DNA from: a phage
NCBI GenBank assembly: GCA_018027755.1
Contig: GCA_018027755.1_4098.1
Length of the DNA stretch: 64,000 nucleotides
Strand: one strand, 5' to 3'
The notes beneath the pieces are model-generated. The model saw nothing but the letters and a program-made list of their open reading frames with translations. It was not told the origin of the DNA and did not search any database. Shown in pieces: positions 1-64,000 of this stretch; within the stretch, counting starts at the first letter, position 1; every line of letters starts with the position of its first letter. The translations under genes were made by a program, and so were the position numbers.

Positions 1-405
1 AGTTACCCAAATATTCAAATCAAACGTAAAAGTCCAAGGTACTGGGTTATGTCTTACAATTTTGTATTGTGTGTCAAGATCTTTTGTGTACTCATTAATA
101 GCAGGGGACTTGTTAGACCCCATTACTATAGTTTCGTTGGCATTAGAACGAATATTTTTACGATCCAACTTTAGTTGATTAACACTTATGGTCATTATAG
201 GTGCTGATGGGAGAACATTTTCACTATTCCCATTTATAATTGCTGCTGCCATTCTTGAAATATCGGCATAGCGACATGGAACCTTTTTGTATTTTGGGTT
301 TCCATTAGCATCAATACCATTTTGTACTTGAAATTCACCAAAAACTCTGATAAGATGTTTCAGTACTCTGCGAAATTGACCGTCATAATAATAATCTATT
401 TTCAT
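1..405 (-). CDS. hypothetical protein, partial (N-terminal ~135 aa; C-terminus lies beyond window start)
   Basis: ATG at 403-405 (minus) overlaps the stop of the upstream 501-aa gene (ATGA); frame stays open to position 1 on manual translation; absent from ORF track because truncated. Confidence 0.45.
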   Translation of the reverse strand, partial: MKIDYYYDGQFRRVLKHLIRVFGEFQVQNGIDANGNPKYKKVPCRYADISRMAAAIINGNSENVLPSAPIMTISVNQLKLDRKNIRSNANETIVMGSNKSPAINEYTKDLDTQYKIVRHNPVPWTFTFDLNIWVT

Positions 406-1907
406 TCTGTGTCCTTATGTATGCGATAAACAGTATTAGGTTTAACTGCGTCATGTAATGGAACTTTGTTATCACTATTTACAAACTGTGTAAGTGCTAA
501 GTCTGCACCTTCCCACGGTTTTCTTCCACCATAATCAAAAATAACCCATGAATTCTTAGTTGCATTGAATTCCCATAACGTAACTGGAGTATAATCGGTG
601 CGATAGAAATAGTCACCATCTACTGCATCAGTTGGGAACATATTTCCTTCAGGGACTGTACCTCGTGCTGGTGGAATTTTAGGACGATAATCTTGTTGCG
701 AATCAATATTACCATATACACAATTGGACGTGAATGGTTCATTGACATAAGTTACCTTTGGTTCCCCCCACTTGTCATCATTATACTGATAAATGTGTGG
801 TTCTTTATAAAAAATACAAAAATCTTCCACATCTTCTGGTGGAACATCACTGGTAGTATATTCTACATCACAATTTAACCATTTTTTAGCACTTTTATCA
901 TATTGATACAACGTATAACCTGTCACATCTGCGTCATTTTCTTTAAAGAAGAAGTCACCATCCATTGGTTTTCTGGGAAAGATGGTTCCACGCTTGACTT
1001 CCACAGAAATCCATGTATCATTAACAAACTCTTTGAGTACTGGGTATGTTTTTTTCAAAAAATACATTCCATCGGCAGGTTCTTCTGGAAAATCATAACC
1101 GTTAAGCATATATTTTGATAAATCTACTGTATCAGGTCGATCATCATACAAATGTTCATTTGTATAATGAATATAGGGTACTTCATCATCAGCTTGCATG
1201 ATGATACGGTTCATGATATCCATTTCATTGCCATAGTTACTGTTTTCCGACGAACCATCATCGGTATTTCCATTACCATTATTAGGGTCATCTGGATTAT
1301 CAGGATAATTATTGTTACCGAGTAAATCGGAGTACTCAGGTGAGTCGGTTAGCGGTTTAACTCTAAGTTTATAAATGTGATGTTGCCACGTAACCGAGTA
1401 TCCCTCAGATGTACGAAATGCATCTTGGACGACATAGAAGCGGTTTAGACCTGTATCTTTACCCAATACATCAAAATCACGTAAATTTGGTAGTTCTATC
1501 ACATCCCCTGGCATGATTTTTCTACCTAAACGCTGCATCATTGTATTATAATGGATTGTGATGTCCATAGTGTTGAAATTAAAGAACAATCCTGGGATTT
1601 TCAAGTCTGGAGTTGCTTCTTGAACTTGATAGACACAACTAAGTGTGATAGCTTCAAGGTTGTAGTTTCTGTTTGGTGTGTCACCAAAAATTAAATCGCC
1701 AATACTTGACACAACTGATCCTGAAGATGTATAATCACCTCCATAGGATAAGTCAGTGTTGTCAGCAACTTGTTTTGGACCGACATATGCATAAAGCCAC
1801 ATGTCAACTCCACCAATGTTGTATTGTTCAGCAATGGCAGAATCAATGAACTTGTAATCATTGGTTCTCCCTTTTTTCCACATTCTATATGTCATGTTTG
1901 TCTCCAA
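402..1907 (-). CDS. hypothetical virion/baseplate-associated protein with four aromatic GD[YF]F[FY] repeats
   Basis: 501-aa ORF, translationally coupled to downstream gene; internal ~30-40 aa repeats (GMYFLKK..W, GDFFFKEND..KKW, FCIFYKEPH..DKW, GDYFYRTDY..NSW). Confidence 0.55.
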   Translation of the reverse strand: METNMTYRMWKKGRTNDYKFIDSAIAEQYNIGGVDMWLYAYVGPKQVADNTDLSYGGDYTSSGSVVSSIGDLIFGDTPNRNYNLEAITLSCVYQVQEATPDLKIPGLFFNFNTMDITIHYNTMMQRLGRKIMPGDVIELPNLRDFDVLGKDTGLNRFYVVQDAFRTSEGYSVTWQHHIYKLRVKPLTDSPEYSDLLGNNNYPDNPDDPNNGNGNTDDGSSENSNYGNEMDIMNRIIMQADDEVPYIHYTNEHLYDDRPDTVDLSKYMLNGYDFPEEPADGMYFLKKTYPVLKEFVNDTWISVEVKRGTIFPRKPMDGDFFFKENDADVTGYTLYQYDKSAKKWLNCDVEYTTSDVPPEDVEDFCIFYKEPHIYQYNDDKWGEPKVTYVNEPFTSNCVYGNIDSQQDYRPKIPPARGTVPEGNMFPTDAVDGDYFYRTDYTPVTLWEFNATKNSWVIFDYGGRKPWEGADLALTQFVNSDNKVPLHDAVKPNTVYRIHKDTE

Positions 1908-1934
1908 AATAAATCGGGTATATCTTTATTTACC

Positions 1935-1965
1935 TTGTAGACAAACCGTAAGAATGTGATATAAT
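1935..1965 (+). promoter_or_regulatory. sigma70-like promoter with extended -10 (TGaTATAAT) upstream of ClpA-like gene
   Basis: TATAAT at 1960-1965 preceded by TG at 1957-1958; weak -35 (ttgtag/tagaca); same tgtgatataatg motif recurs at 57326 and 62579. Confidence 0.35.
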
Positions 1966-2005
1966 GTTTATTAATTAGAGTGACGTGAATCACATAGGAG
2001 AATAC

Positions 2006-4294
2006 ATGAATCTTACTCAATTGTTCAAAAAAAGCGACGAACTGGCAACATCTCTAGGTCATACATTCTTGACTATTGACCACGTAAGTGCCACAGTACT
2101 GACTATTGATAGCATCAAGAACGTATTTGAAGATATGAACATTGATGCAGACAAACTGCACAACCGCCTGATGAACTATCTTAAAAATACAACAGTTCCA
2201 CATGCACCAAAAAGTGTTAAAGATGAAGACGCGAATCGCACTTCACTTCTAGTGAATCGCGTTGTACATGAGCTTTCTAAAAAATCAGTTATTGAACAAC
2301 TAAAAAGTGATGATTTTTCGATTGATGCATATTTTGTTCTATTCGAATGTCTGTCTTTCCCTAACACAGCACTAGAAGCTGCGTTGAAAGAAGAAGGTGT
2401 TAGCTGTACTGAAGCTGCACGTGCATTGCAAAAACACGTTGAGTCACTTGATAAGGGTATCAACTTACAAAGTATTAATGACGAACCGATTGGAGATAAA
2501 AAAGTGGCCCAACAGCAGCAATCATCTAAACAAAAAGGTTTGGAAGACTATACAACGAATCTAACTGCTCTTGCAAAAGAAGGCAAACTAGATCCTATGA
2601 TTGGTCGCCAGAAAGAATTGTCTGCATTGATTGAGACTCTTGCTCGCAAAACCAAAAAGAATGCTATTCTTACTGGTGAAGCTGGTGTAGGTAAAACACA
2701 AATCATCGACGGTCTTGCACAAGCTATTGCTGACGGCAACGTACCTGAACACCTGAAAGACGTTGAAATTCTTTCACTAAATGTTGGTGCATTGACTGCT
2801 GGTACTAAGTATCGTGGTGAGTTTGAAGAACGCATCGACAATTTGCTAAAAGAACTAAAGAAACGTGAAAATACTATTGTTTTCATTGATGAAATTCATA
2901 TTATGGTTGGGGCTGGTTCCGCTAGTAATGGTTCTATGGACATGAGCAATATGCTTAAGCCAGCACTTTCACGTGGTGAGATTCGTGTAATTGGTGCAAC
3001 AACATATGATGAATATCGTAAAAATATCGAGAAAGATAGTGCATTAACTCGTCGTTTTATGAAAATTGATGTAGTTGAGCCGTCAATTGATGAAACTCGT
3101 GCAATTGTTAATGGTTTGAAACCAACTTATGAAAAATTCCATAATGTTGAGTTCACAACTGATGCAATGGATGCTGTAATTTCTCTCAGTGATAAATTCC
3201 TGAAGAATAAGCACTTCCCAGATAAAGCAATTGATCTAATGGACGCTGCCGCTGCAAAAGTTCGTTCACGTGACAACAATAGTAAGCTTATTACTGCCAA
3301 TTTGATTCAAGAAGTTGTTGCTGGTATTGCCAATTTGGATATCAACGTGGTTGCATGTACTGAAAGTGATCGTATGCGTAATCTACCAGATGCACTACGC
3401 TCACGTGTATACGGTCAAGAGGAAGCTATTCAAAAATTAGTTGATAACGTGATGGTAGCTCGTGCAGGACTGCGTGACAAATCTAGTGTTCAGGGTGCAT
3501 TTATGTTTGTTGGACCATCTGGTACTGGTAAAACAGAAATTACCAAAGCATTAGCAGATGCAACTGGTGCGGAACTGATTCGCTTTGATATGTCAGAATT
3601 TTCTCAAGAACATACTGTTTCTAAACTAATTGGTTCACCTCCAGGTTATGTTGGTCATGATTCTGGTAACGGTTTACTGTTGGATAAAATTGAGCAGTTC
3701 CCTAATGCAGTACTGTTACTTGATGAAATTGAAAAAGCAGATCGTAAAGTACTACTAACCTTCCTACAGGTTTTGGATGAAGGTCGCCTGACTGGTTCAC
3801 AAGGTAAAACTGTATATTTTAATAACGTAACTGTTATTATGACTACAAACCTTGGTGCGGCAGATTCAACGAAGCGTAGCATTGGTATGAGCGGTAGTGA
3901 TACTGCACAAGACAAGGCAATTAAAGCATTCTTGCCACCAGAGTTTATTAACCGTATTGATAGTATCGTTACGTTTAAAGACCTAAGCAGTGAAGCTATT
4001 GACAGCATCATTGATAAGTTCATGGGCAGTTTGAATGAACAAGTCAAAGACCGCAATGTTAAAGTTACATTGACAAAAGCTGCACGTGAATGGCTTGCGA
4101 AAAATGGGGTAAAAGTTGGCATGGGTGCACGTCCAATGAAACGTACCATTGAACAAAACATTCGTGTACCACTAGCTAAAGAAATGTTGTGTGGTTCACT
4201 TGTGAATGGTGGTAACATTACATTTGATGTTATTGATGGTAAAATCGGTATTAAACCGAAACGTTCCAAAGCTGTAGATAAAGCACTGGCATAA
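2006..4294 (+). CDS. ClpA-like AAA+ ATPase/unfoldase (double Clp-N domain, two AAA+ modules)
   Basis: ORF track 1985..4294; likely start ATG 2006 with AGGAG RBS; Walker A GEAGVGKT (D1) and GPSGTGKT (D2), Walker B FIDEIH / [10 protein letters not shown]-terminal Clp-N repeats, IGM loop in D2 resembling the ClpP-docking IGL/IGF loop; no ClpB-type middle domain. Confidence 0.85.
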
Positions 4295-4296
4295 AA

Positions 4297-4330
4297 AAGA
4301 AAAGGAGAGCAATATGCTCTCCTTTTTTAT
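4297..4330. terminator. bidirectional intrinsic terminator between convergent genes
   Basis: 10-bp stem aaggagagca/tgctctcctt (4302-4311/4315-4324), flanked by A-run upstream and T-run downstream. Confidence 0.6.
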
Positions 4331-7300
4331 TACTTAACTAATAATATATTTTTAATATCATTACCACTAACTTGTAGACTATCAGTGTATACTGAAAGAT
4401 CTATAGTGTAACTATTTTGTGTGTAACGTTTTAACATATCATAATTACCTAAATTAATTCCATTGAAAGAATATGTAGTATTAAGTTTAAAATCATGTTC
4501 TGCACTATACATTACACCACGGAGTAAATTATTTGCATTTCTAACTTCAACTTTTTCATATCCAATCGATATAATATCATTCATGTTCGCGGCTGAACCG
4601 GATAAAACATTATTTCTAATACTATAAGGACTTATTGATTTAGGTTGAGAAACATAGGTTGTATTTTCTTCACTAATGGTTGTGATGTTAGTAACAGTAC
4701 CACCAACAACACCGATGTACATACCGTCAACCATTGGATATCCATAAACCCATATACCTTCATTATTTCTAAACGGTTGAATAACACTTGAGTCATATTC
4801 AATAACGTTGATTTCTAAACTATCAGTCATTTTAGTTCTTGCTAATTCACTAAGAACTCCCGCACCAGTAATTGGTAGGTTATAACCGTTGTCGATAGTA
4901 ATTCCATCAACATCAAATATTTCGTTAGAGATTATCCAAACGTCAACGTCATCTGGTGTTATTCCGTCATTGTACTTACCACCATTTAAAGTAGTATCGT
5001 AGAAAACATCATAATTAATTACATCAATTGTGTAATTTCTATTTTGTTCGTACAATTTGATACCATTCTTCACAAATTCTGGGTCAGCAAATGTTCTAAC
5101 ACGAACAATGTTCAATGCAAGAGGCTGTACTGGCTCATTTTGTTGTGCAAGAGTGATATTATCATAACGGAGAACTGTACCAGTACTCTCATCAATCAAT
5201 TCAATCGTTTCTTTACCTGTATTTCTTACAGTGAATAGGATCGGAGTTGTATTGTTTTTGATGTTAGATACACGCAAGATTGTTTCCCATGTGTGATTTT
5301 GATATCTCACAAAATCTTCACCATCAGGAGTGAAAATCATCACCTTATCACCATCAGATAGGTCATTGTCAACTATTTCTGCTTCAGTTAAGCTATTAAT
5401 AGATCTCACACGATAGAAATATTTTTCATCAAACTTCGATGTTGTTTTATTAATATCATTTTCAATCTTAGCATATGAAGGAATACTTACAATTGCTTCT
5501 GTATGTTTATATGGATTGATAATTGCCATACCTTCAGTTTGATATCTGCTGTTATCACGTAATTGTACAAGAGATACATTGTCAAACCCATATCCATCAA
5601 CTGTAAATCTAATTTGACCTACATCACGCCCAGAAGGGTTTATGTCAGATATATCCACAATATAAGGATCAACTTCATCATCTTTAACTTCCCATTTTAT
5701 TGAAGAAGTTTGAGATTCCAATGCTAGGTTATCAAATGCATTCATATCATTGAAGTACTTAGCTTCAGTAATACTATCAAGTATATATTGATAATCAGAA
5801 TACATTGGATTATTTTGATCTAGTGGTAAATCATCAAGATTTATTTCAGCTAGTTCAACCATTTCACCATTTGTGATAAAATAATCTTCCATGAAATCAT
5901 CAATACTTTGTTCATCAGGTATGCTTTGATATACACCGTTAACATTTAAGTAAACATATTTTCGTGGAATCATTGTAATTGCATAGATATCAATTGGGGT
6001 CTTACTAAGAATCTCTTCAGCTTTTTCGTACTTATCAGTAGCGTCTTTGTCGAATAACCCTCTCATACCTGCTAATACGTGAATAGCATCAGTATAGAAA
6101 CGGGTATCACCACCTACTTCATCATAACGATAAACATATACACCATACTCAACTTCAAGTTTAACTTTTACTTCATAGTCTGATGCGTCAGGATTTTTAT
6201 CTTTAATTAATGAAATGTATTTTTGATACAATTCACTGCTTATTTCAAAATATCCATAGTTATAATCATTACTAGAAGAAAAGCCTAATGGAAGTCTAGT
6301 ACTAGGATTGTCATTATAAGTAAGTCCACTAAATCCACATCCAACTTCATCGTGAATTTTCTCATCACTTATATCTTTATAAAGTTTCAAACGGTTTGCC
6401 AATGTGTTATACTGAACATATTGTCTAAGGTCAGTAAACATATCGTTATGCGTTGATTCTTTATAAACACGTTCCAATGTAGCAGTGAATTCATCAGTTG
6501 CTTCTAAATCTTCCGCATGGTCTTTATACCACTGGTTAACGCCATATGCTGTTCCTAGTGTTACATCCAATTCTGGATAGTAGATTTGCATTTGATAAGC
6601 AATAAGAAGATCGAAAGTTTCTTCACTATATTCTGGGAAAGAATATATATAACGTTGTAATTCATAGTTACTAACAGCATCCTTTTCATTGGATTGATAT
6701 TTGTTATTAACACTTACTAATTCATTTATGCTTGCCAAATCTTCATTTGGTTTACACTGAATATTATCATAATGCATAATAATATCAATTTCTTGGAATC
6801 TTCTATTTGGTGTAACGAAATCACTTGGTAGTGAACCTACCTGTTCCCATTTTTGGGTAATTTCATTAAATTGAGCGTACTCATAATCCCAAATATCTTT
6901 TTCAGTTTTGATCCAAGAACCATCAACGAAAATATATCCATTAGGATCTAAATCATTACATAGACCTTTTATTAAATCATCATCAGATGTCTTTTGCTCT
7001 ATTTGTGAACGAATTTTAGTTCTATAAGGTTTAACTTCTTCAAAATATTCAACAATTTGATTAATCAAATTATCGTTTGAATAGTTTTGAACTAATGATT
7101 GTTCCAAACCAACAATATAGATATATGATGTTTTAAATACCCAATCCACAACACTTTGTTCAACATGTACATATTTGACCATATCAAAAACAATTTCGCT
7201 TTGATGTAAATCGAAAGAATTTTTGAGTAAAGCTAGTGCTTTACGAACGTTGATTTCACGATTGCTTAGTGAACCATTATCATTATGAACACTATAATCT

Positions 7301-10300
7301 GCGTAAAGCATATCATTGAGTTCAACTGTACTGTTTTCACGACCAATCGCTTTCCAATAAATTGAATCGCGTGATTGTGATTTAATATACAATGTCCAAA
7401 TGTTTTCACTATCGGTAACTCTGATAATATCGCCAACTTGGTAGTTTTTAGTATTAGCATCTTCTAAGCTTGACTCTTGAGTATAAGTCGTGTTACTATC
7501 ATACCCAACATCATACCAATCAGCATATGACCAGTACTGAGTCATGTCCAATGAAGTTCCTAGTGATTCAACATAATCAGATTGTTTAATCATTTTATGT
7601 TGTCCCTCACCTTTGTTCTCTAACGTTATAGTAACAACACTACCCGCGTTTGCTGGACTATTCATTAACTGAATATATCCATTTTCGTCGAAGTGAATAA
7701 AATAAACAGCACTAGAAGTTAATGGATTTGGTAGATATCCACTAGTACTTAAAATAACAGCGTCATTTTCTTTAAATTTATCACTTTCAACTGCAATAAC
7801 TAATTCATTATTGTAAGACAATACACGGAAAGAAACTTCATTCGGATTAACTTCAGTGGTTTTAACATTAAACACATCTTCCATAACAACACTATTAGTG
7901 GTTATGTTTTGTGACCTATAATAATTATTAGCACTTTCTACAAAGTTTCTACGAGCTTCTATAACATTTTGGAACCAAGTTTTGTTTGATCCTAAACCGT
8001 TATCAACATCTGGATATAATAAATTAATCACAGAACCTGATTCAGTTGTTTCTTGACCAATTAGTGAGTTCCACATTGAATCCCAAATTAGTGGGTTAAA
8101 GTTATAGCTGTCACCTTCTTTACATAGTTGATACTGGTCATGTTTAACAACTTCAGTACTATCCATGTAATAAGAAACAGTTAAAATACTGGTATCATCA
8201 TTCACTTTAAATTGCATATTACTAAGAATAAACGAGTTTTCATTGATTGGAGCGAACCAAGGAATGTTTAGCTGTGTTGGATCTTTAATAATACGAGCAA
8301 TGTCAGTACATGATTTTGTTCTGGTATGTAGTGGTGGTACATAAATTGTATCACGTACCCAGAAATAGTATTTTGTCACATAACTATCAGTTGAACTATC
8401 ATATTCCAAAAATGTACTATAATTATCTTCAAGTGCAGTTCCACTTGGTAGATACATAGTATTATTTTTGTTTTTCTTAGCAACATCTTTACAGTATTTG
8501 TCCCAGTTATATGGCTCAACTGGTGAACAAACCCACTCTAACACATCAATTGTACTATGTGGTAATAAACGACCCCAGTTGTAACGTTTGTATTCATTGG
8601 TTGCATCAATGTCAACATTACCGTCTGCGTCATAAATTGCACGTGTATAATCCAAATAAAATGCAGTACTTGTATTCCACCATACTTGACCAACTTTATC
8701 AGCACCCCAAGCCTGAATTAATTCACCATTGCTATTATATTGTGCTGGGTCTATTGGTGACGTATAAGTTACGTTTTGCATTGCTGCACCAGGAATAACC
8801 CCATTGATAGGGTCATACACATTTAGATATAATGCAGTAATGTTAGTACGTTCATCATATGTAGTTGGACGGTCAAAAAAAGTACTTTGTGGTGCTTTGT
8901 AACTATACTTTTTGTCAATATATGCTTGACGCTCTTCTGCACTGGCAAAACGTGATACATAACGATACAAACGTGGACGTGTATCTGGATCAGTAAATTC
9001 AATATCAATAGATGTGTCAAATGGAACTACCATAACTTTAGGATCAGAACCAGCAGTATAATATTGACTTTCTACTGTTAAAGTATCTGGCATAAAGTTA
9101 GTTTCATCAACAAAATAATAATAATCACCATCTTCAAGTGGTACATTATCAGTTAAAGTTACTTTACAAAATTGTTCAGCATACACATCGGTATTTTCAA
9201 TAGGTGTTATAGAAACCATTTGTACATTAGTATCAACCAATTCAAAAATGTTCCACAAACCATTACCGTCTTTAAACATCCACACAGATTCAGGATTTTC
9301 ACCTTTACCATTAGTATAAGTTATGCGGTCATTATATGCAGTACTGAAATCTTTTGTTGTGTACGATACTTCATCCAATGTTACTGGACCAATATCTGGA
9401 AGTTGGATATTTTCACTTCTTCCACTACGCATTGGGAATGAGAACTTACCATTTGGACGTGTAATCCAACGAGGATCTTTACCCTGCTCACCGAAGTATA
9501 CAATATGATTACCATTACCATTTGAAGTTGCATTTACATCAAAAGAAACCATTTGAGGTTGTTGTTTAAATTGGTCATTAATCAATTTAAATTGAAGATT
9601 TTTCTTACCATCAATATTACCATATGTACCAATTTTAAATGCCCATTCTTGTAATGCTTTATATTCATCTGTGTCATATGATTTAGAAACACGAAGTACA
9701 CGTTCTAAAACTTGGTTAGTACCTTTATCATGAATGAATCCTTTATAGAAATCAACACGACTAACATCACTACTAATCATACGCTGTAGATAATCACGAG
9801 ATTGATAACCAATCAAATGGTTTGACAACTCTTGTAATTGTACATCACTTACTGGAGTTTCACTATCATAATAATGTTGGAAATCCGACACTAATTTTTC
9901 AAATGATGGTAGTGTTCCAGCTTCCAAGATAATAAATCCAGGAGCTTGTAGACGACCAGTCCATGAACCAGTAATGTAGCCATACATTTTAATTAATTCT
10001 TGAATAGAACCATAAGTTGGCTGATAGATATAATCACCAAAAATAGTCTTATCATCAAAAATAACAGCATGTTCATATGAACACAAACTTAAACGAATTA
10101 ATGCTATACGTTTATTGGATTCTAAAGTTCTAACAGTAAAGATATTACCAATACGAGAAGTTTCAATTTCATATTGACGTATACCTTGGTTGTTATCATC
10201 AAGTAATGACCACACACCACCGTTATTTTGTGTAATAGATTGAACTGAACCAAAGTCTGCACCAAATTTAGCATTTGCTGCACTTGGTGTACAAGAAATA

Positions 10301-13300
10301 AATTCACCCGTTACCAGAGAATTCTGACTCCAGATCACAAAATCTTTAGCAATAGTGTTCCAATCTTGTTGAGCACCACTATCATTTACATCTTCAAAAA
10401 TCCAGCCATGTTCTTTAAGATATTCACCATAACCACAAATAAAAGTATAAACTTCTTGGTAACTATTAAAAACTTTACCATATTCAATGGAAGCTTCAGA
10501 TTTCCATTCGTTATAATGAACAACATTGCGGTTTTCTAATTTAAGAGTTACTTTTCTACCATTTTTTACGGGAAGTTTATATTTAAATTTAGCACCAACT
10601 AGATCATATCCATCAATCTGATATGCACTACCATTCCAAGTAATTTTGATCGCACTCATTTGCTCATCACGGATATTATTAGAACGAACAAGACCAATGG
10701 TTTGGTTTTCTTGTGAAATAAGACCGAAAGATTTAGCATTGAATGTTAGCTGATCTGCTTTAGTAAAACCACCAATTTTATGACCAACATTTATATAAGA
10801 AGAACGAACTACATCCCCATATTTGGTTGTAATGTTTTTATTTTGATACATCAAATAATCACTAACAAACATTTGATAACCAATTGTTCTTGTGTTATTT
10901 TCACCATGAACTACAGTGTTTTTATCAAAATTAATACGCTTACGTGTATCACCATAAAGGAATTGTGAACCATCAGTGAATACTTCTTTTAAATTGTCAT
11001 TTCGGGTATCCCAAAAATAGTTAGCAAATTGTGCTGGTTTAGCTTTATACAAAAGCATCATTTGGTCATATGCAAACAATGTAGTGTTCATGTATGTAAA
11101 TTCCATGTCACCCATATCACCATATGTCCAAGGTTCTGCTCTATGATTTAAAGATCCAGACACTAAACCTAAAATTTCAGGTGCAATATATTCAACCACA
11201 CAAATATCAATACCAGAAGATGTTTTATTTCCAGTTTTTGTAATTTTGAATGGCTGTACACCAAATCTTTTATATTTGTCATATTGACCACGACGATCAC
11301 CAAATAAAATAGTTCCAGTACTGCTATCTCCGATAGTGCCGTCGATATCCCATAGACCACTAGGAACTAAATCTCCTTGTTCATTCATAACAAGTGCTTC
11401 ATATACATATACCACATCACTATCACGCTCACCAACTTGAACAGCAGTTGGTTCATATTCTTGGTTCCACCAAGTTGGACGCTGTGAAAAGCCAAACATT
11501 TCCCACGGATGTGTTGCAGGGCGATATGTACCATATTGGTCAGTATAAATTGCACGCCATGAACCACGAGCAGGAATTTCAGTACTTTGACCATTAACTA
11601 CATAATAAGTGCCAGTATAGTTCCAAGTTCTCCAATTGTTAGGATCATAATCATGTGTACTATTACTGATACCATTAGTTGCGGTGAAGTTAATGTATCC
11701 ACGTAGTAATAATGTTTGTTTCTCTTCAGCACTATATTCAGTTTTAGTGAAATATGGTGTAGGGAAAAGGTCATCACTATTCAATACTGGTACGTAATCA
11801 ACATCTTTGAATTTATTATCAATACTATTAAAAATTCTATTTTCTAATTCATATACAACATCATCCATTTTATCAACACCATTGATAACACGGTATGCTT
11901 TGGAAATAATACCAGTATGACTGATGTTATAACAGCTTGGTTTACTACCAGCAGTGAGGAATGTCGCTTTTTCTGGTACATATGCTTGAAGAATACCTAA
12001 GAACTGTGGTGTTGGTGGTATAAATGCACGAATGAATCCAGAAGTACTTCCAACATTATCATAATAGAATGGGAATGAACTATCACGTCCCATATTAATA
12101 GTAGTTAAAATTGCATCAACAATGTTTGCAGCACTATTTTGTAAAAAGTCTGATGGATTTTCATCATACATACGAAGCATTTGTGTATTAAATTTATTAA
12201 TGAATCTAAAATATTCAGATTGCATAAACATAGTTGCTTCAAACAAATCAATATCTTCATTTGCAGTATGTGCCATCAATGGAAGCATAGATGCTTCATT
12301 TTGGATAATTTTAGTACCTACGCCATTATTAACCAATCCTTTAGCCAAACGTTCTTCATAGTCATTGAAATCATCAGAAGAACCACGTGTAATGTTCTTT
12401 TGAATAATATCCTGAAAATGTAAAGTGTAGTCACCTTGGTTAATGTATATAATATTAGAATTATATGGGTTATTTTGTAGGTTGATTGGAACTTCATATG
12501 CACCTAATTCTTTATTAGGAGTTACAGTACTGCTATAAGTTCTGATTTGAATAACAGAATCTTCATCCAAATCTACAGTACTATCTAGAGTGATGCTTTG
12601 TACTTGACCTTTTGAAACATTTTTGGTATATTTGGACACATCAACACCATCAACCACAACTTCAATAATATCAGAATCATTATCTAAAACTTTTTGTGCC
12701 AATTCGAATGTATGGTCATATTTTACAATCTGAACACCATCACCAGTAATTGGATGCCAATCTAGATAAGTTTCACGGTCAGCTTTATAGTACTGATATG
12801 TTCTATCAACTTCAATAACATATGCATACATACCATCAACTGGTTCTTTAAAAACTTCCATATCATAAACAGTACTGAATACACGATACATATCAGTACG
12901 TTGGACTTGTGGAGTTTGTTTTACAAATTGTTTAGAGTACTCTTCTGAACGAACCCAATCGGTTTGAAGATTCATTTCATTATTTTCATCAATAATGTTA
13001 TAATAGTATAAACCATCAATTTCAACTTCTTTCCCAAGATGGTCATAGGTATAACGTTGGGATTGTAAAAAGTTTTCATAAATGTAATAATTATAATCAC
13101 CAAGTTCAATGTTATATCCATATACACTATCAGTTGCATAGTTGTAATTTATTTTAAAACCAAACAACTCTGAACCTTTAAAGTTACTTGATGGATATGT
13201 AGTACTGTTGTCAAGTTTGATACCATTACGATCATAAAGTTGGAATTTAGGGAATACGTTAACACTAGTTTTTGATTGTGCACGAACCCACAAAGATCCA

Positions 13301-14331
13301 TTCCAGTACATAGAACTATTACCATACTCATTACCTTTAGTGATTAGAACAACATCACCATCTTGTGGTTCACCACTTGGGCGTGATTCGGTTTCTTCTT
13401 CTGGATCTAGTGCTAAACCATAAACACGAGTACCATCTTGCATTTTTTTCACATATACATTATAAATTCTATTGTTTTCACCATTGTTACCAATACTGGT
13501 GAATAGAATACGCATTCCATCTTGCGGAATAATACCATCAATACGTATACCACTATTAATATCTTTTTGAACGATATCTTCAGGTTTAATAATATCAGAG
13601 AACAGATCAACAGTTCCACGGAATTTTGTACCGTAGTTAATTAGCTCAATATTTTTATTATATTCAATAATTGGTGCACGTGCACGAATAAAACGTGAAT
13701 CTTGCATTAATTCTTCAGTTAATATTGAGCCATCTTCTAATGTTTCACCTAAAGTATACCAAAAGTTTTGTAGTGACCATGTATTACCATTAAGTGCTCC
13801 ACGTTCCATTACAATGTAATCAGGTGAAGTAATATTATAAGAGTTTTTAGTATCCCAAAGATATGAGCTAAAATTGTTCATTTTATTTGGGTTAATAGCT
13901 GGAGTCCATGCATAAAACTTACCGTTGAACAAACGGCTTTCATTATCGGTTAGTGCTCCATAATGATTCATGTATCCAACTAGATCATCATAAAATTGAA
14001 TTGAACGAATTGTCGAATCATCATTTTTTGAGACGTAAGCAGTGGACAACTGATAAAGTTGACGTGCTACAGTACTTTCATGTAAGAAGATATTACCAGC
14101 AGCGGCAGGAGAACCCATATCACCAATATAGCCGTCAACTAATTCGTTTTCAGCCGGATTAAACCATTGTTGAATAACATCATCACTGACTTTTTGAATA
14201 TCTTCTAAGCCTTGCATCCACTCAGGCAATCTTTTAATAAAAAGCTTCTTCTGTACTGCTTCAGCCATCTGTGTAGGTTGAAACTTAAAATTATTAGTCA
14301 TTTTTGGACTCCATATAATTCGTTCATTCAT
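4330..14331 (-). CDS. giant structural protein (3333 aa), probable baseplate/tail-fiber component
   Basis: single uninterrupted 10 kb ORF immediately downstream of gp6-like gene in the baseplate operon; no recognizable catalytic motifs; position analogous to T4 gp7-gp12 region. Confidence 0.6.
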   Translation of the reverse strand: MNERIIWSPKMTNNFKFQPTQMAEAVQKKLFIKRLPEWMQGLEDIQKVSDDVIQQWFNPAENELVDGYIGDMGSPAAAGNIFLHESTVARQLYQLSTAYVSKNDDSTIRSIQFYDDLVGYMNHYGALTDNESRLFNGKFYAWTPAINPNKMNNFSSYLWDTKNSYNITSPDYIVMERGALNGNTWSLQNFWYTLGETLEDGSILTEELMQDSRFIRARAPIIEYNKNIELINYGTKFRGTVDLFSDIIKPEDIVQKDINSGIRIDGIIPQDGMRILFTSIGNNGENNRIYNVYVKKMQDGTRVYGLALDPEEETESRPSGEPQDGDVVLITKGNEYGNSSMYWNGSLWVRAQSKTSVNVFPKFQLYDRNGIKLDNSTTYPSSNFKGSELFGFKINYNYATDSVYGYNIELGDYNYYIYENFLQSQRYTYDHLGKEVEIDGLYYYNIIDENNEMNLQTDWVRSEEYSKQFVKQTPQVQRTDMYRVFSTVYDMEVFKEPVDGMYAYVIEVDRTYQYYKADRETYLDWHPITGDGVQIVKYDHTFELAQKVLDNDSDIIEVVVDGVDVSKYTKNVSKGQVQSITLDSTVDLDEDSVIQIRTYSSTVTPNKELGAYEVPINLQNNPYNSNIIYINQGDYTLHFQDIIQKNITRGSSDDFNDYEERLAKGLVNNGVGTKIIQNEASMLPLMAHTANEDIDLFEATMFMQSEYFRFINKFNTQMLRMYDENPSDFLQNSAANIVDAILTTINMGRDSSFPFYYDNVGSTSGFIRAFIPPTPQFLGILQAYVPEKATFLTAGSKPSCYNISHTGIISKAYRVINGVDKMDDVVYELENRIFNSIDNKFKDVDYVPVLNSDDLFPTPYFTKTEYSAEEKQTLLLRGYINFTATNGISNSTHDYDPNNWRTWNYTGTYYVVNGQSTEIPARGSWRAIYTDQYGTYRPATHPWEMFGFSQRPTWWNQEYEPTAVQVGERDSDVVYVYEALVMNEQGDLVPSGLWDIDGTIGDSSTGTILFGDRRGQYDKYKRFGVQPFKITKTGNKTSSGIDICVVEYIAPEILGLVSGSLNHRAEPWTYGDMGDMEFTYMNTTLFAYDQMMLLYKAKPAQFANYFWDTRNDNLKEVFTDGSQFLYGDTRKRINFDKNTVVHGENNTRTIGYQMFVSDYLMYQNKNITTKYGDVVRSSYINVGHKIGGFTKADQLTFNAKSFGLISQENQTIGLVRSNNIRDEQMSAIKITWNGSAYQIDGYDLVGAKFKYKLPVKNGRKVTLKLENRNVVHYNEWKSEASIEYGKVFNSYQEVYTFICGYGEYLKEHGWIFEDVNDSGAQQDWNTIAKDFVIWSQNSLVTGEFISCTPSAANAKFGADFGSVQSITQNNGGVWSLLDDNNQGIRQYEIETSRIGNIFTVRTLESNKRIALIRLSLCSYEHAVIFDDKTIFGDYIYQPTYGSIQELIKMYGYITGSWTGRLQAPGFIILEAGTLPSFEKLVSDFQHYYDSETPVSDVQLQELSNHLIGYQSRDYLQRMISSDVSRVDFYKGFIHDKGTNQVLERVLRVSKSYDTDEYKALQEWAFKIGTYGNIDGKKNLQFKLINDQFKQQPQMVSFDVNATSNGNGNHIVYFGEQGKDPRWITRPNGKFSFPMRSGRSENIQLPDIGPVTLDEVSYTTKDFSTAYNDRITYTNGKGENPESVWMFKDGNGLWNIFELVDTNVQMVSITPIENTDVYAEQFCKVTLTDNVPLEDGDYYYFVDETNFMPDTLTVESQYYTAGSDPKVMVVPFDTSIDIEFTDPDTRPRLYRYVSRFASAEERQAYIDKKYSYKAPQSTFFDRPTTYDERTNITALYLNVYDPINGVIPGAAMQNVTYTSPIDPAQYNSNGELIQAWGADKVGQVWWNTSTAFYLDYTRAIYDADGNVDIDATNEYKRYNWGRLLPHSTIDVLEWVCSPVEPYNWDKYCKDVAKKNKNNTMYLPSGTALEDNYSTFLEYDSSTDSYVTKYYFWVRDTIYVPPLHTRTKSCTDIARIIKDPTQLNIPWFAPINENSFILSNMQFKVNDDTSILTVSYYMDSTEVVKHDQYQLCKEGDSYNFNPLIWDSMWNSLIGQETTESGSVINLLYPDVDNGLGSNKTWFQNVIEARRNFVESANNYYRSQNITTNSVVMEDVFNVKTTEVNPNEVSFRVLSYNNELVIAVESDKFKENDAVILSTSGYLPNPLTSSAVYFIHFDENGYIQLMNSPANAGSVVTITLENKGEGQHKMIKQSDYVESLGTSLDMTQYWSYADWYDVGYDSNTTYTQESSLEDANTKNYQVGDIIRVTDSENIWTLYIKSQSRDSIYWKAIGRENSTVELNDMLYADYSVHNDNGSLSNREINVRKALALLKNSFDLHQSEIVFDMVKYVHVEQSVVDWVFKTSYIYIVGLEQSLVQNYSNDNLINQIVEYFEEVKPYRTKIRSQIEQKTSDDDLIKGLCNDLDPNGYIFVDGSWIKTEKDIWDYEYAQFNEITQKWEQVGSLPSDFVTPNRRFQEIDIIMHYDNIQCKPNEDLASINELVSVNNKYQSNEKDAVSNYELQRYIYSFPEYSEETFDLLIAYQMQIYYPELDVTLGTAYGVNQWYKDHAEDLEATDEFTATLERVYKESTHNDMFTDLRQYVQYNTLANRLKLYKDISDEKIHDEVGCGFSGLTYNDNPSTRLPLGFSSSNDYNYGYFEISSELYQKYISLIKDKNPDASDYEVKVKLEVEYGVYVYRYDEVGGDTRFYTDAIHVLAGMRGLFDKDATDKYEKAEEILSKTPIDIYAITMIPRKYVYLNVNGVYQSIPDEQSIDDFMEDYFITNGEMVELAEINLDDLPLDQNNPMYSDYQYILDSITEAKYFNDMNAFDNLALESQTSSIKWEVKDDEVDPYIVDISDINPSGRDVGQIRFTVDGYGFDNVSLVQLRDNSRYQTEGMAIINPYKHTEAIVSIPSYAKIENDINKTTSKFDEKYFYRVRSINSLTEAEIVDNDLSDGDKVMIFTPDGEDFVRYQNHTWETILRVSNIKNNTTPILFTVRNTGKETIELIDESTGTVLRYDNITLAQQNEPVQPLALNIVRVRTFADPEFVKNGIKLYEQNRNYTIDVINYDVFYDTTLNGGKYNDGITPDDVDVWIISNEIFDVDGITIDNGYNLPITGAGVLSELARTKMTDSLEINVIEYDSSVIQPFRNNEGIWVYGYPMVDGMYIGVVGGTVTNITTISEENTTYVSQPKSISPYSIRNNVLSGSAANMNDIISIGYEKVEVRNANNLLRGVMYSAEHDFKLNTTYSFNGINLGNYDMLKRYTQNSYTIDLSVYTDSLQVSGNDIKNILLVK

Positions 14332-14346
14332 TTGATTTATTTATGA

Positions 14347-14374
14347 TATAAAAAAGGCGTTCCGAAGAACGCCC
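14347..14374 (-). terminator. intrinsic terminator hairpin between gp6-like and giant gene
   Basis: ggcgttc-cgaa-gaacgcc hairpin (14356-14373) with A-run on + strand upstream (T-run on minus). Confidence 0.45.
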
Positions 14375-14380
14375 GTTATA

Positions 14381-17300
14381 TTAAGAACCGATATTAATAT
14401 TACTTTTAGCTAGTGAGTTAACAATTTGAACATTTTCAACAGATGCAGTACTCAAAAATATTTGGTCTGAACGTGAAGGGATTTCAAATAGAGAGCCAAA
14501 TTTTGAATTTGGATTTTGTGCAACTATAACAATGGTACTAATATGTCTACCTAACTGTGAGTGTATGTAAGTACACAAATCAGTATAATAGAAACTTTCA
14601 CCGAAATCCCAGTTATCAACATTGAAGTATTCATTAGTTAATGCTATGACATTTTGACGAATTTCATCGTCACTCATTGTGCTGTTTGGTAATTTCACTA
14701 CTTTAAAATCAGCTTTGTAATCTTCCGCAGCACTGTTGCCAAATAAAGGTAAGTACTCAGCACTATGCCAAATAATACTATCACTAATGACTATTTTTTG
14801 TTCAACATCTTTGAACATATCTTTCAATTCAACCGATGTAGGTGGTTTAGGAATACTACCAACAGCATTATTTTTCAACCAAACGTCAACTTCAGTTTTA
14901 TATGAATTGGTTAATACATACATATCAATTAAGTTTGTTCTACTAGGATCAATGCGATTGTCGTCAGGTGCATAGTGTTTCCAATGGAAGTCTATGCTAG
15001 TACGTGCATTAGTTTTAACAGTGTACTGTGAAGTAACATCTTTGTATCCATAATAATCTAGCTTCTGATTCTCGTCAGCATTAGTTCCCATGTTATTAAT
15101 TGCACGATAAAAAGCCAATTCAGGACTAACAGTGCCAGTATCATCGGAATAAGTTAAATTACTAATTAGCTGTCCTAAACGATCATTGTTATTACCAACT
15201 GTTTGTTCAATAAAATAATATTTACCATCATAGTTAAAACCAACTAAAAATCCAGAACCTTTACTATATAATCCACTCAATGTGGTTGAACGAATTGCGT
15301 TATTTCTAACAAATTCAGTTCTTTTATATGCATTCGGCTCTGCCAAGGCTTGTTCCATTGTATAAGACCAAGATGAATCAAGAAGTGTGAAAGTATCATT
15401 TGGTAAAGATAGTACTGATATAGTGAAATCACTATTTTCCTGAAATACCAAAATACCACCATATTTTAATGCATCGGTTCCAGTCCAAGTAGGGACAATT
15501 TCTTTAAATTGGTTTGGTTCCAATGGTATACCATTACTATCTACTTTCCTAGATGTAACAATAACACGAGAACCATCTAGATAGCCATTCTCTTGTTGAA
15601 TTGTGTCATAAATTTGAAAATCTATATTACTTGTCAATCCTGAATTACTACTACTAGTAGTGTTAGATGATAAAATTTCAATCTTATCACTTTGAACTGT
15701 ACCAGTACTAATATCAGTGATTTTTTTAGATGATACAAAGTAAAATCTTACTTTTTCTCCACCCACAAAAATATATTCAATACCGTTAGCATCAAATTCC
15801 CAAGTTTCTGCTGTATATTTTACATTAATTATAATTAAAACTTCATTGCCATTATATACAATAGTATCATCATTGGTACTTACTTCAATAGGAACCCATG
15901 ATGTCGTTTCTTTGTCATGTACAATAACAAAATCAGTTTTTTTATCTAGCATAGCAGAAATTGCTTGAACTTCAACCGAGTTAAATCTAGTTCTATATGG
16001 TAAAATGTACTCTATGGCTTGCATTCCACTTGGAACCGATGTACTCAGTACATAAAATCCATTATCCAATACACTAACTACACTAGCCCATATAGTAGTT
16101 CCAGAATTAGAAAATTTAATTAGAGTACCAACCTGATATGAACCATAAACTGTACCAGATGAACCCAAAATTCTACCATATGTGTTAGTTGTATAATTTG
16201 AATTGTATACCGGAGTCCATGCTTGTTGTATTTCAATACCAATTGTATTTGATGGAAACGCTTGGTAACGTTGTATTACCGCATTTTCACCAATCAATGG
16301 TTGAATATTGTCAATAACAATACTAGCATTTGTTTTTGTAGTTGGTAGCAATAATGATCTATTAAATTGTGTGTTTTCTTGATATAATGCACCATCATCA
16401 CTAAAAACATCGGTATTTTGATACTTACCAGTAGGATCATTAATATCAATAAATCTTGATTGTCCACTATAAATTCTATTAATAGCTTTAGATTTAAGTA
16501 CAGTATTGCCTAAACTAAGTGGTGCAATATTATAATCTTCACCATTGACAAAACGGTTTTGTGTATAGTACATTTGTGGTGCACGTGCTTTAATCTGCTC
16601 AATAGTCTCTGCACTTTGTGCACGGTCGGACTCATATTGTAATGAAAAACGTATATCCAATGTACTAGATTCATAACTTGACTGTGTTTTTGTACGATAT
16701 GTATATTTTACGCTTTTATTTTGAATTTCAGAAGTTTTAATGTTATATGTTTTACCATTACTAACACGATACCATACACGGAACGTCCCACGGGGAACAA
16801 CACCACTTCTTGAGTCTGGGTACTTAATTGTTATTTGGTCTTTATCACGAGTAGTAACAGCAAAAATTGTTTTTAATTGACGATTAACAGTGTTATATGC
16901 AATACTTTCCATTGATGGAACTTTTGTCCATTTGGTACGAACAATACCATCTTCATTTATTTCTTGAACCCATACATCAGTTTCGTTGATATTATCAACG
17001 TTAATATCTTGTATACGGTTCTCTTCACGGATAGCATATTGATAATCTTGATATGTCAATGTACCTTGTACGAAATATACAAAAAACCCAGTATTTGGTG
17101 AGCTAAATCCATTACCATCATTTTGATAAACAATATATTTTTGCTCTTGTGGTTCTGGATGTCGTTCTTCAACACCAACAGACGTAATATCAGGATTCAC
17201 TACTTCAAATGTCATAGATTCACCATTGACAGTTGCAACAAATGGAATACTGGGTGCTGTCATTGGGATGGTGTTCATTCGATATAGTTGGCGGGAGACA

Positions 17301-17842
17301 CCATTAACATCAATACGCTTGACTGGATTACCAAATTGGTTAGTACTGACAAATGAACTGTTCATTACTAGAATAAAGTTTTCATACCAGTTAGCATCCA
17401 TCGGGTCATTCCAACGAATGATTTTATCTTTTAATGATTCATTAAAACTATTACGAACATCTTGGTTTGTTTTAATTTCGGTTAATTTAGCAACTGCACG
17501 ACCTGGATATGAGCGGCGTGGTGAGTAAGAAATCATTTTAGCTAGTTTTAGTACTGATGCACGACGAGTTGCAGTATCTAAAAAGTTTTCACGTGTGTTC
17601 AAATCCATACGAAATGCCAAGTTCTGACCTAGCATAGAAATCGTATCTAAAATAAAAATAAACTGGTCGTTTTCGATCCAGTCGTTGAATGAGTCTGGGT
17701 AAGTTGCACGTAGATAATCAATCATACTCTGACGGATAGTATCGAAATCATAAGCTGTTAGATTGATTTTATAAAAACTTTCATATACTTGAGTCCAATC
17801 CTCACCACTATATAAATTAGACTGTCTTTTTTGTTGTGACAT
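14381..17842 (-). CDS. baseplate wedge protein, gp6-like (baseplate J family), enlarged
   Basis: 1153 aa; N-terminal region alignable by eye to T4 gp6 N-terminus (AYDFDTIRQSM ~ DYDFEGSRLNVL; TATRRASVLKLA ~ TANLRSSVVQAA); directly downstream of gp25-like gene. Confidence 0.5.
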   Translation of the reverse strand: MSQQKRQSNLYSGEDWTQVYESFYKINLTAYDFDTIRQSMIDYLRATYPDSFNDWIENDQFIFILDTISMLGQNLAFRMDLNTRENFLDTATRRASVLKLAKMISYSPRRSYPGRAVAKLTEIKTNQDVRNSFNESLKDKIIRWNDPMDANWYENFILVMNSSFVSTNQFGNPVKRIDVNGVSRQLYRMNTIPMTAPSIPFVATVNGESMTFEVVNPDITSVGVEERHPEPQEQKYIVYQNDGNGFSSPNTGFFVYFVQGTLTYQDYQYAIREENRIQDINVDNINETDVWVQEINEDGIVRTKWTKVPSMESIAYNTVNRQLKTIFAVTTRDKDQITIKYPDSRSGVVPRGTFRVWYRVSNGKTYNIKTSEIQNKSVKYTYRTKTQSSYESSTLDIRFSLQYESDRAQSAETIEQIKARAPQMYYTQNRFVNGEDYNIAPLSLGNTVLKSKAINRIYSGQSRFIDINDPTGKYQNTDVFSDDGALYQENTQFNRSLLLPTTKTNASIVIDNIQPLIGENAVIQRYQAFPSNTIGIEIQQAWTPVYNSNYTTNTYGRILGSSGTVYGSYQVGTLIKFSNSGTTIWASVVSVLDNGFYVLSTSVPSGMQAIEYILPYRTRFNSVEVQAISAMLDKKTDFVIVHDKETTSWVPIEVSTNDDTIVYNGNEVLIIINVKYTAETWEFDANGIEYIFVGGEKVRFYFVSSKKITDISTGTVQSDKIEILSSNTTSSSNSGLTSNIDFQIYDTIQQENGYLDGSRVIVTSRKVDSNGIPLEPNQFKEIVPTWTGTDALKYGGILVFQENSDFTISVLSLPNDTFTLLDSSWSYTMEQALAEPNAYKRTEFVRNNAIRSTTLSGLYSKGSGFLVGFNYDGKYYFIEQTVGNNNDRLGQLISNLTYSDDTGTVSPELAFYRAINNMGTNADENQKLDYYGYKDVTSQYTVKTNARTSIDFHWKHYAPDDNRIDPSRTNLIDMYVLTNSYKTEVDVWLKNNAVGSIPKPPTSVELKDMFKDVEQKIVISDSIIWHSAEYLPLFGNSAAEDYKADFKVVKLPNSTMSDDEIRQNVIALTNEYFNVDNWDFGESFYYTDLCTYIHSQLGRHISTIVIVAQNPNSKFGSLFEIPSRSDQIFLSTASVENVQIVNSLAKSNINIGS

Positions 17843-17907
17843 AATTTATTCCTTTAAATCAGTAAAGTACTAGATCAGTACTGGGAATTATATATAGAAA
17901 TATTTAT

Positions 17908-17940
17908 TCAAAAAGAAAAGCACTCCGAAGAGTGCTTTTA
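17908..17940 (-). terminator. intrinsic terminator/attenuator hairpin
   Basis: aagcactc-cgaa-gagtgctt hairpin (17918-17937) with A-run upstream on + strand (T-run on minus). Confidence 0.45.
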
Positions 17941-17943
17941 TAA

Positions 17944-18339
17944 TTATAAAGACGAAACTGAATATGTTGCCATTCGATTATTACTTCTTGCATCAAATAC
18001 TATAGTAAGTTCTTCTAATGTGTCCAATACTACGTACTGTAATACAATATTCATTTGGTATCCATATTCTATTCTTGAAATTTGTAATTTTTTAAGATTT
18101 AAACGTGGGTCTAAGCTAATTATTCTACGGGCATCTGCTTCTAAAAGGTTGATAGTATTATAACCTTCCAATTCAAATAGCAAATCCCATGCAATAAACC
18201 CATAGTCAGCATCAAATGCTCGTTCACCTTTTTTTGTATTGAAATGATTCATTAAATCTTGGCGAACCAATTCACTATCATACAATGTTTCAGTTCTACC
18301 AACTACAGGGGTAGAAAACCCTTTAAAAACAACTGCCAT
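17944..18339 (-). CDS. baseplate wedge subunit, gp25-like
   Basis: 131 aa (T4 gp25 is 132 aa); baseplate context between lysozyme and gp6-like gene. Confidence 0.7.
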   Translation of the reverse strand: MAVVFKGFSTPVVGRTETLYDSELVRQDLMNHFNTKKGERAFDADYGFIAWDLLFELEGYNTINLLEADARRIISLDPRLNLKKLQISRIEYGYQMNIVLQYVVLDTLEELTIVFDARSNNRMATYSVSSL

Positions 18340-18354
18340 TGTCTATTTCCTTTA

Positions 18355-18843
18355 TTATACGGATTCAACGATACGTGCCATCTTTTCCGCTCGTGAAGTG
18401 GTTTGTTTATACCATGTACTATCACGCAATTCTTTACCAGCAGTTTTGTAATCAGCTTTACCTAATGCGGTCATTGCTTTTTTAAATTTCAAAACTTTGG
18501 TTTTTCCCATTTGGAATACCATTAACCATAATACACGTTGTACCTGTACTGGTGCGGTCATACCGAATTGTTCATAAATTGATTTTGCATCATTGTACGC
18601 AGTTTGAGCATCTTTGAGAAGAAGTTGGTCAGCTTGAGCTTCGGTCAAACCATTCTTGAAATTTTCACCAGGAAGAACTAGATGACCATAACCAATAGTA
18701 TCAAGACCTAAACTGTCTTTATATACCCAAAACTTATCATTTTTAAAATAACCAAGTTTTTTCTGATAAGCAATAGTTCCTTCAAATTCTTTAATTTCCT
18801 TAAAAAATTGCTCATCTGTATTTTTAATTTCCCATTTACTCAT
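18355..18843 (-). CDS. T4-type lysozyme (GH24 muramidase), free-standing
   Basis: 162 aa; catalytic E...D-x5-T pattern (EFEGT...DSLGLDTIGYGH) and MVFQMG motif typical of T4 lysozyme family. Confidence 0.85.
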   Translation of the reverse strand: MSKWEIKNTDEQFFKEIKEFEGTIAYQKKLGYFKNDKFWVYKDSLGLDTIGYGHLVLPGENFKNGLTEAQADQLLLKDAQTAYNDAKSIYEQFGMTAPVQVQRVLWLMVFQMGKTKVLKFKKAMTALGKADYKTAGKELRDSTWYKQTTSRAEKMARIVESV

Positions 18844-18879
18844 AAAGATATCCTCGTTTTATTTATAGTGCTAAAATAT

Positions 18880-21543
18880 TTATTGACATGCCTCCAAACG
18901 ACGAGCCATTAACTCCGCACGGCGTGTGGTTTGGCGATACCAAGCAGAATTGCGGATTTGTGCCGCTGCTTGTTTATAATTACCTTTTGCCATTTCTGAT
19001 AACATAGTTTTAAATTTCAATACACCACCTTTACCCATCTGAAATACCATTTGGCATAGTACTTGTTGAGCAAGATAAGGAGTTTTCATGTTATATGAAG
19101 CATAAATTGATTTGGCATCATAAATTGCTTTACTACTATCACGAACTAACATATCATTTGCTTGTTGTTCAGTTATTCCATCAGAGAAGTTTTCACCGCT
19201 AACAATTAAGTGACCGTAACCAATAGTTGGATATCCACGACTATCTAAATAACGCCAGAACTTACCATTACGATAATATCCCTTTGCTTGTTGATATTGT
19301 AATGTACCCTCATATTCTTTTAATTCAGAAATAAACTGAGCATCACCTGGAACAACTTTCCAATCTATGGCTGTTTTATCAACATTACCTATATTATAAG
19401 TTGGTTGCTCAACTGGCGTAGTTGAAACACCACTTCTTTGTGTTCTTCTCCTACGAGGAACATGTCGTGAACCACGTTGTGAATAACCTGTACCAATTGT
19501 TTTAATTTTTGTAGTAACTACTAATTCATCACTATCAACAGAAGGTTGCACTACTGCTTGAGGTGCAGATTGATTGGTTGCTTTTCCTGCAATTAATGTT
19601 TTATTGGCTGCGTCAGAACCAGTACCAGTTTGAGATGCATAAAATAGACCCGGATCAACTGAACCGCTAAAACCAAGCACGTTAGCTGATGTAACACGTA
19701 TTTCAAACTGTATAACACCATTTGCTTTACCAACAACTTGGCCTTTTTGAACAACATCTTTGTTTAATAAATCAGATTGAATATTATAAAATACAGATTT
19801 ATATCCTGACTTATGTTGTATTAACAGTGCACCATTAGTAATTACTATTACACCACCATCGGGTGCAACTATGTCACCTTTACATTGTATTTCCCATCCA
19901 GAACGATCTGACTTCCCACCACTTTGTGTTGGAACACCTTTCCCCCAATAACCATATTGGCGAATAGTACCACTACATGGCATGAACATATGTAAACCTT
20001 CATATGTAATACTATATCCAGTCATCCCAGGGTCAGATGTCATTAAATCTTGAGATTGCACTTGTTCAGTTTCTGATGTATAGTTAACAAACTGAACAGC
20101 TTCAGTGTCTTGTGCTACGGGTAATTCTGGTGATACATCATTTGCTGGTTGTGGTTGTACTGGTGATTCACTAGAACCACTTCCACCACCTTGTCTTGGT
20201 GGTTCAACATAACTACCATGATTTTCAGCGTTAACCCATGCAGCAATATCATGAATGTGTTCATTAAGACCAGCAGATGGTGTTCTAAAGTTTGGTGCAG
20301 TAAATTCAGCAGTACCGCTATTACCACCACTATTAACTGTTAATGTTTGACCACCACCACTAATAATTGCTGATGATGATCCAATTAGGTTTGCAGATGT
20401 TGCGGCAGAAATAGAAGCATTTGAACCAGCCGTAATATCAGTACTGCTACCACTTTGCATACGTAATGATGCAGCAGTAACTAAACGAAGGTCTGCCCCA
20501 GAATTAACAACAACTTGACCACCAACTTTTGCATCAAGAGCACCAATTAGATCTAATTTAGTATTTGCACCAACTCGTGCATTGAAATCTTGTCCGGTTT
20601 CAATATTATATGAACGTCCAGCAGTAATATTAATATCTTGACCAGCACGAATATTAATATTCTTATCACAATGCATGTCAATATCACCTTCACCAGTGAA
20701 TTTTATACGTGCAGTGCCATCACGGTTAATTAAAAGAACATCACCAGTAGCTTCTGATAAAAGAAGTTGTGCACCACTACGTGTTTTTATTACGACACCT
20801 TCATTTTTACGAGAACCAACACGTGTATCGTTTACTGGGTTATTAAATTGTGTATCTTGATATCCATCTGGGTCTTGATCCCACGTTGGTGCTGTTAATT
20901 CCTCTTCAGTATATCCATCATCAATAATAAAACTATTACCACGTGGCGAAGACATACCATATACAGTACTGGTGGTTTGACGAGTACTACTACGATTCGC
21001 CAACCCAGCTTCTTCGTCATATAAAAGGTTTTGCTTTTTAAGACCTGCGATAATTGGAACGTTAGCATATTTGTCTTGCATATCGGTAGTGATAGTGTTA
21101 CGATCATAGTCAGTAACAGGAAGTGGCATATCAGTTCCACCATAATTACTTACTTCAGTTGCCATACCAGGAACCATAGTATTCATACGCTGGTCATATA
21201 CACAACCAATCCAATATGCTTGGAATGTACGGGCTTGTGCAAAAATTACAACAACTGTACACCCTACATCTGGTGGTACTGCCCAAAAACCATATCCTTT
21301 TGGATATTGACCATATGCATCAGCACTTGGAATACCTGGTGTTTTGCCAGCAAAAGGAGACATGTAAGATGCTTCTATCCATGATTCTTTTGAGTTTTTA
21401 TCACTTTGAGAACCTTGTATCCAAACTTTCAGTTTTCCTGATTTAGTTGGATCTCTGTTATCCATAACAGTTGCTAACTGCGGATAAGATGGGTCAAAAC
21501 GACCCAACTGCTGTTGTGCATACTTTTTACTTGTATCTGCCAT
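18880..21543 (-). CDS. baseplate central spike, gp5-like: N-terminal OB-fold, beta-helix repeats, degenerate M23-like segment, C-terminal GH24 lysozyme
   Basis: 887 aa; N-terminus resembles gp5/VgrG OB domain; Gly/Ser/Ala/Asn-rich repeat block; C-terminal 150 aa ~50% identical by eye to the adjacent free lysozyme (LDSRGYPTIGYGH, MVFQMG). Confidence 0.75.
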   Translation of the reverse strand: MADTSKKYAQQQLGRFDPSYPQLATVMDNRDPTKSGKLKVWIQGSQSDKNSKESWIEASYMSPFAGKTPGIPSADAYGQYPKGYGFWAVPPDVGCTVVVIFAQARTFQAYWIGCVYDQRMNTMVPGMATEVSNYGGTDMPLPVTDYDRNTITTDMQDKYANVPIIAGLKKQNLLYDEEAGLANRSSTRQTTSTVYGMSSPRGNSFIIDDGYTEEELTAPTWDQDPDGYQDTQFNNPVNDTRVGSRKNEGVVIKTRSGAQLLLSEATGDVLLINRDGTARIKFTGEGDIDMHCDKNINIRAGQDINITAGRSYNIETGQDFNARVGANTKLDLIGALDAKVGGQVVVNSGADLRLVTAASLRMQSGSSTDITAGSNASISAATSANLIGSSSAIISGGGQTLTVNSGGNSGTAEFTAPNFRTPSAGLNEHIHDIAAWVNAENHGSYVEPPRQGGGSGSSESPVQPQPANDVSPELPVAQDTEAVQFVNYTSETEQVQSQDLMTSDPGMTGYSITYEGLHMFMPCSGTIRQYGYWGKGVPTQSGGKSDRSGWEIQCKGDIVAPDGGVIVITNGALLIQHKSGYKSVFYNIQSDLLNKDVVQKGQVVGKANGVIQFEIRVTSANVLGFSGSVDPGLFYASQTGTGSDAANKTLIAGKATNQSAPQAVVQPSVDSDELVVTTKIKTIGTGYSQRGSRHVPRRRRTQRSGVSTTPVEQPTYNIGNVDKTAIDWKVVPGDAQFISELKEYEGTLQYQQAKGYYRNGKFWRYLDSRGYPTIGYGHLIVSGENFSDGITEQQANDMLVRDSSKAIYDAKSIYASYNMKTPYLAQQVLCQMVFQMGKGGVLKFKTMLSEMAKGNYKQAAAQIRNSAWYRQTTRRAELMARRLEACQ

Positions 21544-21556
21544 AATATTTTATTCC

Positions 21557-23806
21557 TTAATCAACTATACTATCGTGACGTTTGAGTGCACGAATTACAA
21601 TTGCAGCTTGAATTTGTTGTGTAAAAGAACCACCTGCACCAAAATCATGAACAATTTTATTAACACGATAAATTGTTTGGTTAAATGTGGTTGGTGTATT
21701 AATATCCAAAACACCAGTGTTATCATTTATTGATATTACTGGTTGTAATTTCAGTAATAGATACGCTTCAGATGTTATATAATTTGCTACATGATAATCA
21801 TCTGGGTTAATTTCCATATCTTCACCATTAATTACTTGTTCTAGATATTGTAAGTAAGAGTAATCACTCCACCCTAACCAGTACGGGTCGCCTACTACAC
21901 GCATATCGAGTTTACACAAAAAAGGTCTATTGTAATAGTTGTCACGTATTTTACGTCTATCCATTTCATATGTGCTGCTGTTATCGTTTAACGAAGCGGA
22001 TAAAGTTGTTTCATTGTTAGTTGCTTCGGTTGGCATTGTGAACACTTCACCATAACGGTGACCAACACCATCAGTACCGCCATCGTTTTCTTCATAAGTG
22101 GTTACATAATCCTCAATATATTGAGGTAAAACATTGACTTGATAGTTATTATAACGGTCTTGTTCTTCTGCGTTACCAACCTGCATTTGATTTTTTGCTA
22201 AAGTTTCAACTTCAGTTAACAATTGTTGTTGGGCTTGTGTTAACATCCCTCCTAAATCACGAGTTACACGTAAATCACTTGTTTTTGCCCATGCGTCTGG
22301 TATACTATTGTATTGTACACCTTGAATATTGAGTTCTTGGGATGTATGTGTACCTGCATGGTTCGCTACATCTTGTATCGGACCAGGGTTACGTGTAGTG
22401 GCTACGAAAAATTGCTGATCGAATTTCAAATCCAAATCAAGTATCTCACTATTAAGCCCACTAAATTGATAATTATAAGTTTTCATGTTTATTTTTGGTT
22501 TTTGATCATTAGGATCTACGTATTTTTCTGCGTTCTCGAAAAAGTACTCAAATGTGAAATTTTCAGGTTGTAAATCCGATTCATGAACAATATCACCTAT
22601 TTTAAATCTAACAATATAAAAAATTACTTTATAAACAGAAGTATTACGATAATTATCAAAACCAACGTATTGTTTAACTGGTATAATGTTTACAAATTGA
22701 CGCACACTAGTACTATCATCGGCTTGTACAGTACATGTATCAATAACGTCATCAATAATTCGAGATATAGGAGTACTTGGGTTCCATGAAAAGTTTTTAG
22801 AACCTTGTGCACCACTTTTAGTTGTTCCGGCCTCTGCCATTTGTTTAGAATCATAGTTTATAAACAAATCTTGCAAATCAGGTGCTACTTTAAATTCGAA
22901 AAATTTACCTTCGGATAATTCACCAAATTTATATCTAAGATAACCATATTGTTGGTCAGCCATCTGATTTAATTTATCTTCTAAATCAAAGCAGAAGTCA
23001 CCAAAGTTTTCAGCAGTACAATTGAATGGTTCTTTTAAGGTCCATTCAATGTTATCAACTAAAGCTGCTCTATTATGAACTAAGTTCATAGTATACATCA
23101 TAGTACTACCACTTTGTGAAGCACTTGCAGTAACACTATTAATTTTAACTGACCAGCGTCTTGTTGTTTCTGGGATAATTTCAGGTATTCCATTTTTATT
23201 AAAGCCAATAAACTTTAATTCCAAGATCAATGGCAAGTCCATAAATTTATGATATCTAAGTTTGTTACTTAACGAAATTAATTCATCATAAAGACTCATA
23301 CTATTATTTTCAGACATATTAAGTACTGCTGTATTAAAACAATAGTTTGTTGTCATTCCTGGTGTTGAAGGTCCAGCTTGTGTCATTTGTACACTAGTGA
23401 TATTATATTTGCCAGTAACACCACTTTCTGATATCACATGTCGTTGCACTTCTGCATCTGGGTAAAGCCAAAAGTTTTTAAAATCATCTTTATCTAAGGC
23501 AAATAAACAAAAGTGCCATGTTGGATTATCATATTTCAATAATTTATTGTCATACGGTATTACAAACTGACTTAAATCTAGATCTTCATAAACTTGATCA
23601 ACACTAGCACTTTGTTTTGGTAATGATACTACATTACTTACATTTGCTTTGTAATTATTTTTTGTAATAGTTTTCACATCATTTTGTAATGTATTTGCTG
23701 TAGCTTTCAAACTATCAAGTGCATTAGATGTGGTGGTTTTAGCCTTACCAGTAATACTTGTAATATCATTTTGAAAATTATCAACTGTACTTCGTAAATC
23801 TGCCAT
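21557..23806 (-). CDS. hypothetical baseplate/tail structural protein (749 aa)
   Basis: long ORF in the same minus-strand operon immediately upstream of gp5-like gene; no motif recognized. Confidence 0.5.
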   Translation of the reverse strand: MADLRSTVDNFQNDITSITGKAKTTTSNALDSLKATANTLQNDVKTITKNNYKANVSNVVSLPKQSASVDQVYEDLDLSQFVIPYDNKLLKYDNPTWHFCLFALDKDDFKNFWLYPDAEVQRHVISESGVTGKYNITSVQMTQAGPSTPGMTTNYCFNTAVLNMSENNSMSLYDELISLSNKLRYHKFMDLPLILELKFIGFNKNGIPEIIPETTRRWSVKINSVTASASQSGSTMMYTMNLVHNRAALVDNIEWTLKEPFNCTAENFGDFCFDLEDKLNQMADQQYGYLRYKFGELSEGKFFEFKVAPDLQDLFINYDSKQMAEAGTTKSGAQGSKNFSWNPSTPISRIIDDVIDTCTVQADDSTSVRQFVNIIPVKQYVGFDNYRNTSVYKVIFYIVRFKIGDIVHESDLQPENFTFEYFFENAEKYVDPNDQKPKINMKTYNYQFSGLNSEILDLDLKFDQQFFVATTRNPGPIQDVANHAGTHTSQELNIQGVQYNSIPDAWAKTSDLRVTRDLGGMLTQAQQQLLTEVETLAKNQMQVGNAEEQDRYNNYQVNVLPQYIEDYVTTYEENDGGTDGVGHRYGEVFTMPTEATNNETTLSASLNDNSSTYEMDRRKIRDNYYNRPFLCKLDMRVVGDPYWLGWSDYSYLQYLEQVINGEDMEINPDDYHVANYITSEAYLLLKLQPVISINDNTGVLDINTPTTFNQTIYRVNKIVHDFGAGGSFTQQIQAAIVIRALKRHDSIVD

Positions 23807-23817
23807 ACGTTACTCCA

Positions 23818-24132
23818 TTAGCCTATGTTTCGAGTACCATTAAGATAATTTTGTACTCTTTGATTTGCTGGTATTCTAATTGTTACTCCACTTTTAAAAT
23901 TATATATAGGATCTTCTCCTAGTATGTCTGGATTTAACAATGCGAAAATATAATATAAGCGTTCATTACCATACATTTCGTATGCTAAACGCCAAGGTTG
24001 ATATTCATATTTCAATGGGATCTCATAAAAATCATCAGTATCAGCCGGAACAATATCACGTGGTAAATTATACCCAAGATACCATGTTTGTTTCACCTTA
24101 GCGTAAGGTGAGTATTGACTATAGTTGGACAT
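23818..24132 (-). CDS. hypothetical protein (104 aa), baseplate operon
   Basis: ORF translationally coupled (TAATG overlap) to the upstream 273-aa gene. Confidence 0.45.
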   Translation of the reverse strand: MSNYSQYSPYAKVKQTWYLGYNLPRDIVPADTDDFYEIPLKYEYQPWRLAYEMYGNERLYYIFALLNPDILGEDPIYNFKSGVTIRIPANQRVQNYLNGTRNIG

Positions 24133-24953
24133 TAAATGAATCCTCCTTTACGTAATAGTTCACCACGTTTGAATGCATTGAGGTTGAACGTTTTAGTCAT
24201 ATAATCCGATGTTGGTTGTTCTTCAAGTTGTAACATAACTGAGATTTTTTGTGGAACCCAAACTTCATCTTGTGGGTTCATATATCCAGTACTTCTAAGT
24301 TGTTCGAAGAATTTTCTACTATCCATGTCGGATAAATTAAAAGTACTATCGCTACTATTCAACGGAACTTGAATATAAGAAACATCATTTGGGTAAGTAA
24401 AATTATAAGATTTTAAAATAACAGGAATATCATTATATGTATAACGACCATATCCACTTAGAAGTAAGATTGGTGGTGGTGCACCTGCAATTGCGAGTTC
24501 GGGGTTATTAGCCGAAGCAGCTTGTCTACCAAAATCCATCAACGAAACAGAACGTATAAAATGAACACATGCCAACGCATACATAGCTTCTGCTGCTGTA
24601 TTCGCATAAAATTCACCCTGAATCGTGAAAACTGTATTAGTAGTGTTCTTATAGTTGTTATAGTTACTGTTAGTATGTATAGGGGACTGTGTTTCATACT
24701 GAATTGACCTTTGTTCAGTAATTGTTGGTGTTACAGTCCAAACCAACCCATTAGTTGGACGCAGAAACGAAAGTAGAGTTGGTTCGGAGCTATCTCCAAA
24801 ATCACCATATACATAGTTAGCACCTGCGGCTTTAGGTCGTAATCGAATTCTACGATCAATCATCTTTTTGATTCTCCATAATAAGGGAACATTTGATGTA
24901 TTTATACGTGGGACAAACTGCTTTTTGGTGCTATAATAACATTGATGGTACAA
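24132..24953 (-). CDS. hypothetical baseplate/tail protein (273 aa)
   Basis: first ORF of the minus-strand structural operon, divergent from gp55-like gene. Confidence 0.45.
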   Translation of the reverse strand: MYHQCYYSTKKQFVPRINTSNVPLLWRIKKMIDRRIRLRPKAAGANYVYGDFGDSSEPTLLSFLRPTNGLVWTVTPTITEQRSIQYETQSPIHTNSNYNNYKNTTNTVFTIQGEFYANTAAEAMYALACVHFIRSVSLMDFGRQAASANNPELAIAGAPPPILLLSGYGRYTYNDIPVILKSYNFTYPNDVSYIQVPLNSSDSTFNLSDMDSRKFFEQLRSTGYMNPQDEVWVPQKISVMLQLEEQPTSDYMTKTFNLNAFKRGELLRKGGFI

Positions 24954-24994
24954 GGATTGTACCTATTGGATTTAAACATGGAGAGTAAAATACA

Positions 24995-25834
24995 ATGACA
25001 AATAGACCAAAGCGTAAAAAGTATCTCAATAATGCTGATTTACTGCGTGAAATACAAAAAAGTAAAATTTCATATTGCTGGTTATTAGACAAATCATATA
25101 GTATGTATGATTATATTGTTTTTCATGAGTCAGAAATTACTGCTGAGTTACTAGAAAAAGCTAAGGCAGCCCGAATTAAACGACTGAACAATGAAATGCT
25201 TGATAGTATTCGTGAAAAGGAAAATATGAGTGCTAAAAAAGCTAAAGAATATGCAGATGAACACAATTTAGTTATCACTGACGTTCCAATTGATGAAGTT
25301 GTTATTCGTGTTATTACAGATGAACATATTCCACCAGATACTAGAGTTAACTTTGAACCATTCAAGCATTATATTGTAGATAATGAAGGTATTCTCTATG
25401 AAGTTTGTCGTTCTCACTGGAAAGGCGACCTTGAAACTGGTGAATTCAGTACTGTTCATGGTAAAATTACAAATGAACTTGGGAAGATGTTCATTAAACT
25501 TGCAGAGGAAATCTCACACAAATCTAATTACAGAAACTATACATACTTAGATGAAATGATGGGTGATGCAAGAATACAATTAGTTAAAAACGCACTTCTC
25601 TTTAAAGAGAGCATTCTTTATAAAAAAGATAAACCAGCAGTTCAGCTAAATCCTTTCTCTTACTATACATCATTCGTAAACAATAGTTTTCGTTCTATAT
25701 TGAATAGTGAGAAAAATGTTCGAAATATACGTGATGATTTACTTGAAATGCATGGCTTTACGCCATCACATACACGTCAAATTGAAATTGAATTGAACAT
25801 GATTGAAAGGAAAAATGAAGATGGCTCTGTTTGA
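24995..25834 (+). CDS. late-transcription sigma factor, gp55-like (enlarged)
   Basis: N-terminal KYLNNADLLREIQKSK resembles T4 gp55 KYNYVNNKELLQAI; located next to gp47/gp46 as in T4; 279 aa vs 185 aa in T4. Confidence 0.6.
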   Translation: MTNRPKRKKYLNNADLLREIQKSKISYCWLLDKSYSMYDYIVFHESEITAELLEKAKAARIKRLNNEMLDSIREKENMSAKKAKEYADEHNLVITDVPIDEVVIRVITDEHIPPDTRVNFEPFKHYIVDNEGILYEVCRSHWKGDLETGEFSTVHGKITNELGKMFIKLAEEISHKSNYRNYTYLDEMMGDARIQLVKNALLFKESILYKKDKPAVQLNPFSYYTSFVNNSFRSILNSEKNVRNIRDDLLEMHGFTPSHTRQIEIELNMIERKNEDGSV

Positions 25835-26852
25835 TAAAGCAATTACATTCACTGATATTCACTTAGGTTTAAAGAATAACAGCAAGCAACACAATGAAGA
25901 TTGTTTAAACTTCATTAAATTCATGATTGATGTAGCTAAAAAAAATAATATCAAAGTTTGTGTTTTTATGGGAGATTATTTTCATAATAGAAGTAATATC
26001 AATATCCAAACACTAAACTATGGTTTACAAATTCTTCAATTATTAAATGATAATTTTGAAAAAGTATATTTTTTAGTAGGCAACCATGATATGTATCATA
26101 AAAACAAACGTGATATAACAAGTATCAATATGGCTCAAGTTTATGAAAATATAGAATTCATTAATGAAATTACAACATTTGATGATTGTACTTTCATTCC
26201 ATTTATGATTGAAGATGAATATAAGTTGTTACCTCAACTAAAAAGTAAGTATGTTTTTGGTCACTTAGAGTTACCAGGTTACTTGCTTAACAAGATGGTA
26301 GAAATGCCTGATCATGGAAAAGAAACAGAAGGTTCTTTTGGTGGTTGTGAGTATGTTTTTAGTGGGCATTTTCATAAAAGGCAGTCAAAAACAACTTCAA
26401 AAGGAACTCGTGTAGTTTATACTGGTAATTGTTTTCCACATAATTTTTCCGATACATGGGATGATGCAAGAGGTGTGATGATTCTTGAACATGGTAAAGA
26501 ACCTATTTTCAAGTCATGGGATAATGCACCAAAATATAGAACATTCACACTTTCTGAATTGTTGACTGATCCAAGCTATTATCTACAAGATAACACAATA
26601 TCAAAAGTTCAAGTTGATATATCAATAACAACTGATGAGATTAGTTTTATTCGTGATACATTTACTAAACTTTATAACATTAGGGAGTTTAATGTTGTAA
26701 CTAGCAAGCAAAGTATTTCAGAATTAATCGAAGATGGTGTTAGTTTTGAAAGTACTGAATCAGTTGATGAGATAGTTTTACAGCAAATTATGGAAATTGA
26801 TTCACCAATGTTTGATAAAAATCTTCTAATCCAAATTTACAGATCGTTATAA
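25803..26852 (+). CDS. recombination nuclease subunit gp47-like (Mre11/SbcD metallophosphatase)
   Basis: phosphoesterase motifs DIHLG, GDYFH, GNHD, GHLE, GHFH; start may be an internal ATG at 25815 or 25821. Confidence 0.85.
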   Translation: MKGKMKMALFDKAITFTDIHLGLKNNSKQHNEDCLNFIKFMIDVAKKNNIKVCVFMGDYFHNRSNINIQTLNYGLQILQLLNDNFEKVYFLVGNHDMYHKNKRDITSINMAQVYENIEFINEITTFDDCTFIPFMIEDEYKLLPQLKSKYVFGHLELPGYLLNKMVEMPDHGKETEGSFGGCEYVFSGHFHKRQSKTTSKGTRVVYTGNCFPHNFSDTWDDARGVMILEHGKEPIFKSWDNAPKYRTFTLSELLTDPSYYLQDNTISKVQVDISITTDEISFIRDTFTKLYNIREFNVVTSKQSISELIEDGVSFESTESVDEIVLQQIMEIDSPMFDKNLLIQIYRSL

Positions 26853-26860
26853 GGGACTAT

Positions 26861-29008
26861 ATGCTAAACATTACACGTATATCTATGAGGAACTTCTTTT
26901 CATTTGGTAATGCACCACAATCAATTGATTTGAATGGTTCCGACATTTCATTAGTACTGGGTCAAAATAATGATGCAGTTATTGAAGGTGGTGACAGTAC
27001 CGGACGTCGAAATGGTGTAGGGAAAAGTGCTATTATTCAAGGATTAGTTTTTGGATTATTTGGTAAAAGTATTGGTAATGATATTAAAATTCCGAACCTA
27101 GTCAATAAAACTAATGGCAAAAATTGTGAAGTAGTTGTAGAGTTTGAAAAAGATGGTGTACAATATCTGGTTGAACGTGGGAGAAGTCCCACGTATTTCA
27201 ATTTTGTTACTTTAGGGAAAGATAATAAAATTGAAGATGAATCAAGGGGAGAAAAGAAAGACACACAAGAAGATTTGAATGAAATTCTTGGTATATCTCA
27301 ATTATTATTTGAACATATTGTAGTACTGAATGCTAACGTTGAACCTTTCTTAGCTTTATCCACACAAAAACAACGTGATATGATAGAAGAACTTCTTGGA
27401 ATAACACAGTTGACGGAAAAAGCTGAAATGCTAAAGGAGATGTATAAGGATACTAAACGTTTAGCCGAACAAGAAAAGTTCAAAAATGAAACTGTAGCTG
27501 CAAGTAATGAACGTATTCAAAAAAGTATTGAGACACTACAAGAACAGGCAAACCAGTTTGAAATTGATAAAAATAATAGAGTATCTAAGTTAAATGAAGA
27601 GTTGAATATATATAAAACTTTAGACTTTAATGACCTCTATGAAGCTGCTGATATAAAAGAGAAAGCTCTTATTCATAACGCAAAGCGTGGGGAAATCGAA
27701 CGCCGTGTACAAGAGTTGGCTTTAAAATTTGATGCATATGACCGTGAACTTGAAAGATCTAAAAGAGAATTAAATCTAAGCATTGATAAGCTAAAAACTA
27801 TTGATATTAGTGCAGAATTGGAAAATCATAATGAGTTGGAGATATGGAAACAGTTAGAGGGTATTCTAAAAGAGAATAATAACCAAAAACGTTTCAAAGA
27901 ACAAAAACTAAACTCACTAAAAATAGCTTTAAAAGGATATGAATGTTCAATTAATGCTGAAATTGACAAATTATCAACAGTTGAAAACAGCAAATGTCCA
28001 CTTTGTATGTCTGAATTAGAACATAACGAACATACTTCTTCAATTAAAGACAAAATCCAAAGTACTATTAATGATCTTCAAGCTAAAATTGATAGTTCTT
28101 CTTCTGAAATTGAAACATTACTTCAAGAAATTGATAGTATTGAGATTTTTGATATGCCACCTAAGCCTGTGACATATTATAATACACTTTCAGAAGCACA
28201 AATGCATGAACATAAGCTTCAAGAATTGGTCAGAAAGAGTGAAGAAGAACAAATAAACATCTATGCAAATGAACTTATGTCATCATATGATGAACTTAAC
28301 TCATATGAACTAATGGAAGTTCCAGATACATTAAACAAATATGAAGTTAAAGAGTTAGAAATGACTGTAAATTCATTATCACAGCAATTAGATCGTGAAT
28401 TGAAGACTACTAACACATTTATTAGCCAAATTAATACCCTGAAGACTGATTCTTTAGTACCAATCGATTATAGCGACTATAATAATCTTGATAAAATGTC
28501 AAATCACCAAGATTTCTTGGTTAAATTACTTTTAAACAAGGATTCTTATGTCCGTAAACGTATTATTGAGCAAAATATCTCATATTTGAATACACGACTT
28601 CAGTACTATATCGATATGTGCGGTTCTGAGCATAATGTTGTGTTTTTGAATGATTTGAGTGTTGAAATTGAGAAGAGTGGACAGTACTTTGACTATAAAC
28701 AGCTTAGTAGAGGTGAGCGTACAAGGGTAAACATCGCATTATCTTGTGCTTTCCGTGATACATATGAGTCATTATACCAAAGTATTAATATTCTTATCAT
28801 TGATGAGATGATTGACCAAGGTCTTGACTCGAGTGGTGTTCTACGTGTGTGGTCTATCTTCCAAGATATGGCTGCTGTACGTGGTAAGAACGTTTATGCT
28901 ATTTCCCACAGAGAAGAGTTACTATCTAAGACTGAAAAAATCCTCAAAGTTGTTAAAGAGGACGGTTTCAGTACTGTTGAATATGCAACCCTTGACGATG
29001 TTTTCTAA
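26861..29008 (+). CDS. recombination ATPase subunit gp46-like (Rad50/SbcC)
   Basis: N-terminal P-loop GVGKSAI, long coiled coil with CPLC zinc hook, C-terminal signature/Walker B (LSRGERTR, ILIIDE). Confidence 0.85.
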   Translation: MLNITRISMRNFFSFGNAPQSIDLNGSDISLVLGQNNDAVIEGGDSTGRRNGVGKSAIIQGLVFGLFGKSIGNDIKIPNLVNKTNGKNCEVVVEFEKDGVQYLVERGRSPTYFNFVTLGKDNKIEDESRGEKKDTQEDLNEILGISQLLFEHIVVLNANVEPFLALSTQKQRDMIEELLGITQLTEKAEMLKEMYKDTKRLAEQEKFKNETVAASNERIQKSIETLQEQANQFEIDKNNRVSKLNEELNIYKTLDFNDLYEAADIKEKALIHNAKRGEIERRVQELALKFDAYDRELERSKRELNLSIDKLKTIDISAELENHNELEIWKQLEGILKENNNQKRFKEQKLNSLKIALKGYECSINAEIDKLSTVENSKCPLCMSELEHNEHTSSIKDKIQSTINDLQAKIDSSSSEIETLLQEIDSIEIFDMPPKPVTYYNTLSEAQMHEHKLQELVRKSEEEQINIYANELMSSYDELNSYELMEVPDTLNKYEVKELEMTVNSLSQQLDRELKTTNTFISQINTLKTDSLVPIDYSDYNNLDKMSNHQDFLVKLLLNKDSYVRKRIIEQNISYLNTRLQYYIDMCGSEHNVVFLNDLSVEIEKSGQYFDYKQLSRGERTRVNIALSCAFRDTYESLYQSINILIIDEMIDQGLDSSGVLRVWSIFQDMAAVRGKNVYAISHREELLSKTEKILKVVKEDGFSTVEYATLDDVF

Positions 29009-29018
29009 TTAAAGATAA

Positions 29019-29042
29019 AGGGAGCCTTAGCTCCCTTTTTTT
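29019..29042. terminator. intrinsic terminator after gp46-like gene, overlapping the 3' end of the convergent gene
   Basis: agggagc-ctta-gctccct hairpin followed by T7 run. Confidence 0.55.
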
Positions 29043-29518
29043 ATATCAACCATATTTAATTTACCGTCCTTAATCAGCTTTCTAGCTTGCTTTACACGAG
29101 CAGTAGTGTTACTACCAGGGACAACTCCTAACCCTTCCAGAATCGCGTTTTGCTGTGTTGCTGGAAGCCTTTTAAACTTATTAACATCCACAGTTAGTGC
29201 TGTGTGATGTATGACTTGCTCTTCAGGTGGAATGTTATTGTTCTTTTCAAGATAATCTGCCAGATTTCTTAGTACTTCATGAAGAGGTTTATCAGTTAAA
29301 TGGCCCAGACAGCGTTTAAATGAATTTGCGACCCTTCCTTCCCATCCATTCACCTCATTTTGAAGAACCTGTCTACAATGTTGATTTCCACCATGATAGT
29401 GGTCAAGTACTGGTTTAGTTATTTTTATTCCTATAATGGGGTCAATACCATTTTGTTTTTTTAGTAGTTCTTTTCTGTAAGCTGCTGCTTCATTGGGATT
29501 TTTCAATCTCTTTTTCAT
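29027..29518 (-). CDS. endonuclease VII-like (HNH/beta-beta-alpha-Me) junction nuclease, putative
   Basis: 163 aa; D39-H40-x-H42 (LDHYHGG) positionally matches the T4 endo VII D40/H41/H43 active site; only two Cys so zinc site incomplete. Confidence 0.4.
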   Translation of the reverse strand: MKKRLKNPNEAAAYRKELLKKQNGIDPIIGIKITKPVLDHYHGGNQHCRQVLQNEVNGWEGRVANSFKRCLGHLTDKPLHEVLRNLADYLEKNNNIPPEEQVIHHTALTVDVNKFKRLPATQQNAILEGLGVVPGSNTTARVKQARKLIKDGKLNMVDIKKGS

Positions 29519-29563
29519 AGCGTTTTGTCCTGTTTCTGTAAATAATGTATATTAAAAAGTTTT

Positions 29564-30115
29564 GTGAGGTACACAAGAATAGCTAAAATTACACAACAAC
29601 AATTCATAGATAAATCAATGAATATTCATGGTAGTATTTACACATACAATAAAACAATATATGTCAATGCACACCATCCAATAACTGTTACGTGTAACAT
29701 TCACGGTGACTTCACAGTAGTTCCTAATAAACACATTTCTGCAAAACAAGGGTGTCCAGTTTGTTCAGACCAAGAACTAAAATCAAAACCTGTTATTGAA
29801 ATTCAGAATTTTTTAAAAACGTGTGATATAATGTTTGAAATGGAAAAGAAATTTGATAGTTGTAAAAACATCAATCATTTACCATTTGATTTTTATATTC
29901 CTGAACTTAATCTACTAATAGAATATGATGGTATCCAACACTTCAAACCAATAGAATACTTCGGTGGAGAAGAAGGTTTAGCTGAACAACAACGAAATGA
30001 TGAAATTAAGAATAAGTATTGTTATGATAATAATATTACTTTACTTAGAATAAAGTATTCAGATGACCACATTAAAATTATAAAAGACTTCATATCAAAA
30101 AATATAAATTATTGA
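29564..30115 (+). CDS. homing-endonuclease-like protein: zinc-ribbon module fused to a PD-(D/E)xK (Vsr/restriction-endonuclease-like) domain
   Basis: N-terminal module YVNAHHPITVTCNIHGDF...GCPVC matches repeats of the 431-aa protein at 40565; C-terminal FDFYIP-x5-LLIEYDGIQH motif; track start is GTG 29564, ATG at 29618 is more likely. Confidence 0.55.
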   Translation: MRYTRIAKITQQQFIDKSMNIHGSIYTYNKTIYVNAHHPITVTCNIHGDFTVVPNKHISAKQGCPVCSDQELKSKPVIEIQNFLKTCDIMFEMEKKFDSCKNINHLPFDFYIPELNLLIEYDGIQHFKPIEYFGGEEGLAEQQRNDEIKNKYCYDNNITLLRIKYSDDHIKIIKDFISKNINY

Positions 30116-30127
30116 ATAGTTTTTATG

Positions 30128-30160
30128 AACCAAGTAATGTTTTGTTACTTGGTTTTTTTA
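30128..30160 (+). terminator. intrinsic terminator after endonuclease gene
   Basis: aaccaagtaa/ttacttggtt 10-bp stem followed by T7. Confidence 0.55.
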
Positions 30161-30203
30161 TACTTCAAAAATGTACTAAGTACTTTTTTATTTTTTTATG
30201 ATA

Positions 30204-30236
30204 TTAGTGGGAAGATTTTAAAAATAGTGCTATAAT
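30204..30236 (+). promoter_or_regulatory. sigma70-like promoter with extended -10 (TGcTATAAT)
   Basis: TATAAT 30231-30236 with TG at 30228-30229; weak -35; gtgctataat motif also at 52096 and 57403. Confidence 0.4.
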
Positions 30237-30243
30237 GTTTGTT

Positions 30244-30697
30244 GTAGTAATGACAATCCTGTTGAATGCAGAAATGCATATAAATTAGAACCTGATCCTA
30301 TCGAAAATGTAGATGGCAGATGAGCAGTTCAACAGTGCGATGAGCAAAAGAAACCCGTTAGATGTGGGCATAGTTTGAACCCCTCACGGCAATGCGGCTC
30401 AATAAAGAACTCCGATAAGCATACAGAGAGTTCCTAGATAGACATATAAGGATCGCACCTTACCAGATTTGCTAAGGGAGTTTATTAAGTGATTTTAATA
30501 AACAGCCTGAAGTTTGATTGTATAGACTTTCAGGTGAGTGTCAGGATGATTAAGACTGACGACCGTTGCACATGACTGCGATAGAGAGAAACAGAGCAAC
30601 CCGCTTTCGTTCTTAATATATTTTTAAGAAATTCGCAATACAATAAATGCTGAAACCATCAGCGTCAAGAAATAGAGACTTCATTGTCTCTTTTTTA
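30244..30697 (+). ncRNA. candidate structured non-coding RNA (~450 nt), class unknown
   Basis: no ORF above 60 aa on either strand; bounded by promoter (30231-30236) and intrinsic terminator (30674-30696); GC-enriched relative to flanks; several local inverted repeats (30506-30534, 30649-30663). Confidence 0.3.
30674..30697 (+). terminator. intrinsic terminator closing the candidate ncRNA unit
   Basis: agagac-ttcatt-gtctct hairpin followed by T6. Confidence 0.5.
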
Positions 30698-30912
30698 TTG
30701 TCTTCATTCCCCTGCGGGGGGATGAAAATGTCCTCAACAAATCCCGTCAAGTATTAAATCTTTTAAAGTTCTTTATAATTAATTTAATTAAATGAATATG
30801 AGTTACGTAGTAACGAATATTCTTCAGCTAACGAATGAAATGAGTTAGATGAATCCAATAATATTAAAATTAATCCTTTCATAATTCAATTCAAATAATT
30901 CTGTAGTTTAAA

Positions 30913-30943
30913 ACCAAAAAAAAACCAGCAACAATGTGCTGGC
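30913..30943 (-). terminator. intrinsic terminator after minus-strand 69-aa gene
   Basis: ccagca-acaatg-tgctgg hairpin with A9 run on + strand (T-run on minus). Confidence 0.5.
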
Positions 30944-30953
30944 TATATGAAAA

Positions 30954-31163
30954 TTAGTGCTTCTCGTTTTGTTTTTTAATTTTTTTATTAAAAGACTTAA
31001 CTAATAAGTCTCTATCTATTAATGGCATATTAAGGAGTGTTCCATAGTCAATGTTATCCATATATACAGAACATTCCATTAGTGCATTTTTGATTTCTGA
31101 CTTATTCAGTTCTATCTCCTTCAGTACTTCTTGTATTTCTTCAGGAGATGACTGGAGAAGCAT
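30954..31163 (-). CDS. hypothetical protein (69 aa)
   Basis: ORF whose start overlaps the stop of the upstream 278-aa gene; terminator immediately downstream. Confidence 0.45.
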   Translation of the reverse strand: MLLQSSPEEIQEVLKEIELNKSEIKNALMECSVYMDNIDYGTLLNMPLIDRDLLVKSFNKKIKKQNEKH

Positions 31164-31999
31164 TACTCGAAAAAATGACTAGGATCATATTTTAGTCCAT
31201 CAATTTCCCATTGATGATTACATCCATCACATTCTACTTCCATACTATGAGATACACCAATTTCAAGTACTTCATCCATTTTTTCACGAATTAGTTTAAG
31301 TACTCCCTTCGATTGTTGTCCAAGCCATTCATTAATAAATTCTTTTTCAACTACTTCATCACCATCTGGTGTTATAATTTTTGCAATAACTCCACCAATC
31401 ATATCGAAGTTAAGTTGAGCCATGTTTTCAAATACTTCAGAAAATATTTTTACTTTTTCATCTTTATCAATATCAGCAGTTTCAAGAAACTTAGTCTTCT
31501 GCTGCTCACTGAACATGCGTTCAGCAAACGATGAATATTCTTTCCATGTCAGTGGTCTAAATTCTAAACGGAGTCCATTATCTAAATCAATTGATGGGAT
31601 TTCTTCAAATGCTTGTGCAGTTTCAAGAAGATATGATAGATTACGTTCAAATCGACCTTCTTTTTCACATTCAGGACATACAACGTTAATATCATATGTT
31701 TCTTCTTTAGAAGCAACTTTAATAGCAATAAGAAGCATTTCAACGTCATTTACATACAACTCATCAGCGTCAATTACATTAGGAACACAGTTTTCAATAA
31801 CACGGGATACTGCATCTCCGTTTAGTAACATATCGGGGGTATTAAGTGTCATTTCATCACGTGCACTACGTGCACAAACTCCACATTTGACACCTTTTGG
31901 ACCTAGAACTCCTTCTTTATAAGGAATAACGCCGTTTGTAACTAACTTAGTACTGATCTCTTCAATTTTAGTGTACTTAGCAAGTGGATTCATAGCCAT
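31163..31999 (-). CDS. hypothetical zinc-binding protein (three CxxC motifs)
   Basis: 278 aa with CGVC, CPEC, CDGC motifs; acidic; function not recognized. Confidence 0.5.
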   Translation of the reverse strand: MAMNPLAKYTKIEEISTKLVTNGVIPYKEGVLGPKGVKCGVCARSARDEMTLNTPDMLLNGDAVSRVIENCVPNVIDADELYVNDVEMLLIAIKVASKEETYDINVVCPECEKEGRFERNLSYLLETAQAFEEIPSIDLDNGLRLEFRPLTWKEYSSFAERMFSEQQKTKFLETADIDKDEKVKIFSEVFENMAQLNFDMIGGVIAKIITPDGDEVVEKEFINEWLGQQSKGVLKLIREKMDEVLEIGVSHSMEVECDGCNHQWEIDGLKYDPSHFFE

Positions 32000-32129
32000 T
32001 TTATTAAATCTCCATGTAATAAATGTGTTTTAGTATTTATAAGACTAAAAAAGATTAAATTAAACTAATTTTTATATTCTCTATAGTTTCATAAATATTT
32101 CTATAATACATCTATTAAAAGGGAATGTT

Positions 32130-34334
32130 ATGGCTGGAAATACAAGTGATTACCTACTCCAGCAGTTGGTTAATCAAACTAAAGATAACAACGATAGTTT
32201 GAGTGCTATACGTGAGTTATTGGCTGAAAATATAAAAAATGATAGAAAGAAATCCGGTTCTAAAAGTGGAAAACGTAATGGAAGTAATTCATCAAGTACT
32301 GGAAACCGTGGCTCTCGAACAAATAACAAAGCTGATGATGGTAAAGAATTTGGAAAAATATTCAAATCATTATCATCTGAAGTATCGAATGTCGGCAAAA
32401 CTATGATGAGTACGTCTGCAAACGTTAGCAATGTTGTAAACTCACTAGGAATGAGTGCATCTTCATTTGCTGGTTCATTAGCAATGATCCCAGGTCCAGT
32501 TGGTGCAGCAGCATCTGCATTCAAATTGGTTGCTGACGCTGGTTTAGCAGTTTATAATGTGTTAAATGCACAGCTTGAAGTTTATAATAGAATAAACAGT
32601 GCTGGTGTCGCTCTATCTGAAGGTTACGGCTCCATATTAAAAGGTGCTGGTGCATCAATGATGAGTATTGATGCATTTGGTGAAGCATTACAAACTCATA
32701 GTGCCGTTGTTGCACAATTAGATGGTGCATATGGTGATGGTGTTTCTACATTTGGTAAATTATTGGGTACTGTGCAACAAGCACAAAATCAATTAGGTTT
32801 ATATGGTGTTTCTCAAAAAACATTAACTGATTTAACTGCACGTAATATTAAATTCCAAAAGCAATTTGGTGGAAGAGAAATGTTACGTAGTATGGATCAA
32901 GCAAAAAGTACTGAACAGTTTATCATGAGCATGACTAAGTTCAGTAAAAGTATGGGTGAGTCAGTTGATGCACTATTAAATAAAACACAAAACTTAGATA
33001 AATCATTAGACACACGTTCAATGCAAATCGCATTACAAAACTATTCTGGATTATCTAGTAAAGCAGCAGTTGCAACATCAAAAGCATTTAACGAAGCTGC
33101 TGCCAGTATGGGTGATGCTGGTGCAGATTTTCTACGTTTAATTTCACATCGTTTAACTATTGGTGGAGTACCAGATGATTTATTGACTCCAGTACTGAAC
33201 CAATTTGCTGATTTAGGTGAGAACTTGGTACGTAGTGGTGTTACTGATTCACAAGAAATTCGCCGTCAACAATTGGAATTTGTTAAAAAGAACAAAGAAC
33301 TAATAAAGCAAGATTTATTAAATCAGATACAATTAGGAAACACTACGGCAGCAACCTTCAACCAACAACTACTTGATATGGAAGCTGCGATTAATGATCC
33401 TAAGAGTCAACCAGCAGATAAACTAACACAATTCACTGATAGATTCAATAGATGGATTAGTAAAGAATTTACTGAACCATTTAATAAAATGTATGCAGAT
33501 ACACAAAATTCTATTGCGGATTACCTTACTGATATTGCAGACCGTACTGATGGTGCATGGGAATTTATCGGAGAGTTAGCACTTGATGGTTTTGGTTTGG
33601 TTCCTATTGCGAAAGATGCAGTTGCGTATTTGGATAGGATTGGTGGTGAGTTTGAGCAGTGGTTAGAAGGGTTAGGTACTGAAATTTTTGGTAGTGGATA
33701 TAATAAAGTTTCAGAAGCATTTGATAGCTTTATGAATAACCTAATGGATCTTCCTGGTAAACTTTGGGATTCTGTTAAAGGTTGGTTTGGTGGATCAGAC
33801 GACAAAGTAAAAGTAGAAAACAATTCTGTTACCGATGGTGCAGAAAAAGTTAATAATTATTTTGAAGAAAAAATGAATTCATTTGGTGATTATATTTCTA
33901 GTTCATTTGATGGTTTTTTAAAATGGAATTCAAGTAGAAACTTTAAACAACCAAAACCCCTTGATGAATCAGTTGCTGAAAAACTTATTAGTAGTGGTCT
34001 TGAAAATAAGCCAAGAGCAACTGCGAGAATCGAAAAATCTGAACATGTTGCACCATATGTTACCATAACTCCAAAAACTTTTGATAAATCAGCATGGGGT
34101 CCAAATGAACCACCAATTCAAGCTGAACCGGACGATTATGAGGCCATGAAAGCGATGATAAATAGTGGTAGTAGTATGGCAAATGCTAATAATAATGCCA
34201 CAATATCAGAAGACATGAAAGAGTTACTTAAAAAACTTGCTGATGTTAATGAGCAATCTCTATCTGCTGTGCAACAGACAAATAACTATCTAAGAACTAT
34301 CTCTGAAAACACTCAAGGTGAGAGAAACAGTTAA
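32130..34334 (+). CDS. hypothetical virion protein (734 aa) with basic low-complexity N-terminus
   Basis: first gene of the head-module operon, immediately upstream of portal-like gene; N-terminal KSGSKSGKRNGSNSSSTGNRGSR tract, Ala/Gly-rich core. Confidence 0.5.
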   Translation: MAGNTSDYLLQQLVNQTKDNNDSLSAIRELLAENIKNDRKKSGSKSGKRNGSNSSSTGNRGSRTNNKADDGKEFGKIFKSLSSEVSNVGKTMMSTSANVSNVVNSLGMSASSFAGSLAMIPGPVGAAASAFKLVADAGLAVYNVLNAQLEVYNRINSAGVALSEGYGSILKGAGASMMSIDAFGEALQTHSAVVAQLDGAYGDGVSTFGKLLGTVQQAQNQLGLYGVSQKTLTDLTARNIKFQKQFGGREMLRSMDQAKSTEQFIMSMTKFSKSMGESVDALLNKTQNLDKSLDTRSMQIALQNYSGLSSKAAVATSKAFNEAAASMGDAGADFLRLISHRLTIGGVPDDLLTPVLNQFADLGENLVRSGVTDSQEIRRQQLEFVKKNKELIKQDLLNQIQLGNTTAATFNQQLLDMEAAINDPKSQPADKLTQFTDRFNRWISKEFTEPFNKMYADTQNSIADYLTDIADRTDGAWEFIGELALDGFGLVPIAKDAVAYLDRIGGEFEQWLEGLGTEIFGSGYNKVSEAFDSFMNNLMDLPGKLWDSVKGWFGGSDDKVKVENNSVTDGAEKVNNYFEEKMNSFGDYISSSFDGFLKWNSSRNFKQPKPLDESVAEKLISSGLENKPRATARIEKSEHVAPYVTITPKTFDKSAWGPNEPPIQAEPDDYEAMKAMINSGSSMANANNNATISEDMKELLKKLADVNEQSLSAVQQTNNYLRTISENTQGERNS

Positions 34335-34345
34335 GGACGAAAATA

Positions 34346-36085
34346 ATGAGTTGGAAACGACATATGACAGTGGGAAGGTCTAAACTATCGACCATCCCAA
34401 ATCAGTCCAGTAATAGCAATAAATCAACAGGAACGAAAACAAATTTCGCTTCCTATCTTCCTGTTGTATATAATGGATTGGCAAATCGTACTGAGCGTTA
34501 TAGTCAGTATGAGCAAATGGACCAAGATCCTGAAATTAGAACTGCATTGAATATAATTGCTGACTTTTGTACCCAAAGTACTGAAGATTTTGGTTTACCA
34601 TATAAAATCAAATATAAAGATGATATTGGTGATACTGAAGTAACGACTATTGAAGATCGTTTAGATGCATGGACTGAACAAAATGATTTTAAAACACGAA
34701 TGTATGAAATTGTGCGTGGTCTTCTGAAATATGGTGATCAATTTTTCATTCGAGATCCAGAAACATTCGATTGGTATTGGGTAAGTCCCAAAAATGTTGA
34801 GCAAGTATTTGTTAACGAAGCCACTGGTAAAACACCAGTAATTTATTATATACGTGACGTATCATTAAATTTGAAAGATAAAGTTTTTAGTAACCTTCAA
34901 GTAGGATTTGATAAAACCGCTTATCCAGGAGCTATTCCAACAACAATGGGTGGTGGTGGTTCAGTAGCTGCTGGTGGTGCATCTGGTTTTACAAGTCAAG
35001 GAAATACCGCTGATCCATTCAGTACTAACGGTCAACTAGATGTTATCCCAGTAGGTGCAGAACACGTTATTCACCTGACACTAAATACAGGACAAGATGG
35101 AGTATGGCCCTTTGGTACTAGTATACTTGAGGACGTATTTAAAGTCTATAAACAAAAAGAACTTCTGGAAGATAGTATTATTATCTATCGTGTTCAACGT
35201 GCACCGGAACGTCGCGTATTTAAAATCGATGTCGGTGATATGCAAGCTCACCAAGCAATGGCATATGTTGAAAGATTTAAAAATGAAATCCACCAGCGTA
35301 GAATACCTTCAAACAAAGGTGGAAGTACTTCACTAATGGATGCAGCGTATAATCCATTAAGCATTTTAGAAGACTACTTTTTCCCACAAACTTCTGAAGG
35401 TCGTGGTTCAGATGTTCAAACATTACCAGGCGGTGATAACTTAGGACAAATTGATGACTTACGTTATTTCAATAATAAATTGATTCGTGGTCTTCAAATA
35501 CCAGCTTCATATCTACCACAAGGTCCAGATGATGGTGGTGTTTCATTATTTGGTGATGGTGCTACACAAGCTATGGCAAGTGAATTGCGATTCAATAATC
35601 AATGTATGCGTTATCAACGTTTAGTTGCAAAACATTTTGATGCTGAATTCAAAAGATTTATGATTAAAAATGGATATAACATTAGTACTTCATCTTTTGA
35701 AGTTATTATGAATCCACCTATTAACTTAGCTTCTTATCGTAAAGCTGAACTAGATGCTAAACTAATTAATACATATCTTCCTCTTAATGACTTGCCTTAT
35801 ATGGCGAAACAAACAATTCTTGAAAAAATGGGCTTTTCTAAAGCTGATATTGTTAAGAATGAACAAATGTGGTTACAAGAGAATCCACAAGATGGTTCCC
35901 AACCTTCTGGTGGTGAAGAAGATTCCGCAGGATTGCAGTCTGTTGGTATTGATGCTCCAAATGATCCTGGAATGGATCTTGGTATTGATGGAGAAGGTAA
36001 TTTGGAAAGTGCTGATGCCGAATATCAAGAGCAACAGAGTGGAAGTGGTGGTTTCGACCCTAATAATTTAGGCAATTCTTTTTAA
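34346..36085 (+). CDS. portal protein, gp20-like (by position and size)
   Basis: 579 aa; sits directly upstream of gp67-like, core protein, gp21 and gp22/gp23 homologs in T4 gene order; no independent motif confirmation. Confidence 0.5.
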   Translation: MSWKRHMTVGRSKLSTIPNQSSNSNKSTGTKTNFASYLPVVYNGLANRTERYSQYEQMDQDPEIRTALNIIADFCTQSTEDFGLPYKIKYKDDIGDTEVTTIEDRLDAWTEQNDFKTRMYEIVRGLLKYGDQFFIRDPETFDWYWVSPKNVEQVFVNEATGKTPVIYYIRDVSLNLKDKVFSNLQVGFDKTAYPGAIPTTMGGGGSVAAGGASGFTSQGNTADPFSTNGQLDVIPVGAEHVIHLTLNTGQDGVWPFGTSILEDVFKVYKQKELLEDSIIIYRVQRAPERRVFKIDVGDMQAHQAMAYVERFKNEIHQRRIPSNKGGSTSLMDAAYNPLSILEDYFFPQTSEGRGSDVQTLPGGDNLGQIDDLRYFNNKLIRGLQIPASYLPQGPDDGGVSLFGDGATQAMASELRFNNQCMRYQRLVAKHFDAEFKRFMIKNGYNISTSSFEVIMNPPINLASYRKAELDAKLINTYLPLNDLPYMAKQTILEKMGFSKADIVKNEQMWLQENPQDGSQPSGGEEDSAGLQSVGIDAPNDPGMDLGIDGEGNLESADAEYQEQQSGSGGFDPNNLGNSF

Positions 36086-36157
36086 ACATAAATAACAGTG
36101 TATAAGAATGAGGGTTTATTTTACCCTCATTTATAATGCATATTTCAAGGAGATCAA

Positions 36158-36385
36158 ATGTTAAAGGACATCTTTGAATCTAGCAGTGATTCAATGTACG
36201 ACCCTGAAGATGATCAGAACGTATATAAAATTACTGATTCCAGAAAACCGAAACTAACATTACAAGTATTAAACAACTTAAGAAAGTACCGTGAATTTAA
36301 AGCACATGAAGAACAACGCCGCAAAAATGTGGTTGCAGTTGTTTATGCCGCTGCACCAACAGGTGACGGTTCTGGGTTAATGTAA
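36158..36385 (+). CDS. prohead core protein, gp67-like (by position)
   Basis: 75-aa ORF between portal-like and acidic core protein genes, as T4 gene 67. Confidence 0.4.
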   Translation: MLKDIFESSSDSMYDPEDDQNVYKITDSRKPKLTLQVLNNLRKYREFKAHEEQRRKNVVAVVYAAAPTGDGSGLM

Positions 36386-36474
36386 ATCAAAAATCGCACT
36401 TTTTAAAGCTTTTAAAAAAGGCGATTTTATTCAGTACTAAATAATATCATACTTTATACGAATGTAATATATCT

Positions 36475-37323
36475 ATGGAGGATATAATGGCGAATTTAAA
36501 ACTACTACAAGAAGCAATTGCGGCGTTTGCAAATGGCGAACAAGATATTGCTGATAAAAAAATGCGTAAGTATTTCGTTGAGCAAGCTCAAGAAATTAAC
36601 AAACAACTAGAAGAAAGCATGGAAGATGAAGATTGTGAAGTCGAAGTTAAAGTCAAAGATGAAGAAAAGCTTGACGAAGATTTTGATGTACAACCAGACG
36701 AAGGTCTAAATGCTGAAATCGAATACACCCTTGGTGAAGAAGATGAAAGTGCAGAAGAAGAAGTTGAATTCTCTGCTGATGAAGATGGTGACGGTGAAGA
36801 CGATGTTGACGTTGAAGTGAAAGCTGATGCTGATGTTCCTTCCGAAGACCAATGGGAATCAATCCAAGATGCTTTCCGTGGCCTACAACAAATGTTTGAT
36901 GAAATCGGTGACGGTGAAGTTGATCTAGATTCTGAAGAAGAAGTAGAAGATAGCGAAGAAGAAGTTGGCGTTGACGGTGACGACGAATTTGCTGATGTTG
37001 AATTCGGTGATGAAAAATTCGGTGAATCCTTCAAACTAGAAAAAGTTGCTCCAGTTGATAAGAAAGAAAAAGCTGGCACTCATTCCAAATCTCCAGTAGC
37101 ACCAGAAGCTAAATCTCCAGTAGCAGGAGCAGAGCCAGTTAAATTCGCTAAGAAAACTGACCAAGCACCACTACTAGACCTAGATGATAAATCTGTTCTA
37201 CCAAAAGATAGTCTAGATCTTGGTAAAAATGCTCGCGGTGAAATGAAAGATGTTAAAGCACCAAAAACTACTGCATCTAATTCTAAATCACCACTAAGCA
37301 AAGCACAACCTAAACTAAAATAA
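36475..37323 (+). CDS. highly acidic prohead core/scaffold-type protein (gp68-like position)
   Basis: 282 aa, long Glu/Asp tracts; likely start ATG 36487 after GGAGG; T4-late-like leader shared with capsid gene. Confidence 0.45.
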   Translation: MEDIMANLKLLQEAIAAFANGEQDIADKKMRKYFVEQAQEINKQLEESMEDEDCEVEVKVKDEEKLDEDFDVQPDEGLNAEIEYTLGEEDESAEEEVEFSADEDGDGEDDVDVEVKADADVPSEDQWESIQDAFRGLQQMFDEIGDGEVDLDSEEEVEDSEEEVGVDGDDEFADVEFGDEKFGESFKLEKVAPVDKKEKAGTHSKSPVAPEAKSPVAGAEPVKFAKKTDQAPLLDLDDKSVLPKDSLDLGKNARGEMKDVKAPKTTASNSKSPLSKAQPKLK

Positions 37324-37343
37324 ATATCTGAAAGGAGATCATT

Positions 37344-37967
37344 ATGAGTAGTATGATTCGTGAATGGTCTTCATTCAATGATTCTAAAGTTGTTTTGGAA
37401 CATCGTGATAATGGATTTGGTGGGCGTGACTGCTATCTTCGTGGTATTGCTATTCAAGCCGACCAACGAAATTTGAACGAGAGAATTTACCCTTTATCTG
37501 AAATTACAAGGGCAGTAAATAACATGAACCAGCGTTTAGCTAAAGGTGAAAGCATTCTTGTTGAATGTGACCATCCAGAAACACTAACTATTAACCTAGA
37601 CCGAGTAGCAGCAATGATTACTAAGGTTTGGATGGAAGGTGCTAATGGTATGGCAGAAATCAAACTACTTGATACTGCACATGGTCAAAATATCCGTAAA
37701 ATGCTAGAGGCTGGTGTAAAACTTGGTGTAAGTTCTCGCGGTTCCGGTAACGTTGATTATAATGGAATAGTTTCTGATTTTGAAATTATCACTATTGATA
37801 TTGTTGCTCAACCTAGTGCTCCAGAAGCATACCCAACAGCGGTATTTGAATCTCTGATGAGTAAGTACGGATCACCTTGTAATAGTTCTAAAAAAATCAC
37901 TGAATCTAAAAAAGTAAATAATTTAGATTCTGAAATATACGATTTTTTCAAGAAATTAAAAGGTTAA
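37344..37967 (+). CDS. prohead core protease, gp21-like
   Basis: GVKLGVSSRGSGNV and IDIVAQPSAPEAYP match T4 gp21 GVELGVSSRGYGSV / IDLVMTPSTPEAIP. Confidence 0.8.
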   Translation: MSSMIREWSSFNDSKVVLEHRDNGFGGRDCYLRGIAIQADQRNLNERIYPLSEITRAVNNMNQRLAKGESILVECDHPETLTINLDRVAAMITKVWMEGANGMAEIKLLDTAHGQNIRKMLEAGVKLGVSSRGSGNVDYNGIVSDFEIITIDIVAQPSAPEAYPTAVFESLMSKYGSPCNSSKKITESKKVNNLDSEIYDFFKKLKG

Positions 37968-37978
37968 CATTTTAAAAA

Positions 37979-38011
37979 TATAAATATCTGTATGTTGAAG
38001 TACAGATATTT
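37979..38011 (+). promoter_or_regulatory. T4-late-type promoter TATAAATA followed by 11-bp-stem hairpin in scaffold gene leader
   Basis: TATAAATA at 37979-37986; inverted repeat aaatatctgta/tacagatattt (37982-37992/38001-38011) before RBS AAGGAG. Confidence 0.45.
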
Positions 38012-38033
38012 CAGTACTTAAAGGAGAGAACGA

Positions 38034-39149
38034 ATGTCTAAATTAGAAAAGCTTCTAAAAGAATCATCTCTTTCTGATGAGGCAAAACAGCTAATTCAGG
38101 AAGCATGGAATGAAGAAAAGAACACACTAGCCGCAGAGATGCGTGAAGAAATGAAAGGCCGTTATCAGCAAGATTTGGCTGAACTAACCGAAGGTTTGAA
38201 CACTATGGTTACTCAAGTCATTGCTGAAGAAATGGGTGCTGTATATGAAGAGAAAAAACGTCTTGTTGAAGATCGTGTAACTCTACGTAAAACACTAAGC
38301 AATTTCTCTGCGTTTTCAAACTCTGTTTTGGCTGAAGAAGTTAAACAAATGCGTAAAGAACGTAAGCATCTTCATGAATGCATGGGTAAATTCGTTAATT
38401 TTTCTAACGGTATCCTAGCAGAAGAGCTAAAAGAATTCCACACTGAAAAACGTCAACTAGTTGAAACTCGCGTTAAACTACTTGCTGAAGGTTCACGTCA
38501 AATTGCTGAAGCTCGTAATAACTTCATCAAACGTACATCTGAAAGTGCTGCTAAATATATTGCAGAAACCACTCAGAAGAATCTATATGCGTTGAAACAA
38601 GATCTAGTGGAAGCAAAACAAAATATGTTTGGTCGTAAAATCTTTGAAGCATTTGCTCAAGAGTTTAATGTCAAACAATTTAATGAAAACTCATTGCTAC
38701 GTTCCCTAACTGAATCAATTAAATCTAAAGAAGATGAAATTGCTCAAGTTAAGCAAGAACTACATGAAACTGCTAATGCGGTTAAAGCTGCTAAAACCAA
38801 ACTACGTATTATGGAAGATGCACAAGCACGTAATGCGATTATGTCTGAACTAGTAAAACCACTAACTGCACAGCAAAAACAAATTATGGAATCTCTTCTA
38901 GCTACTTCACCTACTGAAAAGCTTAAAGAAGATTTCAGCAAGTACCATAAGTCAGTACTTAACGGTACTAAAGTAAATGAATCTGCTACCACTCGTCAAG
39001 CAGTTCAGTCTTCCGCTAAGAAAACTCTTGCAGAAGGTAAAGTAATCACTGGCAACCGTCAGGCTATTGTTGAAAGCGAAGAAATGACCGCTGACGATAT
39101 GGCATTCCTAAAAGAACTCGATGTTCTTTCAGGTATCAATAAAAAATAA
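38034..39149 (+). CDS. prohead scaffolding protein, gp22-like
   Basis: 371 aa, Glu/Lys/Ala-rich predicted coiled coil, between protease and major capsid genes. Confidence 0.6.
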   Translation: MSKLEKLLKESSLSDEAKQLIQEAWNEEKNTLAAEMREEMKGRYQQDLAELTEGLNTMVTQVIAEEMGAVYEEKKRLVEDRVTLRKTLSNFSAFSNSVLAEEVKQMRKERKHLHECMGKFVNFSNGILAEELKEFHTEKRQLVETRVKLLAEGSRQIAEARNNFIKRTSESAAKYIAETTQKNLYALKQDLVEAKQNMFGRKIFEAFAQEFNVKQFNENSLLRSLTESIKSKEDEIAQVKQELHETANAVKAAKTKLRIMEDAQARNAIMSELVKPLTAQQKQIMESLLATSPTEKLKEDFSKYHKSVLNGTKVNESATTRQAVQSSAKKTLAEGKVITGNRQAIVESEEMTADDMAFLKELDVLSGINKK

Positions 39150-39187
39150 ACATTTTAAAGCATTTTAATAATCAAATTTTTCAGTTC

Positions 39188-39195
39188 TATAAATA
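39188..39195 (+). promoter_or_regulatory. T4-late-type promoter (TATAAATA) for major capsid gene
   Basis: exact TATAAATA about 45 bp upstream of capsid ATG; leader motif aaataatatcatact...acgaat shared with 36438-36470. Confidence 0.55.
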
Positions 39196-39240
39196 ATATC
39201 ATACTGAAAAACGAATATAACATCTTTAAGGAGATATATA

Positions 39241-40416
39241 ATGTCACAACTACTAAATGAATCCAAATGGGTAGCAGTAAAAGAGAAACTAGTTGAAGGT
39301 CTACAGGGTACTCGTAAGTCTGTAATGGAAACTGTTCTTGATAACCATCGTAAAGTTATGCTAACTGAATCCGCAACTTCTGGTGCAACTACCGCTGGTA
39401 ACATCGCTACTCTAAACAAAGTGATTCTACCAATTATGCGTCGTGTAATGCCAACCGTTATTGCTAACGAAATCATCGGTGTTCAACCTATGACTGGTCC
39501 AGTTGGTCAGATCCACACCCTACGTGTACAATATGCTGATAACGCACCTGGTGTAATCGCTGGTGAAGAAATGCTTTCTCCATACAAAATCGCTAAATCT
39601 TACTCTGGTGATCTAAATGCGGATAATAGCAACCCACAAGCTGCTCCTACTAGCCAACTAGAAGGTACTATGGGTCGTCGCGTTAACATCCGTATTCTAC
39701 GTGAAACTGTTGAAGCGAAATCTCGTCGTCTATCTGCACGTTGGACTGTTGAATCTGCACAAGATGCTCAATCCCAACATGGTGTTGACGTTGAAGCAGA
39801 ACTAATGGCTGCAATCGCTCAAGAAGTTACTGTAGAAATCGACCAAGAGCTACTAAGCCGTCTACGTGCACTACCTGGTGCTGCTGCTGTAACTTATGAC
39901 CAATCTAAAGTTACTGGTGTTGCAACCTTCGTTGGTGATGAGCACGCTGCTCTAGCTACTCTAATTAACCGTCAAGCAAACGAAGTTGCTCGTCGTACTA
40001 AGCGTGGTGCTGCAAACTGGGCTGTTGTTTCCCCAACTGCACTAACCATTCTACAATCTGCTACTACTTCTAGCTTTGCACGTACCACTGAAGGTACTTT
40101 TGAAGCACCAACTAACGTTAAGTTTGTAGGTACTCTAAACAGCACTATGCGTATTTTCGTTGATACCTATGCTAGTGATGCAGAAGATATTCTAATTGGT
40201 TATAAAGGTAATGCGGAAACTGATGCTGGTGTATTCTATTGCCCATACATCCCACTAATGGCTTCTGGTACTGTAATGGACCCTAACACTGGTGAACTCG
40301 TGACCACATTTTTAACACGCTATGGCTACGTTCAGCTAACCGACAGTACTTCATCTCTTGGTAACGCTGCTGACTACTACAGCAAAATCGCTATCAAAAA
40401 CGTTACTTTCATGTAA
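39241..40416 (+). CDS. major capsid protein, gp23-like
   Basis: VIANEIIGVQPMTGPVGQIHTLRV, VEAKSRRLSARW, ILIGYKGNAETDAGVFYCPY match T4 gp23 LIAFDICGVQPMNSPTGQVFALRA, IEAKSRQLKAAY, GYKGPNEMDAGIYYAPY. Confidence 0.9.
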   Translation: MSQLLNESKWVAVKEKLVEGLQGTRKSVMETVLDNHRKVMLTESATSGATTAGNIATLNKVILPIMRRVMPTVIANEIIGVQPMTGPVGQIHTLRVQYADNAPGVIAGEEMLSPYKIAKSYSGDLNADNSNPQAAPTSQLEGTMGRRVNIRILRETVEAKSRRLSARWTVESAQDAQSQHGVDVEAELMAAIAQEVTVEIDQELLSRLRALPGAAAVTYDQSKVTGVATFVGDEHAALATLINRQANEVARRTKRGAANWAVVSPTALTILQSATTSSFARTTEGTFEAPTNVKFVGTLNSTMRIFVDTYASDAEDILIGYKGNAETDAGVFYCPYIPLMASGTVMDPNTGELVTTFLTRYGYVQLTDSTSSLGNAADYYSKIAIKNVTFM

Positions 40417-40460
40417 TTATAAACGATTTAAAAGATTTAATCAAGAATATAAAAACAATA

Positions 40461-40490
40461 GGGACTCTTCGGAGTCCCTTTTCTTTTGTG
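40461..40490 (+). terminator. intrinsic terminator after major capsid gene
   Basis: gggactc-ttcg-gagtccc hairpin followed by T-rich run. Confidence 0.65.
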
Positions 40491-40502
40491 TTAAAAAAAT
40501 GC

Positions 40503-40531
40503 TTGACAGAATATTTTTAATTATATATAAT
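40503..40531 (+). promoter_or_regulatory. consensus sigma70 promoter (TTGACA-17 nt-TATAAT)
   Basis: TTGACA 40503-40508, 17-nt spacer, TATAAT 40526-40531, directly upstream of homing-endonuclease-like ORF. Confidence 0.55.
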
Positions 40532-40564
40532 TATCAAATCGAAACCAAGTTGAGTAAATTGAAA

Positions 40565-41653
40565 ATGTTAATTGAAAATTTCAAAAAGAAAATGAATGAA
40601 AAATATGGAATGTATGGTGAGTTTGATTTTAATTCGATGATTTTTAAATCTAGCAAAACTACCTTGAAATGTAACAAATGTGGTATTGAAAATACAAAGT
40701 CTGCAATTCGTCATATCTCATGTACTTGCTCTAACTGTTATAGTAACATGTCCCAGCGTTCCAATAATGATGATTTCATTTTAAAAGTTGAAAAGAAATT
40801 CGGGACTGAAAAATTTAAATTTGATAAATTGGTTTATGTTAATGCAAAAACTCCAGTTACAATATTCTGCACTAAACATAATGGTTATTTTCACATAACA
40901 CCAAATAAGTTATTAACTGGTGCTGGATGTAACGTTTGTAATATTAATGTAGTGCATACGAATAATGAATTTATAAAAATTGTTAAACGTAATTATGGTG
41001 ATAAATTTAGTTTCCAAAAAACCAACTATATTAACAGAACAACAAAAGTCACAGTGCATTGCAATGAAGGAAATCATGATTGGGAAGTTGATCCAAAAAC
41101 ATTGATACTTGGGAAGTCAGGATGTGGTATATGTTCAGGTAAAGGTGGGAGAACAACCGAGCAATTTATTGCAGAAGCTGTAAAAGTTCATAACAATAAT
41201 TATGATTACTCATCTGTTATGTATGAGCATAGTGAAAAAATGGTCGAGATAAAATGCAACAATTGTAAAAATATTTTTCATCAGCAACCTAAAGCACATT
41301 TGACAGGTCGTGGTTGTCCAAAATGCGGTAAGTATGGTTATCAGACTTCCAAGCCTGGATATTTTTATGTACAGAAACTAACTAATAAAGATAAAACCGT
41401 TTATAAATATGGAATCACTGGTGATATGAAACGTAGAGTGAACGAACAGAGTCGTGATTCTGAATTCGTCCATGAAGTACTAGTAGAACGTTTCTTCGAA
41501 GATGGTAATAAACCCCTCTTACTGGAAAAGTTTATCAAGCAGTACATTGAAAGTGGAGTAGTAAGTACTGAAGAGTTGCCGTCAGGATTTACTGAAACGT
41601 TTGATGAAAAGTATCTAAAATCTGTACTGGAAATTGTAAATACCTTTAAGTAA
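40565..41653 (+). CDS. free-standing homing-endonuclease-like protein: four tandem zinc-ribbon modules plus C-terminal GIY-YIG superfamily (T5orf172-like) domain
   Basis: track ORF 40358..41653 overlaps capsid gene and terminator, so start placed at ATG 40565; repeated ~40-aa Cys modules ending G(C)xxC; C-terminal GYFYVQKL-x9-YKYGITGDMKRR resembles GIY...YIG...R. Confidence 0.55.
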   Translation: MLIENFKKKMNEKYGMYGEFDFNSMIFKSSKTTLKCNKCGIENTKSAIRHISCTCSNCYSNMSQRSNNDDFILKVEKKFGTEKFKFDKLVYVNAKTPVTIFCTKHNGYFHITPNKLLTGAGCNVCNINVVHTNNEFIKIVKRNYGDKFSFQKTNYINRTTKVTVHCNEGNHDWEVDPKTLILGKSGCGICSGKGGRTTEQFIAEAVKVHNNNYDYSSVMYEHSEKMVEIKCNNCKNIFHQQPKAHLTGRGCPKCGKYGYQTSKPGYFYVQKLTNKDKTVYKYGITGDMKRRVNEQSRDSEFVHEVLVERFFEDGNKPLLLEKFIKQYIESGVVSTEELPSGFTETFDEKYLKSVLEIVNTFK

Positions 41654-41667
41654 ACAATCTAAAGGAG

Positions 41668-42027
41668 TTGACACGGATGTTAACTGTATACAAATTTAAA
41701 AGAGAAGAGTACTTAAAGAGCCAGTACTCAAATATAGAAATAAATGTTCCTTATGGTACGTTAGTTGGATACGATGAAGCCACTGAAACATTGTATTATA
41801 ATGATGATAGATTAGATTATAGTTTAGATTCTTTCATAGAAGATATACTTAATACACATACTGAAGATATGTTGTATGAAGAATACATCGATCATTATAG
41901 AGAACGTATGTCGCTGCTGCATTCTGATGCTCCTGTGCTAAACATTGCACAAGAACCCTCGGAATTTCAGCCACATAATCCTTTTCAACGTTTAATTGAT
42001 ATTGGTTTAAAATTCACTATTAATTGA
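41668..42027 (+). CDS. hypothetical protein (119 aa)
   Basis: ORF with GGAG RBS downstream of homing endonuclease gene. Confidence 0.45.
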   Translation: MTRMLTVYKFKREEYLKSQYSNIEINVPYGTLVGYDEATETLYYNDDRLDYSLDSFIEDILNTHTEDMLYEEYIDHYRERMSLLHSDAPVLNIAQEPSEFQPHNPFQRLIDIGLKFTIN

Positions 42028-42066
42028 TAGATAAATATCTCCATATTAATGATGGAGATTGAATCT

Positions 42067-42375
42067 ATGTCACAGATATGTTATGTTATAATAAACTCTG
42101 CATGGCCTGACTATGTTAAGATTGGTTTCACTTCTAAATCTGAAATGACAGAGCGTTTGAGAACGTATCAGACAGCTACCCCGTTTCGTGATTTTGAAGT
42201 TTATCATGAAGTTCACTTTGAAGACGCACGTTTAGCTGAAAAAGAGATACATAAAAGGCTTAAACAAATGAATGCAACTAGACAACCAAACACGGAGTGG
42301 TTTAAAATGTCTAAAAAGATAGCAGCAAACATCATTGATTCTGTGTGGGATGATATGGATAACGACTTGCTATAG
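42067..42375 (+). CDS. small GIY-YIG superfamily (T5orf172-like) domain protein
   Basis: track ORF starts 42049; CYVIINS-x7-VKIGFT...R...EWF pattern; no DNA-binding extension. Confidence 0.45.
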   Translation: MSQICYVIINSAWPDYVKIGFTSKSEMTERLRTYQTATPFRDFEVYHEVHFEDARLAEKEIHKRLKQMNATRQPNTEWFKMSKKIAANIIDSVWDDMDNDLL

Positions 42376-42415
42376 GAATAAATATAGTATATATTAATCA
42401 TAAAGGGATTTATAC

Positions 42416-44026
42416 ATGAGCATAAGTTTTAATAACCCATTGGATACAATGACCAGTACTGGTGCTAATGGATCTTTAGAACTAATAGTGCTTGGTGGTA
42501 CACCAACTAACCCAAGACCTATTCGTTTTAATTCGTCATCAGTTATTATACCAGTACAAACTTTACCTACTGGTGAACAAGGTGCAATGGTTTTTGATCG
42601 AAGCGAATTAGTTTTGAAGTATCATAACGGTACAAGTTGGGTTGCAGTATATGATACTGATACTATTTTGGAACCAATTAGAATTTCATTAGATGAAGTA
42701 AACCGAAAATTAAATTTAAAAGTAGAAAGTGTAACATACAGTAGTAGTACTGTTCCTAGTGCAAGTATTAGTGGAACAACCTTAAACATTGTATTCCCTA
42801 CTGCTTCTAGTGGTGGTTCTGGTCCAACTGGTCTTTACACTTCACTTAAACCTGGTGCTATTACACAATATTCATTGACTTCTGGTCAATCTGTTGCTAG
42901 TATACGTGAACAAATGTCAGGACAATCGAATGGACAAAGTGGGAGAAACGGTTCACAAGGTGCTCCGTGGAAAACGTCTGACGGTTGGTGTTTTGCTGAT
43001 GGTATGTGGTGGCAATGGGAGGGGGAAAATGGTACAATTACTAAACAAGTACCAAACCTTAACCAAAAAGCGTACTTAAAAGGTATATCTACATCTGGTG
43101 TAACTAAAACTGATAGTGTTATTGGTAGTAGCGGTAATATTAGCGGCACAGTATTAAGTGTTGCCCAATTACCATCACACTCATTTAGTTTTAGTGGGAC
43201 CACAGGGGCTGCTGGTCGTCATGGTCATAGTCAAGCACTAAAAGGTATGGACCGTAGTGGTCTAAATGCGATAACTTCAAGTAATGATAACGGTATACCA
43301 ACTGTAATCAATAACATTAACGAAGCACCAGACCACATTCACTCATTTAGTGGAAACACTAACACACTTGGTGGAAACCAACCACACTATCATGGTATTA
43401 GTAACATTGATGTGGAACACTTTAACGTTGCATATCTATATAACATTGCTGAATCTAACGTTGCATTGAGTGAAAAAGTTGCAAACACTCGTTATGTACT
43501 AAAAACTGGTGATACAATGACTGGTTCATTGACTATTGCAAACAGTGCGTCAATTAAGTCAAATGATACATCATTAGTTCTATATTTCCGTAACGCAAGC
43601 GGTGGTGAGCGTGCGGCAGTGTATCATAACTCTTCAAATAATACATTGAGATTGCGTTCCGGTGGAGCAGAAGTTACTGTAAACTCTTCTGGTACTTTAG
43701 CTGCTCCATCATTAACTGTTTCTAACAACTCAGCTACTGTTGGTGGTAAAAATATTGTTCGTTCAATTAACGGTACTGCTGCTGATGCTAGTGGCAACGT
43801 TACTTTGCAAATTAGTACTAATAACGTACAAAGTATTCGTTTGAGTGCACGTATTGAAACACGTAAAATACCTGATTCTTCATGGACATATACACCAGAA
43901 GGTGCATTTATGGATGGCGTATGGATTTCTGTTAATGGTAGTTCAGGCACTCACTTAGAACGAATTAGTTATCGCTATGTTCAAATGCAAATAAATGGTA
44001 ACTGGGAAACAGTACGTCAACAATAA
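42416..44026 (+). CDS. tail fiber / receptor-binding protein (putative)
   Basis: 536 aa; Ser/Thr/Gly/Asn-rich; repeated HSFSFSG...HGH and HIHSFSG...HYH His-x-His motifs as in phage fiber tips; followed by chaperone-like gene. Confidence 0.5.
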   Translation: MSISFNNPLDTMTSTGANGSLELIVLGGTPTNPRPIRFNSSSVIIPVQTLPTGEQGAMVFDRSELVLKYHNGTSWVAVYDTDTILEPIRISLDEVNRKLNLKVESVTYSSSTVPSASISGTTLNIVFPTASSGGSGPTGLYTSLKPGAITQYSLTSGQSVASIREQMSGQSNGQSGRNGSQGAPWKTSDGWCFADGMWWQWEGENGTITKQVPNLNQKAYLKGISTSGVTKTDSVIGSSGNISGTVLSVAQLPSHSFSFSGTTGAAGRHGHSQALKGMDRSGLNAITSSNDNGIPTVINNINEAPDHIHSFSGNTNTLGGNQPHYHGISNIDVEHFNVAYLYNIAESNVALSEKVANTRYVLKTGDTMTGSLTIANSASIKSNDTSLVLYFRNASGGERAAVYHNSSNNTLRLRSGGAEVTVNSSGTLAAPSLTVSNNSATVGGKNIVRSINGTAADASGNVTLQISTNNVQSIRLSARIETRKIPDSSWTYTPEGAFMDGVWISVNGSSGTHLERISYRYVQMQINGNWETVRQQ

Positions 44027-44036
44027 GGAATGTGTA

Positions 44037-44552
44037 ATGCAACTAACAAATTTTAAGATGTATGAAAAAGAAGGTGGTAATCCTAATTCTTTGTATATGA
44101 TGTCCGATGAAGGTATGGATTGGTATGAATCTCGTGAATTGTTTGACATTAATAAAGCAAAATTTATGTATGATATTAACGGTTTAATTGTTTCAGCATC
44201 ATATAACATTTATGATCTAGTACCTTTAGGTTTTAGTGTTTCTGAAATTGAATATGATGGTGATATTAACAAACTTTATGGTATGGTTTACGATGGAAAT
44301 ACTATTCATGACTATATTGAAACTAAAGAAGAAAAAATTGAACGCCTAAAAAATGAATTATCTAATTTGAAATACATTGCAATTCAAGAACTTGGACACT
44401 TAAAAACTGCTATGGATCTTGAGTTAGCAACTGATGAAGAAGCTGTATTGTTTGTAAAATTGAAAGATTATGTAACGCAATTGAATTCAATCAAACCAGC
44501 AGACATGATCAAGAAAACATTTTCATTTCCAGTTAAACCGGAAAAAAAATGA
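44037..44552 (+). CDS. tail fiber assembly chaperone (putative)
   Basis: 172 aa directly downstream of fiber gene; start ATG 44037 after AAGGA (track ORF 43995). Confidence 0.4.
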   Translation: MQLTNFKMYEKEGGNPNSLYMMSDEGMDWYESRELFDINKAKFMYDINGLIVSASYNIYDLVPLGFSVSEIEYDGDINKLYGMVYDGNTIHDYIETKEEKIERLKNELSNLKYIAIQELGHLKTAMDLELATDEEAVLFVKLKDYVTQLNSIKPADMIKKTFSFPVKPEKK

Positions 44553-44642
44553 GACAACACGTAAAGACGTGATACAATTAAGTCATCTCACCGATTGTGG
44601 TGAGGTGACATTTTTTTGAAAACACACATGGAGAAATACAAA

Positions 44643-44945
44643 ATGGCTAAATCTAAAAAAGAAGTTAAAGTTGAAATTCGTGATCTAAACGATGAACAAC
44701 GTAAACGTCTCGGTGACGCACTTAACAACATTGTTGTACAACTAACTTTCATTGATGATACCAAAGCATCCTTATCTGATTTTGTTTCTAGTGTTTCTGA
44801 TGAACTTGGTATCGATGCATCTGATATCAAACAAGCTGCACAACGTATGTACAAAGGTGATTACTTTGACAAACAAAATAAACTCGATAATATCGAAACT
44901 ATTCTTAGTGTTACTAATAATCTTCCACAAGCAGATGATTACTAA
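44643..44945 (+). CDS. hypothetical protein (~100 aa)
   Basis: track ORF 44616..44945; ATG 44643 has GGAGA RBS; terminator follows. Confidence 0.45.
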   Translation: MAKSKKEVKVEIRDLNDEQRKRLGDALNNIVVQLTFIDDTKASLSDFVSSVSDELGIDASDIKQAAQRMYKGDYFDKQNKLDNIETILSVTNNLPQADDY

Positions 44946-44967
44946 TTAGTACTAAAATATATTAAAT

Positions 44968-44995
44968 AGCCTCCAATGACGGAGGCTTTCTTTTT
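44968..44995 (+). terminator. intrinsic terminator
   Basis: agcctcc-aatgac-ggaggct hairpin followed by TTCTTTTT. Confidence 0.6.
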
Positions 44996-45024
44996 AACTT
45001 AATAAACGTAAGGGAATACAAACG

Positions 45025-48000
45025 ATGTATATCGATGCTTATATGGAACGTAAACGTACTGGTGATATTCTTCATGTAGTTGAACGTAAGAATGGTAAAC
45101 GTATTCTACGCGAATTAGAACCAGTATATGAATATTATGTTGAATCCCCACAAGGAACACATAAAACTGTTTATGGTACAATGGCTAAACATTTTGAGTT
45201 TCAAACTCAAGCTCAAATGAATAAAAGTGTAGAGCAACACAAAAGTGAAGGTCTACGTATTTTTGAAAGTGATTGTAACATTACATTTAAAACATTAGCT
45301 AAAGAATATATGGGAAAAGGTTCACCCGATTTGAACATCGTGTTCTTCGATATCGAGACTGATTTCCATAAGAAATTTGGTTATGCTCCACCATCAGACC
45401 CGTTTAACCGAGTAACCGCTATTTCTCTATATCAATCATGGACTGGAAAGGATTATGTACTTACTTTACCACCTGCTGATATGGAAATTTATGAAGCACA
45501 AGATATTGTTCGCCAACTAAATGAAGAAACAAACGATCCTAACAGTACTGTAATTTTATATACAGACGAAAAGGAAATGTTTATGGAATTCTTTAGTTTA
45601 ATTGATGATTCTGATGTTATTTCAGGATGGAATAGTGAATTCTTTGATATTCCATATATGATCAATCGAACTAAAAAAATCTTCAATGAAGCAACAACTG
45701 CTCGTTGGTGTTTATGGAATAAAAAACCAAATTCACGTGAAGCAGACAACTTTGGTAAAACTGTTCAAACATATGATCTGGTAGGTCGCGTCCATCTTGA
45801 TTATTTGGCTTTGTATAAGAAACATGCTGGTCAAGTTGAACAATCTTATAAACTAGATTATATTGCTGAAAAAGTAACTAAAGAAAATAAAGTATCATAT
45901 GAAGGTTCATTGGATAAACTTTACAGAGAGGATTACATTACTTTCTTGCGTTATTCTAAACAGGATAGTATTCTTCTTAAAAAGATTGATGCTAAATGTG
46001 ACTATATCAACCTACACAATCGACTTGCACACAAAGAATGTGTACTTATCAGTACAACAATGGGTTCAGTAGCACTAATCGACACTGCTATTATCAACTT
46101 AGCACATACTCGTGGTGAAGTTGTTTTCAACAAAGCACCGAAAGATGATCTTGAGTTTGATCCAGAAATGGAATATTATGGTGAAGATGGTGAAGATGAA
46201 GATGAGAAAATTAGTGCAAAAGCAGCAGGTGCATGGGTACAAGATCCAGTACTAGGACTTGTAAGTGACCTTGGGTGTACTGACTTTAACTCTCTTTACC
46301 CTACTGTTCTACGTACTTTGGGTATGAGTACTGAATGTATTCTTGGTCAATTACGTCAAGATTACACCGATGCGTATCTTGCAGCTAAAATCCAAGAACA
46401 GAAGAACAAATCTAAATCTAAATCATTTGAACCAGATTGGACTGCGGCATGGCATGGTTTATTTGCTGCTGTTGAATTTACAATGGTTCATGAAAAGTCA
46501 GAAGAAACATTGATTGTTGATTTAGAAGATGGGAGTTCTTTTAAAGCAACGGGCAAAGAGCTATATGATATTATTTTTGCAGAAGATAGTACTATTGTAC
46601 TTAGTGCAAACGGAACACTTTTTGATAAGTCTAAGTCTGGTGTAATTCCTGACATTCTAACTCAATGGTATTCTGAACGTAAAGCACAGCAAAAAATGGT
46701 CATTGACTACAAACATATGTATACTGATGGTTGGGAGTTTAATGGCTATGAAAAAGTCGAACCACTACTATCAAACTATACCCCTGGTACAATGTTTAGA
46801 ACTAATATTCATGATAATGATCCTGTATACTTACTTCGTAAAGAAATTGGTAAAGGACAGTGGGATGAAGTTGCTAAGTTGATTGTAGAAAACGGATTAG
46901 TACTAAAAGATGGTCGTATTTTCTGTCCTAAAGAAGAAAAAGATTACTTCAAACAACGTAGTGCTTTCTGGAAACAGAACCAACAGATTCGTAAGATTCT
47001 TCTAAACAGTCTATATGGTGCACTATTGAACAAAGGTTCTCGTTTTTTTGACAAACGTTTAGGTCAATCCGTAACATTAACTGGACGTTCTATGACCAAA
47101 CATATGGCAAGTCGTATCAATGAAATTACTACTGGTGTATATAACCACCAAGGTGGTTCAGTAATTTATGGTGATACTGACTCAGTTTACTTTAGTGTAA
47201 CTCATTATCTGAAAGAACAAGGTATTCCATATAATCTATCTAAAGAAGAGATTGTTGATATGTATATTAAAATTGGTGAAGAAGTTGGTGAATCTTTCCC
47301 ATCATTTATGCATGAGATGTTCAACACTGGTATTGAAAAAGGTAAGATTGTTGGTGCAGACCTTGAGATGGTTGGTTCGCGTGGCCTATTCTTGAAGAAA
47401 AAACGTTATGCAATTCTGAAGTACTGGGAAGATGGGTTCCGTAAAGATATTGATGGTAAACCAGGTGAAATCAAAGCGATGGGTCTTGAAATTAAACGCT
47501 CAGATACGCCAAAATACATCCAGAACTTCCTAGAAGAGACTCTAATCGCATTACTGGTAGGTGAGAGTGAACAACAGCTAAAACAGCGTGTACGTGAGTT
47601 TAAGGACGTATTTAAGGATATGCCTGTACATGAAAAAGGTTCACCAAAAACTGTAAAAAACTACACTAATTTAGAGGCTGAATATCAGCTAACTGGTAAG
47701 TGTAAAGTTGGTCACGTTCTTGCTGGTATCCAATGGAACCGTCTACGTGAAGTTTATGATGATAAATCTGTTCCAGAAGTAACAGATGGAACAAAAGTAA
47801 TTGTCTGTAACTTAAAAGATAATCCTATGGGAATTAAAGCAGTTGGTTATCCAATTGACTGTGTTGAGTATCTTCCAGAATGGTTCTTGGAACTACCATT
47901 TGATACTGAAAAAATGGAAGAGATTGTTCTAACTAAAAAATTAGAGAATATTTTTGGTATTTTGGATATGGATATTGGTATTCATGAAAAAAGTACTGCG

Positions 48001-48030
48001 TCAGTAAACAATGGATTCTTCACTTGGTAA
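45025..48030 (+). CDS. DNA polymerase, family B, gp43-like
   Basis: exo motif FFDIETD; pol motifs DFNSLYPT, KILLNSLYGALLN, YGDTDSVYF in canonical order in one ORF. Confidence 0.9.
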   Translation: MYIDAYMERKRTGDILHVVERKNGKRILRELEPVYEYYVESPQGTHKTVYGTMAKHFEFQTQAQMNKSVEQHKSEGLRIFESDCNITFKTLAKEYMGKGSPDLNIVFFDIETDFHKKFGYAPPSDPFNRVTAISLYQSWTGKDYVLTLPPADMEIYEAQDIVRQLNEETNDPNSTVILYTDEKEMFMEFFSLIDDSDVISGWNSEFFDIPYMINRTKKIFNEATTARWCLWNKKPNSREADNFGKTVQTYDLVGRVHLDYLALYKKHAGQVEQSYKLDYIAEKVTKENKVSYEGSLDKLYREDYITFLRYSKQDSILLKKIDAKCDYINLHNRLAHKECVLISTTMGSVALIDTAIINLAHTRGEVVFNKAPKDDLEFDPEMEYYGEDGEDEDEKISAKAAGAWVQDPVLGLVSDLGCTDFNSLYPTVLRTLGMSTECILGQLRQDYTDAYLAAKIQEQKNKSKSKSFEPDWTAAWHGLFAAVEFTMVHEKSEETLIVDLEDGSSFKATGKELYDIIFAEDSTIVLSANGTLFDKSKSGVIPDILTQWYSERKAQQKMVIDYKHMYTDGWEFNGYEKVEPLLSNYTPGTMFRTNIHDNDPVYLLRKEIGKGQWDEVAKLIVENGLVLKDGRIFCPKEEKDYFKQRSAFWKQNQQIRKILLNSLYGALLNKGSRFFDKRLGQSVTLTGRSMTKHMASRINEITTGVYNHQGGSVIYGDTDSVYFSVTHYLKEQGIPYNLSKEEIVDMYIKIGEEVGESFPSFMHEMFNTGIEKGKIVGADLEMVGSRGLFLKKKRYAILKYWEDGFRKDIDGKPGEIKAMGLEIKRSDTPKYIQNFLEETLIALLVGESEQQLKQRVREFKDVFKDMPVHEKGSPKTVKNYTNLEAEYQLTGKCKVGHVLAGIQWNRLREVYDDKSVPEVTDGTKVIVCNLKDNPMGIKAVGYPIDCVEYLPEWFLELPFDTEKMEEIVLTKKLENIFGILDMDIGIHEKSTASVNNGFFTW

Positions 48031-48041
48031 GGAGTAATAAT

Positions 48042-48191
48042 ATGGTTATTGTAAATGAAATTGAACTAAACTATGACGAAGTAAACGATACTTTCACTAA
48101 TGAGATGTTGAATCTTACTGAAGAAAGTGTAAATGAGGCATGGGAAAAATATGTAGAATGGACTTCATTACAAGGTAAAAATGATGAGTAA
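48042..48191 (+). CDS. small hypothetical protein (49 aa)
   Basis: not in ORF track; ATG 48042 preceded by AAGGAG at 48029-48034; acidic. Confidence 0.3.
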   Translation: MVIVNEIELNYDEVNDTFTNEMLNLTEESVNEAWEKYVEWTSLQGKNDE

Positions 48192-48480
48192 TATATATAA
48201 GCGTATTGGTGAAGTATTAGAAGGTAATGGCATCATTAATTCTGTACTAGCATATGATAATGATGAAGAAGTAGTTCTAATTGGTGCGGGTTTTACTCGC
48301 ACTGGTTCAGTGGAAGTTGACGGAGAGATTGCTGATGTTTACACTCTTGTGAAAAAGCGTAAAGTTGTTTTTGTCGATGAGGTACATACATTAAAAGACT
48401 TGAAAAAATTACGAGATAAAATTGGCATGAGTTCTACAATTGATAAGCCTTATCTTCAACGTTGGAATACAAAATACTGA
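48181..48480 (+). CDS. hypothetical protein (99 aa)
   Basis: ORF between polymerase and clamp genes. Confidence 0.45.
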   Translation: MMSNIYKRIGEVLEGNGIINSVLAYDNDEEVVLIGAGFTRTGSVEVDGEIADVYTLVKKRKVVFVDEVHTLKDLKKLRDKIGMSSTIDKPYLQRWNTKY

Positions 48481-48581
48481 TAAAAAATTGAGACAAGCAT
48501 CATTTTTGAGATATAATGGTGCTTGTAGTAATCTTACATAAAAACATTTTTTGATTAACAAATAAAACGGAGAATTATATA

Positions 48582-49313
48582 ATGGATCTACGCAACGTAC
48601 TACGTGACCTCGTAAACACAACCAGTGGTATTGACTTCTCTTGTATTGCAGTAAGCAGTGAAGACCGTGGTGAAGGACAACGTGTATATCTAGAAGCGTA
48701 CACAGATGACCGAACTCTTGTAATGCGAGCATATACTAAAGAAGATGTTCCTGAAGTTCAGGGTCGTTTTGGCTTAGGTAATCTAGGTCTTCTTCAGGGT
48801 CTAATGTCTCTAAAAACATACAGTACCGAAGGAACCACAATCACATCAAATGTTAAAGATGGTTCAGTTAAAAGTCTGGCATTTAAATCTGAAGATGCAA
48901 GCACTACATTTATGGTACAAGCTGAAAAACTTATTCCAGTTCAACCACGTTTTCATGAACAACCATATGACGTACAGGTTATTCCTAGTGCAGCAAAAGT
49001 TCAGGAACTAAAGAGTTTTTCTGGTGTATTTAAATCTTTTAGTTCTCTTGTAACTCCGTATACTGAAGGCGACACCCTATACTTTCACGTTGGTGAGAAA
49101 AACAAAAGTAACCACGTTGGTTCTCTAGCTTTTTCTAAAACTGAAGGTGAATTAGGTCTTGGTTTTGGTTATAATATTGATCGCGTACTTCAAGCATTAT
49201 CTCGCGTATCTAATGCCGAATCAGTATCACTTGGTATTACTAAAACTGGTATGCTAAATGTAACACTAGATACTGGAATTGCAGTATACAAATTTTACGT
49301 AACAGGCTGCTAA
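48582..49313 (+). CDS. sliding clamp, gp45-like (putative)
   Basis: 243 aa (T4 gp45 228 aa); N-terminal LRDLVNTTSGIDFS resembles T4 gp45 LLKNFATINSGIML; adjacent to polymerase. Confidence 0.5.
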   Translation: MDLRNVLRDLVNTTSGIDFSCIAVSSEDRGEGQRVYLEAYTDDRTLVMRAYTKEDVPEVQGRFGLGNLGLLQGLMSLKTYSTEGTTITSNVKDGSVKSLAFKSEDASTTFMVQAEKLIPVQPRFHEQPYDVQVIPSAAKVQELKSFSGVFKSFSSLVTPYTEGDTLYFHVGEKNKSNHVGSLAFSKTEGELGLGFGYNIDRVLQALSRVSNAESVSLGITKTGMLNVTLDTGIAVYKFYVTGC

Positions 49314-49342
49314 TATAAATAACGGGGAACACTATGTTCCCC
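49314..49342 (+). promoter_or_regulatory. TATAAATA late-promoter-like motif followed by hairpin
   Basis: TATAAATA 49314-49321; ggggaaca-cta-tgttcccc hairpin 49324-49342 without T-run. Confidence 0.35.
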
Positions 49343-49377
49343 AAATTAGTTTGATTTAAAAAGTAAAGGAATACAAA

Positions 49378-49584
49378 ATGCCATTATATACATATCGTTG
49401 TGAAAAAGAAGAATGCAAACATAGCATGGAAAAAATTGTTAAAATTGCAAATCGTGATGAACCTCATGATTGTCCTAAATGTAATGGTGAAAAAACTATG
49501 AAGTTGGAAGTGTTCACTCCAGGTGATAAGGGTGCTAATCTTTATTTCCGTGGAAAATGGTTTGCAAATACTGGAGGTTACTAA
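49378..49584 (+). CDS. small zinc-ribbon protein (FmdB-like, putative)
   Basis: 68 aa with C-x4-C ... CPKC motifs. Confidence 0.45.
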   Translation: MPLYTYRCEKEECKHSMEKIVKIANRDEPHDCPKCNGEKTMKLEVFTPGDKGANLYFRGKWFANTGGY

Positions 49585-49585
49585 T

Positions 49586-49885
49586 ATGAAAATTAAAATG
49601 ATTAATGATTACGTTCTTGTTCGACAAATTGAAGCACAGAATAAAAGTACTGGTGGTATTATTCTAGGTAATGTTGAACCACCATGTATTGGGATGGTAA
49701 TTTCCGTTGGTCCAGGTAAAATTCTTCCGAACGGACAACTTGCAGAACATAATATTAAAGAAGGTGATATGGTTGTGTTTGGTCGTTCATCTTTGAACAC
49801 ACCACTGACTGAAGATCTTGGTGGCGGCGAAGATACATATTATGTAATGAAAATCGAAGAGATTTTTGGTAAGAAAAATGGCTAA
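49586..49885 (+). CDS. GroES-like co-chaperonin (cpn10)
   Basis: track ORF 49523; ATG 49586 after GGAGG; LVRQIEAQNKSTGGIILG...VGPG pattern matches GroES mobile-loop region. Confidence 0.7.
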   Translation: MKIKMINDYVLVRQIEAQNKSTGGIILGNVEPPCIGMVISVGPGKILPNGQLAEHNIKEGDMVVFGRSSLNTPLTEDLGGGEDTYYVMKIEEIFGKKNG

Positions 49886-50603
49886 AAAGAAATTTATTCC
49901 ATTTTGGATGGTCCCTGCTCACTGGGGACTTTCTGGAAAGGCAAAAGAGATAGCTAAAGCATATTACTACAATGATGATTATGAAGCTGATATGAAAGTT
50001 GCTGAATTGACATATCTAACTCCATATGAAGTTGAAGTGGCCCAATTGGATATTAAAAAGAAATATAGCGTAATTGGAGATTTGGAATATCTAATTGCTG
50101 TACTTGATGTTGAACTAAAATATTCTAAAATTACTCGTGAACAGTATGATGTTAAAGTTCTTGATGCAAAACTAAGTATTGGAGTTATTACAGAAAAAGA
50201 ATATGATATGGAAATCATTGAGTTAATGCCAGAAGGTGATGAAAAAAGGCTTAAGGCTATTGAATTTGCATATCGTTACGATGAAATCACACAAAGTGAA
50301 TATTCTAAGGAAATATACACACTTCGTAAAGAACCTTGGATTGATTTGGATGTTGTTCTTGATCCTGAAACTAATGAAGTTGAGTTTGTATTTGACTATA
50401 ATGAATATTTCTGGAAAAAGTTGAAAGCTGAAGGTCATCCAGGAAATGATGAAGAAGAAATTATCGATAACTTTGTGAGAGACTTGGGGCGTAAACTTGC
50501 TACGGATGATTTCAGTGATGATTACGACACAAAGCTGGTGAGTGCGAACGAAGGATTAGACAAGCTACCTGGTTTGCCTGAAGGATTTCGTTCATATAGA
50601 TAA
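49878..50603 (+). CDS. hypothetical protein with tandem ~23-aa ITxxEY repeats
   Basis: track ORF 49866; repeats ITREQYDVKVLDAKL / ITEKEYDMEIIELMPE / ITQSEYSKEIYTLRKE. Confidence 0.5.
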   Translation: MAKKKFIPFWMVPAHWGLSGKAKEIAKAYYYNDDYEADMKVAELTYLTPYEVEVAQLDIKKKYSVIGDLEYLIAVLDVELKYSKITREQYDVKVLDAKLSIGVITEKEYDMEIIELMPEGDEKRLKAIEFAYRYDEITQSEYSKEIYTLRKEPWIDLDVVLDPETNEVEFVFDYNEYFWKKLKAEGHPGNDEEEIIDNFVRDLGRKLATDDFSDDYDTKLVSANEGLDKLPGLPEGFRSYR

Positions 50604-50605
50604 CA

Positions 50606-50641
50606 TATAAAAAAGGAGAGCAAATGCTCTCCTTTTCTTTT
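50606..50641. terminator. bidirectional intrinsic terminator (near-identical copy of 4297-4330)
   Basis: same 10-bp stem aaggagagca/tgctctcctt with A-run and T-run flanks, between convergent genes. Confidence 0.6.
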
Positions 50642-50649
50642 GAAAAATA

Positions 50650-51339
50650 TTAAACCAATGCTGGGATGTATTGGAAAAGTTTAACACCGAAATCACCTGC
50701 TGCATCAGCAGATTGGGAACGTAGGTAAACTTCGGTAACACCATCTTTAGCAAGTAGTGGAACACCAGTTAGATCATCAATTAGTAGACGGCCTTCTTCG
50801 GATTCAGTACTTGGTACACCTTGTGGTGATTTAAGATCTTTGTTAAAGACACCAGCACGTTCAACTAGGAAGGTTACAACGGAAGCATCAGCAATACTAA
50901 CTGAACCTGCACTCAATACACCATCAGGTGCGTTGGTGAAACCAGTAACTGGAAATACTTCAAGACCATTACCTGCGATGTTAGAGGTAGCGATGATAAC
51001 CGCACGTTGTTGAACAACATCGACAATACGTTTAACGTTAGTTTGTGCTGCATAAGATGCATTGTAATCAGCTTCTAGTGTGCCAAGAACAAATGCAGTT
51101 CCATCAATACGTTTGATACCTTTATCATTTAGATATGCTAGAATTTCTTCTGGAATATCAGTGTTTAGAAAACGTTGTAGACCAGCATAAGAAGAAACTG
51201 CACCAGTAACTAGAACGTTTACGTTTCCTAGCTTACTGATAGCAATGGATGCTAGGGCGTTAGTGCCACAAAAGTAACCTAGAATACGTTCAAAGGAATA
51301 ACCATTGATACGTTCAAAAGAAGTATTAGTATATGACAT
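50650..51339 (-). CDS. hypothetical (probably virion) protein, paralog A (229 aa)
   Basis: Ala/Val/Gly-rich; shares QQRAV[IL][IV].TS core and N-terminal S.N.F.R motif with adjacent gene. Confidence 0.55.
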   Translation of the reverse strand: MSYTNTSFERINGYSFERILGYFCGTNALASIAISKLGNVNVLVTGAVSSYAGLQRFLNTDIPEEILAYLNDKGIKRIDGTAFVLGTLEADYNASYAAQTNVKRIVDVVQQRAVIIATSNIAGNGLEVFPVTGFTNAPDGVLSAGSVSIADASVVTFLVERAGVFNKDLKSPQGVPSTESEEGRLLIDDLTGVPLLAKDGVTEVYLRSQSADAAGDFGVKLFQYIPALV

Positions 51340-51353
51340 AATCTATCCTCCTA

Positions 51354-51953
51354 TTATAGTTGAACAGGAAGAGCAGCACGTACTTTAATTGCTACAGCAG
51401 TAGATGCACCTGCATCACCAACACCATCAGTACCTTGACTTACGAAAGTTTTGGTACGGAAAACTTTAGCTTGAGCGATAGACTTAGCTAGGTCAACAGT
51501 TGGATCAACTGGAGCAGGACATGCTGAACCAGGACGAACTTCTTGCTTGTTAAATACGTCTTGACGTTCACAGATGAAAGTCAATGCAACAGAATTAGCA
51601 CCACCTGCTACATCAGCACCACTAGTGCCGAACGCAACTACGTTTGGATTAGCATTTTTGAAATCAGCAGGAATAACAACTTCTGAATCAAGAGCTAGTA
51701 GAGAGGTAGTAACTAGAACTGCACGTTGTTGTAGTAGTTGGGTAACCATGAATAGGTTATATTGAGCATTACTTAGAGCAGTTTGATACGCTTCAGCTTG
51801 AACATCAGAACCGTCAGAAGTAACTTTGGTAGTACCTAGTTCAACATCAGTTGGTAGATCGATTACGATGGTAACGAAACCGTTATTACCACCCCACCAT
51901 TCGCGAGCAACGCTAGACATACCATAGTTACGGTTAAAAGAATTAAGACTCAT
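51354..51953 (-). CDS. hypothetical (probably virion) protein, paralog B (199 aa)
   Basis: tandem paralog of 50650..51339. Confidence 0.55.
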   Translation of the reverse strand: MSLNSFNRNYGMSSVAREWWGGNNGFVTIVIDLPTDVELGTTKVTSDGSDVQAEAYQTALSNAQYNLFMVTQLLQQRAVLVTTSLLALDSEVVIPADFKNANPNVVAFGTSGADVAGGANSVALTFICERQDVFNKQEVRPGSACPAPVDPTVDLAKSIAQAKVFRTKTFVSQGTDGVGDAGASTAVAIKVRAALPVQL

Positions 51954-52069
51954 GAAAATCTCCTTGTCAAATTTTGTGCAGGTATATCCTGCTTAAAGTT
52001 ATTTATCAAAAAATATCACTAGCATTTAAATTTACTGAGATATTTAATGAATTTCTATGATATTATTTA

Positions 52070-52105
52070 TCAAATCTGGGAAAGTGATTCAAGATGTGCT
52101 ATAAT
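52070..52105 (+). promoter_or_regulatory. sigma70-like promoter with extended -10 (TGcTATAAT) upstream of rnh
   Basis: TATAAT 52100-52105, TG 52097-52098. Confidence 0.4.
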
Positions 52106-52114
52106 TATCAATGA

Positions 52115-57412
<5,298 letters not shown>

Positions 57413-57499
57413 GTAAAACGTTGAAGGAACAATGAAGTTTCTGAAACATTGAAGCCAATTAACAAATAACAAAGAAACCCAAAATCAAGGAAGATATAT

Positions 57500-58552
57500 A
57501 TGAAATCTCTAGCTGAAATTCGTGCACACCTAAAAGCAGAACAAGAAAAAGCAGAAGCTCAAAAGAATGGTACATTTACTGGCGAGCGTAAAGCTGATTC
57601 GTTCTTAGCTTTCTGGAACGTACCTTATAACGAACCACTAAACCTACGTTTTCTACCAGATGCAGATGAGTCTAACCCATTCTTCTGGCGTGAACGTGAC
57701 ATGATTAACCTAACTTTCAATGGTGTAGTCGGTATGCACACTGATAAAGTTACCGTTCAAGTGCCTTGCAACGAAATGTGGGTTCCTAAATCCTGTCCGG
57801 TTCTGAAAGAAGTACGTCAATGGTTCCAAAGTGCGAATGAAACAGGGAACGAAGAACTAAAAGCAATGGCTGGTCGTTACTGGAAGAAGAAAACCTATCT
57901 AATGCAATGTTTTATTGCTCCTGATAGCGTTGCAGTAAAAGACGACATTGCACCAGAAAATCCAATTCGTCGTATTCTGGCTAACAAAGATATCTTTGAT
58001 AAAGTTAAATCCATCCTGCTAAACCCAGGCATCAAAGAGTCTCCAACTCACTACGTTCAAGGTCGTGATTTTGGTATTGTTAAAACTAAGAATGGTGGTG
58101 GTTATAATAGCTACGACATGTCTCAATTCTCCATGTCTGAGCGTCCACTAAACGAAGAAGAACTAGCAGCAATTGAAAAATATGGCCTATACAATCTAAA
58201 TGATTTTATGCCAAAACAACCAACTCCAGAAGAGTTGAAAGCAATTGAAGAAATGTTCGAAGCATCAGTAAATGGTGAAGCATATGATCCAGCACGTTGG
58301 GCATTTGCATATCGTCCAGCAGGTGTACCAAAACCTAACTCTGGAACTGTTACTGAATCAAAACCAACTCCTGCTCCAGTACAACAAGAGTCAGCACCTG
58401 CACCAGTAGCACCTACTGCTCCAGTTACACCAGCCCAACAAGCTGCTCCAGTAACTCCAGTCGCTACCCCAGCAGCAACCACTCCTGAAGCACCAAAAGA
58501 ACAACTATCTGCATCTGCACTAGTTGCTCGTTTGAAACAACAAGGTAAGTAA
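57500..58552 (+). CDS. single-stranded DNA-binding protein, gp32-like
   Basis: LNLRFLPDADESNPFF and KKTYLMQCFIAPD...APENPIRRIL match T4 gp32 AVIRFLPSKNDEQAPF and [24 protein letters not shown]; C-terminus is Pro/Ala/Thr/Val-rich. Confidence 0.75.
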   Translation: MKSLAEIRAHLKAEQEKAEAQKNGTFTGERKADSFLAFWNVPYNEPLNLRFLPDADESNPFFWRERDMINLTFNGVVGMHTDKVTVQVPCNEMWVPKSCPVLKEVRQWFQSANETGNEELKAMAGRYWKKKTYLMQCFIAPDSVAVKDDIAPENPIRRILANKDIFDKVKSILLNPGIKESPTHYVQGRDFGIVKTKNGGGYNSYDMSQFSMSERPLNEEELAAIEKYGLYNLNDFMPKQPTPEELKAIEEMFEASVNGEAYDPARWAFAYRPAGVPKPNSGTVTESKPTPAPVQQESAPAPVAPTAPVTPAQQAAPVTPVATPAATTPEAPKEQLSASALVARLKQQGK

Positions 58553-58572
58553 TAGTTTTTGAAAAGTTAAGG

Positions 58573-58600
58573 GGCAACGGAGTTTGCCCCGTTTTATTTC
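58573..58600 (+). terminator. intrinsic terminator after gp32-like gene
   Basis: ggggcaa-cggag-ttgcccc hairpin followed by GTTTTATTT. Confidence 0.6.
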
Positions 58601-58621
58601 ATAAAATTCAAGGAGCGAATT

Positions 58622-59740
58622 ATGAAAATGACAAGTGGTTTTGCGAACATTCTTAAAAACAGTACTGGTAGTGTTAAAAAGAATACTGGTGTTAGTGTTG
58701 GTTTTCATGATCCAGATACATGGGTTAGTACTGGTAACTACGCACTAAATTATCGCATCAGTGGCTATTTTGACCGTGGTATCCCACTAGGCAAAGTAAC
58801 TATGTTTGCTGGTGAATCAGGTAGTGGTAAATCTTTTATCGTATCTGGTAATATTGCACGTGAAGCTCAAAAACAAGGCATCTTTGTTGTTATGATTGAC
58901 TCAGAGAACGCATTGGATTCAGATTGGCTTCAAGCACTTGGTGTTGACACTTCTGAAGAAAAACTTTTGAAAGTCAATATGGGTATGATTGGTGACGTTG
59001 CAAAATTCACCTATGAGTTCATTGAAGGATATCGTAAAGAATACGAAAATACACCTAAAGATGAACGTCAAAAAGTATTGTTTATTATTGATTCAATTGG
59101 TATGCTAAACACTGAAGTAGCCAATGATCAAATGAAAGCGGGTAACCTTAAAGGTGACATGGGTCATAAACCCAAACAGCTTAAAGCATATATCACAAAC
59201 TGTGTAAACTCTATTGGTTCATTGAACATTGGTATGGTTTGCGTTAACCACAGTTATGAATCTCAGGACATGTTTAACCCAGATCCTAAAGTTTCAGGTG
59301 GTAGTGGTTTGATTTATGCTTCATCTATGGTTATCGCAATGGGTAAATTAAAACTTAAAGAAGATGAAGACGGAAATAAAACTTCCGAAGTAAATGGTAT
59401 TCGTGCTAAATGTAAAGTCATGAAGACTCGTTACAACAAGCCGTTTGAAGATGTAGAAATTAAAATTCCTTGGGATAAAGGTATGGACCCACGTAGTGGT
59501 CTACTAGATATGTTTGAAAAATACGGTCTAATCACTAAATCAGGTAACCGTCTATTGTATGTTGATATTGTAACTGGCGAACAGATTCTAAAATATCGCA
59601 AAGAGTGGATGCGTAATGAAGATTCATGTCTTGATTTGGTAATGCATCAATTTAAAAATCATCCTTTGATTGAAGAAGTTAAAGAAGAAGAAAAAGGTGA
59701 TGAAACTTTTGGTACTGATGTGGATATTAGTGAGGAATAA
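58622..59740 (+). CDS. uvsX: RecA-like recombinase UvsX
   Basis: Walker A GESGSGKSF; IDSIGML, CVNHSYESQDMF, DPRSGLLDMFEKYG match T4 UvsX IDSLGNL, INHTYETQEMF, DPYSGLLDMALELG. Confidence 0.85.
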   Translation: MKMTSGFANILKNSTGSVKKNTGVSVGFHDPDTWVSTGNYALNYRISGYFDRGIPLGKVTMFAGESGSGKSFIVSGNIAREAQKQGIFVVMIDSENALDSDWLQALGVDTSEEKLLKVNMGMIGDVAKFTYEFIEGYRKEYENTPKDERQKVLFIIDSIGMLNTEVANDQMKAGNLKGDMGHKPKQLKAYITNCVNSIGSLNIGMVCVNHSYESQDMFNPDPKVSGGSGLIYASSMVIAMGKLKLKEDEDGNKTSEVNGIRAKCKVMKTRYNKPFEDVEIKIPWDKGMDPRSGLLDMFEKYGLITKSGNRLLYVDIVTGEQILKYRKEWMRNEDSCLDLVMHQFKNHPLIEEVKEEEKGDETFGTDVDISEE

Positions 59741-60201
59741 TGAAACCTTGGCATTGGATTATCAAAGATGATAAATCTAAAATTATTGAAATGATTGAGT
59801 TCTTTAACAAAGAAGTTGAAGAAGCTCGTCGTGAAGTAAAGAAGATTGGCATCATTGAAAAAATTGCTCAAGAGATTCCTGGCTGGCATGAGACGCGTCT
59901 AAGCCAGCTTCAAGAACTTGAAGCAGTATTGGAAATGTTAGAAATTGAAATGCGTCAGGTACAAGCCGAGAAGTTCAAATACTTTCTCGAAGGATACCGC
60001 CGTGCACTATCTTCATCTGACTGTAAAAAGTATGTTGAAGGTGATAAAGATGTTTGTGAGTTAGCAGAACTTATAAACGAGGTATCTTATATAAGAAATA
60101 CATATTCAAGTATTGTTAAATCCTTAGAGATGAAAGCTTTTCAGTTAAACAATATTGTGAGACTACGTGCCGCTGGTATTGAGGATGCACGTTTAGAATA
60201 A
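59740..60201 (+). CDS. hypothetical coiled-coil protein (153 aa)
   Basis: ORF translationally coupled to uvsX (ATGA overlap); terminator downstream. Confidence 0.45.
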   Translation: MKPWHWIIKDDKSKIIEMIEFFNKEVEEARREVKKIGIIEKIAQEIPGWHETRLSQLQELEAVLEMLEIEMRQVQAEKFKYFLEGYRRALSSSDCKKYVEGDKDVCELAELINEVSYIRNTYSSIVKSLEMKAFQLNNIVRLRAAGIEDARLE

Positions 60202-60210
60202 TTATCATTA

Positions 60211-60234
60211 AGGACGCATATCGCGTCCTTTTTC
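60211..60234 (+). terminator. intrinsic terminator
   Basis: aggacgc-loop-gcgtcct hairpin followed by T5. Confidence 0.55.
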
Positions 60235-60248
60235 TATGCGAGAATAAA

Positions 60249-61067
60249 ATGACAAAATTAAATGAGTTTTTATCAAATGTAGCAGTTCTAGATACTGAAA
60301 CTACTGGGGTTGAGAGTGAAGATGATATTATTGAATTTAGTATCTCGTATCCACATACTTCACATGAAAACATTGATACTATTGATAACTATACATTGAG
60401 ATACAAACCCTTGAAAGATATTCCACCCGAGGCATCTGCTGTGCACTTTATCAGTACTGAGGATGTAGCTAATTGTGTTGGGTATAAAGATGATTTGGAT
60501 AACATTGATGCACTTATGGGATGCCGTAAGTATTTTGTTGGTCATAATGTACAATTTGACCGTAGAATGATGGTAGATAACGAATATAAATATCGTAACT
60601 CAATTTCACAGTACTTACTTGATGAAAATAAATGGATTTGTACCCTTCGTCTTGCTAAGAAAATGTTTGCAGAAGATATTGAATTTAAAAACTTAACTCT
60701 AAGTTATTTGTGGTATAAGTTTGGATGTTATCGTGATGTTCATCGACCTGTTAATGCACACGCAGCAAAAGACGATGTGTTCATGTGTTATCAGGTTCTA
60801 ATCAAATTAGTTGAAATTGCAATCGAACGTGGACATATTGAACCTAATGGTGATATTGGTGAGCAAATTGTAACTTTCTGCAACACACCAATGCGTTATC
60901 AATTCATGCCATTTGGTAAACACAAAGGTGAGCCAATGAGTACAGTTCCATTGAATTACATTGAATGGATGATTGCTAATAGTGACATTTTAGATGCAAG
61001 TAACCCTAACTGTGATAAAGATTTAGTATATACATTTGAGTACGAATATAATACTCGAACTAATTAA
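60249..61067 (+). CDS. DnaQ-like 3'-5' exonuclease (DEDDh) with C-terminal MPFGKHKG (DUF3820-like) domain; dexA-like
   Basis: Exo I LDTETTG, Exo II FVGHNVQFDRRM, Exo III HAAKDDV; C-terminal YQFMPFGKHKGEPMSTVPLNYIEWM. Confidence 0.75.
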   Translation: MTKLNEFLSNVAVLDTETTGVESEDDIIEFSISYPHTSHENIDTIDNYTLRYKPLKDIPPEASAVHFISTEDVANCVGYKDDLDNIDALMGCRKYFVGHNVQFDRRMMVDNEYKYRNSISQYLLDENKWICTLRLAKKMFAEDIEFKNLTLSYLWYKFGCYRDVHRPVNAHAAKDDVFMCYQVLIKLVEIAIERGHIEPNGDIGEQIVTFCNTPMRYQFMPFGKHKGEPMSTVPLNYIEWMIANSDILDASNPNCDKDLVYTFEYEYNTRTN

Positions 61068-61082
61068 TAAAGGTAATCATGG

Positions 61083-62567
61083 ATGAAAACTTGTAAGTTA
61101 ACCTTATTGGATGAGGTGAATTGTAAATTTGAGGGACTTGATCCCTCAATTAGACAAAAGATGATTCGTGCAACTGAATATGTGTTACCATATGCAAAGT
61201 TCACACCAGCAGGACGTATTGGACGTTGGGATGGTAAAGTTCAGTTTATGAATTTAGGCGGAACAACTTATTATCATATGTTAGATAAGTTATTGCCTAT
61301 TCTTGATGAAGCTAAGATTGACATTGAATTAGTAGATCATAGGGTAGATTATGGATTTAAATTTGACCCCATTGATGAAGATATTTTTAGTGATGTTGTA
61401 TTCGGTGCAGGACACCACATGGAAGGTAAATCCATAAAACTACGTGAACATCAAGTTAATGCGGTTAATGCATGTTTGGCTAATCCACACGGACTACTAT
61501 TGGCAGCTACTGGTGCAGGTAAAACTCTCATTACTGCTGCATTGTCAAAGAAAGTGCAAGAGTATGGACGTTCTGTTATAATAGTACCAAGTACTGACTT
61601 AGTACAACAAACATATGATGACTACATTATGTGTGGGTTGGATACTGGCATGTTCTATGGTTCACAAAAAGATTTTGGTCACCAACATACTATTACGACT
61701 TGGCAATCATTTAACTCTCTATGGAAGAAAACCAAGAAAGGTGAAATTGAATTAACTGAACAAGACGTGAATGATTTTATCGATGGAGTAGTTTGTGTTA
61801 TCGTTGATGAGTGTCAAGGTGCAGGCGGTGACGCATTAGTTCAAGTACTTTCTAAAGTTATGAATAACGTACCATTACGTTGGGGTCTTACTGGAACAAT
61901 TCCTAAAGATCCGGTAGTTGCCGCGAAAATCAAATGTAATGTTGGTGATGTTATATTTAAAATAACTGCAAAGGAATTACAAGATAAACAAATACTAAGT
62001 ACATGTAATGTGAATTGCATCAAACTAAAAAGTAGTATGAAGTTTGCATCATATGCTGAAGAGTTGAAATACTTAGTAACTGACAGAGATAGGATGGCAT
62101 ATGTAGCGTCATTGATATCTGCGTTATCTGAATCAGGAAACACTTTAGTTTTAGTAGATAGACTTGAAGCAGGTGAGTTGCTATGTGAATTTTTAGGCAT
62201 TCCCAAATCAGAATTCGTTCGTGGAGAAACTAAAAAGAAAGATCGAGAATCATCTTATGGTGAAATTCGTTGGGCTGATAATAAAATACTTATTGCGACA
62301 TACGGCGTTGCCAGTACTGGTATTAGTATTTCAAGGTTATATAATGTAGTATTGATTGAGCCAGGAAAAAGTTTTGTAAGAACTATACAGTCAATTGGAC
62401 GTGGATTACGCCGAGCAGAAGATAAAGACCACGTAGAAATATATGATATTAGTGGTTCTAATAAGTATAGTGCCAAGCATTTACGAGAACGTTTAGCTTA
62501 CTATAAGGAAGCACAATATCCTCATAGTATAATAGATGTTAAAGATTGGGAAAACACAGCGGGATAA
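61083..62567 (+). CDS. SF2 DNA helicase, UvsW-like
   Basis: Walker A ATGAGKT, DEcQ box VIVDECQGAGG, helicase C-terminal motifs; adjacent to uvsX/dexA. Confidence 0.65.
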   Translation: MKTCKLTLLDEVNCKFEGLDPSIRQKMIRATEYVLPYAKFTPAGRIGRWDGKVQFMNLGGTTYYHMLDKLLPILDEAKIDIELVDHRVDYGFKFDPIDEDIFSDVVFGAGHHMEGKSIKLREHQVNAVNACLANPHGLLLAATGAGKTLITAALSKKVQEYGRSVIIVPSTDLVQQTYDDYIMCGLDTGMFYGSQKDFGHQHTITTWQSFNSLWKKTKKGEIELTEQDVNDFIDGVVCVIVDECQGAGGDALVQVLSKVMNNVPLRWGLTGTIPKDPVVAAKIKCNVGDVIFKITAKELQDKQILSTCNVNCIKLKSSMKFASYAEELKYLVTDRDRMAYVASLISALSESGNTLVLVDRLEAGELLCEFLGIPKSEFVRGETKKKDRESSYGEIRWADNKILIATYGVASTGISISRLYNVVLIEPGKSFVRTIQSIGRGLRRAEDKDHVEIYDISGSNKYSAKHLRERLAYYKEAQYPHSIIDVKDWENTAG

Positions 62568-62588
62568 ACCCGCTGTTTGTGATATAAT
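62558..62588 (+). promoter_or_regulatory. terminator hairpin immediately followed by extended -10 promoter (TGaTATAAT)
   Basis: cagcggg-ataaa-cccgctg hairpin 62558-62576; TATAAT 62583-62588 with TG 62580-62581. Confidence 0.4.
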
Positions 62589-62622
62589 GTGTCATATGAC
62601 AACAACAAGGATGTAAAATAAA

Positions 62623-63051
62623 ATGGAATTGAGATCTAGTATTGCTTTTATTTGTGACCAAGAAACTTTAGAAGTTATGGATGTATTGTTGAACGATGAT
62701 GGTATTATGGATGACATGGTATCTTCTCTTGACTATATACCTGAGCTAGAAACGGATGATACTAACGTATGGAGATGTAATATTGATAGTGATTCTTGGA
62801 TTAATATCTATGAATTACAGACACGAATTGATTCTAAAGTAGAATCATTGAAATATGATATCATCTATGCAAGTACTGACACGAAAACTTTTATTGATGT
62901 AGTAAGTCTAAGTGGTAATTTTGATTCATATCTGGATACTGATGTAGATAAAATTCAAGAGATGTGTGAAACTTATGGACTTGAATTTTATGGGGTAGAA
63001 GACCAAGATGATGAAGAATATTATGATGACGAAGAAGATTCGCAGTACTAA
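62623..63051 (+). CDS. small highly acidic protein (142 aa)
   Basis: Asp/Glu-rich throughout, C-terminal EDQDDEEYYDDEEDSQY; own promoter. Confidence 0.5.
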   Translation: MELRSSIAFICDQETLEVMDVLLNDDGIMDDMVSSLDYIPELETDDTNVWRCNIDSDSWINIYELQTRIDSKVESLKYDIIYASTDTKTFIDVVSLSGNFDSYLDTDVDKIQEMCETYGLEFYGVEDQDDEEYYDDEEDSQY

Positions 63052-63060
63052 GGAGATGAC

Positions 63061-63558
63061 ATGAACGTATTAACACCTGAAAATAATTCTTTTGACATGG
63101 ATTTAGTAACAGAACATATCCCTGAAGAAATGTATTGTGTTTTGGATCTAAGCCCAAATGGTGAATCTGATTTTTATTTTAGACATATTCTAAACACCGT
63201 ATCATTTAATAGTATTAGTGCTGATCTTCAAATTGGTGAAAAGATTATTCAAGTGCCTCTAGGATGGCAAATTATGTTAGGTGATGAAGAAACTGGTATG
63301 GTTGAGATGTGTACAATTGAAAACATTCTTAACATGAAAGAACCAAAAGCTTTTGTTTACAATCCTATCCGTTCAATGTATCCTAAGTTTGAACCAGTCA
63401 AAGTACTACGTGTATTTGCATTAACTACAAAGTGGCAGATACCAATGTTACCTAAAAAGAATTTACTATGCGTCCCACTACATAGTGGTGAAAATCCACC
63501 ATGTGTGTACTTTGCAGATGAAAACGAAAAAATTCAAGATTTGTATCTAGGAGTATAA
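63061..63558 (+). CDS. hypothetical protein (165 aa)
   Basis: ORF with RBS downstream of acidic protein gene. Confidence 0.45.
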   Translation: MNVLTPENNSFDMDLVTEHIPEEMYCVLDLSPNGESDFYFRHILNTVSFNSISADLQIGEKIIQVPLGWQIMLGDEETGMVEMCTIENILNMKEPKAFVYNPIRSMYPKFEPVKVLRVFALTTKWQIPMLPKKNLLCVPLHSGENPPCVYFADENEKIQDLYLGV

Positions 63559-63562
63559 AATA

Positions 63563-64000
63563 GTGTTTGATTTCAGTGATATTAAAAATAAGTCGGTCGA
63601 TGATGATGAAAAACCAACACAGCATTCTTTTTCTATTGCTGAATTTCTAAAACACATTGACCGTGCTGATTATAAGTACTATAATGACATGACCGAAAAA
63701 GAACGAAAAGAGTTTACTCCATATACTGTTTTGCGATGGGTAAGCTCTTTAGATGATTCGTTACAAGTAACCTACCCTAGTAGTAAAGTTGAAAGTGTAT
63801 TTGGAAAATGGAAATCTGGTGGTAAAGAAGCACTGACTGAACTAGTTACTGAATTAAAGTCTTCAGGGACAAATGTTTCATCAGTAACTAAGTACTGTCA
63901 TAGTGATTATGATTGGCGTATTAAATTTGCAGTCCAATCAAAAGATGACGCACAAAAATTAATATCCTCAATGGTCGAATTTGGCGTATCAGGTTCCGAA
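63563..64000 (+). CDS. hypothetical protein, partial (continues beyond window end)
   Basis: GTG at 63563 after GGAG RBS, frame open to window end; not in ORF track because truncated. Confidence 0.35.
   Translation, partial: MFDFSDIKNKSVDDDEKPTQHSFSIAEFLKHIDRADYKYYNDMTEKERKEFTPYTVLRWVSSLDDSLQVTYPSSKVESVFGKWKSGGKEALTELVTELKSSGTNVSSVTKYCHSDYDWRIKFAVQSKDDAQKLISSMVEFGVSGSE

Follow-up and report, generated by a model that had tools for sequence, protein, structure and literature searches.

The T5orf172 domain (PF10544) is common to the homing endonucleases of ICP1-, T5- and Plateaulake-like phages, to Odn, and to ORF B, the small phage protein analysed here. That the domain acts as a DNA endonuclease is proven by Odn, whose activity requires a Glu residue that aligns to E58 of ORF B: the E180A mutant of ICP1 Odn (Gp88) loses cleavage (PMC8263062). 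The homing endonucleases and Odn also share with ORF B a Tyr, a KIG motif, an Arg, the catalytic Glu and an ExF motif, and a location beside capsid genes. However, these other proteins carry CapR, DUF723, DUF4379 zinc-finger or RepA_N DNA-binding modules and are distributed sporadically, whereas ORF B is the domain alone, fixed and vertically inherited across genera.

Other GIY-YIG proteins resemble ORF B in different respects. The catalytic domain of I-TevI (PDB 1MK0/1LN0) is, like ORF B, a GIY-YIG fold of some 95 residues, and the control of I-TevI expression matches the arrangement of late box and hairpin at ORF B, where control is inferred from sequence. I-TevI differs in having a linker and a DNA-binding domain, in being intron encoded, and in its sequence profile, which has no detectable similarity to that of ORF B (hhalign probability 0.2%). 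The structure-specific GIY-YIG nucleases Slx1 and HIGLE are 14-15% identical to ORF B, and Slx1 has an extra RING/PHD domain; both are partner-dependent junction or flap nucleases. Bacterial UPF0213/YhbQ (PDB 1ZG2 and 1YWL) and T4 endonuclease II (DenA), at about 100-136 aa, consist of a GIY-YIG domain only, as ORF B does, which demonstrates that such a domain needs no fused DNA-binding module to function. UPF0213 structures are among the fold matches of ORF B, but UPF0213/YhbQ and DenA belong to other subfamilies. T4 endonuclease II is, moreover, an early enzyme that degrades host DNA, whereas ORF B carries late-type signals.

A survey of jumbo phages found a T5orf172 protein termed "Uri endonuclease" (QAY00453.1 or APU01437.1) to be conserved in group 2.2 (Iyer et al. 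2021, PMC7824862). It very probably represents the same gene family as ORF B. The survey suggested a role in recombination, or as an alternative junction resolvase, for this conserved protein, and it does not include a regulatory or synteny analysis of it (PMC7824862).

Two small genes between an endonuclease and a tail-fibre gene

The window, by which we mean the whole 64-kb stretch of DNA that was analysed, derives from a jumbo phage of the Asteriusvirus (121Q/PBECO4-like) type, a group with genomes of about 350 kb. A megablast search of phage genomes with positions 40400-42500 returned 37 records, every one of them a 121Q/PBECO4-type jumbo phage of Escherichia or Salmonella. The features that concern us are the following:

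29027..29518, minus strand, endonuclease VII-like gene (phrog_423, E 7e-32), product 60% identical to CBB_248, which is annotated "DNA endonuclease VII"
38034-39149, scaffold gene
39241-40416, major capsid gene
40460..40479, plus strand, intrinsic terminator hairpin 3' of the major capsid gene, followed by a T-run (terminator scan: 8 pairs, 5 of them G-C)
40503..40531, plus strand, sigma-70 consensus promoter TTGACA-17-TATAAT (12/12 match)
40565..41653, plus strand, free-standing gene for a 362-aa endonuclease (phrog_681, E 2.6e-73; DUF4379 and CapR zinc-finger matches)
41677..42027, plus strand, ORF A, 116 aa (phrog_15724)
42030..42037, plus strand, late-promoter-like GATAAATA box of T4 type, overlapping the end of A
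42037..42059, plus strand, RNA hairpin ATCTCCAT-attaatg-ATGGAGAT, the 3' arm of which holds the Shine-Dalgarno sequence of ORF B (GGAG, 42053-42056)
42067..42375, plus strand, ORF B, 102 aa, a stand-alone T5orf172 domain (Pfam; phrog_15085)
42377..42384, plus strand, late-promoter-like AATAAATA box 5' of the tail-fibre gene
42416..44026, plus strand, tail-fibre gene (phrog_13229, E 1e-272), the downstream edge of the locus
between the tail-fibre and DNA polymerase genes, a tail-fibre assembly protein gene and then a small protein gene
45025-48030, DNA polymerase gene

Gene order is the same in the RefSeq genomes of 121Q, PBECO4 and vB_Ec-M-J. RefSeq labels A "hypothetical protein" and B either "GIY-YIG nuclease family protein" or "homing endonuclease", and GenBank and UniRef already hold the exact protein sequences of both.

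An earlier note on this DNA had reported two small ORFs between the endonuclease and tail-fibre genes. Both are present, on the plus strand, and both are real genes, as their dN/dS values and GenBank copies attest. Their lengths need slight revision. The upstream ORF exists, but the 119 aa counted from a TTG at 41668 are too many: an AGGAG lies 9 nt upstream of the ATG at 41677 and all orthologues begin MLTVY, so this ATG is most likely the start and the product has 116 aa. The span of ORF B, 42067-42375, stands; it encodes 102 aa plus a stop codon rather than 103 aa. A and B are small, real and already catalogued genes, long retained by the giant E. coli phages of the 121Q/PBECO4 group.

The upstream endonuclease is the mobile gene of the locus

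The neighbour of the pair combines zinc-finger repeats of the DUF4379/CapR kind with a weak C-terminal T5orf172 match, an architecture described for T5orf172 homing endonucleases (PMC10448857). The earlier description of a full homing endonuclease next to ORF B is apt, the neighbour being of T5orf172 type. Its gene is absent from PBECO4, where just ~50 bp separate the capsid terminator from the ribosome-binding site of A; its counterpart in 121Q shares 70% identity with it and that in RaK2 37%. In GAP32, a 77-aa C-terminal piece, GAP32_251, is kept, and this is the true decayed endonuclease remnant at the locus. The 362-aa endonuclease thus shows the sporadic presence/absence pattern of homing genes.

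The capsid terminator hairpin is found in PBECO4 as well. The sigma-70 promoter that sits right after it in the window is absent from PBECO4, which has no cassette, and on this pattern we assign the promoter to the inserted endonuclease cassette. We conclude that the variable, mobile element of the locus is the 362-aa endonuclease and not the A/B pair.

ORF B is predicted to be an intact minimal nuclease domain

Pfam T5orf172 matches residues 4-91 of ORF B over profile positions 2-98 of 101 (3.1e-13; 50.5 bits, cut-off 20), and MUG113 (PF13455) matches at 8e-13 and 49.2 bits. Similarity to GIY-YIG profiles, which the earlier note had allowed might prove undetectable, is thus well above the cut-off. 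ORF B is also a full-length member of phrog_15085; NCBIfam gave no match for it, for A or for the 362-aa endonuclease. Because the domain spans residues 4-91 of 102, there is no room for a DNA-binding domain, and the view of ORF B as a stand-alone GIY-YIG/T5orf172 core without a DNA-binding extension is borne out: the Pfam domain covers the protein end to end.

Orthologues of ORF B fall into 32 clusters at 90% identity, all of them 100-108 aa long and at least 63% identical to ORF B. In an alignment of 33 orthologues, Y6, R30, E58 and N88 are invariant. The full set of invariant positions is Q3-I-C-Y6, V17-K18, G20, T22, R30, Y34, P39-F-R-D42, H47, A57-E58, E60, E77-W78 and N88, and an acidic C-terminal tail, DDxENDLL, is almost invariant. 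Where canonical YIG motifs have their second Tyr, ORF B has a Lys (Lys18), as does the whole T5orf172 family. The protein is mildly acidic (pI 5.9).

An AlphaFold2 model of ORF B (pLDDT 85.8) has the order strand-strand-helix-strand-helix-strand-helix, which is that of GIY-YIG domains, and the predicted fold is the GIY-YIG alpha/beta arrangement of a three-stranded sheet flanked by helices. Searching with this model, Foldseek ranked Slx1 and UPF0213 first, weakly (E 0.4); Slx1 and HIGLE are the best fold matches, at the 14-15% identity noted above. A sequence search of the PDB with ORF B gave no significant match.

Odn is the sole biochemically proven T5orf172 nuclease retrieved for alignment with ORF B. 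In a MAFFT alignment that is of low identity and anchored on motifs, Odn E180 aligns on E58, and the Y, K-I/V-G, R and E-x-F motifs match up. E77 had been considered as the catalytic Glu and was dropped for E58 after this alignment. A residue mapping onto I-TevI, the catalytic-domain sequence of which was checked against 1MK0, was likewise dropped, given the hhalign probability of 0.2%. Since the I-TevI comparison was empty, the equivalence of ORF B to canonical GIY-YIG enzymes rests on the Pfam clan, the fold and the Odn alignment. We conclude that ORF B is a minimal T5orf172/GIY-YIG nuclease domain, predicted from its conserved residues to be catalytically intact.

Perhaps ORF B is instead a noncatalytic DNA- or protein-binding factor built on a GIY-YIG scaffold, such as a cofactor in late regulation or in assembly? 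The original description of T5orf172 was as a DNA-binding domain, and the UniRef name of the exact protein is [quoted passage not shown]. The Lys in place of the second YIG Tyr, the mild acidity of the protein and the location of its gene among head and tail genes are all compatible with such a role. However, Tyr6, Arg30, Glu58 and Asn88 are invariant, the Glu equivalent to Glu58 is essential for cleavage by Odn, and the tight translational masking described below is easier to explain for an active nuclease. We therefore regard a noncatalytic ORF B as very unlikely.

ORF B is vertically inherited

The slot of ORF B, between A and the tail-fibre gene, is kept in Asteriusvirus (121Q, PBECO4, vB_Ec-M-J and EJP2), in Munch-like Salmonella phages, in Mimasvirus (GAP32, CBB and XbC2) and in Eneladusvirus (pEa_SNUABM_12). 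We found no presence/absence polymorphism of ORF B in the 37 Asteriusvirus-like records, nor in Mimasvirus or Eneladusvirus. Only the syntenic slot of RaK2, K64-1 and other Alcyoneusvirus records differs, being occupied by a 244-aa gene, ORF097. RaK2 ORF097 is unrelated to ORF B by hhalign and has no Pfam or PHROG match. RaK2-like phages thus manage without ORF B at this position.

Between genera, ORF B is 68-69% identical, close to the scaffold protein (69-71%); the capsid protein is more conserved (90%), and the tail fibre (50%) and A (~30%) are less so. Its dN/dS is 0.03 against 121Q, 0.04 against vB_Ec-M-J and 0.10 against EJP2. Over 36 genome pairs, which are not independent of one another, the identity of ORF B and that of the capsid protein are correlated with a Spearman coefficient of 0.95. 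A clear gap separates orthologues of ORF B (at least 63% identity) from other relatives (at most 47%), and IMG/VR repeats it, with 14 orthologous loci at 67-79% identity and the next relatives at no more than 47%. We conclude that ORF B is vertically inherited in the same slot across at least three genera; its pattern with the capsid protein is that expected of co-descent. The earlier note had entertained the prospect that these ORFs are conserved core genes of known function in relatives; of this, conservation is confirmed, and the genes are syntenic there as well.

These data bear on the suggestion in the same note that ORF B is a decayed endonuclease copy. That a protein consisting only of the nuclease core adjoins a full-length endonuclease of the same superfamily does invite the idea of a truncated remnant in decay. 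However, BLASTP found no significant similarity between ORF B and the 362-aa endonuclease, its C-terminal domain included (E=1), and for this reason we reject ORF B as a duplicate or decayed copy of its neighbour. The ORF is intact, at 100-108 aa, in 32/32 clusters and in 14 IMG/VR loci. Its motif residues are invariant in the 33 orthologues, its dN/dS of 0.03-0.10 indicates strong purifying selection, an identity of 68-69% has been held across genera, and it appears to have its own conserved promoter and Shine-Dalgarno hairpin. Decay is refuted by these conservation data, and we give it almost no credence.

From what kind of protein might ORF B descend? Its closest non-orthologues are mostly 163-214 aa long. 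Ahead of the nuclease domain these carry an RMYVNGKY module and, at the N terminus, a CxxC...CxxC finger, and they share the AWPEWVKIG, YQTSSPFRDY and GEWFK motifs of ORF B. A few non-orthologous relatives stand alone, at 105-136 aa. Relatives at ~40% identity carry a zinc-finger extension of 80-100 aa that ORF B lacks. Because its nearest non-orthologues have the zinc-finger module and it does not, ORF B looks as if it descends from a small protein of homing-endonuclease-like type and has been domesticated. It would be a member of this subfamily that is fingerless, through loss or from the outset, and has become a fixed gene.

Alternatively, ORF B might still be a selfish, free-standing homing endonuclease that has become fixed here, with target recognition provided in trans by A or by another phage protein. 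T5orf172 proteins are the dominant homing endonucleases of ICP1- and T5-like phages and cluster beside capsid genes (PMC10448857), and the neighbourhood is a homing hot spot, as the variable endonuclease upstream and the GAP32 remnant indicate. The closest relatives of ORF B have the zinc-finger plus T5orf172 architecture, and a late promoter with a hairpin that masks the Shine-Dalgarno sequence is classic control for T4 homing genes. Held against the traits of homing genes, however, ORF B has no joined DNA-binding module, no sporadic distribution (there being no polymorphism in the 37 Asteriusvirus-like records, Mimasvirus or Eneladusvirus) and no divergence incongruent with that of the capsid protein. 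Its dN/dS of 0.03-0.10, kept up across genera, is atypical of the cycle of invasion and decay that homing genes undergo. In addition, A evolves much faster than ORF B and exists without it. Hence, we consider it unlikely that ORF B is still selfish.

ORF A is clade restricted and persists without ORF B

ORF A is a full-length member of phrog_15724 (E 2e-56), a family without an assigned function, and it has no match in Pfam, NCBIfam, PADLOC or the PDB. The protein is strongly acidic (pI 4.4, net charge -13). In the model, an SH3-like beta-barrel at the N terminus, accompanied by helices, is followed by a disordered, low-confidence linker and then by a C-terminal segment that is conserved. The protein has homologues in 71 phage records that span all Rak2-like genera, RaK2 among them, at 28-47% identity, and a profile search of 1.84 billion representative proteins placed the family in 22 clusters at 50% identity, with lengths of 118-171 aa. 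ORF A is clade restricted. Within the genus its dN/dS of 0.03-0.09 indicates purifying selection, and between genera it diverges rapidly.

At the loci examined, ORF B is always accompanied by A. However, A occurs without B at the syntenic slot of RaK2 and K64-1, and since it persists in RaK2 in this way it cannot be an obligate partner of B.

Could A and B nonetheless form a pair, whether nuclease and inhibitor, toxin-antitoxin-like or anti-defence, in which the acidic A serves B as inhibitor or chaperone, or counters a host system by DNA mimicry? The earlier note had offered a small toxin-like or anti-defence pair as one possibility. The genes are adjacent wherever B occurs; A is acidic and fast evolving (28-38% identity between genera, against 67-82% for B), traits typical of inhibitors and arms-race proteins; and translation of B appears to be tightly restrained. 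However, A is kept in RaK2 and K64-1, where the unrelated 244-aa gene replaces B, and among 1.84 billion representative proteins there are neither A-B fusions nor any other fusions of A. PADLOC, as noted above, does not recognize A, which has no match in defence libraries, and it matches B to PDC-S57 and PD-Lambda-1 only over their shared T5orf172 domain. These observations weigh against a toxin-like or anti-defence pair, and we think it improbable that A and B function as a dedicated pair of any of these kinds.

A conserved late-promoter-like box and a hairpin precede ORF B

T4 late transcripts start ~6 nt after TATAAATA. In T4, I-TevI, e, soc and gene 49 each have a late promoter together with a hairpin that hides the ribosome-binding site in read-through transcripts. 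In the window, TATAAATA precedes both the scaffold gene and the capsid gene. Counted over both strands, nATAAATA occurs just 20 times in the 64 kb, compared with 28 per strand expected from base composition, and ~15/20 of the copies lie no more than 90 nt upstream of a gene start. A prediction of late promoters in CBB and GAP32, which encode a gp55-like sigma factor, gave this ATAAATA consensus too (PMC5259590).

In all 14 unique orthologous A-B intergenic regions, TAAATA is invariant and a hairpin follows directly. In the window this hairpin (42037-42059) has a folding energy of -13.7 kcal/mol (z -3.4). Its position is the same in every lineage and its stem sequence varies:

GAP32, CCCCACT/AGAGGGG
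EJP2, TCCCAGAGTAC/GTACTATGGGA
Munch, ACTTCC/GGAGGT
one metagenomic phage, ATAACTCACC/GGAGAGTTAT

Part of this apparent covariation of the stem is imposed, since one of the two arms doubles as the Shine-Dalgarno sequence. In MAFFT alignments the 3' arms fall into different registers by lineage, and we therefore used per-sequence folds and no single consensus structure. Across eight genomes, the pairing probability of the Shine-Dalgarno sequence is 0.74-1.0 for B, compared with 0.09-0.48 for the tail-fibre gene and 0.12-0.76 for A. The RaK2 slot, with its different gene, has neither box nor hairpin. A crude control of Shine-Dalgarno masking within the window ranked B 3-4 of 38 genes, which is strong and not unique; the comparison of leaders across genomes (major capsid protein, A and tail-fibre genes) is more informative than this control. 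The same geometry of late box and hairpin is thus present in the 14 regions with different stem sequences, and the in-genome control is not unique to B.

The conserved anatomy suggests that ORF B has its own ATAAATA late promoter, with the anti-Shine-Dalgarno arm sitting in the few bases between the box and the expected start of transcription. A start ~6 nt past the box would fall at or beyond the 5' arm of the hairpin. In read-through RNA, including any that starts at the sigma-70 promoter of the endonuclease, the hairpin would form and so hide the ribosome-binding site of B, whereas transcripts from the late box would be without the 5' arm and B would be translated from them. The outcome would be that a potentially harmful nuclease is confined to late infection, as are the products of the four T4 genes named above. 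ORF B is probably made late in infection only. The conserved cassette of putative late promoter and hairpin, present in every lineage with ORF B, is the sole new detail here, and the kind of control it represents was already known.

ORFs A and B are missing from virion proteomes

The virion proteome of phAPEC6, determined by ESI-MS/MS, comprises 62 proteins and lists gp225c (capsid), gp226c, gp227c and gp228c (PMC7247149). The products of B (gp222c), A (gp223c) and the endonuclease gene (gp224c) are missing from the phAPEC6 virion table (PMC7247149), though mass spectrometry can miss small proteins. CBB_258 and CBB_259, the CBB orthologues of the pair, do not bear the label "structural protein" that is used in CBB for proteins detected by mass spectrometry.

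DISCUSSION

On balance, we think it somewhat probable that the Rak2-like jumbo phages have in A and B two nonvirion genes that are functional, separate from each other and passed on vertically. We grade the four rival readings weighed above lower than this one, decay being refuted outright.

What might the two proteins do? ORF B is a mildly acidic protein without a DNA-binding module, and its C-terminal tail, acidic and hydrophobic, is conserved. From these properties we think, speculatively, that it probably works on DNA only when a partner recruits it. A is a possible, though by no means certain, candidate for this partner. Equally speculatively, ORF B could serve as an auxiliary nuclease, structure specific or nonspecific, in late DNA recombination or in the processing of concatemers. 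Such a role would be in keeping with the one suggested in the jumbo-phage survey, but a resolvase role for ORF B is not required, since the phage already has, in its endonuclease VII-like gene (29027-29518), a candidate junction resolvase.

The fullest version of this scheme would make ORF B a domesticated, partner-dependent late nuclease. Its DDxENDLL tail would dock on a replication, recombination or packaging protein, and it would trim branched or damaged concatemers as a second debranching enzyme, of GIY-YIG type, beside endonuclease VII. The acidic, SH3-like A would be its stoichiometric inhibitor or chaperone. We offer this scheme as a long shot, and it is distinctly unlikely to be right in all its parts.

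A and B had been annotated before, and the 2021 jumbo-phage survey (PMC7824862) very probably describes the family of B. The consequences of this analysis beyond annotation are small. It does correct a misreading that lies close at hand: a nuclease reduced to its domain need not be a wreck because it sits beside a homing endonuclease. It also pins down the mobile gene at the locus, which is the upstream 362-aa endonuclease with its own putative sigma-70 promoter, and it offers a model, open to test, of how a conserved nuclease of jumbo phages may be regulated. Were ORF B to prove a homing domain domesticated for core late DNA processing, it would represent the exaptation of selfish nucleases in giant phages.

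Endonuclease genes at the locus

The 362-aa endonuclease encoded between the major capsid gene and A (the 116-aa acidic protein) combines zinc-finger repeats with a T5orf172 domain. Its insertion point lies directly 3' of the capsid-gene terminator, and the stretch from that terminator on comprises the following:

40460-41653, endonuclease cassette (promoter plus 362-aa gene), from the capsid-gene terminator on
40503-40531, perfect sigma-70 promoter belonging to the cassette

PBECO4 lacks this gene, while the 121Q and RaK2 versions are 70% and 37% identical. The 362-aa endonuclease is a mobile cassette carrying its own sigma-70 promoter.

The earlier note had raised the possibility that B, the stand-alone T5orf172 protein, is a decayed endonuclease copy. 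The real "decayed endonuclease" of this locus is found in GAP32:

GAP32 locus 3683-3916, GAP32_251, 77 aa, flanked by the capsid gene and A

GAP32_251 matches positions 486 to 538 of phrog_681 (E 9e-11); it is the C-terminal remnant of a decayed endonuclease from the family of the 362-aa protein.

Elsewhere in the window, a second mobile nuclease insertion is likely at 29027-30115, where a nuclease pair adjoins Mre11/Rad50-like genes. The list also includes a single ORF spanning 4330-14331:

29027-29518, minus, endonuclease VII-like gene (phrog_423)
29564-30115, plus, adjoining homing-endonuclease-like ORF (phrog_559, E 1e-50; phrog_9084; DUF723 finger)
25803-29008, Mre11/Rad50-like genes
4330-14331, minus, 3333-aa ORF

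Start, probable promoter and slot of B

Some annotations begin B at an upstream in-frame ATG at 42049 (MMEIES..., 42049-42066), giving 107- to 108-aa versions. This ATG falls within the loop and 3' arm of the hairpin preceding B. Because it is not kept in other genera, 42067 is the better start.

The box nATAAATA is under-represented in the window, with 20 copies on both strands versus 28 per strand expected from composition. Copies cluster no more than 90 nt upstream of gene starts:

32090, 36087, 37319, 37979, 39188, 42030, 42377, 49314, 55984, plus, example copies
52007, 32041, 24906, 18867, 17908, 14345, minus, example copies

A hairpin lies directly 3' of several (37979, 36087 and 49314). 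Judged from sequence, this distribution is consistent with a T4-type late promoter.

Another gene stands in place of B in RaK2:

RaK2 locus 4404-5138, ORF097, 244 aa

The late box and hairpin are missing upstream of it, and a TGnTATAAT-like box takes their place. Searches of Pfam and PHROG with ORF097 gave no match. This is a lineage-specific gene replacement.

In the phAPEC6 record (locus 3518-5102), only the 50-aa gp221c follows B, and the tail-fibre gene is not annotated. This points to a gap in the annotation, or to a disruption or frameshift in the phAPEC6 genome.

Environmental relatives of B

A large environmental subfamily of 163- to 214-aa proteins (IMG/VR contigs L027-L092) is encoded on mostly short phage contigs. 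In these proteins, a CxxC...CxxC finger and an RMYVNGKY(I/V)xxxHPL module are fused with a T5orf172 domain that shares about 40% identity with B. Members of this subfamily look like very small homing endonucleases.
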